From positions 26,553 through 90,552 of the forward strand of contig CAJQNK010000123.1 of assembly GCA_905479655.1 (NCBI GenBank): a stretch of DNA of 64,000 nucleotides. Direction: 5' to 3'. Below are positions 1-64,000 of this stretch, piece after piece (positions within the stretch are counted from its first letter, which is position 1; each line of letters starts with the position of its first letter). The position numbers and the translations under genes were made by a program. The notes below the pieces were generated by a model that was not told the DNA's origin, ran no database searches, and saw only the letters and a list, made by a program, of their open reading frames with translations. This DNA is from an uncultured bacterium (lineage in GTDB: Bacteria > Acidobacteriota > Thermoanaerobaculia > Multivoradales > JAHEKO01).

Positions 1-1639
1 AGATGGGCCAGGGGCCGCCGAAGGCGGCGAAGATGGCGCCCGCCACCAGGCAGAAGCCTCCGAACAGCGTCCCCCGCAAGCCCGCGAAGGGGTTTTCCGC
101 GGGTCCCCGCGTGCTCTGCTCCAGGAGGCGCAGGCCCTCGCTGATGAGCATCGGCACCTTGACCAGGCTGTCGAGGAGCTCCGGCGCTCCGCGCAGGCTC
201 TCCCGCGCCACCTTCAGGGGCGCGAACCGCTCGAGCAGGATGCGGTTGATGTGCCGCTTCGAGACCTGGGCCACGTCGAAGCCGGGGAGCAGGATCTGGC
301 CCACCCCCTCGAAGGTCACCAGGGCCTTCACCATCAAGACCATCTCCACCGGGAAGTACATCCGGTACTGGCCCCCCTTGGCCACCGAGCGCATGACGAG
401 CTGGCCGAGGGAGAAGTCGTGGAAGCTGGGCCCGCGGGACCAGCGGCGGCAGATGTCCTCGACGTCGCGGCGGAAACCCTTGGGGTCCGAGCCCGGGCCG
501 GACTGCGCCAGCCCGGCCAGGTAGCGGGCGGCGCTCTCCGCGTCCCCCATGACGAGGCAGTAGTAGTAGTAGAGCAGGGAGCGTTTCAGGTCCTCGTCGA
601 AGCGTCCCACCATCCCGAGGTCGATGAAGGCGCAGCGGGGCCCCGGCAGGATCAGCAGGTTGCCGGGGTGGAGATCGGCGTGGAAGAAGCCGTCCCGGTA
701 GAGCATCCGGATGATCGCCTCGGCCCCGAGGTCGACGAGCCTCTCGCGGTCCTCCCGGGCGAGGGTCATGACCCGCGGGTCGTCCGGCTTGATCCCCTCG
801 ATGTACTCCATGCACAGGAGGTTGCGGGTGCTGTGCTCGCGGAAGACCTTCGGGAAGACGACCTCCGGCAGGTCGCCGAAGTTGGCGGCGAAGGTCTCGG
901 CGTTGTCCGCCTCGAGGACGAGATCGGCCTCGCGCAACGTGTAGTCGCAGAACTCGCGCAGGATCCTGCGTGGCTGGAAGCGCGCCAGGAACAGCTCGAG
1001 GAGGCCGCCGAACATGCGCAGGAGGAGGGTGTCGACCTGCAGCAGCTCCCGGATTCCCGGCTTGACGACCTTCAACAGCACCCGCCGTCCGTCGTGGGTC
1101 GTCGCGAGATGGGTCTGCCCGATCGAGGCGGAGCCGAGGGGCCGGGGGTGGACGTAGGTGAAGACCTCTTTGATCGGGCAGCCGAGCTCCGCCTCGAGCT
1201 GCTCTTCGACCTGCTCGAAGGGCACGGCCGGCAGGCGATCGAGCAGGTTCTTCAGCTCTTCGGTGACCTCCCGCGGCAACAGGTCCTCGCGCAGGCTCAG
1301 GATCTGGCCGAGCTTGATGTACGTCGGCCCCAGCCGCTCGAACCGGACCCGCAGTTGCACCGGCAGCGGCTTCTTCTTGAGCTTCCTGTCCACCAGTAGC
1401 CCGGGCCAGAAGATCAGGAAGCGCAGGAGGGCCACGCGCAGGCGGCGGCGCTGGAGACGGGGCAGCGAGCGCAGGTGGGAGGCGAGGCCCCCCAGGGCCA
1501 GGCCGAGGAAGTGTCGCCAGGTCGTGAGCAGCCGGCGCACGGGTCCCGGCGGCAGGCGCCGCCGGGTCACCTCGAGGGTCTCGATCTCCTCGCGCCCCTC
1601 GCGCGAGGGCGGGTCGACCGGCCGGGGTCCGGCGTTCAT
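1..1639 (-). CDS. ubiB: UbiB/ABC1-family atypical kinase (AarF domain); C-terminus runs off window start (partial)
   Basis: Minus-strand translation from ATG (rc of cat 1637-1639) gives ...RFERLGPTYIKLGQILSLREDLLP..., ...YRDGFFHADLHPGNLLIL... and two C-terminal hydrophobic helices; it is the antisense of listed +ORF 251..1399; no stop before the window edge. Confidence 0.8.
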   Translation of the reverse strand, partial: MNAGPRPVDPPSREGREEIETLEVTRRRLPPGPVRRLLTTWRHFLGLALGGLASHLRSLPRLQRRRLRVALLRFLIFWPGLLVDRKLKKKPLPVQLRVRFERLGPTYIKLGQILSLREDLLPREVTEELKNLLDRLPAVPFEQVEEQLEAELGCPIKEVFTYVHPRPLGSASIGQTHLATTHDGRRVLLKVVKPGIRELLQVDTLLLRMFGGLLELFLARFQPRRILREFCDYTLREADLVLEADNAETFAANFGDLPEVVFPKVFREHSTRNLLCMEYIEGIKPDDPRVMTLAREDRERLVDLGAEAIIRMLYRDGFFHADLHPGNLLILPGPRCAFIDLGMVGRFDEDLKRSLLYYYYCLVMGDAESAARYLAGLAQSGPGSDPKGFRRDVEDICRRWSRGPSFHDFSLGQLVMRSVAKGGQYRMYFPVEMVLMVKALVTFEGVGQILLPGFDVAQVSKRHINRILLERFAPLKVARESLRGAPELLDSLVKVPMLISEGLRLLEQSTRGPAENPFAGLRGTLFGGFCLVAGAIFAAFGGPWPI

Positions 1640-1831
1640 GCGAGCACCTGCCCCGGGGGCGTGCGTCGAAGACGACCGAGCGCCCAGGCCCGCGGCGCGG
1701 TTCGAAGTCGACGGGCGCTCGGGTGCCGAAGCTCCCGACGCCGATGGATGCGGCCAGACCCGATCACGGGGCATCTCTCCAGCCGCTGCCCCGCCGGCTC
1801 GGTACCAGCGCCGGGCGACGGCTCGACAAGT

Positions 1832-2869
1832 CTACTCCGAGCGCTCGATCCCCGGCCCCGCCCGAAGGACCAGGGAAGACCAGTGAAAGCCCGCTCCGAA
1901 GGCGGTGAGGAGGACCCGGTCTCCGGCGTGCAGCCGACCTTCCGAACGGGCCTGGTCGAGGGCCAGGGGTACCGAGGCGGAGCCGGTGTTGCCGTACTCC
2001 TGGACGTTGACGAAGACCCGCTCCTCGTCGATCTCGAGGGCGCGAGAGACGGCGCGGAGGATCCTCAGGTTGGCCTGGTGGGGTACCAGCAGGTCGACCT
2101 CGTCGATCGACAGTCCCGCGGCGGCCAGCGCCCGGCGCGAGGAGTCGGCCATCCTGCGGACCGCCTCGCGGAAGACCTCGCGACCGCGCATCACGACGCG
2201 CTGGTGGTCTCCGCGCTGCGCTCCCTCGACGCTGAACGGCAGGCGCGTGCCCCCGGCCTCGAGCGACAGGATGTCGGCTCGCGAGCCGTCGGTGCCGGCG
2301 TCCGAGGAGAGGATCTCGCCGACCCGGCCCCCCTTGGATACGACCGTCGCTCCCGCCGCGTCTCCGAACAGGACGCACGTCTCGCGGTCGTTCCAGTTCA
2401 TGAGACGGCTCAGCAATTCGACCCCGACCACCAGGATCCGCCGATCCGGGTAGGCGGCGACCCGGGACCGGGCCACGTCGACGGCCTGGAGGAAGCCGGC
2501 GCAGCCCGAGCCGGCGAGGTCGTAGGCGGGCACCTCGCCGAGGCCGAGACGCTCCTGGAGGAAGGCGGAGGTGTCGGGGATGTAGACCTCCGGCGTGTCC
2601 GTCGCCACCACGATCTCGCCGATCTCCGACGGCTCCAGTCCGGCGTCGGTCAGCGCGGCGCGGGCGGCCGCCTCGGCGAGGTCGAGTGTCGTCTGGTCGG
2701 CCGCGGCGAAGCGTCGCCGTTCGATTCCGGTGCGCTCCACGATCCAGTCGTGGCTCGTGTCGACCCTGCGAGCCCACTCCTCGTTGGTGAAGATCCGCTC
2801 GGGCACGTAGGAGCCGAGGCCGGCCAAGCCGATGCCCTGCGGCCCGGATGGGGCCTTTGGCTGCAGCAT
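1832..2869 (-). CDS. fabH: 3-oxoacyl-ACP synthase III (KAS III)
   Basis: Listed ORF; Cys-His-Asn triad context (AGSGCAGF, LVPHQANLRI, GNTGSASVP), ~330 aa thiolase fold. Confidence 0.85.
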   Translation of the reverse strand: MLQPKAPSGPQGIGLAGLGSYVPERIFTNEEWARRVDTSHDWIVERTGIERRRFAAADQTTLDLAEAAARAALTDAGLEPSEIGEIVVATDTPEVYIPDTSAFLQERLGLGEVPAYDLAGSGCAGFLQAVDVARSRVAAYPDRRILVVGVELLSRLMNWNDRETCVLFGDAAGATVVSKGGRVGEILSSDAGTDGSRADILSLEAGGTRLPFSVEGAQRGDHQRVVMRGREVFREAVRRMADSSRRALAAAGLSIDEVDLLVPHQANLRILRAVSRALEIDEERVFVNVQEYGNTGSASVPLALDQARSEGRLHAGDRVLLTAFGAGFHWSSLVLRAGPGIERSE

Positions 2870-2908
2870 CGGCGGAGCATAACAACGGCCCGACGGCCGA
2901 GCGGGCTC

Positions 2909-3916
2909 TCAGCTCTCGCCCGAGGGGTCCGCGACGGCCACGACCCGGTCGCTCCAGGCCAGACGCCGCCGTCCCGCCTCCTTCGCCCGGTACAGCGCCA
3001 GGTCGGCTCGTTCCAGCAGTCGCTCCCAGGGCTCGTCGGCCGCGGCCCGAGCGCCTCCCATGCTCACCGTGACGACCACGGGCCGGCCTGCCGTCTCCGG
3101 CCGCAGGCCGCCCAGGGCCTCGAGCAGGGCGCGCGCCCGCAGGACGGCCTCCCGCTCGCCCAGGCCCGGCAGGACCACCGCGAACTCGTCTCCCCCCAGG
3201 CGCGCGGCGATGTCGTCGGCCCGAACGGCGCCCCGGAGCGCCTCCGCGACGAGGCGCAGCACCTGGTCGCCGAAGGCGTGCCCCCAGCGGTCGTTGATCG
3301 CCTTGAAGCGATCGACGTCCACGACGACGAGCGCGAGACTGCGCCCGGGCTCGTCCTCCCGCGCCCGATCCAGCAGGGCTCGGAGGCCGCGGCGGTTGGC
3401 GAGCCCGGTGAGCTCGTCGGTGAGCGCGAGGGCGTGGTGCTGGTCGCGCTCGCGGCGGGTGCGGCGCAGCGAGCCGAGCGTTCGCTCGAGCTCGGTGTTG
3501 CGCGCCCGCAGGTCGTCGATCAGCCGGCGCTCGGAGATCACCAGATAGGCGCAGCAGCGGCGCAGGACACGGAGCAGCACCTGCGGACTCTCGGCCTCCA
3601 GTCGCTCGATGCTGGAGGGGCCGAGCTCGCGGACGGTGCAACCCACCCCGGCCGCCGCATCGGCGGTGCGGCGGTGGGAGCCCAACACCAGGGCGAGCTC
3701 CCCGAACAGCTCGCCGGCCGCGAGCCGCTTCTCGTGCTTCTCGGCGCCGAAGCGCAGGACGACCTCTCCCCCCTCCACGACGAACATGGAATCGCCGTCG
3801 TCGCCGCGGCGGAAGAGGGGCTCGCCGGGCTCGAGATCGCGGGCGACGCCGAGACGGCCGAGAGTGTCGAGAACGTCCGGCGCGAGGCGCAGGTCGGGAG
3901 CTCCGTCAGTGGACAT
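2909..3916 (-). CDS. Cyclic-nucleotide-binding domain fused to GGDEF diguanylate cyclase
   Basis: N-terminal cNMP-binding signature (FVVEGGEV...GELFGELAL) and C-terminal GGDEF domain (RLGGDEFAV, RYGGEEF-type context, ALYRAKEAG). Confidence 0.8.
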   Translation of the reverse strand: MSTDGAPDLRLAPDVLDTLGRLGVARDLEPGEPLFRRGDDGDSMFVVEGGEVVLRFGAEKHEKRLAAGELFGELALVLGSHRRTADAAAGVGCTVRELGPSSIERLEAESPQVLLRVLRRCCAYLVISERRLIDDLRARNTELERTLGSLRRTRRERDQHHALALTDELTGLANRRGLRALLDRAREDEPGRSLALVVVDVDRFKAINDRWGHAFGDQVLRLVAEALRGAVRADDIAARLGGDEFAVVLPGLGEREAVLRARALLEALGGLRPETAGRPVVVTVSMGGARAAADEPWERLLERADLALYRAKEAGRRRLAWSDRVVAVADPSGES

Positions 3917-4255
3917 CGGGCGGGTGGCCGGGTGGGGAAGGTGGAACAGGGGACGAGCGCTGTCGAGCGAGAGGTCGTGCGGGCGTCGGGTCGTTGGTCC
4001 GGGAGGCGGCCTCGACTATACTCCGCGCTTCGGGAGGAAGGTCACCCGGAGGGCCGCGCCAGGGGTGCCCCATGGGATCGATCGAGCCGGTGCGGGGCCG
4101 AGGGACGCCGAGGAGCGACCCGGGGCGGCTCCGCCCGGACGGACGCGATCCGGGGCGGGAGTCGCGGCTCGTTCCTCGAGGGACCTCCGGAGCCTACGGA
4201 CCGTCCTTCGAGCCTCCCTCTTGTCCACTGCGGTCATTTGAACCGAGGAGATTCC

Positions 4256-5905
4256 ATGTCGGAGCGACCCAACTCCATCTGCCCATCCGGAGAGAGCTTC
4301 CCCCTGCCGGACGTCGACGACTACCACGCAGAGTTCGAGCGTCTGAAGGCGCTCGCCACCGAGAATCGCCGACAGGGACGCGAGGTCGTCGTCGTCGTGG
4401 GCGTCGGCTTCGTCGGCGCCGTGATGGCCGCCGTGATCGCCGATGCGGAGCACGAAGACGGGACCCCATCCAAGTTCGTCCTGGCCATGCAGCGGCCCAG
4501 CGTGCGCAGCTACTGGAAGATCCCGCTGCTCAACCGCGGTCTCTCGCCGGTCAAGGCCGAGGATCCGGAGGTCGACGAGATGATCCAGCGCTGCGTCGTC
4601 GACAAGAGGACGCTGGTGGGCACGTTCACCCACGAGGCGCTGCGCCTGGCCGACGTCGTCGTGGTCGACGTCCAGTGCGACTATCTCAAGGAGGAGTTGG
4701 GGAACGTGCGCAACGGCGCCGCGGATCTCGAGGCGCTCAAGGCCTCCATGGCGACGATCGCCGAGAACGTCGAGCCGGACGCCCTGGTCCTGATCGAGAC
4801 GACGGTCCCGCCGGGCTTCACCGAGAACGTGGCGTTCCCGATCATGAAGCAGATCTTCGACCATCGGGGCATCCTGTCGGATCCGCTGCTCGCCCACAGC
4901 TACGAGCGCATCATGCCGGGCCGCCAGTACGTCTCGTCGGTGCGTGACTTCTGGCGGGTCGCGAGCGGCAACAACGCCGAGGCGCGGGAGCGGGTGACCA
5001 CCTTCCTGCAGGAGGTCCTGAACACCGAGGAGTACCCGCTGACGGTCCTCGACCGGCCGCTCGAGTCCGAGACCGCCAAGATCATCGAGAACAGCTACCG
5101 CGCGACGCTCCTGGCCTTCATGGACGAGTGGTCGACCTTCGCCGAGCGCCAGGGGATCGACCTGCGGAAGGTGATCGAGGCGATCAAGGTGCGGCCCACG
5201 CACTCGAACATCATGTTCCCCGGCCCCGGCGTCGGCGGCTACTGCCTGCCGAAGGATGGCGGCCTCGGCGTGTGGGCCAACCAGCACATCCTCGACGACG
5301 AGGACGGTCCCTTCCGCATCACGCCGATCGCGATCGACATCAACGACCGGCGGGGCCTCCGGGTGCCGATCCTGGCGGAGGAGGGTCTGGCGGCGTTGGG
5401 GCGCTCGATCTCCGGAGCCGAGGTGGCGGTCCTGGGGGCGGCCTACCGCGAGGACGTCGGCGACACCCGCTACAGCGGCTCGGAGATGGTGGTGCGCAAG
5501 CTCGCGGAGATGGGCGCTCGAGTGCGGGTGCACGACCCGTATGTCGAGTCCTGGGCCGAGTTCGAGACCCAGGACACCTACCCCCAGTCCCGCCACAGCT
5601 GGGCCCGTTTCTTCGACGGGCAGGAGGGCCTCTCCGAGCTCGTGGTGCAGTCCGATCTCGACGCGGTGCTGAAGGGCGCGGACGTTGTCGTCCTGGCCGT
5701 GCGGCACCAGGCCTACCTCGACCTCCAGCCGGACGACATGGTGCGCCGGGTCGGCCAGCCCTTCGCCGTGGTCGACTGCTTCTGCATCCTGTCCGACGCG
5801 GGGATCAGCCGTCTCTTCGAGGCCGGTTGCGAGGTTCGGGGTCTCGGCCGCGGTCACGTCCACCGGTTGCGCGACGAGGTCCGGCGGCGGGCGGAGGAGA
5901 GTTAG
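4256..5905 (+). CDS. UDP-glucose/GDP-mannose dehydrogenase family (nucleotide-sugar dehydrogenase)
   Basis: Real gene is the 3' part of the 1476-aa ORF 1475..5905; ATG at 4256 preceded by GAGGAG; Rossmann GVGFVGAVMAAVIA and catalytic GGYCLPKD. Confidence 0.85.
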   Translation: MSERPNSICPSGESFPLPDVDDYHAEFERLKALATENRRQGREVVVVVGVGFVGAVMAAVIADAEHEDGTPSKFVLAMQRPSVRSYWKIPLLNRGLSPVKAEDPEVDEMIQRCVVDKRTLVGTFTHEALRLADVVVVDVQCDYLKEELGNVRNGAADLEALKASMATIAENVEPDALVLIETTVPPGFTENVAFPIMKQIFDHRGILSDPLLAHSYERIMPGRQYVSSVRDFWRVASGNNAEARERVTTFLQEVLNTEEYPLTVLDRPLESETAKIIENSYRATLLAFMDEWSTFAERQGIDLRKVIEAIKVRPTHSNIMFPGPGVGGYCLPKDGGLGVWANQHILDDEDGPFRITPIAIDINDRRGLRVPILAEEGLAALGRSISGAEVAVLGAAYREDVGDTRYSGSEMVVRKLAEMGARVRVHDPYVESWAEFETQDTYPQSRHSWARFFDGQEGLSELVVQSDLDAVLKGADVVVLAVRHQAYLDLQPDDMVRRVGQPFAVVDCFCILSDAGISRLFEAGCEVRGLGRGHVHRLRDEVRRRAEES

Positions 5906-5933
5906 CGAACGGTCGCCCTGGTAGGCTCGTACC

Positions 5934-7577
5934 GTGCGGAGGCCCCGGAGAGGTAGCGCAGCGGTTGTGAGGTGGATCCGGGGCTGCGTCTGGATCGCGC
6001 TGGCGCTCGTTGCGGCCGGCGCCGCGGCGGAGCCTTGGCCGTCGCCCATCCTCGGCGACGGTCCGCTGGGGCGTTGGGCACGACCCCGCGTCCTGCGGGA
6101 CGCCCCGGTGCCGGTGCCGTCGCCGCCGGGCGATCTCTGGACCCCGTCCGGGCCCCCGGGGCCTCCCGGGCCACCGCAGCCACCCCCGGGCCCCGTGCCG
6201 CCCCCCGGTCCGGCGCCACCGCCCGGTCCGGGGGGCGACCCGCCGCCCGGCGCGCTGCCGGCGTTTCCCGGAGCCGAGGGGTTCGGCGCCACGACGCCGG
6301 GTGGGCGAGGGGGGAAGACCCTCTTCGTCACCCAGCTGGGGGATTCCGGCCCCGGCTCGCTGCGGGAGGCGCTGCGGACCGCCGGCCCGCGGACGATCGT
6401 CTTCCGGGTCGCCGGGGTGATCCGGCTGACGAGCCCCGTCTACCTGGGGGGCGCCCCGGCGGAGCCGGCGACGCCGGAGGAGCACAGCTTCGTCACCGTG
6501 GCGGGCCACTCGGCTCCCGGCGGCGGGGTCACGATCGCCGACGGCTCGCTCATTCTGCGCAACGGGGTTCACGACGTCGTGCTCCGGCACCTGCGCTTCC
6601 GCAACGCCCGGCGGTCGATCGACGCCGAGCCGCGCTCACCCGGGGACGGGATCGACCTGCAGACGGCCTCGCGGGTGGTGGTCGACCACTGCTCGTTCTC
6701 CTGGGCGACCGACGAGAACTTCAGTGCCGAGCGGTTCGTCAACCGGGACGTCACCGTGCAGTTCAGCCTGGTGGCGGAGGGTCTGGCCGACGGGGGACAC
6801 GAGGCCGGCGTCCATAGCCGGGGGATGAACCTCAGCCGCGGCGCGGACCGCTTCTCCGTGCATCACAATCTCTTCATCGCCAACAACATGCGCAACCCGC
6901 ACCTGAACGGCTGCAACGGCAACCCGGCTTGCGCGCTGAACCCCGAATGGTCCGTGGCGCCGGTCTTCGACGTGCGCCACAACGTCGTCTACAACTGGTC
7001 GCGCCGGGCGAGCCACCTGTCGTTCGGAGCGCGGGCGAACCTCGTCGGCAACCTCTACCTCCCGGGCCCCTCGACGCCGAGGGGATCGCCGCCGATCTAC
7101 TTCCAGGACTCGGACCGGGGAACGGAGGCGTGGGTCGAGGGCAACGCCAGCGAGGCTCTCCCCGGGGCGCCGCAGGTGGATCTGGTGGGCTTCATGGAGC
7201 CTCCCCTCACGGGTCTGCTCCCGGCGCCGATCCCGGCGCCGTTCGTCTCGCCGACGCCGGTCGAGCTCCTGGAGGAGCTCGTGGCGGACGCCGTGGGCGC
7301 CCTGCCCCGCGACTCGGTCGACCTGAGACTGCTCTCCGACCTCGCCGAGCGTCGGGGCGCCTCCGGAGCCCCGGGGCGGACCCACGACACGCCCCTGCCG
7401 ACGCCGACGCTCGGTACGCCCTACGAGGACACCGACCAGGATGGCATGGAAGACGCCTGGGAGCGGGTCCAGGGTCTGGATCCCCTGGACCCGGCGGACG
7501 GGGTGGGGGATCTGGACGGAAACGGGTACTCGAACCTGGAGGAGTTCCTGGAGAGCCTGATCCAGCCGACGGCCTGA
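5934..7577 (+). CDS. Secreted pectate-lyase-like protein (PL1-type fold) with Pro/Gly-rich collagen-like linker
   Basis: AFPGAEGFGATTPGGRGG N-terminal pectate lyase signature and VVVDHCSFSW; signal-peptide-like WIALALVAAGAAA; alternative GTG start at 5967. Confidence 0.7.
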   Translation: MRRPRRGSAAVVRWIRGCVWIALALVAAGAAAEPWPSPILGDGPLGRWARPRVLRDAPVPVPSPPGDLWTPSGPPGPPGPPQPPPGPVPPPGPAPPPGPGGDPPPGALPAFPGAEGFGATTPGGRGGKTLFVTQLGDSGPGSLREALRTAGPRTIVFRVAGVIRLTSPVYLGGAPAEPATPEEHSFVTVAGHSAPGGGVTIADGSLILRNGVHDVVLRHLRFRNARRSIDAEPRSPGDGIDLQTASRVVVDHCSFSWATDENFSAERFVNRDVTVQFSLVAEGLADGGHEAGVHSRGMNLSRGADRFSVHHNLFIANNMRNPHLNGCNGNPACALNPEWSVAPVFDVRHNVVYNWSRRASHLSFGARANLVGNLYLPGPSTPRGSPPIYFQDSDRGTEAWVEGNASEALPGAPQVDLVGFMEPPLTGLLPAPIPAPFVSPTPVELLEELVADAVGALPRDSVDLRLLSDLAERRGASGAPGRTHDTPLPTPTLGTPYEDTDQDGMEDAWERVQGLDPLDPADGVGDLDGNGYSNLEEFLESLIQPTA

Positions 7578-7728
7578 GCCGATTTGCGCCGACTCGCCCT
7601 AGCTAGCCGCGCTGCGGCAAGAGGGCCAGGAAGGGGTGGGCGGCGTCCGTCCCGCGACGCGATGGCGGCTGCGAACTCCGCCTCCGCCGCTTCGCGGCAG
7701 GATTTCCCGGAGAGATCCCGAACGATCG

Positions 7729-7758
7729 CTTGTGAATTTCGTCACAAGGTCGTATACT
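7729..7758 (+). promoter_or_regulatory. Sigma70-like promoter: -35 TTGTGA (7730-7735), 17-nt spacer, -10 TATACT (7753-7758), overlapped by the perfect inverted repeat CTTGTGA-N6-TCACAAG (7729-7748)
   Basis: Read directly in a ~50% GC island inside a 70% GC genome. Confidence 0.45.
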
Positions 7759-7764
7759 GCGTTC

Positions 7765-7987
7765 AACAAGGAGCTCAGAGAGTTCCATGACGAGAACCGA
7801 CAGGAGGTCTCTCTCACCCACGCAGTTCCTTCCAACGCAGGACGGAGGCGCCTCGCGCTTCCGACCCACCGACACCATCCTGCCTGATTCCCCTTTACCA
7901 GGGGTAAATCCGAGACTTCCCACCACCTAGGCAGGGACCTCCATTCTCGCCTTGCGGGGCCGCGATTCGTCGCGGCCTTTGCCTTTT
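7765..7987 (+). ncRNA. Candidate small transcript (~220 nt) between promoter and terminator; contains a 47-codon ORF at 7787..7930 with upstream AAGGAG
   Basis: Promoter at 7730-7758, terminator at 7958-7987; the ORF MTRTDRRSLSPTQFLPTQDGGASRFRPTDTILPDSPLPGVNPRLPTT uses rare codons (AGA, AGG, TTA, GTA, AAT), so either a non-coding RNA or a small protein is possible. Confidence 0.3.
7958..7987 (+). terminator. Rho-independent terminator: 8-bp GC stem GGCCGCGA/TCGCGGCC with UUCG tetraloop, followed by TTTGCCTTTT
   Basis: Read directly from sequence; a second 9-bp hairpin GAGGGCCGG...CCGGCCCTC follows at 7988-8021. Confidence 0.6.
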
Positions 7988-8039
7988 GAGGGCCGGCCGG
8001 CGCGCGCGTCGTCCGGCCCTCTTCGTGTCCGCCCGCCGC

Positions 8040-10184
8040 TCAGGGACGCGACCAGGCCCGGGCCAGGGGCGCCACGGCCGGCGCGCCGTCCACGCCGGAC
8101 AGGCGCGACGCCGACGCCGCGGCGCTCTCGAGGGCGCGCGCGGCCTCCACGCCGCCGCGGCCCGTGCGCAGCAGGGCGATCCCGCGCCAAAGGTCCACGG
8201 TCCCCCGCCCGAGGCCCGGCCCCGACGGCGGCTCCAGGGTGCCGAGACGGTCCGCGGCGGCGTCGGGGCGATCGGCCCGGAGGAGGACGAGTGCGCGCAG
8301 CAGCTCCGTGAGCCAGGGGGAGGCGGTGGTGACCTCCGGGGTGTCCGGGCAGGCGAGGACGGCCCACAGGGCCGGGTCCGGCGGACCCCCTCCGTCGGCC
8401 GGGACCAGGGTCGGCACGGGGACGGGAAGCAGTGTGCGGGGGGTCCGGACCGGGCCGCGATGGGTGTCGAGGGTGAGCTCGCCGGCGCCCTCGGCGACGA
8501 GGCTGCGGAAGCTCTCCAGGGTTGCGGGGAGATCGCCCACGGCCGCGATCCGGTCGCCCGGCGCGAGGCCCGCCCGGGCGCCGGGGCCCTCGGCGGCGAC
8601 CGCCACCACCCGCAGGCCGTCCTTCCCGGGGATCTCGACGAGATCGACACCCGTCCACGGAGTGGAGAAGACGATCGGCCGCTCGAGCTCCCGGAGCCAC
8701 GGGGCCTTCCCGGTGCGCGAGTCGATGGCGAAGCGCCGGTGCCAGGGTCGGGCCGGACCGGGTCCTGCCGACCACAGCCACAGGTCCGCCACGTCGGCGT
8801 AGGGCGCTCCGCGCACGGTCACGAGCAGGTAGGCGGAGCCTCCCACCTCGGAGTCGAGGCGGGCCTGCAGGGCGGTCCAGCCGTCGCCCGGGGGTGGCAG
8901 CGCGGCCACGCGCCACGGCTCGTCTCCGAGATGCGCCCAGTCGATGGTCTCGAGACCGAGGGCCGGCTCGGGCTGGCCGTCGTCGTCGGCGGCGGAGGAG
9001 AAGAACCAGCGCTCGGAGCTCCCCAGGTTCTGGGCGATCTGGCCCGCGAGCTCGATCCCCGCGACCCGGTCCTCACCCCCGAAGCCCAGGAACACGAGGG
9101 ACGGGCGCAGGCGCACCAGGAGCCCGACCTCCTGGCGGTCGGCCAGCGGCACCAATCGGCTCCAGGCGCCGCGGGCGCCGGCGCGCACCTCCAGGCGGTA
9201 GCTCCCCGGCGCCAGGGTCAGGACGGCGTCGGCGCCGTCGCCGTGGGCCACGCGCTGTCCGTCGAGGGTCAACGACGAGCCCTCGGGGATGTCGGCGACG
9301 ACGATCCGGCCCCGCGCCGGCTCGAGGACGATCGCCGGTAGACGGTAGTCGGCGAGGCGGTCGAGACGCAGGGCGAGGGTCCGCGGGCGATGACCCGGCG
9401 CCGAGACGGTGACCCGATGGGCGCCGAGCTCGACGGCGACGAGGCGTTCGCCGTTCGCCGAACCTGCGCCATCGCCGGCGGGCGCGCCGTCGACCCGGAC
9501 GGTCGCGCCGGCCGGTCGGACCGAGAGAGACAAGGTCGGAGCGACGCGCTCGAGGTCGGCCTTCAGGACCTCGTCCGCGCTCGCTCCGACGGTGATCCGC
9601 TCCTCGAGAGGCAGGAAGCCGGGGCGTTCGACCCGCACGAGGCGCTCCCCCGCGAGCAGGGGGACCTCGGTCCGCCCGCTCTCGATCTCGACACCGTCCA
9701 CGAGCACCCGGGAGTCCGCCGGGCCGACGCGCAGGATCAGCCGGCCCACCGAGGAGGCTCGCAGGTCCTCGAGGGTCGAGACCAGCTTGGGGGAGACCCG
9801 CTCCTCGTCCAGGCGGAAGCCCGGGTCGATCGTGAGCAGCGTCGCGAGGTCCCGGCTCGCGGCGGGCCCGTCGCCCAGGTTGAAGAGGGCCTCCGAGCGC
9901 AGGGCGAGAGCGCGGGCCAGGATCTCGAGCAGGGCCGGGTCCTCGGCGGTGGCCACGGCGTCGCCCGCGAGCTCGTCGATCACCCGGGAGAGCAGCGGGA
10001 TCGACTCCGGCTGGTCGACCGAGCGGAAGCGCGCCATGGCCTCGTCCATCGAGCTCCGCATCTCGCTCTCGAGGTCCCGCTCCAGGTCCTCGACGACCAT
10101 CTGCCCCCGGACCGGCGGGGGCGCCGAGGCCAGCCCGGCGAGGACGGCGAGGAGAGCGAGCAGGAAGGGCAGCCGGGTCGTCAT
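8040..10184 (-). CDS. Secreted multidomain protein: signal peptide, TPR-like region, three PEGA-like domains, PDZ domain
   Basis: C-terminal 715 codons of the listed 1220-aa ORF; real start ATG at 10184 (MTTRLPFLLALLAVLAGLASA signal peptide) forms an ATGA overlap with the upstream stop; PEGA-like LILRVGPADSRVLVDGVEI...; PDZ-like GLRVVAVAAEGPGARAGLAPGDRIAAV. Confidence 0.7.
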   Translation of the reverse strand: MTTRLPFLLALLAVLAGLASAPPPVRGQMVVEDLERDLESEMRSSMDEAMARFRSVDQPESIPLLSRVIDELAGDAVATAEDPALLEILARALALRSEALFNLGDGPAASRDLATLLTIDPGFRLDEERVSPKLVSTLEDLRASSVGRLILRVGPADSRVLVDGVEIESGRTEVPLLAGERLVRVERPGFLPLEERITVGASADEVLKADLERVAPTLSLSVRPAGATVRVDGAPAGDGAGSANGERLVAVELGAHRVTVSAPGHRPRTLALRLDRLADYRLPAIVLEPARGRIVVADIPEGSSLTLDGQRVAHGDGADAVLTLAPGSYRLEVRAGARGAWSRLVPLADRQEVGLLVRLRPSLVFLGFGGEDRVAGIELAGQIAQNLGSSERWFFSSAADDDGQPEPALGLETIDWAHLGDEPWRVAALPPPGDGWTALQARLDSEVGGSAYLLVTVRGAPYADVADLWLWSAGPGPARPWHRRFAIDSRTGKAPWLRELERPIVFSTPWTGVDLVEIPGKDGLRVVAVAAEGPGARAGLAPGDRIAAVGDLPATLESFRSLVAEGAGELTLDTHRGPVRTPRTLLPVPVPTLVPADGGGPPDPALWAVLACPDTPEVTTASPWLTELLRALVLLRADRPDAAADRLGTLEPPSGPGLGRGTVDLWRGIALLRTGRGGVEAARALESAAASASRLSGVDGAPAVAPLARAWSRP

Positions 10185-11692
10185 TCGATCACCACCACTC
10201 CCCGCAGGCCGCGGTCCGCGATGTACAGACGGCCGGCGCCGTCGACGGCGAGGTCCTGGGGCGCGTCCAGCCGGACGCCGCCCGGAAGATCGGGGCCGAG
10301 ACGCTCCAGGAGCTCGCCGGAGGCCGAGTAGACGCCGACGCTCCGGGAGCCTCGGTCGAGCACGTAGACGTTCGCGGCGGAGTCCACGGCGAGGGCGGCC
10401 GGTCGCTGGCCCACGCCGAGCGCGACGGTGCCGAGGGCCGACCCGTCCGCGGCGAAGCGCTCGACGGCGGATCGTTTCCGGTCCAGCACGTAGAGGCAGC
10501 CGGCGACTCCCGCGGCGACGTCCGCCGGCTCCGTGCTCGTCGGCGAGACGAGGTCCCGGGGAGTCGAGCCTGGCGAGGACGGGAACAGCGTGACCCGGCC
10601 GCGGCCCCAGAGGACCGCGACGGCGCCCGCCCCGGAGGGCGCTCCAGCCTCGAGGTCCGCGGCCTGCCGATCGGGTCTCGCCGGGTCGGCCAGGGCGGTG
10701 TCCTCGGCCGGGTTGAGGGAGAGGAGGGCGTCGCCCGCGGCGAGCCACGCCGCACCGTCGGCGCCCCAGAAGGGCCGTCCGGAGGGCAGGTCGTCGCGCC
10801 GCGCGGCGATCCGTCCGCCGTCGTCGAGGACGAGGAGGGCGTCGAGCGATCGGTCGCTCACCAGGAGTCGCCCCTCGTCGTCGACGGCGACGCCCTCCGG
10901 TCTCCGGAGCTCCGCGCCCAGGACCCGCGCCGTCCTCCATCGACTCTCGCCGGCCAGGGGGCGGACGACCAGCCTCTCGACCAGGGCGAGTCTCCGCCCG
11001 GCTCGCGCCGCCTCGCTGCCTTCGGCCCCTCGGTCGCGCACGCTCTGCAGGTGCCGGGCCGCGTCGGCCCACTCGCCCCGGGCCAGGAGGATCTCGGCCA
11101 GGCCGACGGCGGCCCGCTCCGACCAGGGTGAGGCCAGGGTGTCGAGAAGCGCCGCGGCGAAGGCCGCCTCGGCGGCGAGCGAGTCGCCGAGCCGACGGTC
11201 GATCTCTCCGATCCGCACCTGGGCGGCGACGCGCCAGGGGAGCCCGGGCCAGCGGCCGACGGGGTAGGTTTGGACGACCTCGCGAAAGCCGCGGCGGGCC
11301 GCCTCGAGGTCGACGCCGGAGCCCACGGCCTGGAGGTCGAGGTCCGCGACCAGCCACCGCGCCCCGGCCGCCCACGGTGTCTCGGGCTGGACCCGGGCCA
11401 GCTCCGCGGCGCGCCGTCTCGCGGCGTCCCGGAGCCCGAGCCGACGCTCGACGTGGGAGGCCTCGAGGCTGGCGGCCGCGGCCGTCGGCCCGTCCCCGTC
11501 GCCCGCCAGATCGACGTAGGCGCGCAACGCGTCGTCGAGCCGCCCCGCGTCCGCGAGCCGCGCGGCCGCCTCGAGGGCGCGTTCGCCGGCCGGTGGCAGG
11601 GCACGGGCGCCCTGGCCCGACCCCAGCGCCAGGAGCACCGTCAAGAAGGCCAACCCGAGGCGGCCGGGGAGGTGCCGGAGGAGAGGCGTCAT
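10181..11692 (-). CDS. Secreted TPR plus NHL-repeat (six-bladed beta-propeller) protein
   Basis: Start MTPLLRHLPGRLGLAFLTVLLALG (ATG at 11692, ATGA overlap with upstream stop); NHL-like blades (LYVLDRKRSAVERF, VYVLDRGSRSVGVY, LYIADRGLRGVVVIE). Confidence 0.75.
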   Translation of the reverse strand: MTPLLRHLPGRLGLAFLTVLLALGSGQGARALPPAGERALEAAARLADAGRLDDALRAYVDLAGDGDGPTAAAASLEASHVERRLGLRDAARRRAAELARVQPETPWAAGARWLVADLDLQAVGSGVDLEAARRGFREVVQTYPVGRWPGLPWRVAAQVRIGEIDRRLGDSLAAEAAFAAALLDTLASPWSERAAVGLAEILLARGEWADAARHLQSVRDRGAEGSEAARAGRRLALVERLVVRPLAGESRWRTARVLGAELRRPEGVAVDDEGRLLVSDRSLDALLVLDDGGRIAARRDDLPSGRPFWGADGAAWLAAGDALLSLNPAEDTALADPARPDRQAADLEAGAPSGAGAVAVLWGRGRVTLFPSSPGSTPRDLVSPTSTEPADVAAGVAGCLYVLDRKRSAVERFAADGSALGTVALGVGQRPAALAVDSAANVYVLDRGSRSVGVYSASGELLERLGPDLPGGVRLDAPQDLAVDGAGRLYIADRGLRGVVVIE

Positions 11693-12753
11693 CCGCCCGC
11701 ACCCCCGCCCGTGGCGGAGACGACGAAACGCTCGGTCTCCGGCGTCACCTCGACCTCGACCGTCCGCTGGGCGCCCAGTTGGTCCCAGACGAAGGTGAGC
11801 TGGTGCGAGCCGAGGGGCAGGGCGACGTCCGCGGGCAGCCAGTCGATCTCCCGGCCGTCGACGGACAGCCGGCAGCGGCTCGGTTGCGCCATGACCCGTA
11901 CGGTGACGACCCCCGGCAGCCGGAGGTCGCGGGTCTCGTTCGGCGCTAGGTCGAGGGTGAGGCGCTCCTCGTAGACGACGGAGGCGCTGCGCAGCACCAC
12001 CTCGCGCCGGCCGGGCTTGAGGGAGATGGCCTGTCGGCCCTCGACGTTCCAGGTCTGGCCGCCGGTGGTGAGGCGGACCGGGAAGGGCGCGTGGACCACC
12101 AGGGTGGCGGGTAGGACGACCTCGCGCAGCGGGAAGAACAGCTCTCGCTGCTCGCGCTGGGAGTCGCGCAGGTCCGCGAGACGAAAGGTGAGGCTCTCTT
12201 CGTGAAAGTCTGCGAGCTCGATTCTCAACCGATGCCTGGCGTCGGGGTCGAGCGCCACGGTCAGCGGCGTGACCCCCGGGAGGTGCTGGTCGCCGAGGTA
12301 GACGGTGGCCCCCGCGGGCCGGCTGACGACGCGGAACTCGACCGGGGGGCGTTGGAGACGGGGCACCCAGCGCTCCGGCAGGCCGGGACCCACCTCGACC
12401 TCGCGCTCGGCGACGATCTCGCCGTCGCGCACCAGGTAGATGCTCGCCGTCCGTCCCTCGGGCCCCTCGAGCTGCACGGTGGTCGGCGTCGTGCCGCGGG
12501 TGGACCCGTCCACGAGGATCTCGACCCCCGTGGGGTCGCTGGAGACCTCCAGGGGCCAGGTGGCGACGGCCGGGGGCTCCGGCTCCGGACGGGAGAGTGG
12601 TGGAGCCGCGAACCAGGCGGCCAGGCCCAAGGCGGCGAGGATGCCGATCGCCGCGACCCAACGTCCCAGCCGCGGCGGCCGGCGTCGGGGGCGCTCGGAT
12701 CCGCGGCGGGTCGGCCGGGACGAGGTCGAAAGCTCCAATTCGTCGATGTTCAA
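11689..12753 (-). CDS. Single-pass membrane protein with periplasmic PEGA domains
   Basis: Arg-rich N-terminus, TM helix WVAAIGILAALGLAAWFA, PEGA motifs (VEILVDGSTRGTTP, ATVYLGDQHLPGVTP); TTG start at 12753 (no in-frame ATG); start uncertain. Confidence 0.6.
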   Translation of the reverse strand: MNIDELELSTSSRPTRRGSERPRRRPPRLGRWVAAIGILAALGLAAWFAAPPLSRPEPEPPAVATWPLEVSSDPTGVEILVDGSTRGTTPTTVQLEGPEGRTASIYLVRDGEIVAEREVEVGPGLPERWVPRLQRPPVEFRVVSRPAGATVYLGDQHLPGVTPLTVALDPDARHRLRIELADFHEESLTFRLADLRDSQREQRELFFPLREVVLPATLVVHAPFPVRLTTGGQTWNVEGRQAISLKPGRREVVLRSASVVYEERLTLDLAPNETRDLRLPGVVTVRVMAQPSRCRLSVDGREIDWLPADVALPLGSHQLTFVWDQLGAQRTVEVEVTPETERFVVSATGGGAGG

Positions 12754-12923
12754 GGGCCTCTCCAGCGGCTCATCATAGCGTCCGCGTTCCGCTCTCGGGC
12801 CGGGGCCCGGGGGTCTCGGCCTGGGGTATCCTTCGCGACGTTGCCTCGACTGATTTTCCCGAAGCCGGCGTTCCCGCCGATCTGCCGGCGCCGGTGACTC
12901 CCGATTCGGAGGTCTCTCCCCCC

Positions 12924-14180
12924 GTGTCCGATCCTCGTTCAGGTCGTCGTATCGCGCTGCTCTGCCAGCACTTCTATCCCGAACTGATCTCGACCGGCAT
13001 GCACATGACGGAGCTGGCCGAGAGCCTGACGCGTCTCGGTTGGCAGATCACCGTCTTCTGCGCCCAGCCGACCCTGGATCTCGAGGGGAAGAGCGAGAAG
13101 GTGCCCCGCGAGATCGAGCACGAGGGGGTCCGCGTGCTGCGGGTCTCCGCCTGGGGCTCGCACGGCGCCGGCCTCGCCGCCCGGCTGGCGTTCGCCGTCA
13201 CCTACCTGCTGTCGACCCTCGTGGCCGTCTTCCGCCACCGCCGTTCGTTCGATGCGGTCCTGGTGACGACCAACCCGCCGTTCCTGGGCCTCGTGGGGCG
13301 CATCCTCCGGCTCGTCGGGGGGCCGCCCTACGCCGTCATCGTGTACGACGTGTACCCGGACCTGGCGGTGCGGCTCGGCGTCCTCGGCCGGCGCTCTCCC
13401 GCGGCCTGGCTCTGGGAGCGCGTCACGCGGACGATCCTGAAGGGGGCGGCGAGCCTGGTCGTCATCGGCCGGGACATGGAGAAGCTGATCCGGGGCAAGC
13501 TCCCGGCCCGGCTCCACGGCCTCACGACCCTGATCCCCAACTGGTCCGACGAGAGCCTGGTGCGGCCCGTGCCGCGCGACGAGAACCCGTTCCGGGCGGA
13601 GCACGGTCTCCAGGAGCGCACCGTCGTCCAGTACTCGGGGCGCATGGCGCGGACCCACAACCTGGAGCCGCTCGTCGAGGCGGTGGAGCACCTGCGGGAT
13701 CTGCCGATCACGGTGCTCATGATCGGCGACGGGGCCAAGAAGAAGGTGTTGCAGCGCATCGCCGAGGAGCGGGGGCTCGACAACGTCATGTTCCTGCCGT
13801 ACCAGCCGCGGGAGCACCTGCACGAGGTGCTGTCGGCGGCCGATCTGGCGGTCGTCTGCCTGGGGAGCCGCTACACGGGGGTCTCGGTGCCCAGCAAGAC
13901 CTACGGCATCATGGCCGCCGGCGTGCCGATCCTGGCCTTCGTCGATCGGGAGAGCGAGATCGGCCTCGCCGTCGAGGAGGAGGCCTGCGGGTTCGTGCTG
14001 CCCGATCCCACCCCGGAGGGCGTCGCCGAGCTGTTGGCGGGTCTGGCCGCCGAGCCCGAGCGTCTGGAGGCCATGGCGGCGGCGAGCCGCCGTGCCTTCG
14101 AGTCGAACTACACCCTGAGCCTGTCGGCGCGGCGCTACTCGGAGATGCTCGAGCGGGTGATCGCCGGGGGGACGGAGTGA
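12924..14180 (+). CDS. Glycosyltransferase family 4 (GT-B)
   Basis: GTG start at 12924 after GGAGG; N-terminal IALLCQHFYPE, C-terminal GT4 E-x7-E region (PSKTYGIMAAGVPILAF); the 5' part of the listed ORF 12597.. is non-coding. Confidence 0.8.
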   Translation: MSDPRSGRRIALLCQHFYPELISTGMHMTELAESLTRLGWQITVFCAQPTLDLEGKSEKVPREIEHEGVRVLRVSAWGSHGAGLAARLAFAVTYLLSTLVAVFRHRRSFDAVLVTTNPPFLGLVGRILRLVGGPPYAVIVYDVYPDLAVRLGVLGRRSPAAWLWERVTRTILKGAASLVVIGRDMEKLIRGKLPARLHGLTTLIPNWSDESLVRPVPRDENPFRAEHGLQERTVVQYSGRMARTHNLEPLVEAVEHLRDLPITVLMIGDGAKKKVLQRIAEERGLDNVMFLPYQPREHLHEVLSAADLAVVCLGSRYTGVSVPSKTYGIMAAGVPILAFVDRESEIGLAVEEEACGFVLPDPTPEGVAELLAGLAAEPERLEAMAAASRRAFESNYTLSLSARRYSEMLERVIAGGTE

Positions 14181-15235
14181 GACTCCTGGTGACCGGCTCG
14201 GCCGGTTTCATCGGCTCGGCGCTGGCGCCGCTCCTGGCCGCCGCCGGCCACCAGGTGGCGGGCGCCGACCGCCGGAGCGGAGACGGCCTGGGCCTGGAGC
14301 GCCAGGTACGGGGGGATCTCCTGGATCCCTCGGTCCTGGAGGATGCCCTCGACGGCCCCGATCCCGAGCGGAACCCCGGGGTCGACGCGGTGCTGCACCT
14401 GGCGGCCGCCAAGGACGACTGGGGACTGGCCCCGGAGGAGTTCCATCGCGACAACATCGAGCTGACGGAGAAGCTGGTGGAGTCCGGTGGACGTCGGGGT
14501 GTCGAGAGCTGGATCTTCCTGAGCACGGTCGCCGTCATCGGGCCGAGCTCGGAGGCCGCGACGGAGGAGACCCCGGCCGAGGCCACCGACCCGTACGGGG
14601 GCTCCAAGGTGGCCGGCGAGCGCCTGTTTCGGGAGCTGGCCCGGCAGGACCCGGCGGTGCGGGTCGGAGTCCTCCGACCCTCGATCGTCTACGGCCCGGG
14701 CAACTACCCCTACACGAACATCTACCGCCTGATCGAGGCGCTCCACACCGGCCGCTTCGTGATGATCGGGCGGGGGGAGACGCTGAAGACCTTCTCCTAC
14801 GTCGAGAATCTCAACGCGGCCACCGTCTGGCTCCTGGAGCACCTGCGCCCAGGAGTCCAGACCTACATCTGCGTCGACGAGCCGCGGCTCACGACCCGCC
14901 ATCTCGTGGACCGGCTCTGCGACCTGCTCGGCCGCCGCCCGCCCCGTGCCTACCTCCCGCGGTGGATCGCCGAGCCGCTGGCCTGGCCGGCCGACCTGGC
15001 GGCCCGCTGGACCGGGATCAACTTCCCGATCACGGCGGCTCGGGTGCGCAAGTTCTGCACGCCGACCAACTACGATCCGGCGGCGCTCCTGGCCGCCGGT
15101 TTCGACCCCCCGGTGGACAACGACGAGGCCCTCCGACGGACCGTCGAGTGGCATCTCGCGGAGCGGGAGCGACTTCGGGGCCTGCCGCGGAAGAGCGACC
15201 TGCCCGGGCATTCGGACGGGCACTCGGACGTCTGA
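14177..15235 (+). CDS. NAD-dependent epimerase/dehydratase (SDR family)
   Basis: GTG start overlaps the GT4 stop (GTGA); LVTGSAGFIGS Rossmann motif and YGGSK catalytic Tyr/Lys. Confidence 0.8.
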   Translation: MRLLVTGSAGFIGSALAPLLAAAGHQVAGADRRSGDGLGLERQVRGDLLDPSVLEDALDGPDPERNPGVDAVLHLAAAKDDWGLAPEEFHRDNIELTEKLVESGGRRGVESWIFLSTVAVIGPSSEAATEETPAEATDPYGGSKVAGERLFRELARQDPAVRVGVLRPSIVYGPGNYPYTNIYRLIEALHTGRFVMIGRGETLKTFSYVENLNAATVWLLEHLRPGVQTYICVDEPRLTTRHLVDRLCDLLGRRPPRAYLPRWIAEPLAWPADLAARWTGINFPITAARVRKFCTPTNYDPAALLAAGFDPPVDNDEALRRTVEWHLAERERLRGLPRKSDLPGHSDGHSDV

Positions 15236-15431
15236 CGGCTCCCGCCCCGGCGCGGAGGGGTTCGTGGCCGTTCGTGTCATACTCTCGGCTCGCCTCCCAG
15301 TTCCCAGGAGCTCGCCGCGGTCGCCGGAACGGGCCGCGGAGATCGACGACCCCGGTGCGGGCCGCCCGGGCCGCCGCCTTCGGGCGCGGATCCTCGCGCG
15401 GCGGGCCCGCGCCGAGAGAGGAGTGAATCCG

Positions 15432-15833
15432 ATGAAGAGTGCGAACCGGGCCACCGTACCCGCCCTGGCGGGCGTCCTTCTCGCGGTCCTGCTCGCCGGG
15501 CCGCCCGTGGGGCTGCCCGGGGGGCCGTCCGCGTCGGCCGCCGTGCCGAGTGCCCCGATGCTCACGGACGCGCAGGTGGACGCCCTGTTGCTGGCGGCCG
15601 AGGAGCTCGCGACCGACCTCCACGAGCTGCGCTCGCTGCCGCGCGACGCCGAACATGCCGAGCGGATCCTGGCGGCTCGGGAGCGGGCCGGCCGCAGCCT
15701 GGAGTCCCTGCTCGAGGCCGCCGGCCTCACGAAGGAAGAGCTGACCCGGCTGATCGACGCCGGCAGCGTGCAGAGGAGCGTGGAGGAGACCGGTGAGCCC
15801 ATCTTGCGCCCTCTCGACGACGCTCGGCGCTAG
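15432..15833 (+). CDS. Small secreted hypothetical protein (133 aa)
   Basis: ATG after GAGAGGAG; signal peptide MKSANRATVPALAGVLLAVLLAG; Ala/Leu-rich helical remainder. Confidence 0.5.
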   Translation: MKSANRATVPALAGVLLAVLLAGPPVGLPGGPSASAAVPSAPMLTDAQVDALLLAAEELATDLHELRSLPRDAEHAERILAARERAGRSLESLLEAAGLTKEELTRLIDAGSVQRSVEETGEPILRPLDDARR

Positions 15834-16941
15834 CCTGCTGATCGTCGTCGGCGCCGTGGTCGCGGCGGGCCAGGAGCCCGCGCGGCAGGTGGTGGCCACG
15901 ATCGACGGGCGCGCCATCCACCTGGACGAGGTCGAGCCCCGGCTGGGTCTCGAGGCGTACCGGCTGCAGGCGGATCTGCATCGACTCCTGGAGCGCGGCG
16001 TCCGCGAGCTGGTCGACGACCGCCTCCTGGCACGCGAGGCCGACCGGCGTGGCGTGACGGTGGAGGAGTTCCTCGTCGCCGAGGTCGACGCTCACCTGGC
16101 GCAGGTCGGGGACGCGGAGGTCGACGCCTACCTGGCGGCCCGCGACCGGTCCGGCGACGGGCCCGAGGTGCGCACGCGGGTGCGTTCGTATCTCGAGGAG
16201 CGGGCGCGCATCGCGCGCCGTCTCGAGGTGCTCGCGGAGTTGCGCTCCGGGGTCGACCTGGAGCTGCTCGTCGAGCCGCCCGCACCGCCGCGCGTCGCTA
16301 TCGATCTCGCCGGGCTCCCCCGCAGGGGAGCGGACCAGCCCGACGTCTCCGTGGTCCACTTCGCCGGGTTCCGTTGCCCACGGTGCGCCGAGAGCGCCCG
16401 CTGGCTGGAGGCGTTGGTGGACGAGCATCCCGAGCGGGTCGCGTGGTTTCATCACAGTGCGCTGAGCCGCGTCGACGACCTTGCCCTGTCCGCGGCGGAG
16501 CTGGCCGCGGAGGCGCAGGCCGCCGGTCGGTTCTGGCCGGTCCACGACCGGTTGATGGCCTACGAGGGTCGCTTGACGACCGACGACCTGGGTCTCCTGG
16601 CCGCGGACGCGGGACTCGCCGAGGTGGCGACGCCCGAGGCCCTCGCCGGGGTCGTCGCGAGCCGCCGCGCCGACCTCGGCCGCGAGCTCGCCGAGGCCGA
16701 GCGCCTGGGCGTGAGCCAGGCGCCGGTGGTCTTCGTCAACGGCCGCTACTTCCACCCTTCTTTCGGCCGCGAGGCCCTGGAGGAGCTGGTGGCCGACGAG
16801 CTGGCGCGCACCGCGCCCGCCGCGTCGGTCGCCTCTCCCGCGGGTGACGGCGGCCGATCCGAATCCGAAACCGAATCCGAGACGTTCGATCCGCCGGCCG
16901 CAGCCGGCAGGGAGGAGTCCCATGTCCCCGAGATACCGTAG
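15793..16941 (+). CDS. Periplasmic thiol:disulfide oxidoreductase (DsbA-like thioredoxin domain, C-P-R-C) with N-terminal SurA-N-like chaperone domain
   Basis: FAGFRCPRCAESARW CxxC motif; N-terminal membrane anchor; C-terminal SESETESET low-complexity tail. Confidence 0.7.
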   Translation: MSPSCALSTTLGASLLIVVGAVVAAGQEPARQVVATIDGRAIHLDEVEPRLGLEAYRLQADLHRLLERGVRELVDDRLLAREADRRGVTVEEFLVAEVDAHLAQVGDAEVDAYLAARDRSGDGPEVRTRVRSYLEERARIARRLEVLAELRSGVDLELLVEPPAPPRVAIDLAGLPRRGADQPDVSVVHFAGFRCPRCAESARWLEALVDEHPERVAWFHHSALSRVDDLALSAAELAAEAQAAGRFWPVHDRLMAYEGRLTTDDLGLLAADAGLAEVATPEALAGVVASRRADLGRELAEAERLGVSQAPVVFVNGRYFHPSFGREALEELVADELARTAPAASVASPAGDGGRSESETESETFDPPAAAGREESHVPEIP

Positions 16942-17806
16942 TTTCGCCGCCCTCCTCGCGCTCGCCCTGGCGCTGGTCCCGGCCGTGCCCCCCGTGGCCG
17001 CCCAGCAGCTGGCGCCCAACCGGATCTCGTCTACGGGCGACAGCATCACGGAGGCCATCGACGCGGAGCTGCCGCTAGCCAACCATTGGGCGAGCTGGGC
17101 CGGCGGCTACAGCAACTTCTGGACCCGGTTGTTCGGCCTGGCGGACGTCCGCAGCCACAACCAGCGGATCGACTTCTTCATCAACCCCGGAGGCCGGGCG
17201 AACTTCATCGAGGCCAAGAGCGGGGCCGACAGCTTCGACTTCCCGGGCCAGGCGCTCCAGGCGGTCGATCACGCGGCCGCCTACGTGACCGTCTTCATGG
17301 GCCACAACGACGTCTGCCAGAACGACTTCGCCGACATCCCGACGGACGCGGAGTTCGAGGCGAACATGCGCGCGGGCCTGGAGAGCCTGCGCACGGGTCT
17401 GCCCGTCGGCGCCACGGTCTACGTCGTGAGCATCGTCGACATCTACAAGCTCTGGGAGCTGGGCGACGAGCTGACCGCCCTGGGCCTCCTCGATTGCGAG
17501 CTCCTGTGGAGTCTCACCCTCCTCGAGCTCTTCCCCTGCGGGACCATGCTCAGCCCCCTCAACAGCGAGGAGGACCGACAGTTCACGAGGGGCCGCAACA
17601 TCGCGTTCAACGAGATCCTGTCGGCCCTGGTCGACGAGTACTCGCAGGCCGACCCGGAGCACTACTACTTCTACACGGGCTCGATCTTCGACACCGAATT
17701 CGTCGCCGACGACATCTCGTGGATCGACTGCTTCCACCCGAGCCCGCGGGGCCAGAAGAAGCTCTCCCACAAGACCTGGAATGTCGGCCCGTTCGCCGAT
17801 TTCTGA
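16922..17806 (+). CDS. Secreted SGNH/GDSL-family hydrolase
   Basis: GGGAGGAG then ATG at 16922; signal peptide MSPRYRSFAALLALALALVPA; GDSIT block I, GHNDV block III, DCFHPS block V. Confidence 0.75.
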   Translation: MSPRYRSFAALLALALALVPAVPPVAAQQLAPNRISSTGDSITEAIDAELPLANHWASWAGGYSNFWTRLFGLADVRSHNQRIDFFINPGGRANFIEAKSGADSFDFPGQALQAVDHAAAYVTVFMGHNDVCQNDFADIPTDAEFEANMRAGLESLRTGLPVGATVYVVSIVDIYKLWELGDELTALGLLDCELLWSLTLLELFPCGTMLSPLNSEEDRQFTRGRNIAFNEILSALVDEYSQADPEHYYFYTGSIFDTEFVADDISWIDCFHPSPRGQKKLSHKTWNVGPFADF

Positions 17807-17970
17807 GCGCGAGGGGCGACCGGGGTGTCGGGCCGGTCGCGGCCGGTCGACCCTCGCTGCTCCGCCGCCGGTTGTCTTGGTAGACTTCCCCGACGTCTGA
17901 CACTCTCCTGACGGGCGATGCCTACTTTCCCCCAGAGTGTCGGGCGCACGGTGCTCGGAGGAGTTGCGCG

Positions 17971-18651
17971 ATGAGAATCCTGGTGGTGGAGGACGAGGAG
18001 GTCCTGGCAGACGCGATCGTCGAGGCGCTCCAGGACGAGTGCTACGCCGTGGACCTGGCGGCTGATGGGGCGACTGCATCCGAGCTCATGCACGTGAACA
18101 GCTACGATCTCGTGATCCTCGACTGGACGATCCCGCCGCCGACGGGGATCCAGCTGCTGCGCCAGTGGCGGGACGGGGGCGACTCGACCCCGGTCCTGAT
18201 GCTGACGGGACGCTCGGAGGTCGAGCACCGTGTCGACGGGCTCGACACCGGGGCGGACGACTACCTCACGAAGCCGTTCTCCTTCGTGGAGTTCCTCGCC
18301 CGGGTGCGCTCCCTAATGCGCCGCCCGCAGCGGACGCTCGCCAACACCCTCGGCGCCGCGGACCTCGAGCTCGACCGGGCCTCCCGCCAGGTGACCCTCG
18401 CCAGCGAGCCGGTCGAGCTGTCGCCGAAGGAGTTCGGGGTGCTGGAGTACCTGCTCCGCCGCCAGGGCGAGGTGGTGACCCGGACCGAGCTCACCGAGCA
18501 CGTCTGGGACGAGACCTTCGACTCGGTCTCGAACGTCATCGACGTGACGGTCTACCGACTGCGCAAGAAGATCGACCGGGAGACGGCGGCGGGGAAGCTG
18601 ATCCACACCGTGAAGGGTGTGGGGTACATCCTGAAGAAAGAGAGGACGTGA
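17971..18651 (+). CDS. OmpR/PhoB-family response regulator (receiver plus winged helix)
   Basis: MRILVVEDEE..., DLVILD phospho-acceptor context, C-terminal ...VKGVGYIL wing. Confidence 0.9.
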   Translation: MRILVVEDEEVLADAIVEALQDECYAVDLAADGATASELMHVNSYDLVILDWTIPPPTGIQLLRQWRDGGDSTPVLMLTGRSEVEHRVDGLDTGADDYLTKPFSFVEFLARVRSLMRRPQRTLANTLGAADLELDRASRQVTLASEPVELSPKEFGVLEYLLRRQGEVVTRTELTEHVWDETFDSVSNVIDVTVYRLRKKIDRETAAGKLIHTVKGVGYILKKERT

Positions 18652-18703
18652 TGCTGCCGAACCGCAGCCTCGAGGCCTCGGGCCCCGTGACGGAGATCGC
18701 GCG

Positions 18704-20572
18704 ATGAATCAAGAGCACCCGGAAGGCGCCAGCGGACTGAAGCGCGTCTTCGACCAGTGGCACTGGATGCCCGCGGCCGTCCTGGCCATGGGGATCGCCT
18801 CGATCGGCCTGCTCATCGCCAGCGACCGGATCCACGAGGAGCTCGTGGCCCGGGATCTGGCGATGGTCTGCGCCGTGAGCGACCTGCAGACCCAGGCGGC
18901 GACGGCCCACCTGTGGATCAAGGAGTTCGTCTCGGGCGACGAGGCCAATCACGACCGGATCTGGGAGCGGCTCGACGGCGCCACGGCGGTGAGCGACGCC
19001 CTCCTGGGCGGCGGCACGGTGCACCAGGTGACGGTGCAGGCGATCACGGAGCCCGCCCTGCGCGCGCAGGCGGAGGAGATCCGGGCACAGATCGTCCGGC
19101 TCCGGGACATCACCGAAGAGCGCGAGGCGCTCTACCGGCAGGGCGAGAGCGTGGGTATCGGGTCGGACATGGACATGCTCCACGACGACCTCTACTTCGC
19201 CCTCACGGACATGAGCGAGGCTCTCGAGCGCCAGATCGTGATGCGGGTCATGGAGAACAAGAGCCAGGCCCAGCTCCTCTTCCGCACGATCCTCATCGCC
19301 TGGGTCCTGATCGTCGCGATGGCGGTGACCGGCCTGTGGAGCCGCGAGCATCGGCGTCGGCAGGCGGAGGCGGCCCTGCGCGAGAGCGAGTCGCAGCTCC
19401 TCCAGGCGCAGAAGATGGAGGCCGTCGGCCGGCTCGCGGGCGGCATCGCCCACGACATCAACAACTACCTGGCGGCGATCACGGCGCAGAGCGAGCTCGT
19501 GCGGATGAAGTCCGAGCCCGGCAGCCGGGTGGCCACCAAGATGGACTCGGTGATCGCCACCGCCCAGAAGGCGTCGACGCTGATCAAGCGCCTGCTGGCG
19601 TTCAGCCGCCGGCAGCCGGTGCAGCCGGAGGTCGTGAAGCTCAACCGCGTCGTCGAGGGTCTGGGCAAGATGATGACGCGGCTCATCGGCGAGGACGTCG
19701 AGCTGGAGACCGCCCTCGAGCGCAGCATCTGGAACGTGCGCATCGACCCCTCGCAGCTCGAGCAGGTGATCGTCAACCTCCTGGTGAACGCCCGGGAGGC
19801 GATGCCCACCGGCGGCCGCCTGATGCTCACGACCCGCAACTACCGCCTCGGCCAGGCCTGGGAGGAGGCGCCGGTGAACCTGCCGCCGGGCGAGTACGTG
19901 ATGCTCTCCATCGCCGACAGCGGCACCGGCATCCCGCCCGAGATCCGGGACAAGATCTTCGAGCCGTTCTTCACCACGAAGGAGGAGGCGGGCCGCTCGG
20001 GTCTCGGCCTGGCGACGGTCTACGGCATCGTGCGCCAGAACGGTGGCCACATCACCGTCCGCAGCCAGGTAGGTGAGGGCACGGAGTTCCGCATCTTGGT
20101 CCCCCGTTGCACCGAGCCCGAGACTCGCCCCGTGACCTCGGCCGTGCGGGCCGAGCCGCCCGCCCGGGGCCACCAGGAGCGCATCCTGCTCGTCGAGGAC
20201 AGCGACGACCTGCGGGACTCGACCCGCGGCCTGCTCGAGGAGATGGGCTACCGCGTCGACGTGGCGGCGAACGGCGAGGAGGCCCTGCGTCTCTACGACA
20301 CGCTGGGCGACTCGTTGGACCTCCTCATCACCGACGTCGTGATGCCGGGAATGAGCGGCCGCGAGGTGATGGACCACATCCGTCAGCGCAACCGCGAGCT
20401 CAACGTGCTCTTCATCTCGGGCTACACGGACAGCGTCGTGGTGCGCCACGGAGTGCGCGACGGCGAGTTCGAGTTCCTGCAGAAGCCCTTCTCGGCCGAG
20501 AGCCTGGCGCGCAAGGTCCGCGACGTGCTCGAGGATCGCCCGCCCAAGACGCCGAAGTCGGCCACGGGCTGA
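18704..20572 (+). CDS. Hybrid sensor histidine kinase (HisKA-HATPase_c plus C-terminal receiver)
   Basis: H-box [15 protein letters not shown] boxes ([25 protein letters not shown]), receiver [11 protein letters not shown]...[12 protein letters not shown]. Confidence 0.85.
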
Positions 20573-20606
20573 TGCGACCCGAAGCCGCGCGGAGGACGGG
20601 GGAGAG

Positions 20607-21167
20607 GTGATGGCCTGGATTCGCACGATCGAGCCGGGGGAGGCCACGGGCCTCCTGAAGCGCCTCTTCGACGCCGCCATCGAACGCGCCGGCAAAGTCT
20701 TCCACGTCATCCAGATCCAGGGCCTGCGCCCCCATACGCTGCGCGTCTCCACCCAGCTCTATACGGAGGTGATGCACTCGTCGCGCAGCGGCCTCACGAG
20801 GGCCCAGCGCGAGATGATCGCCACCGCCGTCTCCCGCGCCAACGGGTGCCACTACTGAACCCGCGCCCACGCAGAGGACCTCCGTGCCGAGGTCCCCGAC
20901 ACCCCCGAGGGGCGGGCGCTGGTGGAGGCCGTGGCCATGGACCACCGCGAGGGCGACCTCGATCCGGCGGACCGGGCCATGCTCGACTACGCCCTGAAGC
21001 TCACCCGCACGCCCCAGGCGATGCGCCGGCGCGACGTGGAGGAGCTGCGCCGCCACGGCTTCGACGACGGGGCGATCCACGACGTCGTCCAGGTGACCGG
21101 CCTCTTCGCCTACTACAACCGCATCGCGGACGGGCTGGGGATCGAGGGCGAGCCCGAGTGGGAGTGA
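20607..21167 (+). CDS. AhpD-like (carboxymuconolactone decarboxylase family) peroxidase-related protein with in-frame TGA at 20856-20858; probable selenoprotein (or a pseudogene if Sec machinery is absent)
   Basis: Listed ORFs 20607..20858 and 20922..21167 are in the same frame, and the intervening segment TRAHAEDLRAEVPDTPEGRALVEAV is also in frame; readthrough gives a ~186-aa protein of typical family length; the TGA replaces the second Cys of the AhpD catalytic motif C-x-x-C-x3-H (ANGCHY-U-TRAH). Confidence 0.6.
20876..20895 (+). promoter_or_regulatory. SECIS-like hairpin 17 nt downstream of the in-frame UGA: 7-bp stem GGACCUC/GAGGUCC, loop CGUGCC (contains GU)
   Basis: Read directly; position and apical GU are compatible with bacterial SECIS elements. 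Confidence 0.35.
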
Positions 21168-21198
21168 GCCCCCGGCCATGGTCCTCACCGGGAGGGGT

Positions 21199-22146
21199 TC
21201 AGGGGGCGCTCTCGTCCGCGGTCGGGGGCAGGGCCGGCGAAATGTACGGCACGAGGCCCGGGTCCGGGGGCCACGGTAGGAGGAGACCGCCGCCGATACC
21301 GCGGGCCACCTCGTTGCCGTAGAGGTGGGCGACGAGGTACATGGCGACGTCGAAGCTGCGCGCGCCCCCCTGGGAGGTGAGGGCGGGGCCGTCGTGGACG
21401 AAGCTGACGTTGACCTGGAGGTCGATCCCGGGGAAGCGCCGGGCGAACGACTCGTAGTCGGAGGGGAAGGTAGTGGCGGACCTCCCGTCCAGCAGATCCG
21501 CCTCGGCCAGGACGAAGGCGCCCCAACACAGGGAGACGACGAAACGCGCGTCGGAGCCGACCCGCCGTACCCACTCGACCAGCTCGCGGTTCTCGAGGTC
21601 GGTGCCCCGGCTGCCCTGGGCGCTCGGCACGACCAGGATGTCGAGGGCCGGGGCGTCGGCGAAGCCGAAGTCGGGCGTCAGCCGCAGGCCTTCCGCGGTG
21701 GTGACCGGCCGGCCGTCGGGAGAGATCGAGACGACGTCGATCCAGGGCTCGCCGCGAACGTGGTAGCGGGTGTGCTGGAGCACGTCCCACGGGGCGGTGA
21801 GCTCCGTGTTGTATACGCCGTCCACCAGCAGGAAGCCGGCCACCAGGGGCTTGGGGTCGGTGGGCTGGTCGGCGCTCCCGTCGCCGCCGGCCACGATGGC
21901 CGTCGGGAGCCCCAGGACGAGGAGCGTGGCGAGGGTCCATCTGGAGACGAGGGAGTGGAGCAGGGTATGGCGGAACGAGGCGTGGCGGAACAAGGCGAAG
22001 ACCCTCCGGTTGCGAGGCCGATGATACCGCACGGCCCCGGGGTCTCCGGGGCGGCCGAGATCCGCGGCTCGTCCCCGATCGGAACCTCCGTCGGGGTCCG
22101 GCTGGCATTCCATCGACTTTGGGGGATAATAGGGCGCTCGTTTCAC
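21199..22146 (-). CDS. DJ-1/PfpI (class I glutamine amidotransferase-like) family protein, probably exported; start codon uncertain
   Basis: Nucleophile-elbow VVSLCWGAFVLAEA; hydrophobic N-terminal segment TLATLLVLGLPTAIVAGG; several candidate starts. Confidence 0.6.
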   Translation of the reverse strand: MKRAPYYPPKSMECQPDPDGGSDRGRAADLGRPGDPGAVRYHRPRNRRVFALFRHASFRHTLLHSLVSRWTLATLLVLGLPTAIVAGGDGSADQPTDPKPLVAGFLLVDGVYNTELTAPWDVLQHTRYHVRGEPWIDVVSISPDGRPVTTAEGLRLTPDFGFADAPALDILVVPSAQGSRGTDLENRELVEWVRRVGSDARFVVSLCWGAFVLAEADLLDGRSATTFPSDYESFARRFPGIDLQVNVSFVHDGPALTSQGGARSFDVAMYLVAHLYGNEVARGIGGGLLLPWPPDPGLVPYISPALPPTADESAP

Positions 22147-22217
22147 CAGAACGTCGCGCGGCTCACGGCCGCGTTCGCCCCAAGCCGCTGCTCCGGGTGA
22201 GAAGGAGACCGACTCAA

Positions 22218-24299
22218 ATGCGACCCAAGAAGCTCGGGGAGAGCGTCCTCCTCTCCGTTCTGCTCTCCCTCCCCTTCGCCCTCTCGGCGACGGGCGGCAT
22301 CGCGGGCCCCGGCCTGCTGCCTCTGCCTACGACGGCGAACGACTTCCTCCAACCCGGAACGCAGCCCGAGACGCTGGACGAGGCGATCTTCGACTCCAAC
22401 GACTGCCGCGACTGCCACGGTGACTACGACCTCGAGGTCGAGCCGTACGGGCGCTGGAAGGGCAGCATGATGGCCCAGTCGTCCCGCGACCCGGTCTTCT
22501 GGGCCTGCCTCGCCATCGCCAACCAGGACGTGAACGGGGTCGGGGAGATCTGCCTACGCTGCCACACGCCCAGCGCGTGGTTGGGCGGGCGCAGCGACCC
22601 GCCGGACGGCTCGGCGCTGGACCCGGCGCAGGGCGACTTCGACGGCGTCACCTGCCACGTCTGCCACCGCCTGGTCGACCCGGTGTTCGATCCGGACGAG
22701 AACCCGCCGGTGGACGAGGAGGTGCTGGCGGCGCTGCCGCTGGTGCCCGGGGAGCCTCATACGGCCCAGTACATCATCGATCCCATCGACCGGCGCCGCG
22801 GGCCTTTCGTCCTGTTTCCCGGCTTCCCCTGGCACCGTTGGGCGCAGTCGCCCTTCCACCGCGAGGCGATGCTGTGCGCCAACTGCCACGACGTCTCGAA
22901 TCCGGCTCTCTCCCGGCAGGAGGACGGCACCTACAAGCTCAACGAGCTCGACACCCCGCACCCGACCCACGACAAGCAGGACGAGTTCCCGATCGAGCGC
23001 ACCTTCACCGAGTGGAAGCTCTCCTCGTTCGGGCAGGCCGAGATCGACGTCGACGGGCGCTTCGGGGGCAACAAGCCGGCGGTCTCGACCTGTCAGGACT
23101 GCCACCTCGAGGACCACACCGGGGAGGCGTGCAAGCCCGGGGTCGGCGGGACCCAGCGCGACGACATGCCCCTCCACAACTTCAACGGCGCCAACTCCTG
23201 GGTGATCGCGGCCGTCCGCACCCTGTACCCGGACGCGGAGACGGGACTCACGGACGAGATCGCCGACGCGGCCCTGGCGCGCAACGTCTCGATGCTGGAG
23301 CGGGCCGGCGATCTCGAGGTCTTCCTGCGCGACGGTCAGCTCGTGACCCGGGTGATCAATCGCACGGGGCACAAGCTGCCGACGGGTTACGGCGAGGGGC
23401 GCCGCATGTGGCTCCACGTCGAGTTCCTCGACGAGGTGGGCCAGCTCCTGGAGGACCGCGGCCACTACGACGCCGAGACGGCCACCCTGACGACGGACGA
23501 CACCCGGGTCTACGAGTCGCATCAGGGCCTGGACGACTACATGGCCGAACAGACGGGACTGCCGGCGGGGGAGAGCTTTCACTTCGTCCTCAACAACACC
23601 GTCTACAAGGATAACCGGGTTCCCCCCCGCGGCTTCGTGAACGCGGTGTACGACGAGCACCAGACCGGGGTCGTGGATCACGTCTACGCGGACGAGCAGT
23701 ACTGGGACGACGCCCTCTTCGATCTGCCCCAGGGCACCGCCAGCGTCCGCGTCACCCTCTACCACCAGACGACCTCGCGCGAGTACATCGAGTTCCTGCG
23801 CGACGAGAACCGCACCAACGACCGGGGCCAGATCGCCCACGACGTCTGGGTCGAGCAGGGACGGAGCGCTCCGGTCCCGATGTCGAGCGTCGAGGTGGAC
23901 GTCGCCGTGGGCGCCTGCCCCCAGCCGATCGTCTACGGCCTGGGCAACGTCGCCTCCAACGGCGATCGCGCGCGGCTCGGCTGGAGCGGCACGCCCAGCG
24001 TGGCGGCCGGGGACTTCGTCGTCGAGCTCTCCGGCGCGGTGCCGGGTCGCGCGACGCTGCTCGTCGGCGACGGCACGGCGAGCGAGCCGTTCGAGGCGGG
24101 CACGCGGCTGGTGGCGGCGCCGCGTCGGGTGGTGAGCTTCACCGTCGCCGCCGACGGCACCGCATCCGTCCCCGTGCCCCTCGCCGGACACCCCGGCCTG
24201 GCGGGTCGAGAGATCACCGTGCAGGTTCTCTTCGAGGACTCCGTCGGCGGCTCCCGGGCCAGCCTGAGCGACGCCCTTCACATCGACATCTGTCCCTAG
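22218..24299 (+). CDS. Secreted pentaheme c-type cytochrome
   Basis: AAGGAG then ATG at 22218; signal peptide; five CxxCH motifs (CRDCH, CLRCH, CHVCH, CANCH, CQDCH) plus a heme-free ~250-aa C-terminal domain. Confidence 0.8.
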   Translation: MRPKKLGESVLLSVLLSLPFALSATGGIAGPGLLPLPTTANDFLQPGTQPETLDEAIFDSNDCRDCHGDYDLEVEPYGRWKGSMMAQSSRDPVFWACLAIANQDVNGVGEICLRCHTPSAWLGGRSDPPDGSALDPAQGDFDGVTCHVCHRLVDPVFDPDENPPVDEEVLAALPLVPGEPHTAQYIIDPIDRRRGPFVLFPGFPWHRWAQSPFHREAMLCANCHDVSNPALSRQEDGTYKLNELDTPHPTHDKQDEFPIERTFTEWKLSSFGQAEIDVDGRFGGNKPAVSTCQDCHLEDHTGEACKPGVGGTQRDDMPLHNFNGANSWVIAAVRTLYPDAETGLTDEIADAALARNVSMLERAGDLEVFLRDGQLVTRVINRTGHKLPTGYGEGRRMWLHVEFLDEVGQLLEDRGHYDAETATLTTDDTRVYESHQGLDDYMAEQTGLPAGESFHFVLNNTVYKDNRVPPRGFVNAVYDEHQTGVVDHVYADEQYWDDALFDLPQGTASVRVTLYHQTTSREYIEFLRDENRTNDRGQIAHDVWVEQGRSAPVPMSSVEVDVAVGACPQPIVYGLGNVASNGDRARLGWSGTPSVAAGDFVVELSGAVPGRATLLVGDGTASEPFEAGTRLVAAPRRVVSFTVAADGTASVPVPLAGHPGLAGREITVQVLFEDSVGGSRASLSDALHIDICP

Positions 24300-24366
24300 A
24301 ACCGGACCGGGCGACGCGCCGCGATCGGCGCGCCCCCGGGATCCAACCCAACCGCAAGGAGATTCC

Positions 24367-26301
24367 ATGCCTTCGACCTTCCGTACCTTCTCCCGTCACG
24401 GCGCGGTCGCCGTGGCGCTTTTGACCCTCCTCGTCGCCTCGGCGGCCGGGGCGGTCACCCTCGACGTCCTGGAGCCGCAGCAGCAGGCGGTCTACTCCAT
24501 GCTCACGCTGCGCGGGACCGATTTCGGCACCTACAGCCCAGGCATCAGCAAGATCGTCTTCACCAGCGGTGACGGCTCGATCGTCATCGACGACGCCCGG
24601 CCCTACGTCTGGCGGAACGACTTCATCCAGGTGCGGGTCCCGGTCGGCGGACCCGCCGGCAAGATCCCGCTGGACGACATCGACGTGACGGTCGAGGCCG
24701 TCGGCGGCACCTCCAACGCGTTGCCGTTCCAGGTCCTCGCCCGGCCCTCGGCGGACACGCTGAACTTCGTCCAGCGGACCCAGATCGTCGCCAACGAGGA
24801 GGTCTCGGGTTTCCTCGGCTCCGTCGACGACAACAAGGCCCGCACCAAGGACGCCCACTTCGGTGACGTCAACGGCGACGGCTATCCGGACCTGATCGAC
24901 AACAACTCGAACAACAGCAACAACGGCACCCACTCCGTCCTGCGGCTGAACGACGGCGGCACCGGCTTCTCCGACGCGCGCTGGGAGCCGCTGGACTCGA
25001 ACGACTCGGGCACCTTCGTGGTGACGATCCTGCCCGGCGGCCTCTACCCCGGCAACGTCGTGGTGTACGACGCGGACCTCATCGACCTGAACAACGACGA
25101 GCTGCCCGACTGGGTGACCGGCGACGCCGGTTCGGCGCTGCGCGTCCGCGTCGACATGAACGACTACCAGGGCGTTCCCGGCCGGTTCGTCGAGGACACG
25201 GCGACCTGGCTGCCCAGCCAGTCCGCGCCGGGCTCCCCGGACGACGTCTGCTCGACCGACGTCAACTTCGACGGCTTCGTGGACATCGCGGTCTCCTACC
25301 GCTTCAGCAAGAACGTGGACGTCTTCTACAACGACAACGGCCAGACCTTCGGCGTGTCCCGCCGTCTGTCCGGTGTCGGTACGGCCTCCTTCCACGACGT
25401 GTTCTTCATCGACGCCAACGACGACGGCTTCGCGGACGTGATCGCCGTCAACGAGAGCGCCGGCTCGCAGCTCTTCCTGAGTGACGGCAACCTGCCGACC
25501 CCCAACTTCACCCATGACCAGACGTTCGCGGACGACGGCCACTCCGGCGTCGCCGCCGACCTCAACGGCGACGGTCTCGAGGACTTCGTGCTCTCGGAGT
25601 TCAACAAGGCGGTGGCCTACATCAACAACCCCCTGAGCCCCGGGAGCTTCCAGACCGTCGCCCTGCCCAATCCGAAGGACTTCACCTACGATCTCGAGGC
25701 CGGCGACGTCGACCTCGACGGCGACATCGACATCATCGGTGCCGTGGTGACCCTGACGGACATCGGCGACAACGCCTCCAGGGTGTGGATCAACGGCGGC
25801 AACGGCCAGAACTGGACCACCTGGACCCAGGCCAGCGACATCCTGCCGGGCATCGGCGACTACGAGCGCCTGTCGGCCGACCTGTTCGACTTCGACCTGG
25901 ACGGCGACCTGGACCTCTACCTGACGGGTTCGGACGGCTCGGGACCCTGGGGCTTCGGCGCGTCCCCGAATCAGTTCTGGGAGAATCGGCAGATCGGCCA
26001 TCGGCTGAGCGTGACCGGCAGCTGCCCGGGCCCGGGCTCGGTCGACGTGAGCGTCGCGACGCCGAACGCCTCGCTGGCGATCCTGGGCTCAGCGACGCCG
26101 GGCAGCGTCACGGTGCCGGCCGGACCCTGCCCCGGAATCACGATCGATCTGGCCAGCCCGTCGATCCTCGCGACGGTCAGCGCCGACGCCAACGGCAACT
26201 TCAGCCTGGCGCCGACCTTCCCGTCCAACGCCTGCGGCTTCTATCTGCAGGTGATCGACCTCGACGACTGTTCGGTGAGCAACCGCGTCGCCGTCCCCTG
26301 A
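24367..26301 (+). CDS. Secreted IPT/TIG-domain plus FG-GAP/VCBS-repeat (integrin-alpha-like beta-propeller) protein
   Basis: AAGGAG then ATG; signal peptide; repeated FG-GAP-like D-x-N/D-G-D-G motifs (DVNGDGYPDL, DANDDGFADV, DLNGDGLEDF, DVDLDGDIDI, DFDLDGDLDL). Confidence 0.75.
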   Translation: MPSTFRTFSRHGAVAVALLTLLVASAAGAVTLDVLEPQQQAVYSMLTLRGTDFGTYSPGISKIVFTSGDGSIVIDDARPYVWRNDFIQVRVPVGGPAGKIPLDDIDVTVEAVGGTSNALPFQVLARPSADTLNFVQRTQIVANEEVSGFLGSVDDNKARTKDAHFGDVNGDGYPDLIDNNSNNSNNGTHSVLRLNDGGTGFSDARWEPLDSNDSGTFVVTILPGGLYPGNVVVYDADLIDLNNDELPDWVTGDAGSALRVRVDMNDYQGVPGRFVEDTATWLPSQSAPGSPDDVCSTDVNFDGFVDIAVSYRFSKNVDVFYNDNGQTFGVSRRLSGVGTASFHDVFFIDANDDGFADVIAVNESAGSQLFLSDGNLPTPNFTHDQTFADDGHSGVAADLNGDGLEDFVLSEFNKAVAYINNPLSPGSFQTVALPNPKDFTYDLEAGDVDLDGDIDIIGAVVTLTDIGDNASRVWINGGNGQNWTTWTQASDILPGIGDYERLSADLFDFDLDGDLDLYLTGSDGSGPWGFGASPNQFWENRQIGHRLSVTGSCPGPGSVDVSVATPNASLAILGSATPGSVTVPAGPCPGITIDLASPSILATVSADANGNFSLAPTFPSNACGFYLQVIDLDDCSVSNRVAVP

Positions 26302-26449
26302 CGGCGTTCGACCCGTCGCAGAAGTCCCTGGGCCCGGCGTTCGACCGCCGGGCCCTTCTCTCGTCGCGGCGGGCGGCGCTCGACGGGTGGACGCCCGCGT
26401 CGGGGGAGGGAGCCCAGCCCGGGGTCGTTTCTTGGGCTCCCCGCGCCTT

Positions 26450-26480
26450 TGCTAGAATCCGGGTCGTCCGGGTCCGGATT
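26450..26480 (+). promoter_or_regulatory. Extended -10 promoter TGcTAGAAT (26450-26458) overlapped by a perfect inverted repeat AATCCGG-N11-CCGGATT (26456-26480); candidate operator
   Basis: Read directly; lies 58 nt upstream of the bacilliredoxin-like gene start. Confidence 0.4.
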
Positions 26481-26537
26481 GGGCCCGGGCGGGGCGGGAA
26501 CGCCCTCATCCCTCAGGAAGATCTCAAAGGAGGTTGC

Positions 26538-26966
26538 GTGTATAGCCCGATCATGGTTCGACCCATGCGGGAGGAGCTCACCGCCATCGGTTTCGAGGAG
26601 CTCCGGACCGCAGACGACGTGGACAACTTCATGGCGGCGAAGCAGGGCACGGCCCTGCTGGTCATCAACTCGGTGTGCGGCTGTGCCGCCGGCCAGGCCC
26701 GGCCCGGCGTGCGCTTCGCGTTGGAGCAGGCGGAGAGCCGCGGCCTCAAGCCGGCCCGGCTGGTGACCGTCTTCGCCGGGCAGGACGCGGAGGCGACGCA
26801 GAAGGCGCGTTCGTACTTCGCGGACATCCCGCACTCGAGCCCCTCGATGGCCGTCTTCCGCGACGGCGAGCTGGTCTACTTCGTGCCGCGACACAAGATC
26901 GAAGGGCGCTCGGCGGAGCAGGTGGCCCAGGATCTTCTGGGCGCCTTCGAGCGCAACGAGGGCTAG
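26538..26966 (+). CDS. Bacilliredoxin-like (YphP/YqiW, DUF1094) thioredoxin-fold protein with CGC motif
   Basis: AAGGAGG 5 nt before GTG 26538; ...PMREELTAIGFEEL..., LVINSVCGCAAGQARP CGC redox motif; ~142 aa. Confidence 0.7.
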   Translation: MYSPIMVRPMREELTAIGFEELRTADDVDNFMAAKQGTALLVINSVCGCAAGQARPGVRFALEQAESRGLKPARLVTVFAGQDAEATQKARSYFADIPHSSPSMAVFRDGELVYFVPRHKIEGRSAEQVAQDLLGAFERNEG

Positions 26967-26970
26967 CGCC

Positions 26971-27246
26971 GTGGGCACCTTCCACCAGGGCAAGAGCGAG
27001 CTCCACGGCACCACCGTCGTGGTGGACACGACGGGGCCGGAGGTGTTCGTCGGACGGTGCGACGACGTTCTGGAGCACGGTGTTCTCCTCCTCGACGCCG
27101 ACGTCCACCGGGACGGCGAGGACGGTCGTTCGAAGGAGGAGTACGTGCGTCGGGCGGCCCAGCTCGGGGTGTGGAAGAAGCTCGACCGCGTGCTGGTGCC
27201 CCAGGCCCAGGTGGCGTCGATCCGCCGCCTGGGGGAGATCGAGTGA
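26971..27246 (+). CDS. Hypothetical protein (91 aa), translationally coupled between brx-like and DUF423 genes
   Basis: GTG start 4 nt after the upstream stop; the downstream gene overlaps its stop (GTGA). Confidence 0.5.
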   Translation: MGTFHQGKSELHGTTVVVDTTGPEVFVGRCDDVLEHGVLLLDADVHRDGEDGRSKEEYVRRAAQLGVWKKLDRVLVPQAQVASIRRLGEIE

Positions 27247-27617
27247 GCTGGGCGCTGCCCGTCGGCGCCCTCCTGGCGGCCCTGGGCGTCGTGGCTGGCG
27301 CCTTCGGTGCCCACGCGCTGGCGGGGCGCCTGGACGCCCGGGCCCTCGAGCTCTGGGAGACGGCCTCGCGCTACCTGATGTACGGGGCGCTCGGCCTGAT
27401 CGGCCTGGGTCTGGCCGTCCAGCGCGCCACGGGCAACGGACCGTGGGCGGCCGCCGCCTGGTGCCTGGCGGTCGGTACGGCGATCTTCGCCGGCACGGTC
27501 TTCGCCCTGGCGCTCGGCGGCCCTCGGATCCTGGGCGCGATCACGCCGATCGGCGGGAGCCTGATGATCGCGGGCTTCCTGCTCTTCGCGTGGGCCGCCT
27601 GGCGCGCCTCCGCGTAG
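27243..27617 (+). CDS. DUF423 (YgdD/TMEM256-like) small membrane protein
   Basis: Four-helix hydrophobic profile with AHALAG...LMYGALGL...GTAIFAG pattern. Confidence 0.7.
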   Translation: MSWALPVGALLAALGVVAGAFGAHALAGRLDARALELWETASRYLMYGALGLIGLGLAVQRATGNGPWAAAAWCLAVGTAIFAGTVFALALGGPRILGAITPIGGSLMIAGFLLFAWAAWRASA

Positions 27618-27646
27618 ACACCCCCGCCGCCGGCCGCTACGATAAT
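27615..27646 (+). promoter_or_regulatory. Possible internal promoter for the P5C dehydrogenase gene: -35 TAGACA (overlaps the DUF423 stop), -10 TACGATAAT
   Basis: Read directly; spacing is 17 nt to TACGAT. Confidence 0.25.
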
Positions 27647-27708
27647 TCGGTCTCTCCGCGTTGTTCCGCGGGAGCCCCAACCCGAACCCGACTTCCCAGG
27701 AGGCCCCC

Positions 27709-29340
27709 ATGGCCAATGGTTTCTTCCGCGTCCCAGCACCGGTGAACGAACCGGTCCGCGCCTACGCGCCCGGCTCACCGGAGAAGGCCTCGCTCAAGCG
27801 GCGGCTCGACTCCATGCTCAACGAGACTGTCGAGATCCCGGTCGTCGTCGGCGGCCGCAGGATCCACACCGGCGCCACCCACGACGCCGTCTGCCCCCAC
27901 GACCACCGCCACGTGCTGGCGAAGGTCCACCAGGCCGGCGCCGCCGAGGTGGAGCAGGCGATCGCGGCGGCCCGGGTGGCGTGGCAGGGGTGGTCGGAGC
28001 TGCCCTGGGAGGCGCGGGCGGCCGTGTTCCTCAAGGCCGCCGAGCTGCTGGCCGGCCCCTGGCGCGACACGGTGAACGCCGCGACCATGCTGAACCAGTC
28101 GAAGTCGGTCTACCAGGCGGAGATCGACTCGGCCGCCGAACTGGTCGACTTCTGGCGCTTCAACCCGCACTACATGAGCAAGGTCTACGAGGACCAGCCG
28201 GGCTCGGCCCGGGGCATCTGGGACCGTGTGGAGTACCGGGCGCTGGAGGGCTTCGTCTTCGCGGTGACGCCCTTCAACTTCACGTCCATCGCCGGCAACC
28301 TCCCCACCGCCCCCGCGCTCATGGGCAACGTCGTGCTGTGGAAGCCGGCCTCGTCGGCCTGCCTGGCGGCCTGGTACATCTTCTGTCTGCTGGAGGAGGC
28401 CGGGTTGCCTCCGGGGGTCATCAACTTCGTCCCCGGGCGGGGCAGCCAGGTCGGCGACCCGGTCGTGGCCAGTCCCGACCTGGCGGGCATCCACTTCACG
28501 GGCTCCACGGGGACCTTCCAGCGGATGTGGAAGACGATCGGCGGCAACATCGAGCGCTACCGGTCCTACCCGCGGATCGTCGGGGAGACGGGGGGCAAGG
28601 ACTTCGTCTTCGCGCACCCGAGCGCCGACGTCCCGTCGTTGGTGACCGCGCTCGTCCGCGGGGCCTTCGAGTACCAGGGGCAGAAGTGCTCGGCCGCGTC
28701 CCGCGCCTACATCCCCCGCTCGTTGTGGGAGGCGGTGAGAGGGCCGCTCGTCGAGACGGTGGAGTCGTTGCCCCAGGGCCCGCCGACGGACTTCCGCAAC
28801 TTCCTCTGCGCGGTGATCGACGAGGGGGCGTTCGACGACATCATGGGCTTCATCGAGCACGCCAAGGGCAACCATGGCTTCGAGATCCTGACCGGCGGCG
28901 AGGGCGACAAGTCCGAGGGGTACTTCATCCAGCCCACGGTGGTCGTCTCGGCCGAGCCGCGCTCCAAGCTCATGCGCGAGGAGATCTTCGGTCCCGTGCT
29001 GACGATCTACGTCTACGAGGACGACGACCTGGACGCCACTCTCGAACTGGTGGACACGACCTCGCCGTACGCGCTCACCGGCGCGATCTTCGGCCGCGAC
29101 CGCAGGGACATCGAGGCGATGACCCGGCGCCTGCGTCACTCGGCCGGCAACTTCTATGTCAACGACAAGCCCACGGGCGCCGTGGTCGGTCAGCAGCCGT
29201 TCGGCGGCGGCCGGGCCTCGGGCACCAACGACAAGGCGGGCTCGGCGGTCAACCTCCTGCGCTGGGTCTCCCAGCGGGCGATCAAGGAGAGCTTCGTGCC
29301 GCCGACCGGCGTCCGCTACCCGCACCAGGACGAGGCGTGA
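27709..29340 (+). CDS. pruA: L-glutamate gamma-semialdehyde (1-pyrroline-5-carboxylate) dehydrogenase
   Basis: AGGAGG 6 nt before ATG 27709; ALDH catalytic Cys in [13 protein letters not shown], ...VGETGGKDF..., P5CDH-specific N-terminus. Confidence 0.85.
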
Positions 29341-29744
29341 GCGGAGGGGTCGGGGGGCCGATCAGGACCCACGAGACGATCGACCGCTCGCTGTGCGGCG
29401 AGCCCCTGGAGGTCGCCGCGGGCCGCGCCCGGGTGCGCCTGGAGACCCTCCCCGTCATGGCGGCCGACGCGGCCGGCCTGGTGCACGGGGGGTTCGTCTT
29501 CGGCCTGGCGGACCACGCGGCCATGCTGGCCGTGAACGAGCCCACGGTGGTGCTGGCCGCGGCCGAGTTGCGCTTCCTGGCCCCCGTGCGGGTCGGAGAG
29601 TCCCTCGAGGCGGTGGCCTCCGTGGGGGAGGCCGAGGGACGCATGCTGCCGGTCGAGGTCACGGTGCGTCGCGGGGAGACCGAGATCCTCTCCGGCCGTC
29701 TGACCTGCGTCGTGCCGCGACGCCACGTCCTGGAGACGGGATGA
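29337..29744 (+). CDS. Hotdog-fold (PaaI-type) thioesterase
   Basis: GTGA overlap with the pruA stop; [15 protein letters not shown] motif. Confidence 0.7.
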
Positions 29745-31471
29745 ACGGCGGTCTGCGGGTCGCCCGGGTGCTCGAGCGTCAGGGCGTACGCCACCTGTTC
29801 ACGCTGTGCGGCGGCCACATCTCCCCGATCCTGGTGGAGGCGAAACGTCTCGGGATCCGGGTCGTGGACGTCCGGCACGAGGTCGACGCGGTCTTCGCCG
29901 CGGACGCGGAGGCGCGGCTGACGGGGATTCCCGGCGTCGCCGCGGTCACCGCCGGCCCCGGGGTCACGAACACCATCACGGCGGTGAAGAACGCACAGAT
30001 GGCCCAGTCGCCGGTCGTCCTGCTGGGCGGGGCCACGGCCACCGTGCTGAAGGGTCGCGGCTCGCTCCAGGACATCGACCAGGTGGCGCTGATCGGTCCC
30101 CACGTGAAGTGGTCGACCACCGTCGGGCGGGTCCGTGACCTGGACGCCGCCCTGGAGCGGGCGTTCGCCCTGGCGATCGACGGCGTGCCCGGCCCGGTCT
30201 TCGTCGAGATTCCGGTCGACCTCCTCTACCCCGAGTCGTTGGTCCGGGAGTGGTACGGGGCCAAGGGCGGCGGCAAGGGGCTCGCGGGCCGCGCGCTGGC
30301 CTTCTACCTCCGTTGGCATCTCGGCCGCGTCTTCGGCGGCGCCGACGCCCCGCAGGCCGAGGTCGCGCCGCTCCCGGCGCCTCCTCCCGGGCCCCGCGGC
30401 TCGGCCGTGCGGCGGGCCACGTCGCGGCTGCGGGAGGCCGAGCGGCCGGTGCTGCTCGTGGGCAGCCAGGCGACGCTGGCGGCGGCGGAGATCGACCAGG
30501 TGGCCCGGGCGGTCGAGACCCTCGGTGTCCCGGTCTACCTGTCGGGCATGGCGCGGGGACTGTTGGGCCGGAACCATCCGCTGCAGATGCGCCACCAGCG
30601 TCGCAAGGCGTTGCGCGAAGCGGACCTGGTGGTGACCGCGGGCGTGCCGTTCGACTTCCGCCTCGACTACGGTCGTCACATCCGGCGCTCGACCCCGGTG
30701 GTCGCCGCGAATCGGAGCCGCGACGACATGACGCGCAATCGCCGCCCCGACCTGGCGATCACCGCCGATCCGGGGCGGTTCCTCCGGGAGCTGGCGGACG
30801 AGCTCGAAAGGGGGTCGGACCGCTCCGACTGGCTGCGCACCCTGCGCCTGCGGGACGAGGAGCGTGAGGCGGAGATCGCGCGCCAGGCCTCCGAGCCGGC
30901 ACGGGGCGGTCTCAACCCCCTGGCCGTCTGCTCGGCCGTAGAGGCGGCGCTGGGCGACGACAGCGTCATCGTGGCCGACGGAGGGGACTTCGTGGCGACG
31001 GCCTCGTACATCGTCTCGCCGCGCGGGCCGCTGCGCTGGCTGGACCCCGGCGTCTTCGGCACCCTGGGCGTCGGCGGCGGCTTCGCGCTCGGGGCGGCGC
31101 TGGCCCGGCCGAGCGCGGAGGTCTGGCTTCTGTGGGGCGACGGCTCAGCCGCCTACAGCCTCGCGGAGTTCGACACCTTCTGCCGTCACGATGTCGCGGT
31201 CATCGCGGTGGTCGGCAACGACGCCGGCTGGACGCAGATCGCGCGCGAGCAGGTCGAGATCCTCCACGACGACGTCGGCACCGTGCTGGCCTCGACCGAC
31301 TATGAGCGGGTCGCCGAGGGGTACGGCGGCGTGGGCCTCGATCTCGGGCCGGGCGACGATCCGGCCGAGGTCCTGGCTCGGGCCCGGGAGGTGGCGGCGT
31401 CCGGCCGGCCCGTCCTGGTGAACGCGCGGCTCGGCAAGACGGACTTTCGTAAGGGATCGATCTCGATGTGA
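29741..31471 (+). CDS. Thiamine-diphosphate-dependent enzyme (acetolactate-synthase-like family)
   Basis: ATGA overlap with the upstream stop; N-terminal Pyr domain ([17 protein letters not shown]) and C-terminal PP domain GDG...N (WGDGSAAY...VVGNDAGW). Confidence 0.8.
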
Positions 31472-31506
31472 TGGGGCCCCACGGGCGCCCCGGAAGGAGC
31501 CAGACC

Positions 31507-33579
31507 ATGAACTACCAGTCGATCCGGCGGCTCACCGCTGCCGTGTTTCTCGTCCTTGTTACCACCGCGCTCTCGGCGCGGCCCTTCGACGTCCACGACC
31601 TGGTCTCGATGGAGCGGCTCTCGGACCTGGCCGCCTCGCCCGACGGCTCGACCCTGGCCTTCGTCGTGCGGGAGACCGACCTCGAGGCCAACCGGGGTCG
31701 GACCGACGTCTGGCTGCTCGACCTGGGGTCGGACGGCGCGGAGCCCCGGCGCCTGACCAGCGACGAGGCCAACGACTGGAGCCCGCGCTGGAGCGCCGAC
31801 GGGGAGACCCTGTACTTCCTCTCGACCCGCAGCGGCTCGTCGCAGGTGTGGCGCGCCGACCCGTCGGGCGGTGCGGTCGAAGCGGTGACCGATCTGCCCC
31901 TGGACGTGGGCAACCTCGTCGTCTCGCCCGCCGGCCGCCGGCTCGCCGTGACCCTGGAGGTGTTCCCCGACTGCGCGGCCCTGTCCTGCACCGTGGACCG
32001 GCTGGCGGCCGAGGAGGGGAGCCCGGTGACCGGGCGCCTCTACGACTCCCTCTTCGTTCGCCACTGGGACACCTGGAAGGACGGCAGGCGCTCCCACCTC
32101 TTCGCGGTGGACCTGGAGCGACCCGACGCCGAACCCGTCGACCTGACGGGCGGTCTCGACGCCGACGTGCCGTCGAAGCCGTTCGGTGGCGACGAGGAGA
32201 TCACGTTCACGCCCGACGGGTCGGGCATCGTCTACACGGCCCGGGTCGCGGGCCGGCAGGAGGCCTGGTCCACGGACTTCGACCTCTGGCACGTACCGGT
32301 GGACGGGTCGGCCGACCCCCGCTGCCTGACGGAGAGGAACCAGGCCTGGGACACGCAGCCCGTCTTCTCGCCCGACGGCTCCCAGCTGGCCTACCTCGCC
32401 ATGGCGCGCCCCGGCTTCGAGTCGGACCGGCTGATCGTCATGCTGCGTCCCTGGCCGGAGGGCAAGGCGCGGCCCGTGGCGGTCGACTGGGACCGATCGA
32501 TCTCGTCGCTCTCCTTCTCGCCCGACGGCGGGCAGCTGTGGGTGACGGCGCAGGACACGGGCAACGTCCCGCTCTTCGCGATCGACCTGGCTACCGAGGA
32601 GGTGCGCAGGGTGGTCGAGTCCGGGCATGTCCGCTCGCCCCAGGTTGTGGGTGACCGCGTCGTGTTCGGCCGGGACAGCCTGACGGCGCCGGTGGACGTC
32701 TACTCGGTGGCGGCCGCCGGCGGGGAGATCGAGCGCCTCACGGCCTTCAACGCGGATCGCCTGAGCGAGATCGAGATGGGCGAGCCGGAGCCCTTCCAGT
32801 TCGCCGGCTTCGGCGGCGAAATGGTCCACGGCTGGGTGGTGAAGCCCCACGGCTTCGATCCCGAGAAGCTCTACCCCCTGGCGTTCCTGATCCACGGAGG
32901 TCCTCAAGGCTCCTTCGGCAACGACTTCCACTACCGCTGGAATCCCCAGACCTACGCCGGGGCCGGGTATGCGGCGGTGATGATCGACTTCCACGGCTCG
33001 ACCGGCTACGGGCAGGCGTTCACCGACTCCATCCGGCGCGACTGGGGCGGCAAGCCCCTCGAAGACCTGAAGCTGGGGCTGGCGGCCGTCCTCGCGGCCG
33101 AGCCCTGGATCGACGGGCAGCGGGCCTGCGCCCTCGGCGCCTCCTACGGCGGCTACATGATCAACTGGATCGCCGGGCAGTGGCCCGAGGCCTTCCGGTG
33201 TCTGGTGAACCACGACGGCATCTTCGACCAGAGGATGATGTACTACTCGACCGAGGAGCTGTGGTTCCCGGAATGGGAGAACGGCGGCACCTACTGGCAG
33301 GCGCCCTTCGAGTTCGAGGAGGGCAACCCGGCGGGTTTCGTGGACCGGTGGAAGACGCCCATGCTGGTCATCCACGGCGCCCTCGACTACCGGGTTCCCG
33401 GGACCCAGGGGCTCGCGACCTTCACCGCGCTCCAGCGCAAGGGCATCCCGAGCCGCCTCCTGTGGTTCCCCGACGAGAATCACTGGGTGCTCCAACCCGC
33501 CAACAGCGTGCTCTGGCACGAGACGGTGGGGGAGTGGCTGGACCGCTGGACCGCGCCCGGATCGTCTCCCGAGAAGTGA
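31507..33579 (+). CDS. Secreted S9-family serine peptidase (beta-propeller plus alpha/beta hydrolase; prolyl oligopeptidase/acylaminoacyl peptidase-like)
   Basis: Signal peptide; TolB-like propeller repeats; catalytic GASYGGY (Ser), downstream D and H (VIHGALDYRVP...DENHW). Confidence 0.85.
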   Translation: MNYQSIRRLTAAVFLVLVTTALSARPFDVHDLVSMERLSDLAASPDGSTLAFVVRETDLEANRGRTDVWLLDLGSDGAEPRRLTSDEANDWSPRWSADGETLYFLSTRSGSSQVWRADPSGGAVEAVTDLPLDVGNLVVSPAGRRLAVTLEVFPDCAALSCTVDRLAAEEGSPVTGRLYDSLFVRHWDTWKDGRRSHLFAVDLERPDAEPVDLTGGLDADVPSKPFGGDEEITFTPDGSGIVYTARVAGRQEAWSTDFDLWHVPVDGSADPRCLTERNQAWDTQPVFSPDGSQLAYLAMARPGFESDRLIVMLRPWPEGKARPVAVDWDRSISSLSFSPDGGQLWVTAQDTGNVPLFAIDLATEEVRRVVESGHVRSPQVVGDRVVFGRDSLTAPVDVYSVAAAGGEIERLTAFNADRLSEIEMGEPEPFQFAGFGGEMVHGWVVKPHGFDPEKLYPLAFLIHGGPQGSFGNDFHYRWNPQTYAGAGYAAVMIDFHGSTGYGQAFTDSIRRDWGGKPLEDLKLGLAAVLAAEPWIDGQRACALGASYGGYMINWIAGQWPEAFRCLVNHDGIFDQRMMYYSTEELWFPEWENGGTYWQAPFEFEEGNPAGFVDRWKTPMLVIHGALDYRVPGTQGLATFTALQRKGIPSRLLWFPDENHWVLQPANSVLWHETVGEWLDRWTAPGSSPEK

Positions 33580-33604
33580 CGCCGCGCCGCGCCCGGGCGG
33601 GGCC

Positions 33605-34375
33605 TCAGCGGGCCTGCGGGTCGGCGGGGGAGAGGAGCGACCCGGCGCGCTCGAGGATGCTCGTGACGAAGCCCGTCAGGGCTTCGCGGTCGGCTCGGCT
33701 CATCCTCACGAAGCGCACGCCGAGACGGATCCGGCTTGCCGTCTCGTCCTTCACGCCCTCCGCCGGTACGAGCTTCGGCGATGCCGGCGGCTCCATCGAG
33801 TAGATCCCCTCTCCTTCAGCGCGGAGTCGCAGACCCTCTTCCAGGGTGATGTCCAGCCGCAGGGTCTGGCCGACCAGCCCGTGTCGCGCCTCGTCGGGGT
33901 ACGGGATCTCGATGAGCATGCCCCCGAGGCTGAGACTGATGACCTCGAACGAGGAGCCGCCCTCGAGGTCGACCTCGGAGCCCTCGTCGAGCGCGAACCG
34001 CCCGAACAGCCGCGGGTCGGGCGAGACCACGGCCCGCTCGCCGAGGAAATCGATCCACTCGCGGCCGTCGTCCGAGAGGATGTCCCGGAAGCGGATCCCG
34101 GCTCGATAGACCGGGAAGATGTCTCCGGCGCCGTTTCTCTCGGTGCGGACGAGGGTGCACCAGACCACCCGGCCCGTGAGGCGCAGATCGCCCTCTTCCC
34201 GTGTCACCCGGAGGGAGTAGTCGCGGCCGACGCCCAGGTAGGTGTGGGTCTCGATCCCGACCCCGTTGACGCTGACATCGACGATGTCGACGTCGGCGTT
34301 GAGCGCGAAGTGACCGCGGATTCCCTCGACCTCGTATCGAGGGTGCGTGCGTCGATGGTGTTGTGCCTTTGCCAT
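33605..34375 (-). CDS. Tandem PilZ-domain protein (c-di-GMP receptor family)
   Basis: Start MAKAQHHRRTHPRYEV (RxxxR) ... DVSVNGVGIETH (D-x-S-x-x-G) and a second PilZ-like half. Confidence 0.6.
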   Translation of the reverse strand: MAKAQHHRRTHPRYEVEGIRGHFALNADVDIVDVSVNGVGIETHTYLGVGRDYSLRVTREEGDLRLTGRVVWCTLVRTERNGAGDIFPVYRAGIRFRDILSDDGREWIDFLGERAVVSPDPRLFGRFALDEGSEVDLEGGSSFEVISLSLGGMLIEIPYPDEARHGLVGQTLRLDITLEEGLRLRAEGEGIYSMEPPASPKLVPAEGVKDETASRIRLGVRFVRMSRADREALTGFVTSILERAGSLLSPADPQAR

Positions 34376-34519
34376 GGTCCAGGGACGGGGAGAGACGGTC
34401 CGCCTGACTGCGCCGATCACCGATCATCCTACTTCGCGATCACGGGTCAGGCAAACGCGGGGACGGCGCGGCGGACATCCTCCGGCCGACATCGGCGCGG
34501 AGGGCGATACACTCCCGGC

Positions 34520-34933
34520 ATGTCCGACCGCAAGTACCGGCAACGGGGTTACCGGGACGACGAGCGCCCGCGCGGCGAGGTCGCTCGGGGGCCTCGTCCC
34601 GAGCGCGAGGGCCCCCGGGGCCGGGGTCTCGGCGCGCCGACGAAGACCGTCTTCCGTTGCGCCCGCTGTGGCACCCTCGCGCGGCCTGGCGCGGAGGTCG
34701 GCCCCACCGCCGTCTGCCCCAAGTGCGACTCGGATCTCCACACCTGCACCAACTGCCGGCACTTCGACACGTCCGCTCCGGGCGAGTGTCGGGTCGCGGC
34801 GGCGCCGAGGGTCGCCGCGAAGGCGAAGCGCAACGAGTGCAGCCACTTCGAGCCGAAGGCGACCCAGGAGTTCGACTCCGGGTCCCAGCCGGACGATCCG
34901 CGCGCGGCGTTCGACGCGCTCTTCGATTTCTAG
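34520..34933 (+). CDS. Hypothetical Arg-rich protein with two Cys4 zinc-ribbon-like clusters
   Basis: FRCARCGT...CPKCDS and CTNCRHF...ECRV...NECSHF; basic low-complexity N-terminus. Confidence 0.5.
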   Translation: MSDRKYRQRGYRDDERPRGEVARGPRPEREGPRGRGLGAPTKTVFRCARCGTLARPGAEVGPTAVCPKCDSDLHTCTNCRHFDTSAPGECRVAAAPRVAAKAKRNECSHFEPKATQEFDSGSQPDDPRAAFDALFDF

Positions 34934-34953
34934 CCTGAAGGAGGGCCGCGCCC

Positions 34954-36321
34954 ATGACCGGGATCGTCAGCGCCGTTTCTAGCTTCGTTTGGGGACCGTT
35001 CCTCCTCATCCCCCTGCTGCTCGCCACGGGTCTCTACCTCACGGTGAGGCTCCGGGGCCTCCAGTTCACCAAGCTCGGGGAGTCGCTCTGGCTCGGGCTC
35101 ATCGTCCGCAAGGAGAAGGGCGCCGAGGGCGATATCTCCCACTTCCAGGCGCTGATGACGGCGCTGGCGGCCACCGTCGGCACGGGCAACATCGTGGGGG
35201 TCGCCACCGCGATCGCCGCGGGTGGCCCGGGGGCCCTGTTCTGGATGTGGATCACCGGCCTCGTCGGGATGGCGACGAAGTACTCCGAGGCCCTGCTGTC
35301 GGTCAAGTTCCGTTCCACGGACGAGGCCGGCCAGCAGTGCGGGGGCCCCATGTATTACCTGGCGGCGGGCCTGAAGTCGAAGGGCCTGGGCCGGTTCCTC
35401 GGCGCCGCCTTCGCTCTGTTCGCCGCCGTCGCGGCCTTCGGCATCGGCAACATGGTCCAGTCCAACTCGGTGGCCGACTCCCTCCACGACGCCTTCGGCG
35501 TTCCCGAGTACGCCACCGGCCTTGCGATCGCCGTGCTCGCCGGCCTGGTGATCCTCGGCGGGATCCGCTCGATCGGTCGCTTCACCGGTTTCTTCGTGCC
35601 GCTGATGATCGCCGCCTACGTGATCGGGGCGGGCGTGGTGTTGGTGCTGCACGCGGATCGGATCCCCCACGCCCTCGGGCTGGTATTCGGTAGCGCCCTG
35701 AGCGGCACGGCCGCTGCGGGCGGCTTTCTCGGGGCCGGCGTCGCCCAGGCCATTCGCTTCGGCGTGGCCCGCGGGATCTTCTCGAACGAGTCGGGCCTCG
35801 GGTCGGCGGGCATCGCCGCCGCCGCCGCCCAGACCCGGGAGCCGGTGCGCCAGGCGATGGTCTCCATGACGCAGACCTTCATCGACACCCTCGTCGTCTG
35901 CTCCTTCACCGGTCTGGCGATCCTCACCACCGACGCCTGGCAGTCGGGCCTCGACGGCGCGGCCCTGACCCAACTGGCGTTCCGCGACGGACTCCCCGGC
36001 TCCTGGGGCGACCGGGTCGTGGCCGTGAGCCTCGCGATGTTCGCCTTCTCGACGATTCTCGGGTGGAGCTACTACGGCGAGAAGAGCATCGAGTTCCTCT
36101 TCGGTCGCCGCCTGATCTTCCCGTACCGCCTGCTCTTCATCGTTGCCACCTTCTACGGCGCCATCCGCTCCCTGGAGTTCGTCTGGACCCTCTCGGACGC
36201 CATGAACGGCCTGATGGCGCTCCCCAACCTGGTGGGTCTGCTGCTGCTGTCGGGGGTGGTCGTCGCGGAGACGCGGAGCTACTTCGCGCGCAAGGCGACC
36301 GGCGAGACCGAGGAAGGCTGA
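34954..36321 (+). CDS. Sodium:alanine (amino-acid) symporter, AGCS family
   Basis: ...[24 protein letters not shown]... signature, ~11 TM helices. Confidence 0.85.
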
Positions 36322-36354
36322 CCCGGCTCCCGAGAGCCTCCGACAGCCCTGACC

Positions 36355-36392
36355 CCTCGACGCCTTCGCGCCTTTGCGCCTTTGCGTGAGGC
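36355..36392. repeat. Short tandem 8-mers CCTT(C/T)GCG x3 ending in TGAG, in a convergent intergenic region
   Basis: GCCTTCGCGCCTTTGCGCCTTTGCGTGAGG read directly; a related copy lies at 45125-45165. Confidence 0.3.
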
Positions 36393-36430
36393 TCTACGCC
36401 CGCCCGCCCGCAGCCGGGACGCCGACCCTT

Positions 36431-38683
36431 CTAGTCCACGTACCCTAGCGCCCGCAGGCTGTCGAGCGTCTCGTCGTCCAGATCGGAGAGCGGAGCCCCG
36501 GTCTCGAGCTGGAGGCCGATCTCGACCCAGGCCGACAGCAGGCCCCGGAGCCAGTGGGCCTCGGGGATGTCGTCGCCCGCCAGGTTCACCTGCTCGCCCG
36601 GGTCCGCCCGGAGGTCGAAGAGGTACTCGACGTCCCGGCTGCGGCCCAGACCCTGCCCCATACCCCAGGTGGTACCGGCGCGCGGGGCGTGGATCAGCTT
36701 GTAGTGCTCCGTTCGGGCCGTGAACTCGCCGCCCTCGACGCTCGACGCGGCCGCGAACTGCACGGGGCGCTCCGGGGCGGTTCCGCCGGCGAGGAGCGGC
36801 CACAGGGATCGTCCGGCCGCGGGCTCCGCCGCGTCGCCGGCCGCGGCGTCGGCCAGGGCGGCCAGCGTCGCGTGCAGGTCGACGTTGTCGGTGTTGGCCG
36901 TGACCACGCCGGGTTCGACGTGCCCGGGCCAGTGGAAGACGAGCGGGATCCGGAGTTGCTCGTCGTAGAGCGTCCAGCCGTGCAGCACGCCACCGTGCTC
37001 GAAGAGCTCCTCGCCGTGGTCGGAGGTGATGATCAGGAGGACCTCCTCCGGGGGCACGCGGCGGTGAAGCTCGGCCAGGAAGCGCTCGAGCTCCCGGTCG
37101 TTGTAGGCGAGGCCGCCCGCGTAGAGGCCCCGCAGGCGTCTCCGGTCGGCCTCCGAGGTCTGCCGGCGCTGGTACTGCACGTCCCGTAGGGTCTTCGTGG
37201 AGCCGTCGATCGTCGAGCCGGCGCCGTCGGCGAGAGCGGAGAGGAACGGCTCGGGCGGATCGTACGGGTTGTGCGGGTGGATCGTCTGGATGTGCAGGAA
37301 GGCCGGCTGCCCCTCGGGCAGGCCGTCGAGCCACTCGAGAGTCGCGTGGTGGACCCGCTCCGCGTTGTCGTTGAACGCCGGGTTCTCGTTCTGGTACGAG
37401 CCGAATAGGATGCTGCGTGGTGCGGTGTCGAAGCCGCGGGTGAGACCCTGGGCGGAGGTGATGTTGCCGTTGCCCGTGAACAGGCCGGTGGCACGGCCGG
37501 CCCGGCGGAAGCGCTCGGCGATCGTCACCGGGCCGTCGTCCGGCAGCTGCCAGCCGCCGCGGGTCAGGAAGACCATGCCGGTGAACAGCGACTTGGTGGA
37601 CGGCAGCGTGTTGGGCGCGACCGAGAAGTGGTGCGTGAAGGTCGTACCCTCGGCCGCGAGGCGGTCGATGATGGGGGTCGCCTCGGCGGGACTACCGAGG
37701 TGGCCCACGAAATCGGTGCGCAGGGCGTCGAGGACGTAGACGACGACCAGACGCGGAAGCTCCGGCGTCGCGCCCGAGGAAGGAGTGGCGCTCTCGTCGT
37801 CGCCGCCGGGCTCGGCCGGGCCCTCTCCGCCGACGTGCCGCAGCGCGAGGCCGGTCCAGCGGGCCGGAGGCCCCTCGCCGCGTGCCTCCAGGCGCACGCG
37901 GACGAACTCCGTTCCGTCCGGGATCGGCGCCTCGAAGGTCGGATCTCCGCCGAACCAGCCCGTGCCGGGCCAGGTGAAGACCTCCTCGTCGTCTCCCAGG
38001 TCGGCTCGCAGACGCACCGCGAACGACTGGTCGGCGTCGCCGTCGGCGGGGGGCTCCAGGCGGCCCACCAGGGCCTGGGCACCGTGGGCCGGGACGGTGA
38101 GCTCCACCGTCGACCAGCCGGACTGCACGAGATCGGAGCCGTCGACCGACGCCCCGCCGGCGGGCAGCGCGGGCACGATCCCGACGTTGGCGAGCGAGAC
38201 GAGGGTCTCGCCCGTGACGACGTCGATCGGCAGGCGACCGGTGGGGAGATCGGCCGGCAGGGGCACCTCGACCCGGCCGGCGAGAGGGTACCTGCCGAGA
38301 CTCCGGCCCGCGATCGCGATCTGCATCGTTCCGTCCGCCGGACCTTCCCGCACCTCGGAGTCGAGCACGAGGGTGCGGGGCCGCGCCTCGAGAACGACGA
38401 CCTCGAGGCGTGCCCCGGCCCTCTGCGGCGTGAGCGCGAGCGCCCCGGGGTTCTTGTGGGGCCACCAACCGACGAGATACCGGTTGCCGCCCGTCGCAGC
38501 GGGGGGCAGCTCGAGGCGGCGGGTCTCGAAGAGCACCTCGGGGGCCACCAGGCCGTCCAGGATGGCTGCGTCGCCGGGCTCGCGGATGCGGGTTCCGCCG
38601 CAGCCGGCGGCGAGCAGGGCGAAGAGCGCGAGGGCACCGCGCGCGGCGAGCGAGCGGGTCACGGGGATTCCTGGATCGTGCAT
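36431..38683 (-). CDS. Sulfatase-fold (alkaline phosphatase superfamily) lipoprotein with Thr in place of the formylglycine Cys
   Basis: Lipobox LLAAGCGG; sulfatase-domain blocks VVYVLDALRTDFVG and APNTLPSTKSLFTG (T-L-P-S-T instead of C-x-P-x-R); N-terminal ~300-aa beta-rich domain. Confidence 0.75.
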   Translation of the reverse strand: MHDPGIPVTRSLAARGALALFALLAAGCGGTRIREPGDAAILDGLVAPEVLFETRRLELPPAATGGNRYLVGWWPHKNPGALALTPQRAGARLEVVVLEARPRTLVLDSEVREGPADGTMQIAIAGRSLGRYPLAGRVEVPLPADLPTGRLPIDVVTGETLVSLANVGIVPALPAGGASVDGSDLVQSGWSTVELTVPAHGAQALVGRLEPPADGDADQSFAVRLRADLGDDEEVFTWPGTGWFGGDPTFEAPIPDGTEFVRVRLEARGEGPPARWTGLALRHVGGEGPAEPGGDDESATPSSGATPELPRLVVVYVLDALRTDFVGHLGSPAEATPIIDRLAAEGTTFTHHFSVAPNTLPSTKSLFTGMVFLTRGGWQLPDDGPVTIAERFRRAGRATGLFTGNGNITSAQGLTRGFDTAPRSILFGSYQNENPAFNDNAERVHHATLEWLDGLPEGQPAFLHIQTIHPHNPYDPPEPFLSALADGAGSTIDGSTKTLRDVQYQRRQTSEADRRRLRGLYAGGLAYNDRELERFLAELHRRVPPEEVLLIITSDHGEELFEHGGVLHGWTLYDEQLRIPLVFHWPGHVEPGVVTANTDNVDLHATLAALADAAAGDAAEPAAGRSLWPLLAGGTAPERPVQFAAASSVEGGEFTARTEHYKLIHAPRAGTTWGMGQGLGRSRDVEYLFDLRADPGEQVNLAGDDIPEAHWLRGLLSAWVEIGLQLETGAPLSDLDDETLDSLRALGYVD

Positions 38684-38732
38684 CGGGGGTACCTCCGGGC
38701 GGGGCGGACGAGTATAGCCAGCCTGCTCGAGG

Positions 38733-40691
38733 TCAGGGCGTGGCGCCCGCCACCTCTCCTTCGTCGGGAAGTCGCAGAGTCGTCAGCAGGGGCAGGTGGT
38801 CCGAAGCGCGCGAGAAGAGGACCTCCGAGTTCGTGAAGACCAGGTCGGGCGTGGCCCAGACGTAGTCGATCTGCTCGGTCCGCCCGTGACGCCGGTAGGT
38901 CGCACGCTGGCCGTCGGGCAGGAGCTCGGAGGCATCGTGCAGACCGGCGCGTCGCAAACGCAGGATCTCGGGACTGGAGGGCTCCGCGTTCAGGTCGCCC
39001 GCGATCACGGTGCGCGGGCTTCCGCCCCATGCCTCGAGCAGGGCCGCCACCTGACGATCCCGCACGGCCGAGCCGCTCGCCGCGTGGTGCAGGTGGGTGG
39101 CGAGGATACGGAGAGACCCGTCACCGAGGTCGATGGTGGCATCCTGGTAACCGCGGGCCAACGGCAGCCTCCGGGACGGGAGCTGCCGGCTCACGGCCTC
39201 CATGGGCAGGCGGCTGAGGATGGCGTTGCCCCACTGGCTGCCGGCCGTGGCGGCGAACCTGCCGTTCATCCCCAGGCGGTGACGGAGCCACTCGAACAGG
39301 TCGAACGAGCCGTTCACGACCCACCCTCGGGAGACCTCCTGCAGGATGACGACCTGGGCACCGCTCATGCTGATGGTGTCGGCCAGAGCCTCGGCGTCGA
39401 GCCGTCCGTCCTGGCGAAAGCCCTGATGGACGTTGTAGGTGAGCACCGTGATCTCGCGGAGCGGAGGGGCGGGCGGTGGCAGGCCGCGAGTCGGCCCCAG
39501 CCAGGTCCCCCAGAGGGCGGCGGGCGCGATCAGCAGGAGCAGGGTCGTGAGGGTGGGGCCCAGGAGGGGCGGCGGGCGGAGCTGATTGGAGCCGGAGCCG
39601 AGCGCGCGCAGCACCGGCACGGTCAGCGCCAACGCCACGAGAATCGGCCAGACGGGCTCGAGACGACCGAACCCGTATTCGTAGGAGGCGTAGGTGAGGA
39701 AGAGCAGGGTCACCAGGGTTGCCTGCGGGGCCAGGGAGAGGATCCTCCGCGGGCCGTTGGGGCCGGCGAGCGGCGATCCGGGGAGCACCAGCGCCGCCGC
39801 GGCTCCGATCTGCCCGAGAACGAGGCCGACCGCGGCCGACGGACCGGGGAACTGGAACATCAGGACGCCGAGCGGCAGCGTCGAGAGGACCGCGAGCCGC
39901 AGTCCTCTGGCCGGCGCCCGCAGCGCGGCCGCGGCGGTCACCACGGCGACGATCGAGCCCAACGTCACCCACGCCGCCGCCGTCGGCATGTCCCACAGGG
40001 TGCGGGTCGCCAGCGCCGCCGGGTTCTGGAACAGAACCAGCTGCAGGAACATCCAGCCGCCGAAGAGCGCGAAGCGCCGCGGCAGGCGTCGGGGAGAGGC
40101 GGGCCCGTCGCGGGGATCGTCCACCTCCGAGGCGGCGGTGGCCGAGGCGACGCCCAGGAGGAGGACGATGGGCGCCACGACCAGGAGCGTCGTCGGCCCC
40201 TTCCTCCAGGAGAGGTCGAGAGTCCGACACAGGATGTGGAGGTTGCCGTCGAGGGCGGCGCCCGTGACGAAGGCCAGGCCCAGCCGCTGCGACTCTCCGG
40301 GGTTGGTCTCCCGGGCCGTCATGACCAGCAGGGGGAGGGTCAGCGAGAAGAAGGCGACGCCGAGGGCGGAGACCCAGAGGTCGTGTCCGGGGTCGAGGAG
40401 CCCTTGTTCGACCAGCCGGGAGAGCCCCAGGCCCGTGATCGAGGCCAGCAGGGCGCGACGCAGGCCGAGAAGCCGGGCGGCCGCGGGGGCGAGCACGCCG
40501 GCCGAGAAGCACGCGAGGGCGACGAGCGCCGGCACCAGGGGGTCGTAGCGCAGGTCGTCGTAGAGGCGGAAGGCGGCCAGTGGGAGGAAGACCCGAACCA
40601 ACTGGAACCCGAGCAGGATCGAGAGGGCGGCCGCGACGAGCAGGGGCTCGGTCTGGACGGGTTGGGGTCGGGCGAGTCGCCTTTCGGACAC
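38733..40691 (-). CDS. Polytopic membrane protein with C-terminal endonuclease/exonuclease/phosphatase (EEP) domain
   Basis: GTG start at 40691 (VSERRLARP...) followed by ~10 hydrophobic helices; EEP motifs (LTYNVHQG, VVILQEV, GDLNAEP, SDHLPLL). Confidence 0.65.
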   Translation of the reverse strand: MSERRLARPQPVQTEPLLVAAALSILLGFQLVRVFLPLAAFRLYDDLRYDPLVPALVALACFSAGVLAPAAARLLGLRRALLASITGLGLSRLVEQGLLDPGHDLWVSALGVAFFSLTLPLLVMTARETNPGESQRLGLAFVTGAALDGNLHILCRTLDLSWRKGPTTLLVVAPIVLLLGVASATAASEVDDPRDGPASPRRLPRRFALFGGWMFLQLVLFQNPAALATRTLWDMPTAAAWVTLGSIVAVVTAAAALRAPARGLRLAVLSTLPLGVLMFQFPGPSAAVGLVLGQIGAAAALVLPGSPLAGPNGPRRILSLAPQATLVTLLFLTYASYEYGFGRLEPVWPILVALALTVPVLRALGSGSNQLRPPPLLGPTLTTLLLLIAPAALWGTWLGPTRGLPPPAPPLREITVLTYNVHQGFRQDGRLDAEALADTISMSGAQVVILQEVSRGWVVNGSFDLFEWLRHRLGMNGRFAATAGSQWGNAILSRLPMEAVSRQLPSRRLPLARGYQDATIDLGDGSLRILATHLHHAASGSAVRDRQVAALLEAWGGSPRTVIAGDLNAEPSSPEILRLRRAGLHDASELLPDGQRATYRRHGRTEQIDYVWATPDLVFTNSEVLFSRASDHLPLLTTLRLPDEGEVAGATP

Positions 40692-40816
40692 GGGATCTCG
40701 GGAGGCAGGGAAGGAGGCGGGCTCGGTGGCGGCGGACCCTCTCCGGCCGAGTCTATCCCCCCCGGGCCGAGTCGCTCCAGATTCGGAACGTTGGCGCGGA
40801 GGTCTGCGGACCGATC

Positions 40817-41611
40817 TCAGTCGCGGCCGCGTTCGGCCATCGCTCGGCGATAGCGCTCGAGCACGTCTCCGGTGGCGCCCACCGCGCCCAGACGGCCGTC
40901 CTCGATCCACGCGGCGCGGTCGCACTGCCGCCCGACCGTCTCGAGATCGTGGGAGACGAGCAGGACGGATGTACCCGCCGCGCGGAACCCGGCGATGCGC
41001 TCCATGCACTTGGCCTGGAAGCGGGTGTCTCCCACGGCCAGGACCTCGTCGAGGATGAGGATGTCGGGCCGCTTCAGGGTGGCGACGGAGAAGCCGAGGC
41101 GCGCCAGCATGCCGCTCGAGTAGTTGCGGATCGGCACGCTGGCGAACTCGCGCAGCCCGGCGAAGGCGATGACCTCGTCGAAGAGCCTCTCGATCTCGGT
41201 TCGGGCGTACCCCAGGATCATGCCGTTGAGGAAGACGTTCTCGCGGCCGGTCAGGTCGGGATGGAACCCGGCGCCCAGCTCGAGCATGGGAGCGACGCGT
41301 CCGCGCACGACGACCCGCCCCTCGGTGGGGCGGAGGACGCGGGAGACGACCTTGAGGAGGGTGCTCTTGCCCGAGCCGTTGCGCCCCACGATGCCGAAGA
41401 CCTCCCCCGGCTCGACGACCAGGTCGAGATCGTGCAGGGCCCAGAGATCCCGGTAGTGGACGCCTCCGGTGACCCGTCGCAGCACGAACTCCTTGAAGCT
41501 GACGATCCGGTCGTCGGGAAGCCGGTAGCGCACCGAGACGCCGGAGACCTCGATCGCCGGCTCGGTCGCCACCCGGCCGCTTCGCTCGGCGCCTTCAGAC
41601 GCGATAGTCAA
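40817..41611 (-). CDS. ABC transporter ATP-binding protein (polysaccharide/teichoic-acid exporter type, Wzt/TagH-like)
   Basis: Walker A GRNGSGKST, signature SSGMLARLGF, Walker B ILILDEV. Confidence 0.85.
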   Translation of the reverse strand: MTIASEGAERSGRVATEPAIEVSGVSVRYRLPDDRIVSFKEFVLRRVTGGVHYRDLWALHDLDLVVEPGEVFGIVGRNGSGKSTLLKVVSRVLRPTEGRVVVRGRVAPMLELGAGFHPDLTGRENVFLNGMILGYARTEIERLFDEVIAFAGLREFASVPIRNYSSGMLARLGFSVATLKRPDILILDEVLAVGDTRFQAKCMERIAGFRAAGTSVLLVSHDLETVGRQCDRAAWIEDGRLGAVGATGDVLERYRRAMAERGRD

Positions 41612-42425
41612 AAGCGTCTCTCCAGTGCGTGAAGGTCCACCAGCCGGCCACGAGGGTGACGAGGCCCAGAGCCGTGCCGATGGCCCAGGTCTCCGGCGAA
41701 GCGACGTGACCCTCGTAGACGGGGTCGCGCACGAGGCGCAGCAGGTGGGTCAGCGGGTTGAGCTCCAGGAGGTGGCGGTGCTTCTCGCTGACCACCGTGA
41801 TCGGGTAGATGATGGGAGTCGCGTACATCCAGGCCGTGAGGAGCACCTGGTAGGTCAGGTTGACGTCGGGGAAGAACGCGGCCAGGGTCGAGATCAGCAT
41901 CCCGACCCCCAGGGCGAAGAGGCAGACCACGAAGATCGCGGGGACGAGGGAGACGAGCGCCATCTCGAACGGTCGTCCGAGGAAGATCATGATCGCGGCG
42001 AGCGGGATCAGGGCGAGGAGCCAGTTGATCAGGTAGGTGACCACAGCGGCGACAGGGAAGGCGCTCCGGGGGACGTGGATCTTGCTGGCCAGACCCTGGC
42101 TCGCCAGCACCTCGTCCGCCATGGCCGTGGTGCCGCGTCGGAAGAAGTCGAAGAAGGTCAGCCCCACCAGCACATAGACCGGGTAGCCGTCGACCTCGAA
42201 GCGGAAGAGAGACGAGAAGACGACGGTCAGGATGACCATCGTCATCAGGGGCTCGATCAGGGTCCAGAGGACTCCGAGAACCGATCGCTTGTAGCGGATC
42301 TTGATTGTCCGGACGGCCCACATCAGGACGAGCTCGCGGTAGCGCCAGATCTCCAGCCACTCCTCCACGAAGGGGTGGGGGCGGAGCTCGGAGTCGTAGA
42401 TCGGACGGACGGGGTCGGAGTTCAT
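41595..42425 (-). CDS. ABC-2 type transporter permease (Wzm/KpsM-like)
   Basis: ATG at 42425; MWAVRTIKIRYKRSVLGVLWTLIEP ABC-2 signature; 6 TM; 17-nt overlap with the ATPase gene. Confidence 0.8.
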   Translation of the reverse strand: MNSDPVRPIYDSELRPHPFVEEWLEIWRYRELVLMWAVRTIKIRYKRSVLGVLWTLIEPLMTMVILTVVFSSLFRFEVDGYPVYVLVGLTFFDFFRRGTTAMADEVLASQGLASKIHVPRSAFPVAAVVTYLINWLLALIPLAAIMIFLGRPFEMALVSLVPAIFVVCLFALGVGMLISTLAAFFPDVNLTYQVLLTAWMYATPIIYPITVVSEKHRHLLELNPLTHLLRLVRDPVYEGHVASPETWAIGTALGLVTLVAGWWTFTHWRDAFDYRV

Positions 42426-42518
42426 TGCACAGGCTGGAGGGCCGAGGACGGGGAGCCCGGTCCGAGACGCCGATGCTAGCACCGGCGTCGCTCCGACGGC
42501 CATCGGAGGCGACTCGCG

Positions 42519-43256
42519 TCAGCGCCCCTCGTCGCCCGTCAGCGGCACGAAGGTCACGCCGAGAATCCGTTCCTGCGTCACCTCGCCTGCCGAGCCCCTG
42601 GCCACCAGGACGAGGGTCTGGAATCCGCCGGGTTCGCCCACGGGAAGCACCATCCGACCCCCGCTGGCGAGCTGCTCCACGAGCGCCGAGGGCACGTGCG
42701 GCGCGGCCGCGGTGACCACGATGGCGTCGTACGGGGCGTGCTCGGCCCAGCCGAAGCCCCCGTCGCCGAGATGGACGGTGACGTTGTCGTAACCGAGCCG
42801 CTCGAGCCGGGCCTCGGCCTCGCGGGCCAGCTCCGGGACGATCTCCACGGTGTAGACGTGGTCCACCAGCTCGGCCAGGACGGCGGCCTGGTAGCCGGAG
42901 CCGGTGCCGACCTCCAGGACCCGGTCGTCCGCCTCCGGGTCGACGAGGTCGGTCATCAGGGCGACGATGAACGGCTGGGAGATCGTCTGACCCGACCCGA
43001 TCGGGAGGGGCCGGTTGTCGTACGCGGAGGAGGCGAGCGCGGCCGGCACGAAGCGGTGGCGGGGCACGCGGCCCAGGGCCGCGAGAACCTCGGGGGAGAG
43101 CTCGGCGCGACCGGTCTCCGGGCCGGTCGCCCGGGCATCCGCCGCCACCGCGGCCAGCATCCGCTCGCGATCCTCCTGCCGGGATCCGGTCGGCTCTCCC
43201 GCGCAGGCGGCCGCCGGCAGGAGCGCCGCCAGTCCGAGGACGGCGACCGCCTTCAC
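42519..43256 (-). CDS. pcm: Protein-L-isoaspartate O-methyltransferase, exported/lipoprotein form
   Basis: GTG start 43256 (ATGA-type overlap with upstream gene end 43253); lipobox LLPAAACAG; motifs ISQPFIVALM, VLEVGTGSGYQAAVLA. Confidence 0.85.
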   Translation of the reverse strand: MKAVAVLGLAALLPAAACAGEPTGSRQEDRERMLAAVAADARATGPETGRAELSPEVLAALGRVPRHRFVPAALASSAYDNRPLPIGSGQTISQPFIVALMTDLVDPEADDRVLEVGTGSGYQAAVLAELVDHVYTVEIVPELAREAEARLERLGYDNVTVHLGDGGFGWAEHAPYDAIVVTAAAPHVPSALVEQLASGGRMVLPVGEPGGFQTLVLVARGSAGEVTQERILGVTFVPLTGDEGR

Positions 43257-44992
43257 GGAGTGTCCGCGGGCTGGGTCTCCGCCGCCGGGGCCTCGACGGT
43301 CGAGGGCTCCATTCCCGGCTGGACGAGATCCCCCTCCTCGGCCCGGGCTTCCGCGACCGTGCGGCGGACGTCCGCGAGGAGCGCCTTCGCGTCGTAGACG
43401 ACGCCGCCCTTCACCGTGTAGCGCACGCCCCCGACGCGCACAGGCCGGTTCTCGTCGTCCAGGCGGATGGCGCCGGTGCCGTAGAGGACCTTGAGGTTGG
43501 CCAGCGGGTTCTCCGCGACGACGACGAGGTCGGCCAGCTTGCCGGGCTCGACGCTGCCGATCTCGGCATCGAGGCCGAGGGCCTCGGCGCCGTTGAGGGT
43601 GGCCGAGCGGATCACCTCGAGCGGGTGGAAGCCGGCTTCGCGCAGGAGTTCCAGCTCCCGCACGTAGCCGAAGCCGTAGATCTTGTAGATGTAGCCCGAG
43701 TCCGATCCCGTCGTCACCCGGCCGCCGCGGTTCTTGTACTCGTCGAGGAAGGTCATCCACAGCCGGTAGTTGTCCCTCCAGGCGACCTCGTCCTCGGTAG
43801 ACCAGTCGAACCAGTAGGAGCCGTGGGCCTTGCGGCTGGGTGTGAAGAAGCGCCAGAGGGAGGGGAGGGTGTACTGATCGTGCCACTCGGCCCGCCGGGC
43901 CCGCATGAGGTCCCGGCTCGCCTCGTAGATCGTGAGGGTCGGGTCGAGGGTGAAATCGAGGGCCAGGAGCTCCTCCATCACCTGGTTCCAGCGCTCGCTG
44001 CCGGGCTTCGCCGCCTGCCGCCAGAGGCGCCCGGCCTGGCCGAACCGGTCCTGCTCGTTCAGGTAGTTGTAGTCCAGCGGGTAGTCCTGGACCGTGCGGT
44101 CGTCGAACAGGGCTTCGGGCAGGCCGTACCAGTGCTCCATCGAGGTCAGGCCCCAGGCGGCCGTGTCCAGCACGTCGACGCGGGTCACGGAGAGCTGCGC
44201 GTGGTGGCAGGCGGTGCCCAGCCCGAGCTTCCCGGCCTCGCGCACGGCGGCCTCGAAGACGTCGGGCCGATAGCCGAAGAACTTCAGCCCGTCCGCCCCC
44301 TTCGCGGCCACCTCCCGCACCCATTGGCGCGCCGGCTCGGGGTCGGTGAAGGGGCCCTCGCGACCCTGGCCGAAGACCACGTAGACCTCGATCCTCGGCG
44401 CCGTGATCTCGTTGGCCCCGCTCTTCCGCTTGTGCTCCAGGCACCAGTCCAGGCCGTTGCCGCAGCCGGGGTCGCGGATCGTGGTGATGCCGTGTCCCAG
44501 CCACAGCTTGAAGACGTACTCGGCCGGCGTGCCCTGCTCCACGCCGCCCATGTGGCCGTGCATGTCGATGAAGCCCGGCAGCACGTAGTGGCCCTCGAGG
44601 TCGATCTCGTGGCCGTTCTCGCCCGTCTCCGGGCGGCCCTCGGGGTCGATGGGGACGCCGGGGTAGCCCACCACCTCGATCCCCGCGATCCGGTCGCCTT
44701 CGATGACGATGTCGACCGGCCCGATCGGGGGCGCCCCCGTGCCGTCGATCAGGGTGACTCCCCGCAGGACGAGACGCTCCCAGGGGCCGTCGCCCTCGGC
44801 TCGTGGCGGGGCCGGCTCGATCGACTTCGGACCCTCTTCCGGGACCTCCTTCTCAGCGGACTCCTCGGACCGTCGCGCCGCGGCCGGCGCTCCGCTCCCG
44901 ACGGCGAGGATCAGAGCGAGCGCGGCGAGGACCAGCGCCGGCAGGGCGGATCGGTGACAGGGGGTGCTGGACGGGTGCGGCGAGGGGCGCAT
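43253..44992 (-). CDS. Secreted metal-dependent amidohydrolase family protein
   Basis: Signal peptide; GFIDMHGHMGG (HxH metal site), TIM-barrel amidohydrolase length. Confidence 0.8.
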   Translation of the reverse strand: MRPSPHPSSTPCHRSALPALVLAALALILAVGSGAPAAARRSEESAEKEVPEEGPKSIEPAPPRAEGDGPWERLVLRGVTLIDGTGAPPIGPVDIVIEGDRIAGIEVVGYPGVPIDPEGRPETGENGHEIDLEGHYVLPGFIDMHGHMGGVEQGTPAEYVFKLWLGHGITTIRDPGCGNGLDWCLEHKRKSGANEITAPRIEVYVVFGQGREGPFTDPEPARQWVREVAAKGADGLKFFGYRPDVFEAAVREAGKLGLGTACHHAQLSVTRVDVLDTAAWGLTSMEHWYGLPEALFDDRTVQDYPLDYNYLNEQDRFGQAGRLWRQAAKPGSERWNQVMEELLALDFTLDPTLTIYEASRDLMRARRAEWHDQYTLPSLWRFFTPSRKAHGSYWFDWSTEDEVAWRDNYRLWMTFLDEYKNRGGRVTTGSDSGYIYKIYGFGYVRELELLREAGFHPLEVIRSATLNGAEALGLDAEIGSVEPGKLADLVVVAENPLANLKVLYGTGAIRLDDENRPVRVGGVRYTVKGGVVYDAKALLADVRRTVAEARAEEGDLVQPGMEPSTVEAPAAETQPADTP

Positions 44993-45124
44993 CAGGGATC
45001 CTCCAAAGCGTTGGAAATGCCCGAGTTTCTATCACAGGGTGGAGACTCGCGGGCCGCACCTACCGTGCGATGGCCTGCGCCCACCCCGGCCGAGGGCAGC
45101 GCGCACCCGCGGTCTCCGAAGGTC

Positions 45125-45165
45125 TCCTTCGCGTCCCTTGCCGTCTTCGCGCCTTCGCGTGAGTG
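45125..45165. repeat. Short tandem 8-mers CCTTCGCG / TCTTCGCG x4 ending in TGAG, followed by hairpin GTGACCC-N15-GGGTCAC
   Basis: CTCCTTCGCGTCCCTTGCCGTCTTCGCGCCTTCGCGTGAGTG read directly; related to 36355-36392. Confidence 0.3.
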
Positions 45166-45204
45166 ACCCCCACCCGGGCCCCGAGGGTCACACCCCCGCG
45201 CGTC

Positions 45205-46635
45205 TCACTCCTCCCCCAACACCGCCTTCGCTCCCTCCTGGCCCCAGTGGAACGCCTCCTCGTTGAGGGGCAGGAGCGCGCAGTGGTTCTTGAGCGCCTG
45301 GGCCATGGCCTGGTGGAAGGTCGCCACCGGGAACAGGCCCGTCGCCGCCTGGAGCGCCCCCAGGGCGACGACGTTCTTCACCATCGCCTTCCCGAGGTCC
45401 AGGGCGATCTGGGTGCACGGCACGCCGACCATTCGGATCGACGGGTCGACCTCGGGGACCTTCTCGATCACCGAGGAGTCGTAGATCACCGTGCCGCCGT
45501 GCCTCACGTGGGGCGCGAACTTGTCCATGCTCGGAGCGTTGAACGCGACCAGCACGTGGGGCTCGGGAGAAGCGGGAGACAGGACCTCCTCCTCGGCCAC
45601 GTGGACGTCGGCGTACGAGGTGCCGCCACGAGACTCCGGGCCGTAGGAGGGGATGTAGGTCGAGTCGTAGCCCTCGTTGATCCCGGCCCGGGCGGTGAGC
45701 GCCGCCACGGTCTGGGCCCCGTCGCCGCCGGCGCCGGCGAACTTGATCGCCACGTCGTGGGCGTCGAGGTGGCTCGGGAACGCCTCGGCGAAGCGCTCGG
45801 GGGAGTCGGAGGTGGCGCCGATGGCCGCCGCCATGGCGTCGGGCTCGAAGTTCGGCGTGCCCAGGTCGAACCACGGCTCGACCTCGATGTCCTTCTTGAC
45901 CCCCAGCGGGAAGACGGCGGTCATCGCCTTCTCGACCCACTTCTCGGCCTCGACGGGCGTCATCTTGAGGTGGGTCGGGCACTCGGCCAGGACCTCGACG
46001 AAGGCCAGGCCTCGGTTCTCGGCCTGCAGGCGGAACGCCTTGGTGATGGCCTTCTTCGCGCGGTTGCGCTGCTTGCTGTCGTAGAGAGCGACGCGCTCGA
46101 CGTACATCGGGCCATCGAGCTGCGCGATGGTCTCGGCCACCTTCAGGGGCTCGCCCGTCAGCCGTGTGCGACCGGTGGGTGTCGTGGTCGTGCGCATGTC
46201 CATCAGCGTGGTGGGCGCCATCTGGCCGCCCGTCATGCCGTAGACCGCGTTGTTGATGAAGATGAAGGTCATGGGCAGCCCGAGCTGGGCCGCCTGCATC
46301 ACCTCGGCGAGGCCGATCGAGGCCAGGTCTCCGTCCCCCTGGTAGGAGAGGACGATGGAGTCGGGGTTGGCCATCTTGTGGCCCAGCGCCACGGCGGGCG
46401 CGCGGCCATGGGCGGCCTGGGTGTTGCCCACGTCCAGGTAGTAGTAGAGGAAGACGGAGCAGCCGACGGGCGAGACGGCGATGGTGCGGTCCTGGATCCC
46501 CAGCTCGTCGATGGCCTCGGCCATGAACTTGTGGACCAGGCCGTGCCCGCAACCCGGGCAGTAGTGGGTGCTGTGGCCCTTCAGGCCTTCGCCGTGGGCG
46601 TGACGCTCGAAGCGGTTGTAGAAGGCGCCTTCCAT
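45205..46635 (-). CDS. 2-oxoacid:ferredoxin oxidoreductase beta subunit (TPP-binding) fused to gamma subunit
   Basis: ATG 46635; HYCPGCGHG, GDGD...N TPP site (SYQGDGDLASIG), C-terminal gamma-like domain (FAGAGGDGAQTVA...). Confidence 0.8.
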   Translation of the reverse strand: MEGAFYNRFERHAHGEGLKGHSTHYCPGCGHGLVHKFMAEAIDELGIQDRTIAVSPVGCSVFLYYYLDVGNTQAAHGRAPAVALGHKMANPDSIVLSYQGDGDLASIGLAEVMQAAQLGLPMTFIFINNAVYGMTGGQMAPTTLMDMRTTTTPTGRTRLTGEPLKVAETIAQLDGPMYVERVALYDSKQRNRAKKAITKAFRLQAENRGLAFVEVLAECPTHLKMTPVEAEKWVEKAMTAVFPLGVKKDIEVEPWFDLGTPNFEPDAMAAAIGATSDSPERFAEAFPSHLDAHDVAIKFAGAGGDGAQTVAALTARAGINEGYDSTYIPSYGPESRGGTSYADVHVAEEEVLSPASPEPHVLVAFNAPSMDKFAPHVRHGGTVIYDSSVIEKVPEVDPSIRMVGVPCTQIALDLGKAMVKNVVALGALQAATGLFPVATFHQAMAQALKNHCALLPLNEEAFHWGQEGAKAVLGEE

Positions 46636-46636
46636 G

Positions 46637-48046
46637 TCAACGGCCCTCCAGGCCGACGATCTTCTCGACGATCTCGCCCTGCTGGGGGAGCACGCCGCCG
46701 AAGTGCCGGACATTCTCGATTCGGTGGAAGGGTTGCTGGGCGTGGGAGAGGGCGAGTCGCAGCTCGTCCTCGAGCTGACCGGAGCCGGCCTCGACCATCA
46801 CCAGGCCCCGGATGCGTCCCAGGAGAGGCTCCAGATCGTCGATGGGGAAGGGCCAGAGGGAGATCGGTCGGAACAGGCCGGCCTTGATCCCCCGTTCCCG
46901 CAGCGTCCGCACGGCGCCCTTCGCCATGCGAGCCGGGGTGTTGCAGGCCACGATCACCCAGTCGGCGTCCTCGCACTGGTAGAGGTCGGCCCGCTGCTCG
47001 TTGGCGCGCATCGTCGCGTACTTCTCGTTGAGGCGCAGGTTGTGCTGCTCCAGATCGGTCTCGGAGAGGAAGATGGAGCACAGGAGGTTGCGACGGTGGT
47101 CGCGGTCGCCCCAGACCGCCCACTCGGGGAGGCCGGGGCGGATCATGGTGTCGGGCAGCTGCACCCGGCCCGTCATCTGGCCCAGGTAGCCGTCCGCCAC
47201 CAGGACCACCGGGTTGCGGTACCGGAACGCGAGGTCGAACGCCTCCAGGGTGAGGTCCAGCATCTCCTGGGGGGTCGAGGGCGCCAGCACCAGGGCGTGG
47301 GTGTTGCCGTGGCCCAGGCCGCGGCACACGAGCTTGATGTCGCTCTGCTCCGGCGCGATATTGCCCAGGCCGGGGCCGCCCCGCATGACGTTGATGAAGA
47401 CCCCGGGGATCTGGGAGCCGATCATGTAGGAGATCCCCTCCAGCATGAGGCTGAAGCCCGGCGACGAGGTGAAGGTCATGGAGCGCAGGCCCGCGCCGCC
47501 ACAGCCGTACATCATGTTGACGGCCGCGACCTCGCTCACCGCCTGGAGGAAGACGCCGTCGAGCTCGGGCAGGAGCTTGGCCATGAGCTCGGCTCCCTCC
47601 GTCGACGGGGTGATCGGATAGCCGAAGAAGTGTCGGCAGCCGGCCAGGAGCGCGCCCACGGCGGCGGCGTGATTGCCCTTGAGCACCATCGTCTCTAGGC
47701 GGGGCAGCTCGACCGTCGTGTTCGGGATATCCCGGGGCTCGGGCGCCTCGGTGAGACGTGGGCCGAACAGCGCCTCGGGATCGAGCAGCTCGAAGTCGAC
47801 CTCCTCGGTGGGCTCGGGCATCAGGCCGAACGGCTCGGGGCACGCGGTGATGCACAGACCGCAGGTGTTGCACTCGTCCAGGTTCACGACCACGGGCGTG
47901 AAGCCGGTGGCGGGGTCGATCTCCGTACCGAGCTCGATGCAGTGCTTCGGGCAGGCCTCGATACAGCGACCGCAGGCCTTGCAGAATTCCGGGAAGAGGA
48001 ACGGCTTGGGCCGAACCTTCTTGGGGGTCTTGGCCGTCTTCGTCAT
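46637..48046 (-). CDS. 2-oxoacid:ferredoxin oxidoreductase alpha subunit with N-terminal 2x[4Fe-4S] ferredoxin (delta-like) domain
   Basis: ATG 48046 after AGGAAAG; CKACGRCIEACP and CNTCGLCITACP clusters followed by the alpha-subunit core (GYPITPSTE). Confidence 0.8.
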   Translation of the reverse strand: MTKTAKTPKKVRPKPFLFPEFCKACGRCIEACPKHCIELGTEIDPATGFTPVVVNLDECNTCGLCITACPEPFGLMPEPTEEVDFELLDPEALFGPRLTEAPEPRDIPNTTVELPRLETMVLKGNHAAAVGALLAGCRHFFGYPITPSTEGAELMAKLLPELDGVFLQAVSEVAAVNMMYGCGGAGLRSMTFTSSPGFSLMLEGISYMIGSQIPGVFINVMRGGPGLGNIAPEQSDIKLVCRGLGHGNTHALVLAPSTPQEMLDLTLEAFDLAFRYRNPVVLVADGYLGQMTGRVQLPDTMIRPGLPEWAVWGDRDHRRNLLCSIFLSETDLEQHNLRLNEKYATMRANEQRADLYQCEDADWVIVACNTPARMAKGAVRTLRERGIKAGLFRPISLWPFPIDDLEPLLGRIRGLVMVEAGSGQLEDELRLALSHAQQPFHRIENVRHFGGVLPQQGEIVEKIVGLEGR

Positions 48047-48266
48047 CGTCTTTCCTGATCTGATTGGCGGGTCGTCGCCGGACCGGCCCCGGCCCTCGAG
48101 TACGGCGGGAGAGGGCGACCGCACGGCGCGGTGGGGTCGGATCGACGGCTCCTTCTCAATGCTAGAGACGAGGCCGGCGAAAGTGACCACCCGACAGGGC
48201 GGTTGGGGCGACGCGGACGGATGGGGCCGCCGCTGGCCCCGGCGACCGTCCGCGCCGGGGCTGGGG

Positions 48267-48998
48267 TCAGTCGGTCTTCGCTCGTCCGCGGACGACGGAG
48301 ACCACGAGGCTCGCGGCCTCCTCGATCCCGACCCGGTCCCGCTGGATCACCAGGTCGTAGTGCAGCGGGTCGTCGGCGTCGCGGTCGTAGTAGCGGCGCA
48401 CGAAGTCGTCGCGCCCACGATCGGTCTGACGCAACTTGCGCCTCGCCTCGCGCAGCGTGAGGTCATGGCGCTTCGCCACCCGGGCCGCGCGGACCTCGAT
48501 GTCGCCCACCAGGCGGATCGCGGTGCCGCGGTCCGGCGGCAGCAGGAACTGGGCCCCTCGGCCGACGAAGACGGCGGAGCTGTGCTGCGCGGCCAGCAGG
48601 ATGATGCGGGCGAGGTGGACCGCGTACTCCGTCTGGGTCACGGAACGCTGGTCGAGCCACTTGGCGAAGATCTCGTGGATCCAGTTGGCGGTGGTCTCGT
48701 CCACGAGCTCCAGCATCCGCCGTGGCAGCTGGTAGCGCCGCGCCATGAAGCTGAGCAGCTCCCGGTCGAGGACCTCCCAACCCAGCTCATCGGCCACCCG
48801 CCGCGCGAGGGCCGACCCGTCCGTACCCGACTGCCGGGAGATGGCCAGCCAGGGACTGAAGTACTGGGCCAGCGGCCGCTTCTTGCGCCCCTCCCTCTGG
48901 AGACGGCGGGCCACCTCGCCCTCGAGCGTCCAGAGCTTCATCTTCCGCTCGGCTGCCCGTTCCAGAATGCGCCGTTCCTCGGTGGGGCGAGCGGACAT
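48267..48998 (-). CDS. Cytidylate-kinase-like family protein (P-loop NTPase)
   Basis: ISRQSGTDGSALARRV P-loop-like start, ~240 aa. Confidence 0.6.
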   Translation of the reverse strand: MSARPTEERRILERAAERKMKLWTLEGEVARRLQREGRKKRPLAQYFSPWLAISRQSGTDGSALARRVADELGWEVLDRELLSFMARRYQLPRRMLELVDETTANWIHEIFAKWLDQRSVTQTEYAVHLARIILLAAQHSSAVFVGRGAQFLLPPDRGTAIRLVGDIEVRAARVAKRHDLTLREARRKLRQTDRGRDDFVRRYYDRDADDPLHYDLVIQRDRVGIEEAASLVVSVVRGRAKTD

Positions 48999-49291
48999 GG
49001 GTACCCTCCTTCCCGGAGTCCTCGCGACCGGTCGGAGGCGGGCCTGGTCACGAACCGGGCAACGCTTCCCGAATCGTCGGGCGCTCGCGGGCGCCGGGCG
49101 CGGGTTCAAGACGATTCTACCCCTCCGCCGGCTCCGGGTCACCTTGCTTTCGTCATCGACGACCGACTGGCGTTTCGCGGCCGGCGACCGGCGGGTTAGC
49201 ATGAGCGGCCAGCCGTTCACCCCCCGGGATGAACCTCGAGCCCCGTGGGTCGTATACCTCGGCTGGGAGCCCGCAGTGGGTCGGGCAGCAC

Positions 49292-49381
49292 ATGATGAAG
49301 CACCTCCACCAGGCCGACGCCGAGACCGCCCGGAAGGCCGAGGGGAAGGACGGAACGAAGGTGTCGGGCGGGGGCGACTGA
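49292..49381 (+). CDS. Possible 29-codon small ORF (MMKHLHQADAETARKAEGKDGTKVSGGGD) ending 4 nt before the M50 protease start
   Basis: High GC3 (25/27 codons); no homology assessment possible. Confidence 0.15.
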   Translation: MMKHLHQADAETARKAEGKDGTKVSGGGD

Positions 49382-49385
49382 GCCG

Positions 49386-50099
49386 ATGGCCGCGATCCTG
49401 GGGTACCTGGTCATCGTCCTGCTCCTCGGAGCGCTCGTCCTGTTGCACGAGCTGGGGCACCTGCTCGCGGCCCGGGGGGTCGGCATCCCGGTCGCGCAGT
49501 TCTCCGTGGGCTTCGGCCCCGCGGTGTGGCGGCGCCGGTGGCGGGGAACGGAGTGGTGCCTGCGCATCGTGCCCCTCGGCGGGTACGTCGTCCCGTCCCT
49601 GGAAGAAGAGGAGTTTCGCAGCGTTCCCCTCGGGCGGCAGCTGACGTTCTTCCTCGGCGGGCCGGTGGCGAACCTGCTCGGCGCCGTGGGGCTCGCCTGC
49701 GCGCTGCAGCTCGCGAGGGAGGGCTGGTCGCTGTCTCTGCTGTGGCAGCCCATCGTCGAGACCTTCCGCTTCACCTGGGCGGTTCTCGGCTCCCTGTCGA
49801 CGCTCGCGGATCACCCGGAGACCGTCTCCGGTCCGATCGGGATCATCGCCCAGGGTTCCGGCTACGTCGTGGCCGGTGCGGGGGTCGAGCTGGCCCTGGC
49901 TCTCTCCGTCTCCCTCGCGATCCTGAACCTCCTGCCGGTGCCGATTCTCGACGGCGGCCAGATCGTCCTCGCCGGTCTCGAGGCGGCCTTCCCCCGGGTC
50001 GAGCGCCTGCGGCCGGCGCTGACCGTCGTGGGACTCGTTCTGGTCGGTGGCCTGATGCTCTTCGCGACCTGGCAGGACCTCGCCCGGCTGCTCACCTGA
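49386..50099 (+). CDS. Site-2 protease family (M50) membrane metalloprotease, no PDZ domain
   Basis: HELGH zinc motif in the first TM region, ...LNLLPVPILDGG... LDG motif. Confidence 0.8.
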   Translation: MAAILGYLVIVLLLGALVLLHELGHLLAARGVGIPVAQFSVGFGPAVWRRRWRGTEWCLRIVPLGGYVVPSLEEEEFRSVPLGRQLTFFLGGPVANLLGAVGLACALQLAREGWSLSLLWQPIVETFRFTWAVLGSLSTLADHPETVSGPIGIIAQGSGYVVAGAGVELALALSVSLAILNLLPVPILDGGQIVLAGLEAAFPRVERLRPALTVVGLVLVGGLMLFATWQDLARLLT

Positions 50100-50119
50100 G
50101 CCGGGCGGGAAGCGGTGGC

Positions 50120-52006
50120 CTACCGGGCGCCGCCGACGGAGGCGGGGCGCTCCACGAGCAGGTCGTCGACCCAGGCCTCGGAGCCCGCGGCGCCGAGGCT
50201 GAAGGCGGTCGTGCCCCATACGGCTCCGTACTCCGGCTCCGGGCCGGAGACGACCTCCGTGCCGTCCACCAGGACGCGCACCGTGGCACCGTCGGATTCG
50301 AGGCGGACGGTATGCCACACGTCGAGCCCGAAGGCGAAGTCGGCGGCACCGAGCTCGGTGACACCCTCCAGCGTCGAGCGGGTGAGGGTCAGGCGGTCGG
50401 CGCTGATTCTGGCCGTGTAGCCCTGGAGGAGGGCCTGGTAGGCGGCCGTGGAGAACAACGCCTCGCCGGCGACGAGCTTGACGCGGGCCTCCGCGGAGTA
50501 GGAGCGCAGGGGCGCGAAGATCAGGAGGGCCAACGGACTCCCGCCGCTGCCCAGGGTGCCGTGCAGCGCGCGGTTGGCTCCGTCGCCCTCCGGTACGAAC
50601 TCCCAGCGGTTGCCGCCGCCGTAGAGCTGGAACCAGGCGCCCGTCTCCACGGGGTCTTCGAAGTCGCTCTCGAAGAGGATCCCGGTCGGCTCATCCGCCG
50701 GCCAGACCTGCTCGGCCCGTCGGCTCAGAGTCAGCAGCTCGGCCTCCATCTCCGCCGCCAGGTCGGGGTCGGAAAGGGCGAGATCCAGCTCCTCGAGAGG
50801 GTCGGCATCGAGATCGTAGAGCTCGATCCCCGCGTCGGGGAGGAGGGCCTCCCCGCCATGGATGAGCTTCAGGTTCTCCCGCTCGTAGCTGCGGGTGATC
50901 TCGTCGTGTGCGACCCGGCGGGGCGGTCGCGGGTCGACGAGCAGGCTCTTGCCCTGAAGACCGCCCGGCGCCGGGATGCCCAGGCCCTGGAGGATGGTCG
51001 GCATGAGGTCGAGGTGGTCGGCGTTGCCGCCCAGCGTGACCCCCCGCAGCCCGCTCCAGATCGCAGCGCCCGACCGCGGCGGCACCACGAGCAACGGCAC
51101 CCGGGTGTTGCCGTCGTACTGCCCCTCGTGGCAGAAGTAGTAGCCGCGCTCCCCGGCGAGCTCCTCGCCGTGGTCCGCCGTGACGATGACGAGCGTGTTC
51201 TCGCGCAGCCCCTGCGCCTCCAGCACGTCGAAGACCTGCCGGAGCTGGTCGTCGATGTATGCGAGGAGCCCGTCGTACTGGGCGACGTACCAGTCCATGC
51301 TCACGATGTCGTCGATCACGGCGGTCGGCTTCATCCCGCCGATGCAGTCCGAGGAGATGCCGGGGACGTCACCCAGGCCGCCGTAGTACGGGTCGTCGAC
51401 GAACAGGGTGTCGTAGGGCGCGGGCGCGACGTAGGGGGCGTGGGGCCCGATGGGCTGGGCATGGACGAAGAACGGTCGTCGGGCCGGGTCCTCGAGGACG
51501 GCGACGAGCTGGTCGGTGTGGTTCTGGTCGGGGCGCGGGGTCAGGACCGTCGTCTCGTAGACGCGCGCCATCCGCGACGCCGGCGTCAGCACCGAGTTGC
51601 TGGTGATCGCCGTGGTGCTGTAGCCGTGCTCCGCGAGGAGCTCGGGAAGGGTCTTCCAGGCCGGGCTGATGGAGAGCTCCTGGGCGTAGACCTTGTGGGT
51701 CGTGACCGTCCGCGAGGTCAGGATCGAGGAGACGCTGGGCCAGGTCCAGGTGGAGGAGGAGTGGAAGTCCGTCCACAGGGCGCCCTCCGCCGCCAGGCTC
51801 TCCAGGAACGGCGTCGTCCGGCGCTCATAGCCGTAGAGGCTGAAGTGGTCGGCCCGCGCCGTGTCGATGACGTAGAGGAGGACGTTGAGCGCTCCCCGGT
51901 CGAGAGCGGGCTCGGTGAGCCCAGGGGCGGCGCTGGCTGCACCGGCCGTCAGGCAGCAAGCGACCGCCAGGTGGACGGTGGCGACGCGGCGGATCTTGGA
52001 GTTCAT
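50120..52006 (-). CDS. Secreted sulfatase-fold protein with Thr in place of formylglycine Cys, plus C-terminal beta-sandwich (ConA/LamG-like) domain
   Basis: Signal peptide; LLYVIDTARADHF and SSSTWTWPSVSSILTS (T-W-P-S-V at the C-x-P-x-R position); VTADHGE. Confidence 0.75.
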   Translation of the reverse strand: MNSKIRRVATVHLAVACCLTAGAASAAPGLTEPALDRGALNVLLYVIDTARADHFSLYGYERRTTPFLESLAAEGALWTDFHSSSTWTWPSVSSILTSRTVTTHKVYAQELSISPAWKTLPELLAEHGYSTTAITSNSVLTPASRMARVYETTVLTPRPDQNHTDQLVAVLEDPARRPFFVHAQPIGPHAPYVAPAPYDTLFVDDPYYGGLGDVPGISSDCIGGMKPTAVIDDIVSMDWYVAQYDGLLAYIDDQLRQVFDVLEAQGLRENTLVIVTADHGEELAGERGYYFCHEGQYDGNTRVPLLVVPPRSGAAIWSGLRGVTLGGNADHLDLMPTILQGLGIPAPGGLQGKSLLVDPRPPRRVAHDEITRSYERENLKLIHGGEALLPDAGIELYDLDADPLEELDLALSDPDLAAEMEAELLTLSRRAEQVWPADEPTGILFESDFEDPVETGAWFQLYGGGNRWEFVPEGDGANRALHGTLGSGGSPLALLIFAPLRSYSAEARVKLVAGEALFSTAAYQALLQGYTARISADRLTLTRSTLEGVTELGAADFAFGLDVWHTVRLESDGATVRVLVDGTEVVSGPEPEYGAVWGTTAFSLGAAGSEAWVDDLLVERPASVGGAR

Positions 52007-52084
52007 GGCACGGGTCCTCTCTGGGGGTGGGTCGCTTCGACGCAGGCAACGACTTCCCGCACGGTACTCTCGGCCGGCTTCCCT

Positions 52085-54217
52085 CTACGGCTCGCGCAGA
52101 AGCCGAAGCGCCTCGAGTTCCTCGGCGCTGCCGGGCGCGAGCTCGGCAACCCGCCGGAGATGCCGCCGGCCTTCCTCGACGGCGCCGGTCGCCAGCTCGG
52201 CGCGGCCCAGGCGCAGGAGGATCGAGACGCTCGAGGGCGCCAGCTCCGCGGCGCGGCGGTAGCGCCCCGCCGCCTCTGCCCCTGAGCCGGTGCGCTCGGC
52301 GTGGTCGCCCCAGAGAACCCAGGCCATCGCCCACTTCGGCGTCAGCTCGGTGGCGGTCGCGAAGTGGCGCTCCGCGGCGGCGGATCGTCCGCCGGCCATC
52401 TCGATCTGTCCCAGTCGGGCGTGGATGGCCGCGCTCTCCGTCCCGGCCTCCACCGCCGACAGCAGGAGCTCGCGCTCCCGGTCCGGCCGGCCGCTGCGTA
52501 GCGCGATCTCCCCCAGGCCGAGCCAGGCCCGTGCGGAGCGGGGATCGAGCTCGAGGACGGTCTCGAGAGTGTCGCGGGCGTCGTCGGTCCGGCCGAGGGC
52601 GAGGAGAGCCTCGGCCAGGTGGAGGTGAAGGAACTCGAGACGCGGGTTGAGCTCGACGGCTCTGCGCAGGGTGGCGAGTGCCGCCTCGCCCTGGCCCGCC
52701 GCGCGCTCGGCGCCGGCGAGATGGGTGAGGAAGGGGATGGTGTCGGGGCTCCGGCGCACCAGGTCCCGAAGGGCGGCGACCGCGGGCCCGGGGTGGCCGG
52801 CTCGGAGGAGTTGGCGGGCCTCGTCGAGCTCCGCGAGCATCTTCACTCCGTCCTTCGGATCAATCGAACCGCCTTCCGGCGAGCCGCCGGTGAGGTAGCC
52901 GAGGGCCCGCAGATCGGCGGCCAGACCGGCGTCGATCGGCTCGGCGGCCGGTGCGGACTCCGCTCGCGGCCCCTCGAGCGCCGCGAGCTCGCTCTCGAGC
53001 CGCTCGGCGACCTCGGGCTCCTCGCGCACCCGGTTCGAGGTCTCGTCCGGGTCGGCCGCCAGGTCGTAGAGCTCCAGGCCGGGTCCGCGGATGAGACGCC
53101 ACGACCCGTCCGTGATCGCGGTGAGCGGGCTCCATCCGTAGGCGGTCGCCGGCAGTCGCGTCTCGCTGAAAATCGGCCGGGGGGAGGGATCCGCGCCGGT
53201 CGACGGCAGCCCGGGCAGGGGCACGCCGAGGCCGGGCGCCTCCGCCGTGAGGCCGAGAAGGCAGAGGAGCGTGGGAGCCAGGCGTCGGGACGCGACCGTC
53301 TGCTCCACGACCCGGCCGGACGGAACCCCGGGTCCGGCGACGATCAGGGGCACCGCGAGCGTGGCGCCGTGGAGGAAGAGCCCGTGGGTCCGCTCGCCGT
53401 GCTCGCCGAGCGACTCGCCATGGTCGCCCACCGCCGCTACGATCGTGCTCCGACCGTCCTCGGGAAGAGCGGCCAGGAGACGGGCGATCTGGCTGTCCAC
53501 GTAGGCGATCTCGCCCGCGTAGCCCGCCTCCGGAGTGGCGTCGCGCCACGGCTCGGGCGGGGAGTAGGGGGCGTGGGGATCGTAGTAGTGGACCCAGAGG
53601 AAGAAGGGACGGCCCGCACTCCGCCGGGCGAGCCAGTCGAGGGCCCGGGAGGTCACGGCCTCGGCATCGCGCTCGGGGTATCCGTACTCGCCGACCTCCT
53701 CCGCGGTCATCCGGTCGTCGTAGGTGGCGAATCCCGCGGCGAGGCCGAACCGGCGGTCGAGCACCCGCGAGGCCACGAACGCCCCGGTGTCGTACCCCTC
53801 GGCCGCCAGGACCGTCGCCAGCGTGGGTACTCCGGGGGTGAGGACACTGGTGCCGTTGTCGCGCGCGCCGTGCGCGGGAGGCGCGAGGCCGCTCAGCAGG
53901 GAGGCGTGAGACGGGAGCGTGAGGGGTGAAGACGAGACGGCGTCGGACCACCGGGTGCCGCGGGCGGCGACCGCGTCGAGGGTCGGCGTGCGAGCCTCCG
54001 CATTGCCGTAGATCCCGAGGGCGTCGGCACGGGTGGTGTCGAGGGTCAGGAGCAGCAGGTGCGGGGCGGCGACCGCCGCCGGCTCGCTCGATCGCGCGGA
54101 AGCTGATGGCGCCGGCGGCACCGCCGCCATCAGCACCGCTGCCAGCAACGCCGCCAGCAGCATCGGGGGCCGGTGGGCCGGTCTTCGCCGGCAGTCGCGG
54201 GGGGCCGTCGTCGTCAT
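52085..54217 (-). CDS. Secreted sulfatase-fold protein (Thr at FGly position) fused to a C-terminal TPR array
   Basis: LLLTLDTTRADALG, SSSPLTLPSHASLLSG (T-L-P-S-H), VGDHGESLGEHGE; about 9 TPR-like helices at the C-terminus. Confidence 0.75.
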   Translation of the reverse strand: MTTTAPRDCRRRPAHRPPMLLAALLAAVLMAAVPPAPSASARSSEPAAVAAPHLLLLTLDTTRADALGIYGNAEARTPTLDAVAARGTRWSDAVSSSPLTLPSHASLLSGLAPPAHGARDNGTSVLTPGVPTLATVLAAEGYDTGAFVASRVLDRRFGLAAGFATYDDRMTAEEVGEYGYPERDAEAVTSRALDWLARRSAGRPFFLWVHYYDPHAPYSPPEPWRDATPEAGYAGEIAYVDSQIARLLAALPEDGRSTIVAAVGDHGESLGEHGERTHGLFLHGATLAVPLIVAGPGVPSGRVVEQTVASRRLAPTLLCLLGLTAEAPGLGVPLPGLPSTGADPSPRPIFSETRLPATAYGWSPLTAITDGSWRLIRGPGLELYDLAADPDETSNRVREEPEVAERLESELAALEGPRAESAPAAEPIDAGLAADLRALGYLTGGSPEGGSIDPKDGVKMLAELDEARQLLRAGHPGPAVAALRDLVRRSPDTIPFLTHLAGAERAAGQGEAALATLRRAVELNPRLEFLHLHLAEALLALGRTDDARDTLETVLELDPRSARAWLGLGEIALRSGRPDRERELLLSAVEAGTESAAIHARLGQIEMAGGRSAAAERHFATATELTPKWAMAWVLWGDHAERTGSGAEAAGRYRRAAELAPSSVSILLRLGRAELATGAVEEGRRHLRRVAELAPGSAEELEALRLLREP

Positions 54218-54517
54218 CCTCTGCTCTCGGCGTCGAGGGGTTCCGTCGGGCTCGGGCGAGCGCGCCGTCGGACGCGGAAGCGGGCCACCCGGCGGACGGG
54301 CGCCGATTATACCCGGGGGCCCGAGACCGCCTCGAAATAGAGCTTTCGTTCCTCTCCCTTTGTTTGGTAAGGTTGTTCAATTCCTGAGAACCGGTCGACG
54401 CGATGTAGGTGATCCGCTACCGCTGCCCGAGTCCTTCGCGGAGGACGGGGGTGATCCGGACCCTCCGGAGTCGAGTGCCCTGCCGCGCCGACCACCCTGA
54501 GAGAAAGAGGAGGCTCC

Positions 54518-57500
54518 ATGCGAGCGAGTCGTCGAGGATCTGCCTGGTCCGTCTGTCTTCTGGTTGCGGTCGTGTTTTCGGCCGTGCCGGCTCCGGCTGC
54601 GATCCAGCCGGAGAGAAGCCCCGAGATTGCCGCGCTCGAGCTGTACAGCTCCGAGCTCAACGTGCGCAACGTCTACCAGGAGGTGGGCCAGCTCCCGGGC
54701 AGCCTCGCCTCCGCGGCGCAGGGGGACCTGTTGGCTCTCGGGTTGACTCCCGAGCGCGCGCGGATCGACCGCCGCACGGGTCGCTGGGGGACGCTCCTCC
54801 TCTCCCGTCCCCTGATCCCCGGCAGCGGCGTCGGCAACGACCTCCGCTGGGACGAGGCTCCGCGCAACGATGCGGCTCTTCAGGCCCGGGTCTGGACGGC
54901 CTTCGCCGCCTTCCTCGACGCGCACCGCGGTGAGCTGCGGGTCGATCGGTCCGAGATGCCCAACCCGGGCCGTGTCACCGTCCACGAGGACGGCAACGTG
55001 ATCCAGATCTACGCCCCGCGCGTGATCGACGGCATCCCGGTGCGTGACAGCTACATCAACGCGGTGGTCAACCACGGCAACCTGGTGCTCGTGGGCGTGA
55101 ACAACTGGGGTGACGTCCGCTCCTCGGTGCAGCCCTCGGTGAGCCCGGAGGCGGCGCGTCGCGTCGTGGACGAGCACGTCGGAGACGTCCGGGTCCGGGG
55201 CCTCTGGCGGGGTACCTCGCTGATCATCCTGCCGCTGGCCCGTGGCGCCGACAGCGCGCGAGTGGAGCCGGGGCGTGGTCTCGACCACCGTCTGGCGTGG
55301 GTCGTGCGGCCGCTGCTGGCGGGGGACCAGGGCCGCTGGGAGGCGTTGGTCGACGCCGAGACCGGGAGGCTCCTCGCTTTCCAGGACACCCAGCACTACG
55401 CTTCGGCCCGTCTCGTCCAGGGTGGCGCCTACCCGGTGTCGAACGACGGCGCTCCGCCCGACGGAGTCGAGGTGCTCGGCACGCCGATGCCCTTCGACAG
55501 CGTGGTCACCGAGGTCGGGACGCTGGTCACCGATTCGGGTGGCAACCTGCCGCTGGCGGTCGACGGCAACATCACGTCGTCGCTGGACGGGCAGTACGTC
55601 AGGATGGCCGACGTCTGCGGCGCGATCAGCCTGACCTCCGGGGGCGACCTCGACTTCGGCGGCTCGGGCGGAGACGACTGCACCACGCCGGGATTCGGCG
55701 GCGCCGGGAACACCCACTCGTCGCGCTCGGGCTTCTACGAGCTCAACCGGATCAAGGAGCAGGCGCGCGGCTGGCTGCCCGCCAATGGGTGGCTCATGGG
55801 TACGCTGACCGCCAACATGAACATCAACTCCAGTTGCAACGCCTTCTGGAGCGGCTCGACGGTGAACTTCTACCGCTCCGGCGGTGGCTGTGGCAACACC
55901 GGTGAGCTCGCCGGCGTTTTCGACCACGAGTGGGGCCACGGCATGGACGACAACGACGCCGTTCCCTCGATCTCGAATCCGGGCGAGGGCATCGCGGACG
56001 TCTACGCCGGCCTGCGTCTCGATACGTCCTGCATCGGCCGCGGGTTCTTCTCCAGCAACTGCGGCGGCTACGGCGACCCCTGCATCGCCTGCACGGGCAT
56101 CCGCGACATCGACTGGGCCAAGCGCGTTTCGGGGGTACCGCACGACATCGCCTGGATCGACGCCAACTGCGGCGGCGGTCCCGCGCCCTGCGGCGGCATC
56201 GTCCATTGCGAGGGGGCCGTGTACTCCGAGGCGGTATGGGACACGTACACGCGAACCCTGCCGAACCAGAGCGGCCTCGATCCCAACACGGCGTTGGAGG
56301 CGACCACGCGGCTGACGTTCCTGGGCGCGGGTGGCGTCGGGAGCTGGTACCAGTGCTCCGCGCCGTTCGGCGGCTGCAACGGGAGCGGTGGCTACCTCAA
56401 CTACCTGGCCGCCGACGACGACGACGGTGACCTGAACAACGGCACGCCGCACATGACCGCTCTGTTCAATGCGTTCGACCTGCACGACATCGCGTGCAAC
56501 ACCCCGGTGGTGCAGGACTCGGGTTGCGTGGGCACCCCGACGTCGGCGCCCATCGTGACCTCGTCGCCCGCCGACAAGTCGGTCGCCCTGTCCTGGGACC
56601 CCGTCGCCGACGCGACGGAGTACCAGGTCTTCCGCGGCGAGGGCGTCTTCCAGTGCGACTTCGGCAAGGTGAAGATCGGGGAGACCACGGGGACGAGCTT
56701 CATGGACACGGGCCTGCAGAATGGGCGCGAGTACTCCTACGTGGTGATCCCGATGGGCTCCGCCGACACCTGCTGGGGGCCGGCCTCGAGCTGCACGGTC
56801 GAGACCCCGGTGAGCGGTCCGAACCTGTCGGTCGACCCGGGCTCGCTGGTCCTCACCTTCAACACGGGTGACGGCGACGACTTCATCGACAACTGCGAGT
56901 CGGCGACCGGCACCTTCACGGTGACCAACACCGGTCTCGGAGGTCTGACCAACGTGAACCTCGAGTCGATGGTCTCCACGTCGCACCCGCTGGTGTCGAT
57001 CGACGCCGTGGGCATGATCACCCCGGACATCCTGGCCGAGGGCGAGAGCGCCACCGGGACCTTCGACTTCACCGCCAAGGGCCTCGCCCACCTCGACACG
57101 CTGTTCTTCGAGGCGACGGTGACGGCGACGGAGATCGCGGGCGACCGGACCGGCAGCGTATCGACCGGCTCGGCCGAGAGCGATGCCGAGTTCGTCGCCG
57201 CCATCACCTACGACTTCGAGGCCGATACCAACGGCTGGGAGGTGATCTCCGGGACGTTCGACCGCACGGACGCGAGCGGCGGTGGCGCCAACGGCACTGC
57301 CTTCTACGAGCAGTCCTCGTCCTTCCTCGAGGACCAGTGCGACCACATCCGGTCGCCCGTCGTCTCGTTGTCGCCCACGTCGACACTGAGCCTCTCGACC
57401 CGCTTCGACATCGAGGCGGAGTTCACCCCGGGGGTCTGGTACGACCGCGCCAACGTCGGTCTGTACGACCTCGGGACCGGGTCGCGGACGCTGGTCACGC

Positions 57501-57793
57501 CGTCGGGCGGTCGCGCCTACAACGCGAGTGGCGCCAACGGCACCTGCGGCACGGACGGTCAGGGGGGTTGGGCCGGCACGATGGACAGCTGGTCTCCCAG
57601 CGCCTGGACGTCGACGGCGCTGAAGTCGGCCGAGTTCTCCGGCAAGCGCATCCAGCTCGATGTTCGTTACGGCACCGATCCTCTGGAGCACGGCTTCGGC
57701 TTCCGCTTCGACGAGGTCACGCTGACGGACCTGGCGCTCGTGGTGCCCGACACTCAGAAGAACTCGTCGACGCTGGGGGTCTGCGTCCCCTAG
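54518..57793 (+). CDS. Large secreted Cys-rich zinc-metalloprotease-like protein (HExxH) with Fn3-like and beta-sandwich domains, 1091 aa
   Basis: Signal peptide; VFDHEWGHGMDDND zinc-binding motif; multiple Cys pairs (CGGYGDPCIAC, NCGGGPAPCGG); Fn3-like SWDPVADATEYQVFR; the antisense 1161-aa ORF is rejected. Confidence 0.75.
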   Translation: MRASRRGSAWSVCLLVAVVFSAVPAPAAIQPERSPEIAALELYSSELNVRNVYQEVGQLPGSLASAAQGDLLALGLTPERARIDRRTGRWGTLLLSRPLIPGSGVGNDLRWDEAPRNDAALQARVWTAFAAFLDAHRGELRVDRSEMPNPGRVTVHEDGNVIQIYAPRVIDGIPVRDSYINAVVNHGNLVLVGVNNWGDVRSSVQPSVSPEAARRVVDEHVGDVRVRGLWRGTSLIILPLARGADSARVEPGRGLDHRLAWVVRPLLAGDQGRWEALVDAETGRLLAFQDTQHYASARLVQGGAYPVSNDGAPPDGVEVLGTPMPFDSVVTEVGTLVTDSGGNLPLAVDGNITSSLDGQYVRMADVCGAISLTSGGDLDFGGSGGDDCTTPGFGGAGNTHSSRSGFYELNRIKEQARGWLPANGWLMGTLTANMNINSSCNAFWSGSTVNFYRSGGGCGNTGELAGVFDHEWGHGMDDNDAVPSISNPGEGIADVYAGLRLDTSCIGRGFFSSNCGGYGDPCIACTGIRDIDWAKRVSGVPHDIAWIDANCGGGPAPCGGIVHCEGAVYSEAVWDTYTRTLPNQSGLDPNTALEATTRLTFLGAGGVGSWYQCSAPFGGCNGSGGYLNYLAADDDDGDLNNGTPHMTALFNAFDLHDIACNTPVVQDSGCVGTPTSAPIVTSSPADKSVALSWDPVADATEYQVFRGEGVFQCDFGKVKIGETTGTSFMDTGLQNGREYSYVVIPMGSADTCWGPASSCTVETPVSGPNLSVDPGSLVLTFNTGDGDDFIDNCESATGTFTVTNTGLGGLTNVNLESMVSTSHPLVSIDAVGMITPDILAEGESATGTFDFTAKGLAHLDTLFFEATVTATEIAGDRTGSVSTGSAESDAEFVAAITYDFEADTNGWEVISGTFDRTDASGGGANGTAFYEQSSSFLEDQCDHIRSPVVSLSPTSTLSLSTRFDIEAEFTPGVWYDRANVGLYDLGTGSRTLVTPSGGRAYNASGANGTCGTDGQGGWAGTMDSWSPSAWTSTALKSAEFSGKRIQLDVRYGTDPLEHGFGFRFDEVTLTDLALVVPDTQKNSSTLGVCVP

Positions 57794-57927
57794 CTCCACG
57801 GAGTCGTCGATCCGGCGGGTAGCGTTCGCACCCGTCGGAGATCGAGGCGTCGGGCCGTTCACGGCCCGGCGCCTCTTCCTTTTCGCGCGTTCGGGTACCG
57901 CGGGGGCCGTGCTACGCTGCCGCCGCT

Positions 57928-60063
57928 TTGGGTCGCCAGCGACGCCCCCCGATCGGAGGTCACGACCCCGCCGCGTCCGGCTCGGCGGCCGGGTGCCGAC
58001 TCCGATGCGCCGTGGCCGGGGTCGTCCTCGTGGCGTGCGCCGGCGGGCAGCCGGTGCGGGCGTCCGGAGACGTGGACCCGCCGCCGCCCAGTGTCCTGCT
58101 GATCACCATCGACACCCTGCGGCCCGACGCCCTCGGCTGGGTCGGTGGCGGCGACTGGACGCCGCAGCTCGACGCGCTGGCGCGGGAGGGGGTTCGATTC
58201 CCGGCGGCGGTCGCGCCCGCCCCCCTGACCCTGCCGTCCCACGCCTCGCTCTTCTCGGCGCTGGTGCCCCGGCGTCACGGTGTACACGACAACGGCCGGA
58301 TGCTCGGTGCAGGGGTGCCGCTCCTGGCCGAGAGGCTCAGCGCCGCGGGTTGGGACACCGCGGCCTTCGTCAGCGGCTACCCGTTGAGCGGGTCGTTCGG
58401 TCTGCGGCGCGGCTTCGGCCACTACGACGACCGTCTCACCGCCGGCGACGGGGCCTGGCTCGAACGCCCCGCCCGCGAGACGAACGGCGCCGCCCGGGCC
58501 TGGATCTCCGAGGCCACGGAGCCCTGGTTCGCGTGGGTCCACTACTACGATCCCCACTTTCCGTACGAGCCGCCCGACGAGCTCCGCCGGCCGGGTCGCC
58601 GGGGGGCCTACGACGGCGAGGTGGCGGCCGTCGATCGGGCGCTGGGCGAGCTCCTGACCACGGCTCGCTCGGCCGCCACGAGGACCGGTCTGCTCACCGT
58701 CGCCACCGCCGACCACGGCGAGAGCCTCGGCGAGCACGGTGAGGGGACCCATGGCTTCTTCGTCTACGACAGTACCGTGTTGGTGCCGATGGTCTGGCAC
58801 CTTCCCGGCCGGCTGACAGCCGCCGAGCGCGCCGAGCCCGCGCGTCTGGTCGATGTCGCGCCCACCGTGCTCGAGCTCCTCGGCCTGCCGCCTCTCGAGG
58901 GGGTCGACGGCGTCAGCCTGGTGCCGCTCCTCGAGGGGCGGCCGCAACCGCTGCCGCCGGCGTACGTGGAGACCTTCCAACCCTGGATCTCCTACGGCTG
59001 GGCGCCCCTGACGGCGGTGCGCCACGACGGCTTCAAGCTGATCGCGGCGCCGCGGCCGGAGCTCTACGACCTGCGGGCCGACCCGGAGGAGACCCGCAAC
59101 GTGGTCGCGACCGAGCGCCGCCGCGCCCGGGAGCTGCGGCGTCTCCACGCGGAGGCCGAGGCGTCGCCGCCCGCGGCCTCCGCGGAGACCGTCGGCGACC
59201 CGGAGGTGGCTCGCCGGCTCGCCGCCCTGGGCTACGTGGGATCGGCCGGAGCGCCCGCGGCGCCGCCGCCCGGGCTCGCCGATCCCAAGGACCGCCTGGC
59301 CCTGCGGGAGACCCTGACCGAGGCCGACCGGAGGGTGCGCGGCGGCGACCTGCAGGGCGCGCTGGAGCGGTTCGACCGCGTGCTGGCGGAGGAGCCTCGG
59401 AACCGCTTCGCGCTCTCCCGCTCCGGCGAGGCTCTCCTGACGGCGGGGGCCTTGGCCCCGGCCATCGAGCGCCTGCGGCTCGCCTCCCGACTGGATCCCG
59501 ACCAACCCGAGGTCCGCCGGCTCCTGGGCACCGCGCTGACGCGTGCCGGGCTCCTCGACGAGGCGCTGGACCAGTGGCTGGAGCTCGTCCGGCTCCAGCC
59601 GTGGAATCCCGTGGCCTGGTCGAACCTGGGAGCGACCCTGGGTCGCTCCGGCAGGTCGGCGGACGCGGTGGCGGCGATGGAGAAGGCCGCCACCCTGGCC
59701 CCCGGCGACCCCGACCGTCTGATCCGACTGGCCTTCGCCGAGGTCGACGCGAGGCGGATCTCGGACGCCGTGCGGCATCTGGCCGAGGCCGCGGAGGTCT
59801 CGGGTGAGGCGTTCGAGCACGCCGGCACGCTGGGCCTCTTGCTCGAGCAGACCGAGCGCGCCGCCGAGGCGACGCAGTGGCTCGAGAGGAGCCGGCCGGG
59901 GCAGCCCGACTTTGCGCAGGCGCGCCTGACCCTGGCCCGGAGGAGAGCGTCGGCCGGCGACCCGACGGGCGCTCGAGTCGCCCTGGCCGAGGCCCTGGCC
60001 GTCGATCCCGGCCTCGCGGCCGTCGCATCGGCCGACGAGCTGCTGGCGTCGCTCATGCCCTGA
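57928..60063 (+). CDS. Secreted/lipoprotein sulfatase-fold protein (Thr at FGly position) fused to C-terminal TPR array; paralog of 52085..54217; start uncertain (possibly GTG near 58009 giving lipobox LVAC)
   Basis: LLITIDTLRPDALG, PAPLTLPSHASLFSA (T-L-P-S-H), TADHGESLGEHGE, TPR region. Confidence 0.7.
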   Translation: MGRQRRPPIGGHDPAASGSAAGCRLRCAVAGVVLVACAGGQPVRASGDVDPPPPSVLLITIDTLRPDALGWVGGGDWTPQLDALAREGVRFPAAVAPAPLTLPSHASLFSALVPRRHGVHDNGRMLGAGVPLLAERLSAAGWDTAAFVSGYPLSGSFGLRRGFGHYDDRLTAGDGAWLERPARETNGAARAWISEATEPWFAWVHYYDPHFPYEPPDELRRPGRRGAYDGEVAAVDRALGELLTTARSAATRTGLLTVATADHGESLGEHGEGTHGFFVYDSTVLVPMVWHLPGRLTAAERAEPARLVDVAPTVLELLGLPPLEGVDGVSLVPLLEGRPQPLPPAYVETFQPWISYGWAPLTAVRHDGFKLIAAPRPELYDLRADPEETRNVVATERRRARELRRLHAEAEASPPAASAETVGDPEVARRLAALGYVGSAGAPAAPPPGLADPKDRLALRETLTEADRRVRGGDLQGALERFDRVLAEEPRNRFALSRSGEALLTAGALAPAIERLRLASRLDPDQPEVRRLLGTALTRAGLLDEALDQWLELVRLQPWNPVAWSNLGATLGRSGRSADAVAAMEKAATLAPGDPDRLIRLAFAEVDARRISDAVRHLAEAAEVSGEAFEHAGTLGLLLEQTERAAEATQWLERSRPGQPDFAQARLTLARRRASAGDPTGARVALAEALAVDPGLAAVASADELLASLMP

Positions 60064-60336
60064 GGCCGGCTCGGGGTCGGGAGCGGACGCTCGGTGCGCT
60101 TCGGAGAGGCTCTGCGGAGTGGCTCGGAACCGAGATATCGACATTCCTGCATGAACGCGGTATCGTTCAACGGCTCCGCCTGTCGGAGCTGGGCCGCGGC
60201 GCTTCCCCGGGCGTCGTGGCCCTTCTTGTCTGCCGGTCCTCGGGTGGGCCGTCGAGCTCCGGCCCGGTTCGGTAGACTCGGACCTCGACGAGGCCGGCCC
60301 CCCGCCCGCCTCGACCATCGCTGGAGGAGGAGATCC

Positions 60337-60900
60337 ATGTCCGGAGCGAGCGCCCCCGGGGCGAGCATGACCTGGCTGCTTTTCGTGGCCATGACGGTGG
60401 CCTTCTGGGGTCTGTACGGCATCTTCCTGCACTCCGGTCAGATGGCGATGGGGGACCCGGTTCACGGGCGCTACAAGGCCTTCCTGTTCGTCGGTATCGC
60501 CTACTTCCTCGCGGCGGTGCTCGCCCCCATGGCGGTGTTGGCGTCCACCGGCGCCGAGTGGAGCTTTGCGCCGAGCGGCATGCTGCTGTCGCTGATCGCC
60601 GGTCTGGTGGGTGCCGCGGGGGCCTTCGGCGTGCTCCTCGCTTTCGGCGCCGGAGGCTCCCCGGCGGTCGTGATGTCGATCGTCTTCGCCGGCGCTCCCA
60701 TCGTGAACGCCGGGGTCGCCCTGATGCTCCATCCGCCGGCCGGCGGCTTCGGCGCCCTGCGCTGGCAGTTCGTGCTGGGGATCGTTCTCGCCGCCGTGGG
60801 CGGCAGCCTGGTGTCCCTCTACAAGCCGCCTCCGGCGCCGGCCAAGAGCCCGCCGGCCGTGGTCGGCGGCTCGGCCGGGTCCGGCGTCACGACGGACTGA
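60337..60900 (+). CDS. Hypothetical small membrane protein (4 TM, 187 aa)
   Basis: GGAGGAGGAG then ATG; hydrophobic helices; Pro/Ala-rich tail. Confidence 0.55.
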   Translation: MSGASAPGASMTWLLFVAMTVAFWGLYGIFLHSGQMAMGDPVHGRYKAFLFVGIAYFLAAVLAPMAVLASTGAEWSFAPSGMLLSLIAGLVGAAGAFGVLLAFGAGGSPAVVMSIVFAGAPIVNAGVALMLHPPAGGFGALRWQFVLGIVLAAVGGSLVSLYKPPPAPAKSPPAVVGGSAGSGVTTD

Positions 60901-60940
60901 ACGGAGGCAGCCGCTCTGGCGGCCGAAGGAGAAAGGACGA

Positions 60941-61855
60941 ATGGAGAAGCTACGACTCGGTCTGGAGTGGTTCCTCAATCCCGACCACATCCCCCTGCTC
61001 GCGGGGCTGGAGGAGGGTTGGTTCGCCGCCGAGGGGCTCGATCTCGAGATGATCGAGCCGGAGGAGCACTTCGACGCCCTGGACGAGATCGAGGCCGGCC
61101 GGATGGACGTCGCCGTGACCGAGCCGCTGCACCTGGTCGCGGACCGCGCCGAGGGGCAGCCCGTCGTGGGGTTCGCCCGCTTCCTCCACACCAACGGCGG
61201 CGTCATGTTCCTCGAGGGGCGAGGCATCGAACGGCCGCGCGACATGGCGGGGAAACGGCTGCAGTACCCCGGAGCCCCGGGACCCGGAGGTCCCGCGATC
61301 GTCCGGACCATGATCGAGGCCGACGGCGGGCCGCCGGGGGCGGAGCTCGAGCCGGTCAACAACGGCTTCTACCACACCGACGCCCTGGCCGAGGGCAAGG
61401 CGGATCTGGCGACCCTGGTCTTCTACAACTTCGAACTGGTCGAGGCGGCCGGGCGCGGTCTCGACGCGGGGTTCTTCGCCCTCAAGGACTGGGGGGTGCC
61501 CGATTTCTGCCAGCTCGTGCTCATCACCACCGAGTCGGTGCTGCGGGAGCGCCGCGGTGCTCTCGAGGCGCTCCTGCGGGTCCTCTCACGGGGCATCGAC
61601 CTCGTGCACCAGCGTCCCGGGCGGGCTCGGGAGATCTACCGAGCCCGCGGTCCGGAGGGCTCGGGCGAGCCGTTGGCGCGGGCGATCTGCGACGCGACCC
61701 TGCCCTGCTTCACCTACGACCTCGCCATGAGTCGAGACTACTATCGCCGTCTCGGGCAGTGGCTGGCGGAGACCGGCCAGATCTCCGGCGTTCCCGCTCC
61801 GGAGACGTTGTGGACCAACGAGCTGGTGGGGCTCGGCCGAGGAGGTCGCGGATGA
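60941..61855 (+). CDS. NMT1/THI5-like (periplasmic-binding-protein type II fold) protein without signal peptide
   Basis: LEWFLNPDHIPLLAGLEEGWFAAEGLDLEMIEP... matches THI5/SsuA-like N-terminus. Confidence 0.6.
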   Translation: MEKLRLGLEWFLNPDHIPLLAGLEEGWFAAEGLDLEMIEPEEHFDALDEIEAGRMDVAVTEPLHLVADRAEGQPVVGFARFLHTNGGVMFLEGRGIERPRDMAGKRLQYPGAPGPGGPAIVRTMIEADGGPPGAELEPVNNGFYHTDALAEGKADLATLVFYNFELVEAAGRGLDAGFFALKDWGVPDFCQLVLITTESVLRERRGALEALLRVLSRGIDLVHQRPGRAREIYRARGPEGSGEPLARAICDATLPCFTYDLAMSRDYYRRLGQWLAETGQISGVPAPETLWTNELVGLGRGGRG

Positions 61856-62241
61856 GGATGGAGGTCGTGTTTCCCGGAGGAGCCGCCGTGGAGGCCCGGT
61901 TCAAGGGTCATACCGTCCTGACGGACCAGCCGCCGAAGGGCGGAGGCGAGGACAGAGGCCCGGCGCCGTTCGACCTCTTCCTGGCTTCGGTGGCCACCTG
62001 CGCGGGCTACTACGCCCTGCGTTTCTGCCAGTCGCGGGAGCTGCCGACCGAGGGACTGGGCCTCACCCTCGAGCCGCTCCGGGACGACTCCCCGGGACGG
62101 GTGGCGACGATCCGGATGGAGCTCCGGCTCCCGCCTGGCTTCCCGGAGAAGTACCGTGCCGCCGTGATCCGGGCGATGGACCAGTGTGCCGTGAAGCGCC
62201 ACGTCCTGGAGCCGCCGAAGTTCGAGATCGTGACCGTCTGA
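61852..62241 (+). CDS. OsmC/Ohr-family peroxiredoxin-like protein
   Basis: ATGA overlap with the upstream stop; LASVATCAGYYALRF (Cys in OsmC context), ~129 aa. Confidence 0.75.
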   Translation: MRMEVVFPGGAAVEARFKGHTVLTDQPPKGGGEDRGPAPFDLFLASVATCAGYYALRFCQSRELPTEGLGLTLEPLRDDSPGRVATIRMELRLPPGFPEKYRAAVIRAMDQCAVKRHVLEPPKFEIVTV

Positions 62242-62264
62242 GGTCGGGGGAACCGGGCGTGGCC

Positions 62265-62699
62265 ATGCATCCTCGGGAGCCAGGGGGCGGCCTCGCGACC
62301 CGCGGTGTGAGCTCGGCCGCCGCCCTCGAACGCTGGGCGGTGCGGTTGGTGGCCATCCACAGCGCGCTGGTCGGCGTCGCCCTTCTCCTGGCGCCGGAGG
62401 GGCTCTTCGCCATCTTCGGCTGGTCGACGCTCGAGCCGTTGTTCTTCGTCCGCCAGGGCGGCGTCTTCCACTGCGTCCTGGCCTGGGCCTACCTGCTGGA
62501 GTACCGCCGATCGGGGGGCGTCGCGCTCCTCGTGACGGCCAAGACGACGGCGTTCGTGTTCCTGACGTCGATCTGGCTTCTGGGCGAAGGGGCGTGGGTC
62601 GTGCCCCTGTCGGGTGTGACCGACGGCCTCATGGGGCTGGCCGTGGCCTGGCTCCACCGCTGGGCGGCCGCGTCGGGGCCCGCCGATCCACCGCGCTAG
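62265..62699 (+). CDS. Hypothetical membrane protein
   Basis: Three or four hydrophobic helices; alternative GTG start at 62259. Confidence 0.45.
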   Translation: MHPREPGGGLATRGVSSAAALERWAVRLVAIHSALVGVALLLAPEGLFAIFGWSTLEPLFFVRQGGVFHCVLAWAYLLEYRRSGGVALLVTAKTTAFVFLTSIWLLGEGAWVVPLSGVTDGLMGLAVAWLHRWAAASGPADPPR

Positions 62700-62786
62700 G
62701 AGGGCGCGGGCAGCTAGTGCTAGCGACGCCTGCGCGCGTTCCAGGCGGGTTCGGGAAGTTGCGGTATCGTCTGGGACGAGATTCCT

Positions 62787-64000
62787 CCGGTACACCATGC
62801 CTCTTCGCTCTAGCCTTGCCCTTCTCGTCCTGGTCCTTCTGGTGCCGAACCCCGTGCGAGCCACCGCCTGGCACGTGGACTTCGCGACCGGCGTGGACTC
62901 GGGCGCTTGCGGATCCCGGGAGTCGCCCTGCTTTTCGATCCAGAAGGCCGTGGATCTCTCGTCTGCCGGAGACAGCATCCTCGTCGCCGAGGGCACCTAT
63001 CTGCGCCAGGCGGCTCTCGACCCCTGCGGCGACGAGCCCGCCGTGGTCTGCGTCGTCGCCACCGAGCTGACGATTCTCGGGGGCTTCACCAGCGCAAACT
63101 GGCTGCTGCCGGATCCGGCCGGCCATCCGACGATCATCGACGGGGAGACCCTGGCCCGGGGTGTCTCGGTGGAGAAGGCCGGTCTGTCCGGACCTCCCAC
63201 GAGTCTTCGCCTCGAGGGCTTCACGATCCGCAACGGCCGCGCGGAGGCGCCCGACTTCGGCCCGTCTCCCGACGGTCTCGGCGGCGGGCTCAAGGCCTCG
63301 CTGGCCGACGTCGTCCTGCGCGACGTGGCCTTCGTCGACAACGTCGCGCAGGCCGGCGATACGGACAGCGGGGCCGGCGGGCTGGCGGCGGGCGGCGGTG
63401 CCTTCATCAGCAGCGACCCGTCGCTGCCGCTCGTCGTGACCCTCGAGCGACTCGCCTTCTCAGGCAATCAGGCGCTCGGGGGCAACGGGCCGGAGAGGGG
63501 AGGCACGGCCTCCGGTGGCGGGCTGTTCGTGAAGCTGGCGACCGTGCGGGGGGAGCGGATCGAGGCGACCGGCAACCTCGCGCAGGCAGGCTCCTCGACG
63601 GGCCACGGCCTCGCCTCGGGTCTGTCGGCGGACGCGCTGGGTGGCGGCCTCTGCTTCGCGGCGGACACGGACGTGGACCTCGGCTTCGTTCTTGCCTCCG
63701 ACAACGCGGTGGTGGGGGGGGACGCTGGCGCCGGGGACTCGGACCAGGCGGGTGGCGCGTTCGGTGGTGGCGTCTTCAGCGAGAAGGCCACGCTCGCACT
63801 GGCCGACGCGGAGCTCCGGAGCAACACGGTCACCGGAGGAGACGCCTTCTGGGGCGGCCTCGGGAACGGTGGTGGCCTGATGACCAGCGGCTCCTCCGTC
63901 GTCCTCGAGCGGGTGTTGCTTCTCGACAATCGCGGGCAGGGCGGGACCAGCAGCGACCCTGCCGGCAAGAAGGGCTCGTCCAGCGGTGGCGGCGCGTTCT
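62787..64000 (+). CDS. Secreted right-handed parallel beta-helix protein (DUF1565/pectin-lyase-fold N-terminus), partial; continues beyond the window
   Basis: Signal peptide MPLRSSLALLVLVLLVPNPVRA; AWHVDFATGVDSGACGSRESPCFSIQKAV DUF1565-like start; Gly-rich beta-helix repeats; no stop before 64000. Confidence 0.65.

Follow-up and report, generated by a model that had tools for sequence, protein, structure and literature searches.

Genomic context and base composition

The stretch of DNA analysed here, referred to as the window, measures 64 kb and contains an intergenic spacer of 462 nt (positions 7578-8039), which separates a gene for a pectate-lyase-like protein (stop at 7577) from a convergent gene for a PEGA/PDZ protein (stop codon at 8040-8042). 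Within this spacer lie a promoter overlapped by a palindrome, a short open reading frame (ORF), and an intrinsic terminator, all of them on the forward strand where a strand is assigned. A preliminary description of this DNA had placed a low-GC island between the two genes, and the island was borne out, as were the positions of all elements assigned to it. The GC content of the spacer falls to a minimum of 0.51 at 7700-7799 (over 100 nt) as compared to 0.714 for the whole window, and the lowest-GC 150-nt stretches of the entire 64 kb fall inside this spacer. Genes of the window show a GC content at third codon positions (GC3) of 0.82-0.96. Since a promoter and a non-coding RNA would escape this third-position GC pressure, their presence would be enough to explain why the GC content of the island is low.

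The downstream neighbour is transcribed towards the island (stop at 8040), and neither in the window nor in a syntenic copy of the locus from a relative (contig L001, see below) does a co-directional gene follow the terminator, so that the unit stands alone and is not a leader. A regulated, co-directional gene 3' of the terminator, as would be characteristic of an attenuator, is thus absent from both loci. Directly beyond the terminator lies a second, GC-rich hairpin (inverted repeat I3, 7988-8021, not assigned to a strand) with arms of 17 nt that are 88 % complementary. It is retained as a hairpin in L001, where its sequence is 76 % identical, and probably serves as the terminator of the convergent PEGA/PDZ gene or as a back-up for the small RNA (sRNA) proposed below. 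An ARAGORN search of the DNA found nothing. A cNMP-binding GGDEF protein is encoded close by at 2909-4015 and is missing from the L001 locus.

Promoter, putative operator, and upstream block

The sigma-70-type promoter at 7730-7758 consists of the -35 hexamer TTGTGA (7730-7735) and the -10 hexamer TATACT (7753-7758) at a spacing of 17 nt, from which transcription is predicted to start near A7765. In a consensus scan it scored 9 of 12 and was the sole sigma-70-like match within positions 1-20000, with about 0.4 found in shuffled sequences. The same score of 9/12 was reached at three further sites of the window (22102, 27615, and 49142). The promoter is therefore present as first described, but its ranking as the best sigma-70 match of the window has to be softened to that of a tied best, shared with these three sites. 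Both hexamers and their spacing are unchanged in L001.

Overlapping the -35 hexamer and most of the promoter spacer is the perfect palindrome CTTGTGA-ATTTCG-TCACAAG (7729-7748, not assigned to a strand), the core of which, TGTGA-N6-TCACA (7731-7746), corresponds to a CRP-type box. Among CRP/FNR regulators, the CRP subgroup has TGTGA-N6-TCACA as its consensus. The locus thus shows the 16-bp box near a core promoter that is typical of CRP-regulated promoters, here even extended to a palindrome of 7+7 bases. When up to one mismatch was allowed, this was the single site in the window; 46 of 100 shuffled sequences, however, also gave at least one match, so that the palindrome is not rare by count and derives its weight from its position and conservation. 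Its arms are identical in L001, where one change is found within the 6-nt centre. This base-for-base conservation of the arms, together with the overlap with the -35 hexamer expected of an operator, lends weight to the earlier suggestion of a repressor site, and the palindrome is likely to act as an operator. The CRP-type box has its centre about 26 bp 5' of the predicted start and lies over the -35 hexamer, a placement that fits repression but neither class I nor class II activation. Among the 34 proteins of the window that were scanned, no regulator of the CRP/FNR family was found. Directly 5' of the -35 hexamer, a further conserved block, GAGAGATCCCGAACGATCGC (7710-7729), is identical in L001 at 17 of its 20 bases and may represent a second protein-binding site.

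A syntenic copy in a relative

Relatives of the PEGA/PDZ protein proved to be very few, and the closest one, at 53 % identity, is encoded on L001, a contig of an uncultured bacterium from the metagenome of a landfill-leachate reactor (DRR333436; PMC13032477). The gene order on this contig is the same as in the window, with a UDP-sugar dehydrogenase gene, the pectate-lyase-like gene, a spacer of 456 nt, and the convergent PEGA/PDZ gene, an arrangement that is also found on contig L025. The flanking proteins of window and L001 are about 53 %, 71 %, and 83 % identical (range 53-84 %), and the third codon positions of the flanking genes are 52-68 % identical.

Conservation of the spacer between the two organisms is very uneven. 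The upstream part (7578-7714) shows 46 % identity, the promoter/operator region (7715-7759) 84 %, the 5' block of the RNA 80 %, its centre 52 % (the neutral level), its 3' block 86 %, and the terminator 76 %. Since the unit was conserved while the upstream spacer diverged, selection has acted on exactly the segment from promoter to terminator and on nothing upstream of it. The preliminary description had postulated a self-contained transcription unit of about 220 nt and had proposed to look for synteny and conserved structure in relatives. This comparison was carried out, and it is precisely the postulated unit that is retained in L001, in a syntenic position and with the same predicted fold, whereas the upstream spacer is not. 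Judged by these sequence comparisons, the locus is a conserved, self-contained predicted transcription unit that extends from promoter to terminator.

Predicted transcript, fold, and terminator

The predicted transcript comprises about 221 nt (7765-7987), with its ends predicted from the promoter and the terminator. It is C-rich and G-poor (82 C and 54 G among the 222 nt of 7764-7985), which results in a strongly negative GC skew of -0.37. A minimum free energy of -84.6 kcal/mol was calculated for the window copy, corresponding to a z-score of -3.46, and a closely similar z-score of -3.41 was obtained for the L001 copy. Both copies, folded independently, give the same architecture, which comprises, in this order, a 5' hairpin, the long-range helices P1 and P2, a central hairpin, the helices P3 and P4 with an apical hairpin, an unpaired 3' stretch of 18 nt, and the terminator.

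The 5' hairpin GGAGCUC-AGA-GAGUUCC (7770-7786) sequesters the Shine-Dalgarno (SD)-like sequence GGAG and ends immediately before an AUG; it is retained in L001, where the closing C-G pair is replaced by U-G and the loop is longer by one base. The 5' arms of the closing helices (7791-7809; P1 at 7791-7796 and P2, GGAGGUC, at 7803-7809) are invariant between the copies, and their 3' arms (7936-7949; P2, GACCUCC, at 7936-7942 and P1, UUCUCG, at 7944-7949) are paired in both folds. The variable centre (7814-7873), the 52 % identity of which equals the neutral benchmark, includes the central hairpin (7843-7863), which forms in both copies despite the sequence divergence and shows one compensatory and one one-sided change. 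The apical domain (7879-7935) is made up of P3 (7879-7885/7929-7935), P4, and the hairpin CCCCU-UUACC-AGGGG (7890-7904), and its sole indel, of 3 nt, sits in the hairpin loop. The conserved stretch CGAGACUUCCCACCACCU (7911-7928) is single-stranded in both folds, differs from L001 by merely three transitions, and is considered a candidate seed. It is one of three long unpaired stretches in the folds, each of which carries the motif CCCAC(C); outside 7911-7928, CCCAC is found at 7817 and 7865. CCCACC was counted 2+2 times in the two copies as compared to about 0.3+0.2 times in shuffled sequences, for a motif that was picked after viewing the sequences.

The two copies share 49 base pairs, every one of which forms in each of them, and none of the 8 substitutions at paired positions disrupts pairing (2 compensatory and 4 one-sided changes). 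The covariation is not significant, with 112 of 500 shuffles reaching the score observed for the two sequences, which is explained by the fact that there are only two sure members.

The intrinsic terminator (7954-7987) has a stem at 7956-7979 with 10 pairs, the loop UUCG, and the tail UUUGCCUUUU, and is one of two long-stem intrinsic terminators within bases 1-60000. It is kept in L001, where two one-sided changes are found and the loop-closing A-U pair is replaced by G-C in a compensatory manner. It had previously been presented as a UUCG-tetraloop terminator, and a textbook terminator is indeed present; its loop is closed by A-U, however, and reads UUCU in the homologue, so that the conserved C(UUCG)G tetraloop implied by that name is not found.

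The 47-codon open reading frame

An ORF of 47 codons (MTRTDRRSL...PRLPTT) spans 7787-7930 and is preceded by AAGGAG at 7768-7773, at an SD-to-AUG spacing of 13 nt, which is long. In the predicted folds, both the SD-like GGAG and the AUG are base-paired and buried by the 5' hairpin and P1. In L001, where the ORF retains its start and stop, it comprises 48 codons, the 3-nt indel being in frame. The GC content by codon position is 0.53/0.64/0.66, with the GC3 value of 0.66 thus below that of the window genes (0.82-0.96), and the substitutions relative to L001 are spread flatly over the three codon positions (13/10/15). Of 24 codon differences in the ORF frame, 9 are synonymous and 15 non-synonymous, and the other five frames yield 2-7 synonymous differences. 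Beyond the stop codon, positions 7931-7955 and the terminator are conserved as well.

Neither the gene list of the L001 assembly nor that of the assembly with contig L016 includes the ORF, and the encoded peptide has no Pfam or NCBIfam match. It is hydrophilic and rich in Pro, Thr, and Arg, without any hydrophobic stretch. A search for homologues of the peptide, as proposed earlier, was run against proteins and returned none from 1.84 billion representative proteins, itself included; the ORF as such is retained in the nucleotide copy of L001. With a peptide of this character, and with no promoter-like site found on the minus strand between 7000 and 8600, a type I toxin-antitoxin arrangement is not indicated. 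As to whether the unit specifies a small RNA or a small protein, which the preliminary description had left as two options, the composition, the flat substitution pattern, the paired SD and AUG, and the lack of a homologue favour the RNA, while the retained frame keeps coding in play. By these measures, a non-coding role appears favoured roughly three to one, and the ORF is probably not translated.

Comparison with known RNAs

The Rfam scan suggested at the outset was run with Rfam 15 (4227 models) and gave no match at gathering score over the whole window. At E values up to 10, the region and its L001 copy produced hairpin-level noise only, with mir-4005 (19.8 bits vs. a threshold of 80), PtaRNA1 (19 vs. 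47), and ncS54 (28.4 vs. 43, in L001) as the best sub-threshold matches, and these matches cover solely the palindrome or the terminator hairpins. Most likely, the unit thus represents a previously undescribed RNA family with two sure members, one in the window and one in L001. Lineage-specific small RNAs are common.

Unpaired C-rich motifs that pair with G-rich ribosome-binding sites are known from RsaE/RoxS of Firmicutes, 6C RNA of Actinobacteria, and the CcsR or 'cuckoo' RNAs of Alphaproteobacteria. The present RNA resembles these families in its unpaired C-rich motifs, but none of them matches in Rfam at E values up to 10. Its motif is CCCACC as compared to CCCC or CCUCCUCCC, its length is about twice theirs, it is closed by long-range helices, and target pairing is here only proposed. 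6S RNA is likewise structured, of similar size (about 180-200 nt), and transcribed from a strong promoter, and its 5' and 3' parts pair as well. It forms a rod with a central bubble, however, in contrast to the closed multi-branch fold predicted here, in both versions of which the roughly 70 nt that separate P2 from P3 on the 5' side face no bases on the 3' side, and no 6S model matched at E values up to 10.

Known dual-function RNAs such as AzuCR, SgrS/SgrT, and SR1/SR1P are transcripts of about 160-230 nt with ORFs of 28-43 codons. They, too, are transcribed from a regulated promoter up to a terminator, and they show no homology to the present unit; for them, translation is proven, whereas here the evidence leans against it. 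AzuCR of E. coli is repressed by CRP (PMC8915982), and so is the transcription of Spot 42 (PMC8916003). Spot 42 (spf, Enterobacteria) is likewise a stand-alone sRNA gene that has a sigma-70 promoter and an intrinsic terminator of its own, and it also holds a small ORF that was long thought to be irrelevant. It differs in its length of 109 nt as compared to about 221 nt, in the lack of any sequence or structure match (no match to the Spot_42 model of Rfam), and in its origin from an unrelated organism, the present one being high-GC. Unlike that of Spot 42, the CRP-type regulation proposed here is read from the DNA box alone.

Proposed function and alternative explanations

In our view, the best explanation of the locus is a gene that stands alone, was inherited vertically in an uncultured high-GC lineage, and specifies a regulatory non-coding RNA of about 221 nt, presumably under CRP/FNR-type control, a reading to which we assign a probability of roughly 0.6. 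The promoter at 7730-7758 would drive synthesis of the RNA and the intrinsic terminator (7956-7987) would end it, both of which are supported by their conservation. A dimer of the CRP/FNR family may bind the TGTGA-N6-TCACA box, and as the box covers the -35 hexamer and the spacer, the bound protein would silence the promoter, and synthesis of the RNA would be confined to times when the signal of the regulator is absent. According to the folds predicted for both copies, the two long-range helices would close the RNA and bury the SD-like sequences and the AUG, leaving exposed the three C-rich, G-poor unpaired stretches with CCCAC(C). These stretches are putative seeds that could pair with G-rich sites in mRNAs, for example in ribosome-binding regions. 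Given the C-rich, G-poor composition and the placement of CCCAC(C) in unpaired stretches, a base-pairing sRNA with redundant C-rich seeds is the best-fitting model. A scan for target duplexes in the 64-kb window and in L001 yielded background-level, GC-driven duplexes only, none of which was shared. The locus offers a well-delimited candidate regulatory RNA for an uncharacterised lineage, with coordinates for promoter, operator, structure, and terminator as well as a second copy. If the CRP-type box is functional, it would place post-transcriptional control under a cyclic-nucleotide-type signal in a little-known lineage.

The main rival, itself unlikely, is a dual-function RNA that would combine a base-pairing sRNA with a Pro/Thr-rich peptide of 47-48 amino acids, as in SgrS/SgrT, Spot 42/SpfP, and AzuCR. 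It would account for the identical start and stop of the ORF in both copies, for the in-frame indel, and for a synonymous count (9 vs. 15 non-synonymous differences) that is the highest of all frames, and in size, promoter control, and terminator the unit is similar to known dual-function RNAs, among them two that are repressed by CRP. Yet 47 stop-free codons are expected in such C-rich sequence with a chance of about 0.3 (estimated from base composition), an indel is in frame in one of three cases, and the synonymous excess is small (9 vs. 6-7). The low GC3, the remote SD sequence that is paired like the AUG, and the lack of a protein homologue speak against this rival as well. The same ORF, with its SD-like AAGGAG upstream, might alternatively belong to a plain small-protein gene, in which nucleotide conservation would reflect protein constraint plus mRNA structure; we regard this as improbable. 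Within the variable centre, identity by codon position (0.52/0.62/0.38) does follow the rank order known from coding sequence, but not significantly so (chi-square about 2.4 for 21 codons). Moreover, the near-identity of the 5' and 3' blocks extends even to third positions, as compared to 52-68 % in the flanking genes, which points to constraint at the RNA level, and conservation does not halt at the stop codon. The GC content by codon position is not coding-like, and there is no gene call, no homologue, and no recognisable feature, hydrophobic or other, in the peptide. About as improbable is a non-coding RNA that acts by binding protein, be it a CCCACC sponge, a C-rich Rho-binding RNA, or a 6S-like RNA. 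Known sponges carry many more motifs than the two to three copies found here, no match to 6S, CsrB/Rsm, or any other family was obtained at E values up to 10, and the fold lacks the shape by which 6S RNA is defined, a rod with a central bubble. Nevertheless, the sharing of one short motif by three unpaired stretches, the resemblance of the GC skew to the composition of Rho-binding sites, the strong promoter, and the stable fold would all be consistent with such a role.

Two further explanations concern the origin of the island and its relation to the neighbouring operon. Horizontal acquisition had been raised as a possibility in the preliminary description and would make the island, for example, a mobile-element or phage remnant; the spacer does hold the lowest-GC stretch of the window as well as atypical codons. 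This suggestion found no support and is now very improbable, as the unit occupies the same position between the same neighbours in L001, where the flanking proteins share 53-84 % identity with those of the window. It therefore predates the split of the two organisms, which argues against a recent transfer. Neither flanking repeats nor a mobile-element gene nearby were found, plasmid and phage collections gave no match, and viral contigs gave only chance matches. The locus may instead serve as an example of low-GC islands in high-GC genomes that flag RNA genes and not foreign DNA. Least probable of all is a leader-peptide attenuator, in which read-through would result in antisense transcription into the convergent PEGA/PDZ operon. 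Its appeal lies in the geometry of the locus, with the ORF stop 26 nt before the terminator stem and the convergent operon 50 nt beyond. Neither fold, however, offers an alternative anti-terminator pairing, the second hairpin after the terminator suggests insulation and not read-through, and the peptide is devoid of a run of a single regulatory amino acid. The stand-alone regulatory RNA hence remains the preferred reading.

Search for further members

Beyond L001, copies of the RNA were sought in several collections. A scan of genome contigs with the PEGA/PDZ protein found no relative. An exact-motif scan of JGI metagenomes with CCAGGGGTAAATCCGAGA gave 6 matches and a scan of 185,579 species-representative genomes with GGTAAATCCGAGANNNCCCACC gave 8, all of which are chance matches, and two scans of viral contigs likewise produced chance matches only. 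Contigs that encode homologues of the PEGA/PDZ protein (L002 and L009-L011) or of the pectate-lyase-like protein (L012-L015, L027, and L028) lack synteny with the window, and no convincing copy was found on them. Contig L016 stems from the same organism as the window and is 100 % identical, hence not an independent copy, and L026 was left out of the comparison as too short.

One intergenic region among these contigs, L013:4590-4726, is located 275 nt 5' of the gene for a pectate-lyase paralogue (GCA_974013605.1). It is low-GC and C-rich (skew -0.46), has a z-score of -3.47, contains three CCCACC motifs and no AUG, and shares with the window unit the hairpin UUCCCCU...AGGGGU and the element CCUCC(C)GUUUC. 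As a third member it was rejected, since its score of 13.2 bits is within the noise of the model on unrelated DNA (up to 14.1 bits). Sequence-only tests gave P values of 0.115 and 0.01, and together with the bit score they make the region a lead and not a member. Covariation figures that include L013, as well as the model R2, are circular and were excluded from the evidence. According to a bolder and rather doubtful proposal, the window unit would be the first representative of a new class, the C-rich 'CCCACC-repeat' RNAs, which would be linked to pectate-lyase-like genes and subject to CRP-type control. Such RNAs would either combine regulation with a 47-aa peptide or capture protein or G-rich RNA sites by means of the repeated motif. 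As for the remaining neighbour, the UDP-sugar dehydrogenase, it is about 70 % identical to proteins from many phyla.

Genes upstream of the small RNA unit

Three genes upstream of the unit (the predicted small RNA gene), a protein combining cyclic-nucleotide-binding and GGDEF (diguanylate cyclase) domains is encoded on the reverse strand (window 2909-4015), which is noteworthy in view of the CRP-type box at the promoter of the unit. The gene is missing, however, from the otherwise syntenic locus of L001 and L025, the contig carrying the second copy and a contig with the same gene order.

The immediate 5' neighbour, the pectate-lyase-like gene, may be read on the forward strand from a GTG at 5934 (5934-7577), while the database model (460 aa) starts near 6195. 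This called start is probably wrong, since the GTG adds a signal-peptide-like N-terminus that can be aligned with the 553-aa homologue of L001. Read from the GTG, the gene lies only 28 nt past the stop codon of the UDP-sugar dehydrogenase gene, a spacing that suggests that the two form an operon.

Possible relatives and distant neighbourhoods

A C-rich element of low GC content that folds well was found on the forward strand of L013 (4590-4726; GCA_974013605.1, contig CDAREK010000027.1), followed by a pyrimidine tract of ~50 nt and located 275 nt upstream of a pectate-lyase paralogue. Its similarity to the core of the window RNA lies in a shared apical hairpin stem, in CCUCC(C)GUUUC, and in three CCCACC motifs. 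As its score of 13.2 bits is at the level of noise (up to 14.1), homology to the window RNA is putative only.

In L002 (GCA_041576855.1), a putative 5S rRNA-like gene recognized by eye (8314-8440, reverse strand as fetched) directly follows the PEGA/PDZ homologue on its 3' side, and the downstream neighbourhood is thus conserved in the closest relatives only. In L011 (8700-8900), short tandem repeats (GTGCGAAGTGCAAAGTG...) lie between the gene of a distant PEGA/PDZ homologue, downstream of it, and rpsL; their reverse complements (CACTTCGCACT...) occur ~170 nt beyond.

Gene content and further features of the window

The window encodes four sulfatase-domain proteins (36431-38782, 50120-52084, 52085-54376, and 57823-60063), two as fusions with TPR repeats. 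Together with the pectate-lyase-like, glycosyltransferase, and PEGA/NHL genes, they suggest a lifestyle centred on polysaccharides. The window's second-lowest-GC intergenic stretch (54290-54450), T-rich (TTTCGTTCCTCTCCCTTTGTTTGGTAAGGTTGTTCAATTCC) and probably a divergent promoter region, lies between the divergent genes 52085-54376 (-) and 54455-57793 (+), the latter large, unannotated, and without Pfam match. Just past this gene, a long-stem intrinsic terminator is predicted on the forward strand (57844-57875; 14 pairs, then UUCCUUUU), the only one besides that of the unit within bases 1-60000, and overlapping the open frame 57823-60063 in the upstream portion of the latter.

Follow-up and report, generated by a model that had tools for sequence, protein, structure and literature searches.

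The window, which is the whole 64-kb stretch of DNA analysed here (71% GC), contains three consecutive minus-strand genes, named A, B and C in the order of their transcription (Table 1). Both junctions are ATGA stop/start overlaps, as described in the earlier note, with ...GGCGGATGACGCC... at 11689-11692 and ...ATCGAATGACGAC... at 10181-10184 on the reverse complement. The three frames show the pattern of real genes (GC3 of 0.91-0.93, with 0.92 in gene A, and GC2 of 0.50-0.58), and the starts estimated from codon bias, independently of the reading of the overlaps, fall at 11692 for B and at 10184 for C. The same organism has also been assembled a second time (L024, ENA ERZ23498415), with 100% identity over 4702 nt; the gene caller of that assembly predicts proteins of 354, 503 and at least 711 aa and 4-nt overlaps identical to those of the window. 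The single 1220-aa ORF, rightly said in the same note to mask this structure, is merely the naive longest ORF. Genes A, B and C form one tightly coupled unit. The claim that all three products are exported or membrane-anchored is upheld at the level of prediction, with a TM helix in A and signal peptides in B and C, the first corresponding to a predicted bitopic membrane protein and the other two to predicted soluble periplasmic proteins.

Table 1. Coordinates of the A-B-C operon, its domains and its flanking elements in the window.
Feature	Position	Strand	Description and basis
Gene A	11689..12753	-	354 aa; ORF and translation, codon bias, Pfam
Gene B	10181..11692	-	503 aa; NHL match, AF2 model, Foldseek, profile search
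Gene C	8040..10184	-	714 aa; PEGA and PDZ_6 matches, AF2 model
A stop/B start ATGA overlap	11689..11692	-	Read from sequence
B stop/C start ATGA overlap	10181..10184	-	Read from sequence
A TM helix	12604..12660	-	Residues 32-50, WVAAIGILAALGLAAWFAA; read from sequence
A ectodomain	11710..12558	-	Residues 66-348; homologue of the ectodomains of receptor Ser/Thr kinases from Thermoanaerobaculia
B TPR-like helical domain	10955..11590	-	Residues 35-246; AF2, 11 helices
B NHL propeller	10187..10930	-	Residues 255-502; profile search, AF2, Foldseek
C PEGA-type beta-sandwiches (three)	9117..9749	-	Pfam, AF2, Foldseek
C alpha/beta domain	8682..9101	-	AF2 secondary structure; invariant columns
C PDZ domain	8400..8675	-	Pfam, profile search, AF2
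Divergent intergenic region A/GT4	12754..12923	.	170 bp; predicted promoter region
RBS GGAGAGG	12757-12763	-	Inside the A/GT4 intergenic region
GT4 glycosyltransferase	12924-14180		Divergent from A
NAD-epimerase	14177-15235		Divergent from A
GC-rich hairpin	7956..7979	.	61 nt 3' of the C stop
Pectate-lyase-like protein	5934-7577		Convergent on C
UDP-glucose/GDP-mannose-type dehydrogenase	ends 5905		Convergent on C

Gene A begins with a TTG start and encodes an Arg-rich cytoplasmic tail of ~30 aa, one TM helix and an ectodomain of ~290 aa, which contains two Pfam PEGA units (PF08308; 52.4 bits, 4.9e-14, two stretches, cut-off 20.8) and a family-specific C-terminal half. The tail directly precedes the TM stretch WVAAIGILAALGLAAWFAA, and because the positive charges are N-terminal to the helix, an N-in, C-out topology is predicted from the positive-inside rule. 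A shares with Hanks-type receptor kinases the single TM helix and the extracytoplasmic domain; their catalytic domain, Pkinase (PF00069), is absent from A in the Pfam search. The tail (xIDxLELSTxSRP) and the TTG start are also kept in L001, the nearest relative of the window, where the amino-acid identities are 72% for A, ~60% for B and 53% for C. Being the best conserved of the three, the kinase-less A is not decaying.

Gene B encodes a signal peptide (predicted cleavage region ...GARA|LPP, with no lipobox Cys in the sequence), a TPR-like helical solenoid and a six-bladed NHL beta-propeller. The NHL assignment (PF01436; 53.2 bits, 2.1e-14, cut-off 20) agrees with the AF2 monomer model (pLDDT 89.9, pTM 0.86), in which 11 paired helices (pLDDT >90) are followed by 24 strands forming six blades (pLDDT ~90-97), and with Foldseek, which matches the fold to Pizza6 (TMt ~0.8) and to the PknD ectodomain of M. 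tuberculosis (1rwi, TMt 0.75), within a range of 0.75-0.81 for the two. Searched against PDB sequences, the profile of B finds PknD (7e-27), BamD (2.5e-8), CpoB (9e-8) and designed TPR proteins. The Pfam TPR families are all below threshold on B, the top one being TPR_19 with 19.5 bits against 25, and B does not belong to CpoB/YbgF (24.3 bits for NCBIfam ybgF TIGR02795, whose cut-off is 90.1; tol and pal genes are absent from the vicinity).

Gene C encodes, in this order, a signal peptide (predicted cleavage region ...GLASA|PPP, lipobox Cys absent from the sequence), a helical domain (38-145), three PEGA-type beta-sandwiches (146-356), an alpha/beta domain (362-501), a PDZ domain (504-595) and a C-terminal helical repeat (603-712). 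PEGA was found with 55.7 bits (4.7e-15, three stretches, cut-off 20.8), in agreement with three beta-sandwich units in the AF2 monomer model (pLDDT 77.4), and PDZ_6 with 27.8 bits (2.2e-6), marginal against a cut-off of 27. Relatives exceed the Pfam threshold for PDZ_2 and PDZ_6, and the family profile finds the PDZ domains of DegP, DegQ and RseP among PDB sequences, down to 7e-18. Foldseek matches include tandem Ig-like repeats, the transthyretin-like domain of carboxypeptidase D and PDZ domains, as well as a weak match to the lipoprotein GNA1162 (4hrv; 138 columns, TMt 0.50, E 0.018), which presumably falls on the alpha/beta domain because the sizes agree. This 140-residue domain has no Pfam family and bears the conserved motif ADLWLWS, and its invariant columns include no conserved Ser, His or Cys suggestive of catalysis. 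C is not a protease of the S41 or S1C type, with prc (TIGR00225) at 11.4 bits against 218.6 and no peptidase Pfam family. The domain scan therefore supports the PEGA (A, C), NHL (B) and PDZ (C) assignments that the earlier note had made by reading, including that of a single-TM protein with periplasmic PEGA domains for A. For B, the six-bladed propeller stands, whereas the TPR label is sub-threshold in Pfam and leans on the AF2 helical repeat and the BamD, CpoB and designed-TPR profile matches; for C, the description as PEGA repeats plus a PDZ domain is right but omitted the two helical domains and the alpha/beta domain.

Contrary to the statement that no enzyme gene is adjacent, polysaccharide enzymes lie on both sides of the operon, with the GT4 and epimerase genes on one and the pectate-lyase-like and dehydrogenase genes on the other. 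The intergenic region between A and GT4, which probably functions as a promoter region, contains a block, GACGCTATGATG, that is kept in L001. The hairpin downstream of C may terminate the operon transcript; its T-run is found on the + strand only, and its stem is kept in L001 with one compensatory pair. A cNMP-binding GGDEF gene is also present near the operon, and an M50 peptidase gene is located 39 kb away (49386-50099). No Hanks kinase (searched with our own HMM), PP2C or FHA gene was found in the 64-kb window.

Synteny was compared, by means of our own HMMs and Pfam, in 17 distinct related loci, all from Acidobacteriota MAGs where named and mostly from the class Thermoanaerobaculia; the module has so far been found only there, and all evidence comes from metagenome-assembled sequences. 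The co-conservation expected of a real unit was observed, since B lies directly upstream of C in 16 of the 17, within the whole trio or as a B-C pair. B and C are almost never separated, and the gene order is held down to 28-30% identity in otherwise different neighbourhoods. The 4-nt overlap between B and the gene in the A position is also present in L001, L002, L003, L005, L006 and L024, and that between B and C in L001, L007, L009 and L024, with gaps of 6-16 nt elsewhere. In 11 loci, the gene before B encodes an A-type ectodomain, with a Hanks-type Ser/Thr kinase fused to it in eight of the ten with a readable 5' part; among these, the kinase-less form occurs only in the window and L001. 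A PP2C phosphatase gene lies upstream in 8/17, and two FHA genes were found in L005 only, where the gene string reads PP2C, kinase, FHA, FHA, kinase::ectodomain, B, C. Loci without an A-type gene also exist (PP2C-B-C in four, B-C alone in one), and B and C are hence not strictly dependent on an adjoining A. One locus holds B with C-like paralogues and another C alone; in L021, one C-like paralogue carries a VWA domain. The surroundings vary by locus (Suf genes, fumarate reductase, ribosomal S12, TetR), and only the link to kinase, PP2C and FHA recurs.

The gene before B in the relatives usually encodes a Hanks kinase that is catalytically intact, with HRDxKxxN and DFG motifs, and the kinases of L002, L005 and L006 have a Pkinase+PEGA architecture with Pkinase at 176-187 bits in Pfam. 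Over its full length, the A ectodomain aligns collinearly with the ectodomains of the Pkinase-PEGA proteins; residues 68-347 align with residues 368-644 of the L006 kinase at 30% identity (BLASTP, E 2e-37), and the identity to the L002 kinase is 36% (E 6e-37). Of the 94 near-full-length matches to the A ectodomain that an exhaustive search of 1.84 billion representatives yielded, 59 were kinase-fused, and about nine credible kinase-less representatives were found besides the window and L001. Because Acidobacteria have many Ser/Thr kinases, chance adjacency is more likely; however, their abundance does not explain the shared ectodomain and the 4-nt overlaps. The genes had been described as a scaffold or interaction complex not assignable to a known system. 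The first part is compatible with all findings, but the second no longer holds, because the relatives fuse an A-like ectodomain to a Hanks kinase, often with PP2C, which relates the module to receptor Ser/Thr-kinase signalling. In the genome of the window itself, where the 64 kb contain no kinase, PP2C or FHA gene, this link is one of homology alone.

Among the closest known systems is PknD of M. tuberculosis, a receptor Ser/Thr kinase whose extracellular sensor is a six-bladed NHL propeller (PDB 1rwi/1rwl). The B propeller matches the PknD ectodomain by sequence profile and by fold, the latter with 24% identity, and in the relatives the gene for B directly follows that of a bitopic Hanks kinase. 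Unlike in PknD, the propeller is not part of the kinase but a soluble protein of its own that also contains a TPR domain, the kinase of the relatives has its own PEGA-type ectodomain, a third protein, C, always accompanies the module, and the A of the window lacks any kinase domain. The uncharacterised PEGA receptor Ser/Thr kinases of Acidobacteriota (Pkinase + PEGA) are full-length homologues of the A ectodomain (30-42% identity), from which A differs, as does its L001 counterpart, by lacking the ~300-aa kinase domain and the juxtamembrane region while keeping the 30-aa tail. The PpkA kinase of P. aeruginosa has an ectodomain of the VWA type, not PEGA. In the TagQRST-PpkA-PppA-Fha1 pathway of that species, periplasmic accessory proteins are thought to act upstream of the Hanks kinase in response to envelope perturbation (PMC7817224). 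The combination of a bitopic Hanks kinase, PP2C, FHA and periplasmic accessory proteins recalls the gene string of L005; nevertheless, at the level of gene annotation nothing related in sequence or domain to TagQ, R, S or T was found, and neither the window nor the related loci have annotated T6SS, ABC-type TagS/T or TagQ/R-like genes. The resemblance is an analogy of mechanism only. Best sequence matches to HtrA/DegP, RseP and CtpA (PDZ of C, 7e-18) and to CpoB and BamD (TPR region of B, ~1e-8) are likewise likenesses at the domain level only; no protease domain or lipobox is found, and the curated cut-offs are missed widely. The module is not a known anti-phage defence system in PADLOC either, whose models do not match A or C and match B only weakly and partially (PD-T4-6, E 5.4e-5, 20 bits). 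No published paper on the A-B-C module was found.

Here it is proposed, with about even confidence and on grounds of sequence and predicted structure, that A, B and C make up the extracytoplasmic arm of a module of Acidobacteriota that signals through a receptor Ser/Thr kinase; the trio is probably the outer sensing part of a previously undescribed signalling system whose kinase has been lost here. The PEGA ectodomain of A would be the platform on which B and C assemble, B bringing its TPR domain and an NHL propeller of the same fold as the PknD sensor domain, and C its PEGA repeats, PDZ domain and helical repeats. The complex would bind an envelope-derived ligand or report the state of the envelope and, in the relatives, would set the activity of the fused cytoplasmic kinase, with PP2C resetting it. 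The kinase domain is absent in the window and L001. In the window, the complex could act only as a membrane-tethered scaffold or decoy, or signal through a partner encoded elsewhere, for which the conserved cytoplasmic tail of A would be a candidate contact point. A more speculative and rather doubtful extension is that A-B-C is an unrecognised tripartite periplasmic receptor for the Hanks kinases of Acidobacteria, a 'split PknD' with a separate propeller and a PEGA/PDZ co-receptor, of which the kinase-less form would be a natural pseudo-receptor that either titrates B and C away from a paralogue bearing a kinase or, rewired via its conserved 30-aa tail, controls the adjacent polysaccharide genes.

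Among the other readings, the least unlikely is a complex for envelope biogenesis or tethering, comparable to Tol-Pal/CpoB, BamD or LpoB, in which B and C organise peptidoglycan or outer-membrane assembly and the kinase of the relatives merely regulates the machine. The BamD and CpoB matches of B, its weak ybgF match, the weak GNA1162 fold match of C, the common use of PDZ and TPR proteins in envelope quality control and the six loci with B-C but without an A-type gene would fit such a complex. However, the ybgF score is far under its cut-off, B and C have no lipobox, none of the loci links tol, pal, bam, lpo or PBP genes, and the recurrent partners are instead kinase, PP2C and FHA. It is considered improbable that the trio serves as an accessory scaffold for making, exporting or modifying exopolysaccharide (EPS) and shares its regulation with the sugar-metabolism genes on either side. 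The divergence of GT4 and epimerase from A over only 170 bp, the dehydrogenase and the pectate-lyase-like secreted protein convergent on C, the nearby GGDEF gene, the usual presence of TPR proteins in EPS export systems and the arrangement of GT4, dehydrogenase and a 553-aa neighbour repeated in L001 all point in that direction, yet outside the window only this closest relative has the sugar genes next to the module, and the other 15 loci lack them. As L001 also shares unrelated neighbours (KAS III, ABC1), the linkage is explained by simple inherited synteny, and Wza, Wzc, Wzx, Wzy and synthase genes are absent.

An equally small chance is given to an adaptor for regulated proteolysis, in which the PDZ domain of C captures exposed C-termini and delivers them to a protease encoded elsewhere, as in DegS/RseP or LbcA-CtpA. 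This would agree with the PDZ domains of DegP, DegQ, RseP and CtpA being the nearest to that of C, with a Foldseek match of C to the CtpA-LbcA complex and with the M50 peptidase gene of the window. Against it, that gene is 39 kb away, C has no protease domain (prc far below its cut-off, no S1C or S41 Pfam match), its alpha/beta domain lacks a conserved Ser, His and Lys set, and no protease gene is linked in any of the loci. Finally, the ATGA overlap is the commonest operon junction of high-GC genomes and all the domains are generic interaction modules, as would be expected of three functionally unrelated exported neighbours brought together by compact packing only. This reading is extremely improbable and is contradicted by the synteny, the gene order being held at low identity across differing neighbourhoods in loci that, at 28% to 53% identity, are not assembly duplicates of a single lineage.

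To our knowledge, what the extracellular part senses is not known for almost all bacterial receptor Ser/Thr kinases, including the NHL propeller of PknD, of which we also know of no identified ligand. The module is conserved and restricted to one lineage, and because the propeller, the PDZ/PEGA domains and the kinase ectodomain each reside on a polypeptide of their own, the sensing step could be dissected piece by piece, with the natural kinase-less variant as a ready control for the periplasmic complex acting alone. If the interaction model were false, the finding would shrink to an ordinary operon of generic interaction domains. Under the proposed signalling role, three 'hypothetical' genes of Thermoanaerobaculia, a class known mostly from MAGs, would gain a testable function.

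The frames of the three minus-strand genes A, B and C have the coding signature of a high-GC genome (GC3 0.91-0.93, GC2 0.50-0.58; window GC ~71%), and the 4-nt ATGA stop/start overlaps at 11689-11692 and 10181-10184, described in the earlier note, are borne out on the reverse complement. The starts at 11692 and 10184 were chosen by a suffix-maximising codon-bias score that did not use the overlaps as input, and the 1220-aa ORF, said to hide the three genes, is, like an 826-aa ORF, a mere upstream extension in the same frame as a real gene. A second assembly of the organism (L024; ENA ERZ23498415, scaffold SOLA22-1_SAMEA7060535_METAG-scaffold_178) is 100% identical to the window across 4702 nt, and its gene calls of 354, 503 and at least 711 aa have identical overlaps. 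GGAGAGG lies just ahead of the TTG start of A, and this start is supported by the encoded cytoplasmic tail (LNIDELELSTSSRP...RRRPPRLGRW), which is conserved as LSIDQLELSTPSRP... in the nearest relative, locus L001.

Coordinates of the features discussed (window positions unless stated; empty cells, not given)
Feature	Position	Strand	Remark
A	11689-12753	-	354 aa, TTG start
B	10181-11692	-	503 aa
C	8040-10184	-	714 aa
C, helical domain	residues 38-145		AF2
C, three beta-sandwich domains	residues 146-356		AF2
C, alpha/beta domain	residues 362-501		AF2
C, PDZ domain	residues 504-595		AF2
C, C-terminal helical repeat	residues 603-712		AF2
GT4 glycosyltransferase	12924-14180	+	divergent from A
NAD-dependent epimerase	14177-15235	+	divergent from A
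Secreted pectate-lyase-like protein	5934-7577	+	convergent on C
UDP-glucose/GDP-mannose-type dehydrogenase	ends at 5905		convergent on C
Polysaccharide-type genes and GGDEF protein	12924-15235; ~4200-7577; 2909-3916	+; +; -	
Candidate spacer element	7720-7995	+	
Candidate spacer element, L001	6895-7185	-	L001 positions
TGTGA-N6-TCACA palindrome, CRP/FNR-type	7731-7746	+	overlaps promoter-like TTGTGA-17-TATACT site
47-aa ORF	7787-7930	+	in frame in L001 too
Hairpin and T-run, terminator-like	7956-7990	+	3' end of element
Five-CxxCH protein	22218-24299	+	693 aa
FG-GAP repeat protein	24412-26301	+	
PilZ-domain protein	33605-34375	-	
Sulfatase-family genes	36431-38662; 50120-52006; 52085-54121; 58012-60063	-; -; -; +	
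M50 peptidase	49386-50099	+	
1069-aa protein	54584-57793		

Protein B has an AF2 model of high quality (pLDDT 89.9, pTM 0.86), in which a disordered N-terminal signal-peptide region is followed by 11 helices (residues 35-246) and a propeller of 24 strands (residues 255-502), so that the six blades proposed earlier are present. The description of B as a TPR plus NHL protein stood for NHL (Pfam 2.1e-14), while all Pfam scores for TPR are below threshold. Foldseek with this model retrieved six-bladed NHL propellers, including Pizza6 (TMt ~0.8), TRIM2/3/71 and Thin, as well as the extracellular domain of Mycobacterium tuberculosis PknD (1rwi, TMt 0.75). Searched against PDB sequences, the profile of the B family matched PknD (7e-27), BamD (2.5e-8) and CpoB (9e-8). 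PADLOC gave a weak PD-T4-6 match for residues 372-452 of B (E 5.4e-5, profile positions 350-426 of 452), which probably corresponds to shared propeller-repeat similarity, and a role in anti-phage defence was rejected after this comparison. B and C have AXA-type cleavage sites and no lipobox cysteine, and are predicted to be exported.

The PEGA and PDZ domains attributed to C were both recovered by Pfam (PEGA 4.7e-15; PDZ_6 2.2e-6, just at the cut-off), and its AF2 model (pLDDT 77.4) has a signal peptide at the N-terminus. C is rare, having only five full-length homologues (29-53% identity) in 5.8 billion clusters, and a profile search gained only the protein P0027 and PEGA plus FGE-sulfatase proteins, whose likeness is confined to the PEGA region; because so few were added, the AF2 alignment is shallow (6 sequences). 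The next-best matches beyond the true homologues, P0006, P0007, P0028 and P0030, none of them in the window, combine PEGA with FGE-sulfatase (PF03781). Binding of the C-termini of A and B by the PDZ domain of C was considered and rejected, as their ends (...VVVIE and ...GGGAGG), judged by inspection of the sequence, would fall outside the usual PDZ ligand classes.

A first genome scan with C as the sole query found no relative, and B has about a dozen homologues, one of them labelled hypothetical protein, Acidobacteriota bacterium. Search patterns for the wider scan came from the trimmed alignment A3, alignment A2 being too divergent, and the scan of one genome per species gave 13 further loci, 12 of them in Acidobacteriota MAGs (class, where given, Thermoanaerobaculia including Ca. 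Multivoradales) and one, L020, titled "uncultured bacterium" only. The loci were scored with our own HMMs for kinase, PP2C, FHA, the A ectodomain, B and C, key proteins were checked against Pfam, and 17 distinct loci were left once duplicates were collapsed.

Gene content of the window and related loci (slash, duplicates; A-ectodomain, extracytoplasmic part homologous to A; double colon, fusion to a Hanks-type Ser/Thr kinase)
Gene order	Loci
Kinase-less A, B, C	window/L024, L001
PP2C, kinase::A-ectodomain, B, C	L002/L018, L010, L015
kinase::A-ectodomain, B, C	L003/L004 (5' cut), L006/L017, L011, L013
PP2C, kinase, FHA, FHA, kinase::A-ectodomain, B, C	L005
A-ectodomain, B, C	L014 (5' cut)
PP2C, B, C	L007/L008, L009, L016
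B, C alone	L020
B, C-like with VWA, C-like	L021
C alone	L019

The check on co-conservation came out in favour of a linked set: B lies immediately 5' of C in 16 of the 17 distinct loci, and an A-type ectodomain gene immediately 5' of B in 11/17. In eight of the ten loci with a readable 5' part, this A-type gene also encodes a Hanks kinase as part of a fusion, and a PP2C gene is found in 8/17. In the called models, the A-position gene and B overlap by 4 nt in L001, L002, L003, L005, L006 and L024, and in most loci B and C either overlap by 4 nt or are 6-16 nt apart (the called C start of L005 overlaps B by 38 nt). The remaining neighbours vary by locus and include Suf genes, fumarate reductase, ribosomal S12 and TetR, among others. 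L021 comes from a Ca. Multivorans MAG; the gene 3' of its B encodes a C-like protein of 1087 aa with VWA_2 at residues 880-975 (4597-7860, +), and beyond it lies a second C-like paralogue of 599 aa. The T6SS kinase PpkA has an ectodomain of the VWA type.

Protein A consists of an Arg-rich tail of ~30 aa, a single hydrophobic helix at residues 32-50 and ~290 aa of ectodomain, with a Pfam match to PEGA (4.9e-14); a sequence search of the ectodomain among solved structures gave no match. In the L006 kinase, residues 368-644 are collinear with residues 68-347 of A (30% identity, E 2e-37), and the L002 kinase matches residues 124-346 of A at 36% identity (E 6e-37); both kinases have Pfam matches to Pkinase (176-187 bits) and PEGA and retain the HRDxKxxN and DFG motifs. 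A itself falls outside the eSTK family, its catalytic domain being absent, and within the 64 kb the HMMs built here found neither a Hanks kinase nor a PP2C or FHA gene. An exhaustive HMMER search with the A ectodomain, run against 1.84 billion representatives, gave 313 matches at E <=1e-10. Architectures were tallied for the best 150 of these, and in 94 the match spans almost the whole family-specific ectodomain. Of those 94 among the best 150, 59 bear a kinase, two have another long N-terminus, about nine look like genuine forms with a short tail and TM helix, and the remainder are fragments. These apparently genuine forms argue that the kinase has been lost more than once in the family, the kinase-less condition appearing as a minority state. 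Amino-acid identity between the window and L001 is highest for A (72%; B ~60%, C 53%); even without a kinase, A is thus under the strongest constraint of the three proteins and is no decaying remnant.

Several other roles were weighed. The statement that no enzyme gene is adjacent proved wrong, since polysaccharide-type enzyme genes lie on both sides, with a cNMP-binding GGDEF protein, KAS III and an ABC1/UbiB kinase farther out. The polysaccharide gene arrangement is common to the window and L001 only; KAS III and ABC1 are also shared, so L001 has simply kept the ancestral synteny. The polysaccharide-linked reading was downgraded because such context is confined to the nearest relative, and a function of A-B-C as an EPS accessory is improbable. 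A role as proteolysis adaptor is just as improbable: the PDZ domain of C matches its counterparts in DegP, DegQ and RseP (down to 7e-18), and neither Pfam nor NCBIfam gave a protease domain in C. An envelope-biogenesis complex, to which the BamD and CpoB matches of B would point, is unlikely, though less so. At the domain level the proteins belong to the PEGA, NHL and PDZ families, and membership was not found for CpoB, HtrA/S41 proteases, the Tag pathway or PADLOC systems. That A, B and C are unrelated neighbours is scarcely credible given their recurrence together.

The N-terminus of the pectate-lyase-like protein is Pro-rich, and its C-terminus is acidic and rich in D-x-D. The 460-bp spacer between its gene and C is 82% identical to the L001 counterpart, with invariant blocks of 16-22 nt, more than expected for the flanking genes judged from their 53-72% amino-acid identity. 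A stable nested fold is predicted on the + strand (MFE -87.4 kcal/mol, z -3.29, four compensatory pairs). Rfam at both thresholds gave no match, nhmmer no copy across the other loci, and one metagenome scan a single partial match; the element looks like a candidate sRNA or small-protein gene with two known members.

Four genes of the sulfatase family occur elsewhere in the 64 kb, two of which encode fusions to a C-terminal TPR array; a 1069-aa protein without a Pfam match lies between them. An exported protein with five CxxCH haem-binding motifs has a weak MtrC/MtrF-like match and is followed by an FG-GAP repeat protein. The PilZ-domain protein and the stand-alone M50 (site-2 protease family) peptidase have no linkage to the operon.

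The analysis shows that the three genes are coupled and conserved together, which folds their products have, and that fusion with, or linkage to, genes for kinase, PP2C and FHA keeps recurring. Here it is proposed, with about even confidence, that A-B-C is the input arm of receptor Ser/Thr-kinase signalling, kinase-less in the window. B and C would belong on the input side because, being periplasmic, they would not be substrates for a cytoplasmic kinase. In M. tuberculosis PknD, a sensor propeller of the same fold as that of B is fused to the kinase, and TagQRST-PpkA-PppA-Fha1 is a precedent for periplasmic accessory proteins upstream of a kinase/PP2C/FHA set (PMC7817224). Searches of the accessible literature on PEGA with kinases, and on PEGA/PDZ/NHL in Acidobacteria, gave no account of this module.

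In the proposed mechanism, B and C would dock onto the PEGA ectodomain, and the three together would sense an envelope ligand or state and so set kinase activity, the signal afterwards being reset by PP2C. B may contact A through its N-terminus, as hinted by the shortening of B in PP2C-B-C loci without an A-type gene, where B has 432-436 aa (L007, L008, L009) and lacks the first ~65 profile positions (~100 in L016), corresponding to the first TPR helices. What would be new here is receptor Ser/Thr-kinase signalling with trans-acting periplasmic partners, present in the window in a kinase-less form, in which the complex may be a scaffold or a decoy or, alternatively, may signal via the conserved tail of A to an unlinked partner.

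Follow-up and report, generated by a model that had tools for sequence, protein, structure and literature searches.

An AhpD-like "peroxidase-related enzyme" gene with an in-frame UGA that probably encodes selenocysteine

The closest described relatives of the gene analysed here are the AhpD-like selenoproteins. An "AhpD-like protein" (COG2128) with a CxxU motif entered the literature in 2005, when its 27 Sargasso Sea sequences were described as a new family of selenoproteins (PMC1088965), and "AhpD-like 1", with 299 GOS sequences, was the fourth most abundant selenoprotein family in ocean metagenomes (PMC2398784). Reviews from 2022 and 2026 list "AhpD-like protein, COG2128/TIGR01926, CxxU", a BSepDB family page exists, and further support for the AhpD-like protein as a described selenoprotein family comes from PMC13188914. 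An initial annotation of the window (the whole 64 kb stretch of DNA that was analysed) had assigned the gene to a family that was "described but rare". The first half of that statement agrees with the three papers cited, but the second does not, given the rank of the family among the GOS sequences.

The window gene is an already known kind of selenoprotein. It matches the same HMM as the AhpD-like family (COG2128 YciW-like, TIGR01926), and it shares with that family the CxxU motif, in which Sec comes second, a SECIS-type hairpin directly after the UGA with a G in a small apical loop, and widespread Cys homologues. Every feature of the family for which the gene was tested was found in it, and no essential difference separates the two. 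Since the family has been catalogued for so long and is abundant, little about the gene is new scientifically. One difference lies in provenance. While the AhpD-like family came first from marine plankton, the window and its 80 orthologues come from soil, sediment and wastewater-type MAGs of Acidobacteriota (Thermoanaerobaculia), Myxococcota and Planctomycetota, phyla that are unmentioned for the AhpD-like family in the reviews consulted.

A second point of comparison is the AhpD of Mycobacterium tuberculosis (Mtb), where Glu118, Cys130, Cys133 and His137 form a proton relay (PMC3141380). Using BLASTP, residues 111-142 of Mtb AhpD align without gaps to residues 61-92 of the window protein; the Mtb residue numbering agrees with that paper. 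In this alignment, the four relay residues correspond to Glu68, Cys80, Sec83 and His87 of the window protein (numbered from the ATG start). The catalytic signature E-x11-C-x-x-C-x3-H is thus present, with U at the second Cys, as had been claimed for the position of the TGA. Mtb AhpD (TIGR00777; PDB 1KNC/1GU9 class) and the window protein share this two-helix motif and conserve the proton-relay residues, but only a core of about 32 residues aligns, and the catalytic helices lie mid-chain in the window protein and at the C-terminus in Mtb AhpD. The third residue of the motif is Tyr rather than His, and Sec takes the place of Cys133. According to Koshkin et al., Cys133 is reportedly the attacking nucleophile in Mtb AhpD. 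The TIGR00777 model, which represents canonical AhpD, scores only 21.5 bits against a cut-off of 191.95 and covers residues 59-96 only, and the window protein is not a member. Whereas Mtb-type AhpD is coupled to AhpC, an AhpC/TSA gene is absent among the approximately 30 window ORFs scanned, and no gene for a partner peroxiredoxin is linked.

The Tyr at the third motif position is shared with Pseudomonas aeruginosa PA0269, a protein with weak H2O2-reducing activity (PMC3141380). The nearest solved structures are 2pfx, 3c1l, 2prr, 2oyo and 6k40 (DR1765), with E-values of 3e-20 to 2.5e-24. The first four are "uncharacterized peroxidase-related proteins" from structural genomics. All five match the window protein over its full length, are close to it in size and align at the CxYC motif, but they are Cys proteins and their identity to the window protein is modest; in the printed alignments of the three best matches (2pfx, 3c1l and 2prr), CxYC stands opposite CHY[U]. 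Deinococcus radiodurans lacking DR1765 is sensitive to H2O2, and the CxxC motif is required for full complementation (PMC8945050). Another CxxU selenoprotein model, NF041238 ("AhpD_rel_CFYUT alkylhydroperoxidase-related (seleno)protein"), corresponds to hypothetical protein 1 of the Sargasso Sea study. Its local motif is nearly that of the window protein (C-F-Y-U-T beside C-H-Y-U-T), but its architecture differs, with 357 residues as opposed to 185. The window protein reaches 68.2 bits against the NF041238 cut-off of 175 and covers only positions 151-337 of the 357 in the model, which places it outside that family.

The features of the locus are collected in Table 1. A single forward-strand frame extends from GTG 20607 or ATG 20610 to a TGA stop at 21165-21167. 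Its sole internal stop is the TGA in the context NGCHY-TGA-TRAH, and the sequence around it reads ...SRANGCHY-TGA-TRAHAEDLRAEV.... A mechanical list of ORFs contains both parts of the frame, as 20607..20858 and 20922..21167, the second of which opens with a GTG at 20922. The 63 nt that separate the two ORFs are open and in frame, and encode a conserved AHAEDLRAEV segment. The translation therefore bears out the initial annotation in describing one open frame with the TGA as its only interruption, and the predicted length of about 186 residues is correct for the GTG start. Translation probably begins instead at ATG 20610, giving 185 residues, because the orthologues begin with MAWI... The GC content of the window is 71.4%, and third-position GC after the internal TGA is 0.96. 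When all in-frame TGAs in the six frames of the whole window were compared, that at 20856 was the only one with high third-position GC on both sides. Scans of 17700-21500 for sigma-70 promoters and intrinsic terminators returned no sites.

Table 1. Coordinates of the gene, its active site, the candidate SECIS and neighbouring genes in the window
Feature	Position	Strand	Basis or remark
OmpR-type response regulator	17971-18651	+	Pfam Response_reg and Trans_reg_C
Hybrid histidine kinase	18704-20572	+	Pfam HisKA, HATPase_c and Response_reg
Putative ribosome-binding site	20591..20607	+	Purine-rich Shine-Dalgarno-like stretch, GGAGGA...GGGGGAGAGG, before the start codon; proposed from sequence only
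Alternative start codon, GTG	20607	+	Product would be 186 aa with Sec84
Predicted selenoprotein gene, complete; AhpD-like "peroxidase-related enzyme"	20610..21167	+	185 aa including Sec83; TIGR01926, PF02627, tblastn
Active-site segment E-x11-C-H-Y-U-T-R-A-H	20811..20870	+	Read from sequence
Active-site codon, Glu	20811-20813		
Active-site codon, Cys	20847-20849		
Active-site codon, Tyr	20853-20855		
In-frame UGA, predicted to be read as Sec	20856..20858	+	Second position of the C-H-Y-U redox motif; equals Cys133 of M. tuberculosis AhpD
Active-site codon, His	20868-20870		
Candidate bacterial SECIS hairpin, within the coding sequence	20876..20895	+	Arm 20876-20882, loop CGUGCC 20883-20888, arm 20889-20895
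DJ-1/PfpI family gene	21199..22146	-	Convergent, 31 nt downstream; PF01965, 69.3 bits
Aldehyde dehydrogenase	27661-29340		Recurs in 6 of the 80 orthologous loci, 5 of them shared with the DJ-1/PfpI set

Evidence that the two ORFs belong together came from searches in which the internal stop was replaced by Cys. The TIGR01926 model ("peroxidase-related enzyme") scores 147.7 bits, well above its cut-off of 81.8, and residues 4-183 of the protein match positions 2-177 of the 178 in the model. Since the model is covered continuously, the two ORFs are halves of one domain. The Pfam CMD model (PF02627, carboxymuconolactone decarboxylase superfamily) scores 49.9 bits against a gathering score of 23. 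The gene product is thus a member of the AhpD/carboxymuconolactone-decarboxylase family, as first proposed.

Additional evidence came from the RNA downstream of the TGA. A 7-bp hairpin, GGACCUC-CGUGCC-GAGGUCC, begins 17 nt past the TGA and forms part of the minimum-free-energy fold. Published criteria for a bacterial SECIS (bSECIS) specify a stem of 4-16 bp, a loop of 3-9 nt and a distance from UGA to loop of 16-37 nt, together with a G in the first two loop positions and a minimum free energy (MFE) of -7.5 kcal/mol or lower (PMC13188914). The window hairpin agrees with all four published criteria, having a stem of 7 bp, a loop of 6 nt whose second base is G and third base U, a UGA-to-loop distance of 24 nt and an MFE of -11.4 kcal/mol for the isolated hairpin. 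Nevertheless, folding of the single sequence is not significant (z = -1.2 for a 60-nt fold, and -0.6), and by chance 11% of the TGA trinucleotides in the window have after them a hairpin with a stem of 7 bp or more and a geometry compatible with a SECIS. In DNA of 71% GC such a hairpin counts for little by itself, so the case rests on comparison with orthologous loci. Rfam searches, at the gathering score over the window and at E <= 10 around the site, returned chance-level matches and no SECIS family. This result is uninformative, since not one SECIS model passed its threshold at any point of the window.

Orthologous loci were taken from a scan of one genome per species that found 149 relatives, of which the best 80 loci were analysed. 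All 80 are full-length tblastn matches with 54-68% identity to the window protein. By recorded taxonomy, 63 belong to Acidobacteriota, mostly Thermoanaerobaculia and including Ca. Multivoradales, 9 are of Myxococcota type, including the cultured Enhygromyxa salina SWB007 (L078), 3 belong to Planctomycetota and 1 to Oligoflexia, and 4 are unclassified. The 45 nt from the TGA onwards were aligned without gaps for the window and the 80 loci, giving 81 sequences in 79 distinct rows. In the helix columns (21-27/34-40), 98.7% of cells are paired over the 81 sequences. None of 500 shuffles, a control that ignores relatedness, reaches the observed pairing, and slid controls are 24-49% paired. The six inner pairs are intact in every sequence and the closing pair in 74 of the 81 (91%); the hairpin energy is -7.5 kcal/mol or lower in 77, and the base next to the loop G, U in the window, is G in most orthologues. 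RNAalifold predicts the same helix unaided.

The helix is conserved at two positions through compensatory change, which can be seen in the 79 distinct rows, with counts that are per sequence and not per independent event. Pair 24/37 is C-G in 62 rows, U-A in 13 and U-G in 4, and C-A never occurs; through this pair, a synonymous switch between GAC and GAU for Asp goes together with an exchange of Val and Ile six codons away. At the closing pair, which is C-G in 40 rows and G-C in 32, the wobble base of a Glu/Asp codon is tied to the initial base of the codon next after Val. In the window, hairpin positions 20877-20894 encode D-L-R-A-E-V, and the closing pair is made by the final base of the Glu codon on one side and the initial base of the Pro codon on the other. 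All 81 sequences use CTC for the Leu in the stem, a codon that accounts for 42% of the Leu codons elsewhere in the same genes. In three Cys-form homologues, by comparison, in-register pairing falls to 5/7, 4/7 and 0/7. The homologue with 4/7 (L083) keeps the peptide KDLRVEI without the hairpin, which shows that the helix does not simply follow from the peptide. The 7-bp hairpin with a GU-containing loop, noted by the initial annotation 17 nt downstream of the TGA, is thus confirmed as a conserved and covarying element, and it is a genuine candidate bacterial SECIS on comparative sequence grounds.

Taken with the intact frame, these data lead us to assign a probability of about 0.93 to the reading that the internal "stop" of one intact small redox enzyme gene encodes selenocysteine. 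The gene at 20610-21167 would be a single functional unit encoding a thiol/selenol oxidoreductase of about 20 kDa in the TIGR01926/COG2128 "peroxidase-related enzyme" family. In the proposed mechanism, the UGA at 20856 would most likely be decoded as Sec during translation, with the downstream hairpin acting as the bacterial SECIS. The SECIS would recruit SelB-GTP-Sec-tRNA(Sec) to the ribosome, such that Sec is inserted and termination by release factor 2 does not occur. By analogy with Mtb AhpD, the C-H-Y-U redox centre would sit at the start of a helix, and an AhpD-type proton relay would be completed by Glu, which precedes the Cys by 12 residues, and by His, which follows the Sec by 4. The most likely chemistry would be a selenenylsulfide/selenol-thiol cycle, serving antioxidant defence by reduction of a peroxiredoxin-type partner or of peroxides themselves. 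The physiological substrate and reductant suggested here are extrapolated from Cys relatives, mainly Mtb AhpD, PA0269 and DR1765.

Sec insertion by the SelB pathway would require a genome that decodes Sec. ARAGORN found no tRNA gene in the window and no tRNA-Sec in 1.3 Mb of related loci; a tblastn search with an E. coli SelD query gave no match in the window or in the related loci; and Pfam domains of SelA, SelB and SelD are absent among the approximately 30 window ORFs. Sec machinery was thus found neither in the window nor in the flanks of the 80 loci. Sec decoding in this genome is inferred, and selA, selB, selC and selD would be expected elsewhere in it. The gene itself marks the source organism, probably an acidobacterium of the class Thermoanaerobaculia, as a likely Sec user; that class is suggested by the DJ-1/PfpI and aldehyde dehydrogenase genes of the window, which recur beside orthologues from Acidobacteriota/Thermoanaerobaculia. 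Acidobacteria and Anaeromyxobacter (Myxococcota-type deltaproteobacteria) were listed as Sec users in 2006 (PMC1794560). Further, indirect support for Sec use in related organisms came from an Acidobacteria MAG (L027) with a 66%-identical orthologue, where a second in-frame TGA lies in an AhpC/TSA ORF within the motif W-U-P-F-C, and a 7-bp hairpin with the loop GGC begins 14 nt past that UGA. This ORF is a candidate Prx-like UxxC selenoprotein.

The same search results could be explained if the gene is of the Sec type by descent in a lineage that has lost Sec decoding, in which case it would be a recent relic or would be read through inefficiently with Cys or Trp. Bacterial selenoproteomes are described as the outcome of a balance in which selenoprotein loss is one of the two forces (PMC1794560). 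A relic, however, would not be expected from what the locus retains: a perfect 7/7 hairpin in which the conserved G of the loop is present, a frame without damage, and very high third-position GC (0.96) in the stretch that follows the TGA. Nor is there any sign of decay in the protein, whose N-terminal half has a median identity of 65.9% to the orthologues and whose C-terminal half has one of 61.4%. We consider loss of decoding very unlikely, and decoding of the UGA as Sec remains the preferred reading.

A lone internal stop in an otherwise intact member of a family also looks like a fresh nonsense mutation, or like a sequencing or assembly error, such that the gene would be a pseudogene or would carry TGC or TGT in reality. 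The orthologous loci argue strongly against this. In the best 80 of the 149 relatives, TGA occupies the Sec column in 80 of 80 loci with no other internal stop, and these come from independent assemblies of different species. The same TGA is present in a further locus, L081. No reversion to Cys occurs across these 80 loci from Acidobacteriota, Myxococcota, Planctomycetota and Oligoflexia. The C-terminal half is as conserved as the N-terminal half, indicating that selection on the protein is equally strong on both sides of the TGA, and the covarying hairpin keeps a fixed distance from the TGA. Error or mutation at this site is effectively refuted by the conservation of the TGA, and we regard it as extremely improbable. 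Cys does appear farther out, as expected for a Sec/Cys pair: it stands at the Sec column in 20 of the 120 nearest protein clusters (35-50% identity), and in the distant homologues L082-L084 the codon is TGT or TGC.

The remaining members of these 120 clusters are what would give some credence to two small genes, with the TGA as a real terminator between an N-terminal protein of 83 aa and a C-terminal protein of about 100 aa. Approximately 90 of the clusters hold a C-terminal part alone, beginning with the codon next to the TGA or slightly beyond it (45-68% identity), 2 are N-terminal fragments that end in ...CHY, and in the window the GTG at 20922 could start the second product. These fragments, however, are the halves of one continuous TIGR01926 domain, and a break at the TGA would divide the CxxCx3H active site along with its supporting helix. 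Moreover, the conserved AHAEDLRAEV segment lies in frame between the two ORFs, and the codon after the TGA is mostly ACC, ACG or ATC, none of which is a start codon. The probability that two separate genes are present is negligible. Reassignment of TGA to a sense codon for Trp or Gly (codes 4 or 25, which are used by low-GC lineages) has next to no probability: five of the 120 clusters are "full-length" homologues with W at the Sec column, but in the DNA behind one of them (P0001, L081) the W is a TGA on a short contig, in a gene call that is untranslatable with code 11, TGA ends the window gene itself, as it does 39 genes in the set of 81, and is thus a normal stop in these organisms, no other in-frame TGA in the window has a coding signal on both sides, the genome is 71% GC, and the Sec column corresponds to a catalytic Cys in homologues. 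Together, the equally conserved halves and the use of TGA as the gene's own terminator exclude a pseudogene, two separate genes and a reassigned code.

The protein clusters also show where the main practical value of the gene lies, which is in annotation: in public gene calls, most members are broken in two or wrongly translated. Standard gene callers would split or shorten the gene, and about 100 of the 120 nearest public protein clusters are fragments or have a false Trp at the Sec column. In addition, the SECIS alignment of 81 sequences could serve well to train models of high-GC bacterial SECIS elements, since it is a clean example that combines compensatory change at two pairs with a constant spacing of 24 nt.

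The initial annotation placed the gene directly downstream of a response regulator/hybrid histidine kinase pair and suggested redox-regulated expression. The position and identity of the pair are confirmed by Pfam and by the gap of 37 nt between the end of the kinase gene and the start of the selenoprotein gene on the same strand, a spacing that makes co-transcription of the two genes plausible in this genome. The regulatory suggestion, however, is conjecture: such a pair adjoins the gene in none of the 80 orthologous loci (the best 80 of 149 relatives), and the few regulator or kinase matches there are thousands of bases away, several of them on the opposite strand. With no such pair beside the orthologues, any link to redox-regulated expression would be at most lineage-specific.

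A more speculative proposal concerns the SECIS and the peptide that it encodes. The SECIS is almost invariant across the best 80 of the 149 relatives, and the codons of its stem and loop specify D-L-R-A-E-[VI], a conserved peptide. RNA element and peptide may have co-evolved as one unit, possibly moved between phyla by horizontal transfer, with SelB recognition and not the needs of the enzyme dictating the peptide. A capture of the gene into a two-component-system operon may have taken place as well, in this genome only. We regard this proposal as tentative and rather doubtful. Neither SECIS-peptide co-evolution nor capture by a two-component system appears to be described for the AhpD-like family in the surveyed literature.

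Among the largest clusters of ORFs within 6 kb in the 81 loci, no conserved neighbour was found besides the gene's own halves. One large neighbour cluster, the sole one inspected, proved to be made up of antisense shadow ORFs in high-GC DNA. A DJ-1/PfpI gene lies downstream of the orthologue in 7 of the 80 loci, all of them from Acidobacteriota/Thermoanaerobaculia.

The most conserved peptide in the C-terminal half of the AhpD-like selenoprotein, D-L-R-A-E-[VI], coincides with the stem and loop of the SECIS (window 20877-20894), and occupies the same columns in the orthologous loci of the best 80 of 149 relatives (L001-L080). Across the window and these loci, the preceding residue is usually Glu or Asp, and wherever Ile replaces the Val, the Asp codon with which it pairs has always switched synonymously from GAC to GAU. 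The RNA structure therefore visibly constrains both codon choice and one amino-acid replacement.

Public gene calls for this family contain systematic errors. Approximately 90 of the 120 nearest public protein clusters (P0001-P0120) are C-terminal fragments that start right behind the Sec codon, while two are N-terminal fragments with CHY as their last residues. Five others, all called on short contigs, show Trp in place of Sec, since a code that translates TGA as Trp was applied; the locus of one of these five, L081, is listed in the table.

A second candidate selenoprotein is encoded in L027, the locus from an Acidobacteria metagenome-assembled genome, 9.8 kb upstream of that locus's own AhpD-like gene. 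The in-frame TGA of this AhpC/TSA ORF lies in the motif FFRGSW-U-PFC (UxxC), and a 7-bp hairpin, GCAGCUC-GGC-GAGCUGC, begins 14 nt after the UGA. The ORF resembles the known “Prx-like” selenoprotein family and indicates that this genome decodes Sec. In L084, from a Planctomycetota metagenome-assembled genome, the Cys-form homologue P0009 lies among genes (L084:1827-5074) for a TrxB-like pyridine-nucleotide disulfide oxidoreductase, a “Se/S carrier” protein (PF11823), and an aminotransferase of class V, of the cysteine desulfurase/selenocysteine lyase type. This context may reflect a functional link between the AhpD-like family and sulfur/selenium trafficking.

Elsewhere in the window, a CxxCH protein whose one match to MtrC/MtrF outer-membrane cytochrome domains is weak and sub-threshold is followed by an FG-GAP repeat protein; together, the two may form an extracellular module of multihaem cytochrome type. 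The 2-oxoacid:ferredoxin oxidoreductase genes fit a source organism that lives anaerobically or under microaerophilic conditions. A Pfam search of the 1091-aa ORF at E <= 0.001 gave zero matches. The window also encodes several large secreted sulfatase-family proteins, two recognized by Pfam and two further candidates picked out by eye only.

Coordinates and features of additional genes in the window and related loci
Feature	Location	Strand	Features
AhpD-like homologue, miscalled set	L081:440-1015		
Candidate selenoprotein ORF, AhpC/TSA	L027:100-780	+	PF00578, 107.9 bits; in-frame TGA L027:424-426
726-aa protein	window 22119-24299	+	several CxxCH haem-binding motifs visible in translation
644-aa FG-GAP repeat protein	window 24367-26301	+	next after 726-aa protein
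Sulfatase-family protein	window 36431-38683	-	Pfam
2-oxoacid:ferredoxin oxidoreductase subunits, two adjoining genes	window 45205-48190	-	POR_N, PFOR_II and 4Fe-4S; POR gamma and TPP_enzyme_C
Sulfatase-family protein	window 50120-52006	-	Pfam
Candidate sulfatase-family protein	window 52085-54217	-	sulfatase-like N-terminal sequence, TPR-like C-terminal part; by eye only
1091-aa ORF	window 54518-57793	+	strong coding signal (GC3 0.91), signal-peptide-like N-terminus
Candidate sulfatase-family protein	window 57928-60063	+	sulfatase-like N-terminal sequence, TPR-like C-terminal part; by eye only

Follow-up and report, generated by a model that had tools for sequence, protein, structure and literature searches.

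Four proteins with a sulfatase fold (p1–p4), encoded in a window of 64,000 nucleotides (the whole stretch of DNA analysed) from an uncultured bacterium, carry threonine where sulfatases have the formylglycine-forming Cys/Ser (4/4 PF00884 proteins). Because their active-site residues are of the phosphate-transferring type, the four proteins are almost certainly not sulfatases, despite the fold. Judged from sequence, they are probably exported, metal-dependent phosphoester hydrolases (or transferases) of the alkaline-phosphatase superfamily that use Thr as the nucleophile.

Architecture of the four sulfatase-fold proteins

36431..38683, (-) strand: p4, lipoprotein-like, with a C-terminal sulfatase-fold domain (PF00884 E 5e-40); N-terminal ~300 aa, not assigned to a family, 37769-38602, then the sulfatase-fold domain, 36434-37756; motif TLPST (T359), 37595-37609; N-terminal pair D319-A320; also D555, H556, E558, H568
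50120..52006, (-) strand: p1, sulfatase-fold protein without TPR (PF00884 E 4e-46); catalytic domain ~50717-51889; motif TWPSV (T88), 51731-51745; C-terminal ~200 aa, 50123-50716, with weak concanavalin-A/LamG-like matches only
52085..54217, (-) strand: p2, exported; sulfatase-fold domain followed by a C-terminal TPR array (PF00884 E 2e-41 and many TPR families); catalytic domain ~52883-54070; TPR ~52103-52828
53906..53920, (-) strand: p2 motif T-L-P-S-H (T100), in place of the sulfatase C/S-x-P-x-R; proposed site residues (710-aa numbering) D60, T100 (nucleophile), H104, N121, H215, D265, H266, E268, H278
57928..60063, (+) strand: p3, second sulfatase-fold and TPR protein (PF00884 E 1e-29, TPR families, SGSH_C); catalytic domain ~58081-59247; TPR ~59290-60027; motif TLPSH (T101), 58228-58242; site residues D62, T101, H105, H210, D262, H263, E265, H275

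A preliminary description had placed four open reading frames with a sulfatase signature block at these positions, and the PF00884 matches bear this out. Each protein has a single N-terminal hydrophobic segment (a signal peptide or lipoprotein signal) and lacks an N-terminal multi-pass membrane domain. In p2 the segment is a signal peptide only, and p3 bears a probable lipoprotein signal with the lipobox LVAC. Translation of p2 probably starts at Met19 (54163), giving 692 aa; from this residue the protein is identical to database protein P0001 (692 aa). Among the four, TPR arrays occur in p2 and p3 only, which, as described earlier, have a secreted Cys-rich HExxH protein of 1091 aa between them. 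p1 follows p2 in the same orientation after a gap of 78 bp, and its C-terminal region matches LamG-like families below threshold (E 0.006–0.03). The catalytic domains of p2 and p3 are 45% identical and every other pair is 26–29% identical, values that indicate that these ‘paralogs’ are old.

The closest relatives in sequence and structure are S1 sulfatases and phosphonate monoester hydrolases (PMH), such as choline sulfatase 6g60, E. faecium arylsulfatase 9koq, and A. radiobacter PMH 4uph (sequence E ~1e-24; Foldseek E ~1e-23, TM 0.64–0.71). Every one of the 50 best PDB matches listed by Foldseek is a formylglycine sulfatase, choline sulfatase, or PMH, and the top sequence hits fall in the same groups; the AF2 model of p2 has a pLDDT of 82.8. 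The α/β fold with its C-terminal subdomain (PF00884 and PF16347) is retained together with the Asp...Asp-(Asn/His) ligands, in the Asp...Asp-His form of PMH and choline sulfatase, and with the His of the P-H motif. The type I phosphodiesterase family PF01663 also scores above its gathering threshold for all four proteins, at 28–44 bits versus 104–158 bits for PF00884, which leads by 60–120 bits. Nucleotide pyrophosphatases/phosphodiesterases (NPPs) have a T-F-P-N-H nucleophile motif, that is, the T-x-P-x-H of TLPSH in p2 and p3. A Thr nucleophile is shared with NPP/PafA (PF01663), and the N-terminal 136 aa of p2 match Xanthomonas NPP 2gsn (E 1.8e-4), but the NPP two-zinc site (Asp/His/His) could not be mapped onto p1–p4.

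The nucleophile position and the metal site

The replacement of the formylglycine Cys by Thr, proposed in the preliminary description, is upheld by alignment and by conservation in homologues. In HMMER alignments, wild-type carrageenan sulfatase 6pt4 has its Cys at the Thr of p2 and its motif Arg at the p2 His; the Thr of p1 lines up with the formylglycine of 4upi, and in a MAFFT alignment the Thr of all four proteins falls on the Ser of the E. coli AslA motif S-S-P-T-R. The Thr codons are ACC or ACG, and it would take two changes to reach the Cys codon TGC, so that a sequencing slip does not account for them. Thr is present in 120/120 homologues of the p2/p3 subfamily and in all 102 copies of this subfamily across 80 related genomes, in 118 of 120 p1 homologues reaching down to 30% identity, and in 136/136 aligned p4 representatives (of 150; 14 are gapped at the motif). 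This conservation is more than chance.

The metal ligands are kept as well. The N-terminal metal Asp is found in 120/120 p2/p3, 115/120 p1, and 134/136 aligned p4 homologues; all 120 p1 homologues have D-H, and 141 of 144 aligned p4 representatives have DHGE or DHGD. In an alignment of 65 p2-family sequences, the Asp, Thr, Asp-His, His215, and His278 are invariant or above 90%, and D60, D265, and H266 (p2 numbering) are conserved in homologue alignments. Thr, DH, and the His at +13 are present at 93–100% across samples of 120–150 homologues, and the P-H motif keeps its His in the homologues of p1, p2/p3, and p4. The N-terminal acidic pair had been read as D-T throughout, which applies to p1, p2, and p3; p4 has D-A.

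We considered whether the four could be mainly non-catalytic, regulatory envelope proteins that keep the metal site, like YejM/PbgA, in which the TPR array would scaffold or chaperone large proteins that are secreted or sit in the outer membrane. Weak NCBIfam and PDB matches to YejM/PbgA, the TPR fusion in p2/p3, and the very large exported proteins that adjoin would fit such a role. However, the YejM matches reach 15–24 bits against a cut-off of 825, and the conservation of catalytic and metal residues described above is the pattern of active enzymes, which makes this reading improbable.

The residues that sulfatases use to bind sulfate are missing or changed. The motif Arg is replaced by His, Val, or Thr, and the C/S-x-P-x-R motif of S1 sulfatases is absent from p1–p4 (TWPSV, TLPSH, TLPSH, and TLPST, respectively). 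The GKWH segment of AslA aligns to a gap in each of p1–p4, and His replaces the Lys that follows the metal Asp by 13 residues (reference residues: D311/H312/K324 of EfAS, with K110/H112/K324 for the Lys/His pair and the +13 Lys). Neither the GKWH pair nor the +13 Lys of S1 sulfatases is therefore present, and a TPR array on half of the proteins is a further difference from S1 sulfatases and PMH.

These same positions bear on whether the proteins are true sulfatases that work without formylglycine, with the Thr hydroxyl acting directly or a radical-SAM maturase producing a keto residue. Sulfatases are closest in sequence and fold, the C-terminal SGSH_C subdomain is retained, and anaerobic sulfatase maturases are able to oxidise threonyl peptides in vitro. 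We nevertheless regard such activity as very improbable, given that the motif Arg, needed in both maturation and catalysis, is missing, that the sulfate-binding Lys/His residues are missing or changed to His, and that no formylglycine-generating enzyme (FGE, PF03781) or radical-SAM maturase is encoded among the ~35 window proteins scanned. Oxidation of Thr would yield a ketone and not formylglycine, and Thr-type proteins are not taken as functional sulfatases without experimental evidence (SulfAtlas, PMC5066984).

Predicted chemistry: hydrolysis or transfer

The pattern D-H-G-E...(+13)H of p1–p4 is the motif of EptA/MCR-1. In MCR-1, Zn1 is bound by D465/H466/E246/T285, a second site contains H395/H478, and E468 orients H478 (PMC5216409). 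Residues and spacing in p1–p4 match this metal-site pattern, with PMC5216409 as the reference and by alignment rather than three-dimensional geometry. The likeness to EptA/MCR-1 (and to LtaS and OpgB) comprises the Thr nucleophile, the acidic residue and Asp-His metal site (from alignment to sulfatases and EptA), and, by alignment, the second-site His pair with the Glu of D-H-G-E (MCR-1 H395, H478, and E468), including a second conserved His that is the counterpart of His395. An hhalign comparison of modest confidence (probability 50%, E 1.6e-4) matches p2 one-to-one with E. coli EptA in the C-terminal metal motif only, pairing VGDHGESLGEHGERTHGL with LSDHGESLGENGIYLHGL and DHGESLGEHGERTHG with DHGESLGENGIYLHG of EptA.

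The preliminary description had assigned the proteins to the LtaS/EptA-like phosphotransferase branch. The phosphate-type character of the nucleophile and site residues stands, whereas membership of the LtaS/EptA family is ruled out, because the closest fold is that of sulfatases/PMH and a membrane domain is absent; NCBIfam models for EptA/MCR/LtaS/CptA score 14–47 bits against cut-offs of 404–1250, those for EptA/MCR/LtaS being 500 or more. Unlike EptA/MCR-1/LtaS/OpgB, p1–p4 are soluble, exported, and fitted with TPR or other added domains, and their nucleophile segment stays sulfatase-like (T-x-P-x-x-x-x-L-x-[ST]-G).

We propose that p1–p4 retain the scaffold of formylglycine sulfatases/PMH with an active site turned to phosphoryl transfer. 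In p2 numbering, one divalent metal would be bound by Asp60, Asp265, His266, and the hydroxyl of Thr100. Activated by the metal, Thr100 would attack a phosphate ester to form a covalent phospho-Thr intermediate, with His215 and His278 as ligands of the phosphoryl group or of a second metal, Glu268 orienting His278, and Asn121 possibly assisting. The intermediate would then be hydrolysed or, less probably, handed to an acceptor. The TPR array of p2/p3 most likely docks the enzyme onto an envelope partner protein or polymer.

If transfer were the main function, phospho-group transferases of the EptA/MCR-1, LtaS, OpgB, or BcsG kind, acting via phospho-Thr, would attach phosphoethanolamine, phosphoglycerol, or a group like these to an envelope polymer or protein picked by the TPR array, possibly the neighbouring protease or an outer-membrane protein. 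The D-H-G-E...(+13)H motif is used by phosphoethanolamine transferases, TPR fusions are characteristic of envelope-polymer machinery, and p1–p4 are exported; weak NCBIfam matches to PrsT, BcsC, PgaA, and LapB reflect generic TPR similarity only. Yet to our knowledge all characterised transferases of the EptA/LtaS kind carry an N-terminal multi-pass membrane domain for the lipid donor, which p1–p4 lack, and the nearest fold is that of hydrolases. MCR-1 itself is described as membrane-bound (PMC5216409). We consider this alternative unlikely and, since p1–p4 have no membrane domain for reaching a lipid donor, favour a hydrolase (phosphomono- or diesterase). Some scope for transfer is left because the superfamily includes soluble transferases, such as the periplasmic form of OpgB. 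As the nearest relatives in sequence and structure are true sulfatases/PMH, p1–p4 may also act on sulfate or phosphonate esters.

The neighbouring protease and the gene neighbourhood

54518..57793, (+) strand: secreted Cys-rich thermolysin-like zinc metalloprotease between p2 and p3; propeptide-like ~54617-55387, catalytic ~55409-56512, Fn3 ~56549-56797, MAM-like C-terminus ~57185-57772
55925-55939: protease HEWGH; third ligand within GEGIAD
57844..57875, (+) strand: terminator-like hairpin between protease stop and p3 start (14-bp stem, 12 G-C, T-rich tail)
60191..60222, (+) strand: terminator-like hairpin downstream of the p3 stop (14-bp stem)

The protein between p2 and p3 (1091 aa, signal peptide, 23 Cys) is, by its model and motifs, a divergent thermolysin-like zinc protease. 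H470, E471, H474, E490, and many Cys are invariant across 61 homologues, and the top Foldseek matches of the AF2 model (pLDDT 87.3) are M4 vibriolysin/LasB/thermolysin (E 1.5e-9 to 9e-6, TM(target) 0.56–0.67). Residues 1–760, which include the catalytic part, have no Pfam match, and a PDB sequence search gave none up to E 1; NCBIfam M36 matches are limited to the C-terminal region, far under cut-off. An M4/M36 catalytic domain is thus not recognised by Pfam or NCBIfam, whereas the HExxH, the Glu, and the fold are in place. HExxH with a Glu in G-E-G-x-x-D and a propeptide-like N-terminus are shared with M4/M36 (vibriolysin/LasB/thermolysin; fungalysin), and the C-terminal region is similar to its counterpart in sortase-dependent M36 peptidases; in contrast, identity to the structural matches is 10–17%, many Cys are invariant, and Fn3 and MAM-like domains are added. 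The family comprises at least 1,385 proteins, all but a few of them unnamed or labelled ‘hypothetical protein’.

Among 80 related loci around the sulfatase-TPR gene, a protease homologue lies nearby in 21 and is replaced in 20 others by an Oar-like TonB-dependent receptor; these are the two commonest neighbours and never occur together. Conversely, none of seven protease-centred loci has a PF00884-TPR neighbour, and one protease homologue adjoins an unrelated PF01663-TPR fusion. The association is thus partial and not reciprocal (21/80 vs 0/7), and the strong hairpins suggest that protease and p3 are separately terminated. Of the linked extracellular module suggested earlier, the recurrent protease neighbour remains, while the lack of a reverse association and the hairpins speak against it. 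The idea that inverted p2/p3 could permit recombination or inversion was not borne out: the best inverted arms are ≤85 nt at 71–83% identity and offer no substrate for it. The recurring neighbour is a secreted thermolysin-like protease in the p2/p3 lineage and an Oar-type TonB-dependent outer-membrane protein in others, an alternation that suggests a role for sulfatase-TPR proteins in processing or scavenging extracellular macromolecules.

Relatives of p1–p4 are, as anticipated, labelled ‘choline-sulfatase’, ‘arylsulfatase A-like enzyme’, or ‘sulfatase’ in databases. Such mis-annotation of Thr-type PF00884 proteins is not new, having been reported in 2016 with SulfAtlas (Barbeyron et al. 2016, PMC5066984). 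A literature search found no published work on the p1–p4 subfamilies. The proteins belong to large uncharacterised families. For p1, only 17 homologues score at least 345 bits (345–605 bits, E <=3e-97), the next match scoring 180 bits. We see p1–p4 as a useful lead for enzyme discovery rather than a surprise.

Four sulfatase-fold proteins and their active site

Four proteins of the sulfatase fold (PF00884), p1–p4, are encoded in the window, whose G+C content is 68–77%, and a large metalloprotease lies between two of them:

36431–38683, minus strand: p4, PF00884 domain behind an N-terminal domain of ~300 amino acids without an assigned family
50120–52006, minus strand: p1, PF00884 domain with a C-terminal addition of ~200 amino acids
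52085–54217, minus strand: p2, PF00884 domain with a C-terminal TPR array
54518–57793, plus strand: metalloprotease
57928–60063, plus strand: p3, PF00884 domain with a C-terminal TPR array

All four are scored as real genes by a codon-position filter (GC3 0.89–0.94) and match PF00884 strongly in Pfam (E 4e-46 to 1e-29). Each protein has one N-terminal hydrophobic segment, a signal peptide or lipoprotein signal, and no membrane segment was found beyond it. The catalytic domains of p2 and p3 are 45% identical and those of every other pair 26–29%; they are old paralogs, and no fifth copy was found in the window. Genes p1 and p2 lie on one strand, separated by 78 bp with no predicted terminator, and the TPR arrays of p2 and p3 are carried on opposite strands, as the preliminary description had it. 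In the p2 family the TPR array is preceded by a conserved linker (L-G-Y-L-x-G ... I-D-P-K-D-G), and p4 likewise ends in L-G-Y-V. The C-terminal ~200 residues of p1 (50123–50716) have concanavalin-A/LamG/3-keto-disaccharide-hydrolase-like matches, all sub-threshold (E 0.006–0.03), and may be a carbohydrate-binding module.

The claim that threonine replaces the formylglycine cysteine is borne out in all four proteins by HMMER and MAFFT alignments to sulfatases. The p2 motif L-T-L-P-S-H aligns onto L-C-S-P-S-R of the wild-type carrageenan sulfatase 6pt4 and p1 T-W-P-S-V onto the formylglycine position of 4upi (HMMER), and MAFFT, with E. coli AslA among the sequences, places all four threonines on the first serine of its S-S-P-T-R. 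Conservation across homologues shows that the threonine is no peculiarity of this genome. It is present in 120/120 homologues of the p2/p3 subfamily (T-x-P-[AS]-H), in all 102 p2/p3-type copies within 80 related genomes, in 118 of 120 p1 homologues at identities down to 30%, and in all 136 aligned representatives of the p4 subfamily (150 in total, 14 gapped at the motif). The fifth motif position among homologues is His, Val, Thr, Phe or Met, never Arg. The N-terminal acidic pair, described earlier as D-T throughout, reads so in three proteins and D-A in p4.

In the alignments, the rest of the active site has shifted in the same direction as the threonine, away from the sulfatase type. The GKWH segment of AslA, with its sulfate-binding lysine and histidine, is deleted in all four proteins in the MAFFT alignment, and HMMER alignments against sulfatases end just ahead of it. 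Where sulfatases have a lysine at +13 from the metal-binding aspartate (K324 from D311 in the E. faecium enzyme), p1–p4 have a histidine. A profile comparison with E. coli EptA places D-H-G-E-x-L-G-E-H-G-x-x-x-H-G residue for residue on D-H-G-E-S-L-G-E-N-G-I-Y-L-H-G (probability 50%, E 1.6e-4). In MCR-1, zinc 1 is held by Asp465, His466, Glu246, and Thr285, and a second site, formed by His395 and His478, contacts phospho-Thr285, with His478 oriented by Glu468 (PMC5216409). The equivalents of these residues are all conserved in the alignment and correspond in p2 (710 amino acids) to D265, H266, D60, T100, H215, H278, and E268. Each of the four also exceeds the gathering threshold of PF01663 (type I phosphodiesterase). 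At the place of the GKWH segment, the p2 family (52883–54070 and homologues) has a motif of its own, F-V-A-S-R-V-L-D-R-R-F-G-L, whose Ser, Asp, and Arg are invariant.

Relation to sulfatases and to threonine-type transferases

The preliminary description took the proteins for phosphoester enzymes of the LtaS/EptA type; the site residues are indeed EptA-like, and it is family membership that does not hold. Sequence searches of the PDB rank choline sulfatase, carbohydrate sulfatases, and phosphonate monoester hydrolases first (E about 1e-24 to 1e-20), and phosphoethanolamine transferases do not appear before about 1e-7. In a Foldseek search with the AlphaFold model of the p2 catalytic domain (pLDDT 82.8), the best 50 matches listed are all sulfatases or phosphonate monoester hydrolases (E about 1e-23, TM 0.64–0.71). 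The NCBIfam models of EptA, MCR, CptA, and LtaS score 14–47 bits against cut-offs of 404–1250, and p1–p4 lack the membrane domain that defines EptA/LtaS-type transferases. Given these matches, the low NCBIfam scores, and the missing membrane domain, p1–p4 are threonine-type offshoots of the sulfatase/phosphonate monoester hydrolase branch and stand outside the known threonine families, though they are of the phosphoryl-transfer type in predicted chemistry. Our preferred reading, held with moderate confidence, is that all four are exported, metal-dependent phosphoesterases, less likely transferases, with a threonine nucleophile on a sulfatase scaffold.

Neither candidate precedent could be retained: the 'manganese-dependent arylsulfatase' of the NCBIfam matches is a Cys/formylglycine enzyme, and p3 reaches 22 bits with PhoY, whose cut-off is 1000; the literature on PhoY contributed nothing further. 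Our literature search found no characterised threonine-type sulfatase-fold/TPR protein, and no formylglycine-generating enzyme or radical-SAM maturase was found among the roughly 35 window proteins scanned.

A second type of phosphoester-cleaving enzyme adjoins the threonine-type paralog p4. This 758-residue protein (38733–41009, minus strand) has a C-terminal endonuclease/exonuclease/phosphatase domain and ends 50 bp ahead of p4 on the same strand, with an ABC-2 transporter pair upstream (40817–42503 region). No such gene adjoins a threonine-type gene in 80 related loci, and a metagenome scan for the p4 context returned one distant locus only. Other window genes (45205–48190, 22119–24299, and 1475–14180) include two that form a 2-oxoacid:ferredoxin oxidoreductase pair, one whose product has a weak MtrC-like match, and a cluster for polysaccharide synthesis with a UDP-glucose dehydrogenase fusion, a glycosyltransferase, and a PEGA protein.

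The metalloprotease and recurrent gene neighbours

The protein between p2 and p3 is an HExxH metalloprotease, as first described. It consists of 1091 amino acids with a signal peptide, 23 cysteines, and the motif HEWGH; H470, E471, H474, E490 (in G-E-G-x-x-D), and many cysteines are invariant across 61 family members. Residues 1–760 have neither a Pfam nor a PDB sequence match. The predicted model (pLDDT 87.3) matches the M4 enzymes vibriolysin, LasB, ProA, and thermolysin (E 1.5e-9 to 9e-6, target TM 0.56–0.67) as well as the vibriolysin propeptide; an Fn3 domain is present, and the C-terminus has weak InhA-MAM and M36-C-terminal matches. The protein is a divergent gluzincin, thermolysin-like by predicted fold alone. 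Its family is large, with at least 1,385 proteins (including the relatives P0242–P0360), nearly all unnamed or labelled 'hypothetical protein', and no Pfam model covers the catalytic part.

We clustered all long ORFs of 80 related loci. Next to the sulfatase-TPR gene, two families recur most often, the protease (21/80 loci) and an outer-membrane protein resembling the TonB-dependent receptor Oar (20/80). They occur together in none of the 80, and the next families reach 10 and 9 loci only and are generic. Both neighbours lie mostly <1 kb from the sulfatase-TPR gene in variable orientation. Locus L005 mirrors the window arrangement, and L003 has all three genes on the same strand. In L001 (Thermoanaerobaculia), three protease paralogs (2016–4781, 5501–8974, and 12115–15480) surround a single sulfatase-TPR gene. 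The Oar-like protein combines CarboxypepD_reg with a large beta-barrel (OMP_b-brl_4) in 1000–1290 amino acids and occurs in Terriglobia, Vicinamibacteria, Aminicenantes-type, and other Acidobacteriota genomes. It lies <1 kb from the sulfatase-TPR gene in 14 of the 20 loci and upstream on the opposite strand in 13.

Oar-like receptor in related loci: L024, 363–4046; L027, 5998–9744; L037, 5922–9584; also in L058, L067, L070, L076, and others

An obligate protease/sulfatase-TPR module was rejected, since none of seven protease-centred loci has a PF00884-TPR neighbour. One of these protease loci, L087, carries a fusion of TPR repeats to another enzyme of the alkaline-phosphatase superfamily, of type PF01663 (9413–11371, minus strand), convergent to the protease homologue P0257; the fusion lacks the T-x-P-x-H motif and may stand in for the sulfatase-TPR partner as its analogue. 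Another, L083, contains TPR regulators and an Oar-like receptor. Within the window, strong terminator-like hairpins follow both the protease and p3, which therefore look like separate transcription units:

57844–57875: terminator-like hairpin after the protease, 14-bp G+C-rich stem and T-rich tail
60191–60222: terminator-like hairpin just after p3, 14-bp stem

A protease–p3 operon is accordingly not the simplest reading, given the first hairpin between the two genes. The ORF at 60094–60900 is probably not a gene: it matches no family, and the p3 hairpin lies inside it. Of the linked extracellular module proposed at first, what stands is a recurrent, lineage-restricted association rather than a fixed system, which hints at shared extracellular work.

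The idea that p2 and p3 could recombine or invert fails. They share inverted arms of no more than 85 nt, 71–83% identical, and the proteins are 45% identical; arms so short and divergent offer no substrate for homologous recombination. The rearrangements seen among relatives do not invert the inter-paralog segment; between L003 and L005, only the p2-like gene changes its orientation. Overall, the preliminary interpretation is partly supported.

Extent of the family and implications

Database relatives of the p2 catalytic domain number >7,000 at E ≤1e-10; the best 120 are 56–63% identical to it, nearly all with the TPR fusion. Related loci come from Acidobacteriota (Thermoanaerobaculia, Holophagae, Terriglobia, and Vicinamibacteria), Myxococcota, Planctomycetota, Spirochaetales, and others, and the closest relatives point to a Thermoanaerobaculia-like acidobacterium as the source of the window. 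For p4 there are 3,004 representative clusters at E ≤1e-30, and for p1 just 17 homologues at ≥345 bits, the next match scoring 180. Four Planctomycetota/Acidobacteriota loci (L057, L060, L068, and L075) hold 3–5 threonine-type copies within 15–21 kb, so local multiplication of the family is common.

In the source databases the proteins appear as 'choline-sulfatase', 'arylsulfatase A-like enzyme', 'sulfatase', or 'sulfatase-like hydrolase/transferase', which supports the predicted mislabelling. The general point is already known from SulfAtlas (Barbeyron et al. 2016, PMC5066984), where threonine replaces the catalytic Cys/Ser in 30 of 59 PF00884 seed sequences, oxidised threonine is noted to be a ketone and not formylglycine, and false sulfatase annotations are traced to PF00884. 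By our literature search, the threonine clades inside the sulfatase/phosphonate monoester hydrolase branch, their full set of EptA-like second-shell residues, their TPR fusion, and the association with a protease or Oar-like receptor appear undescribed.

A more far-reaching reading, which we consider unlikely, would make p1–p4 the founders of an uncharacterised and very large clade, one that emerged alongside the formylglycine sulfatases and used their scaffold to reconstruct a phosphoryl-transfer site of the EptA/NPP kind. TPR-fused members would be dedicated partners of big exported proteins, by lineage either the new thermolysin-like protease family or Oar-type TonB-dependent outer-membrane proteins, and would perhaps attach phospho-groups to proteins or polymers, or take them off, at the stage of secretion, maturation, or nutrient capture. 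If true, this would amount to a hitherto undescribed phospho-modification system of the envelope.

For annotation, Acidobacteriota, Myxococcota, Planctomycetota, and further bacteria of soil and sediment have thousands of proteins that are called sulfatase, choline-sulfatase, or arylsulfatase-like but have a predicted phosphate-type site; these proteins inflate metagenome 'sulfatase' counts, and the turnover of organic phosphorus may be underestimated. Current views are not overturned; the clade provides a well-defined biochemical target, an annotation caveat, and a natural example of a sulfatase scaffold turned to threonine chemistry, relevant to the evolution of the alkaline-phosphatase superfamily.
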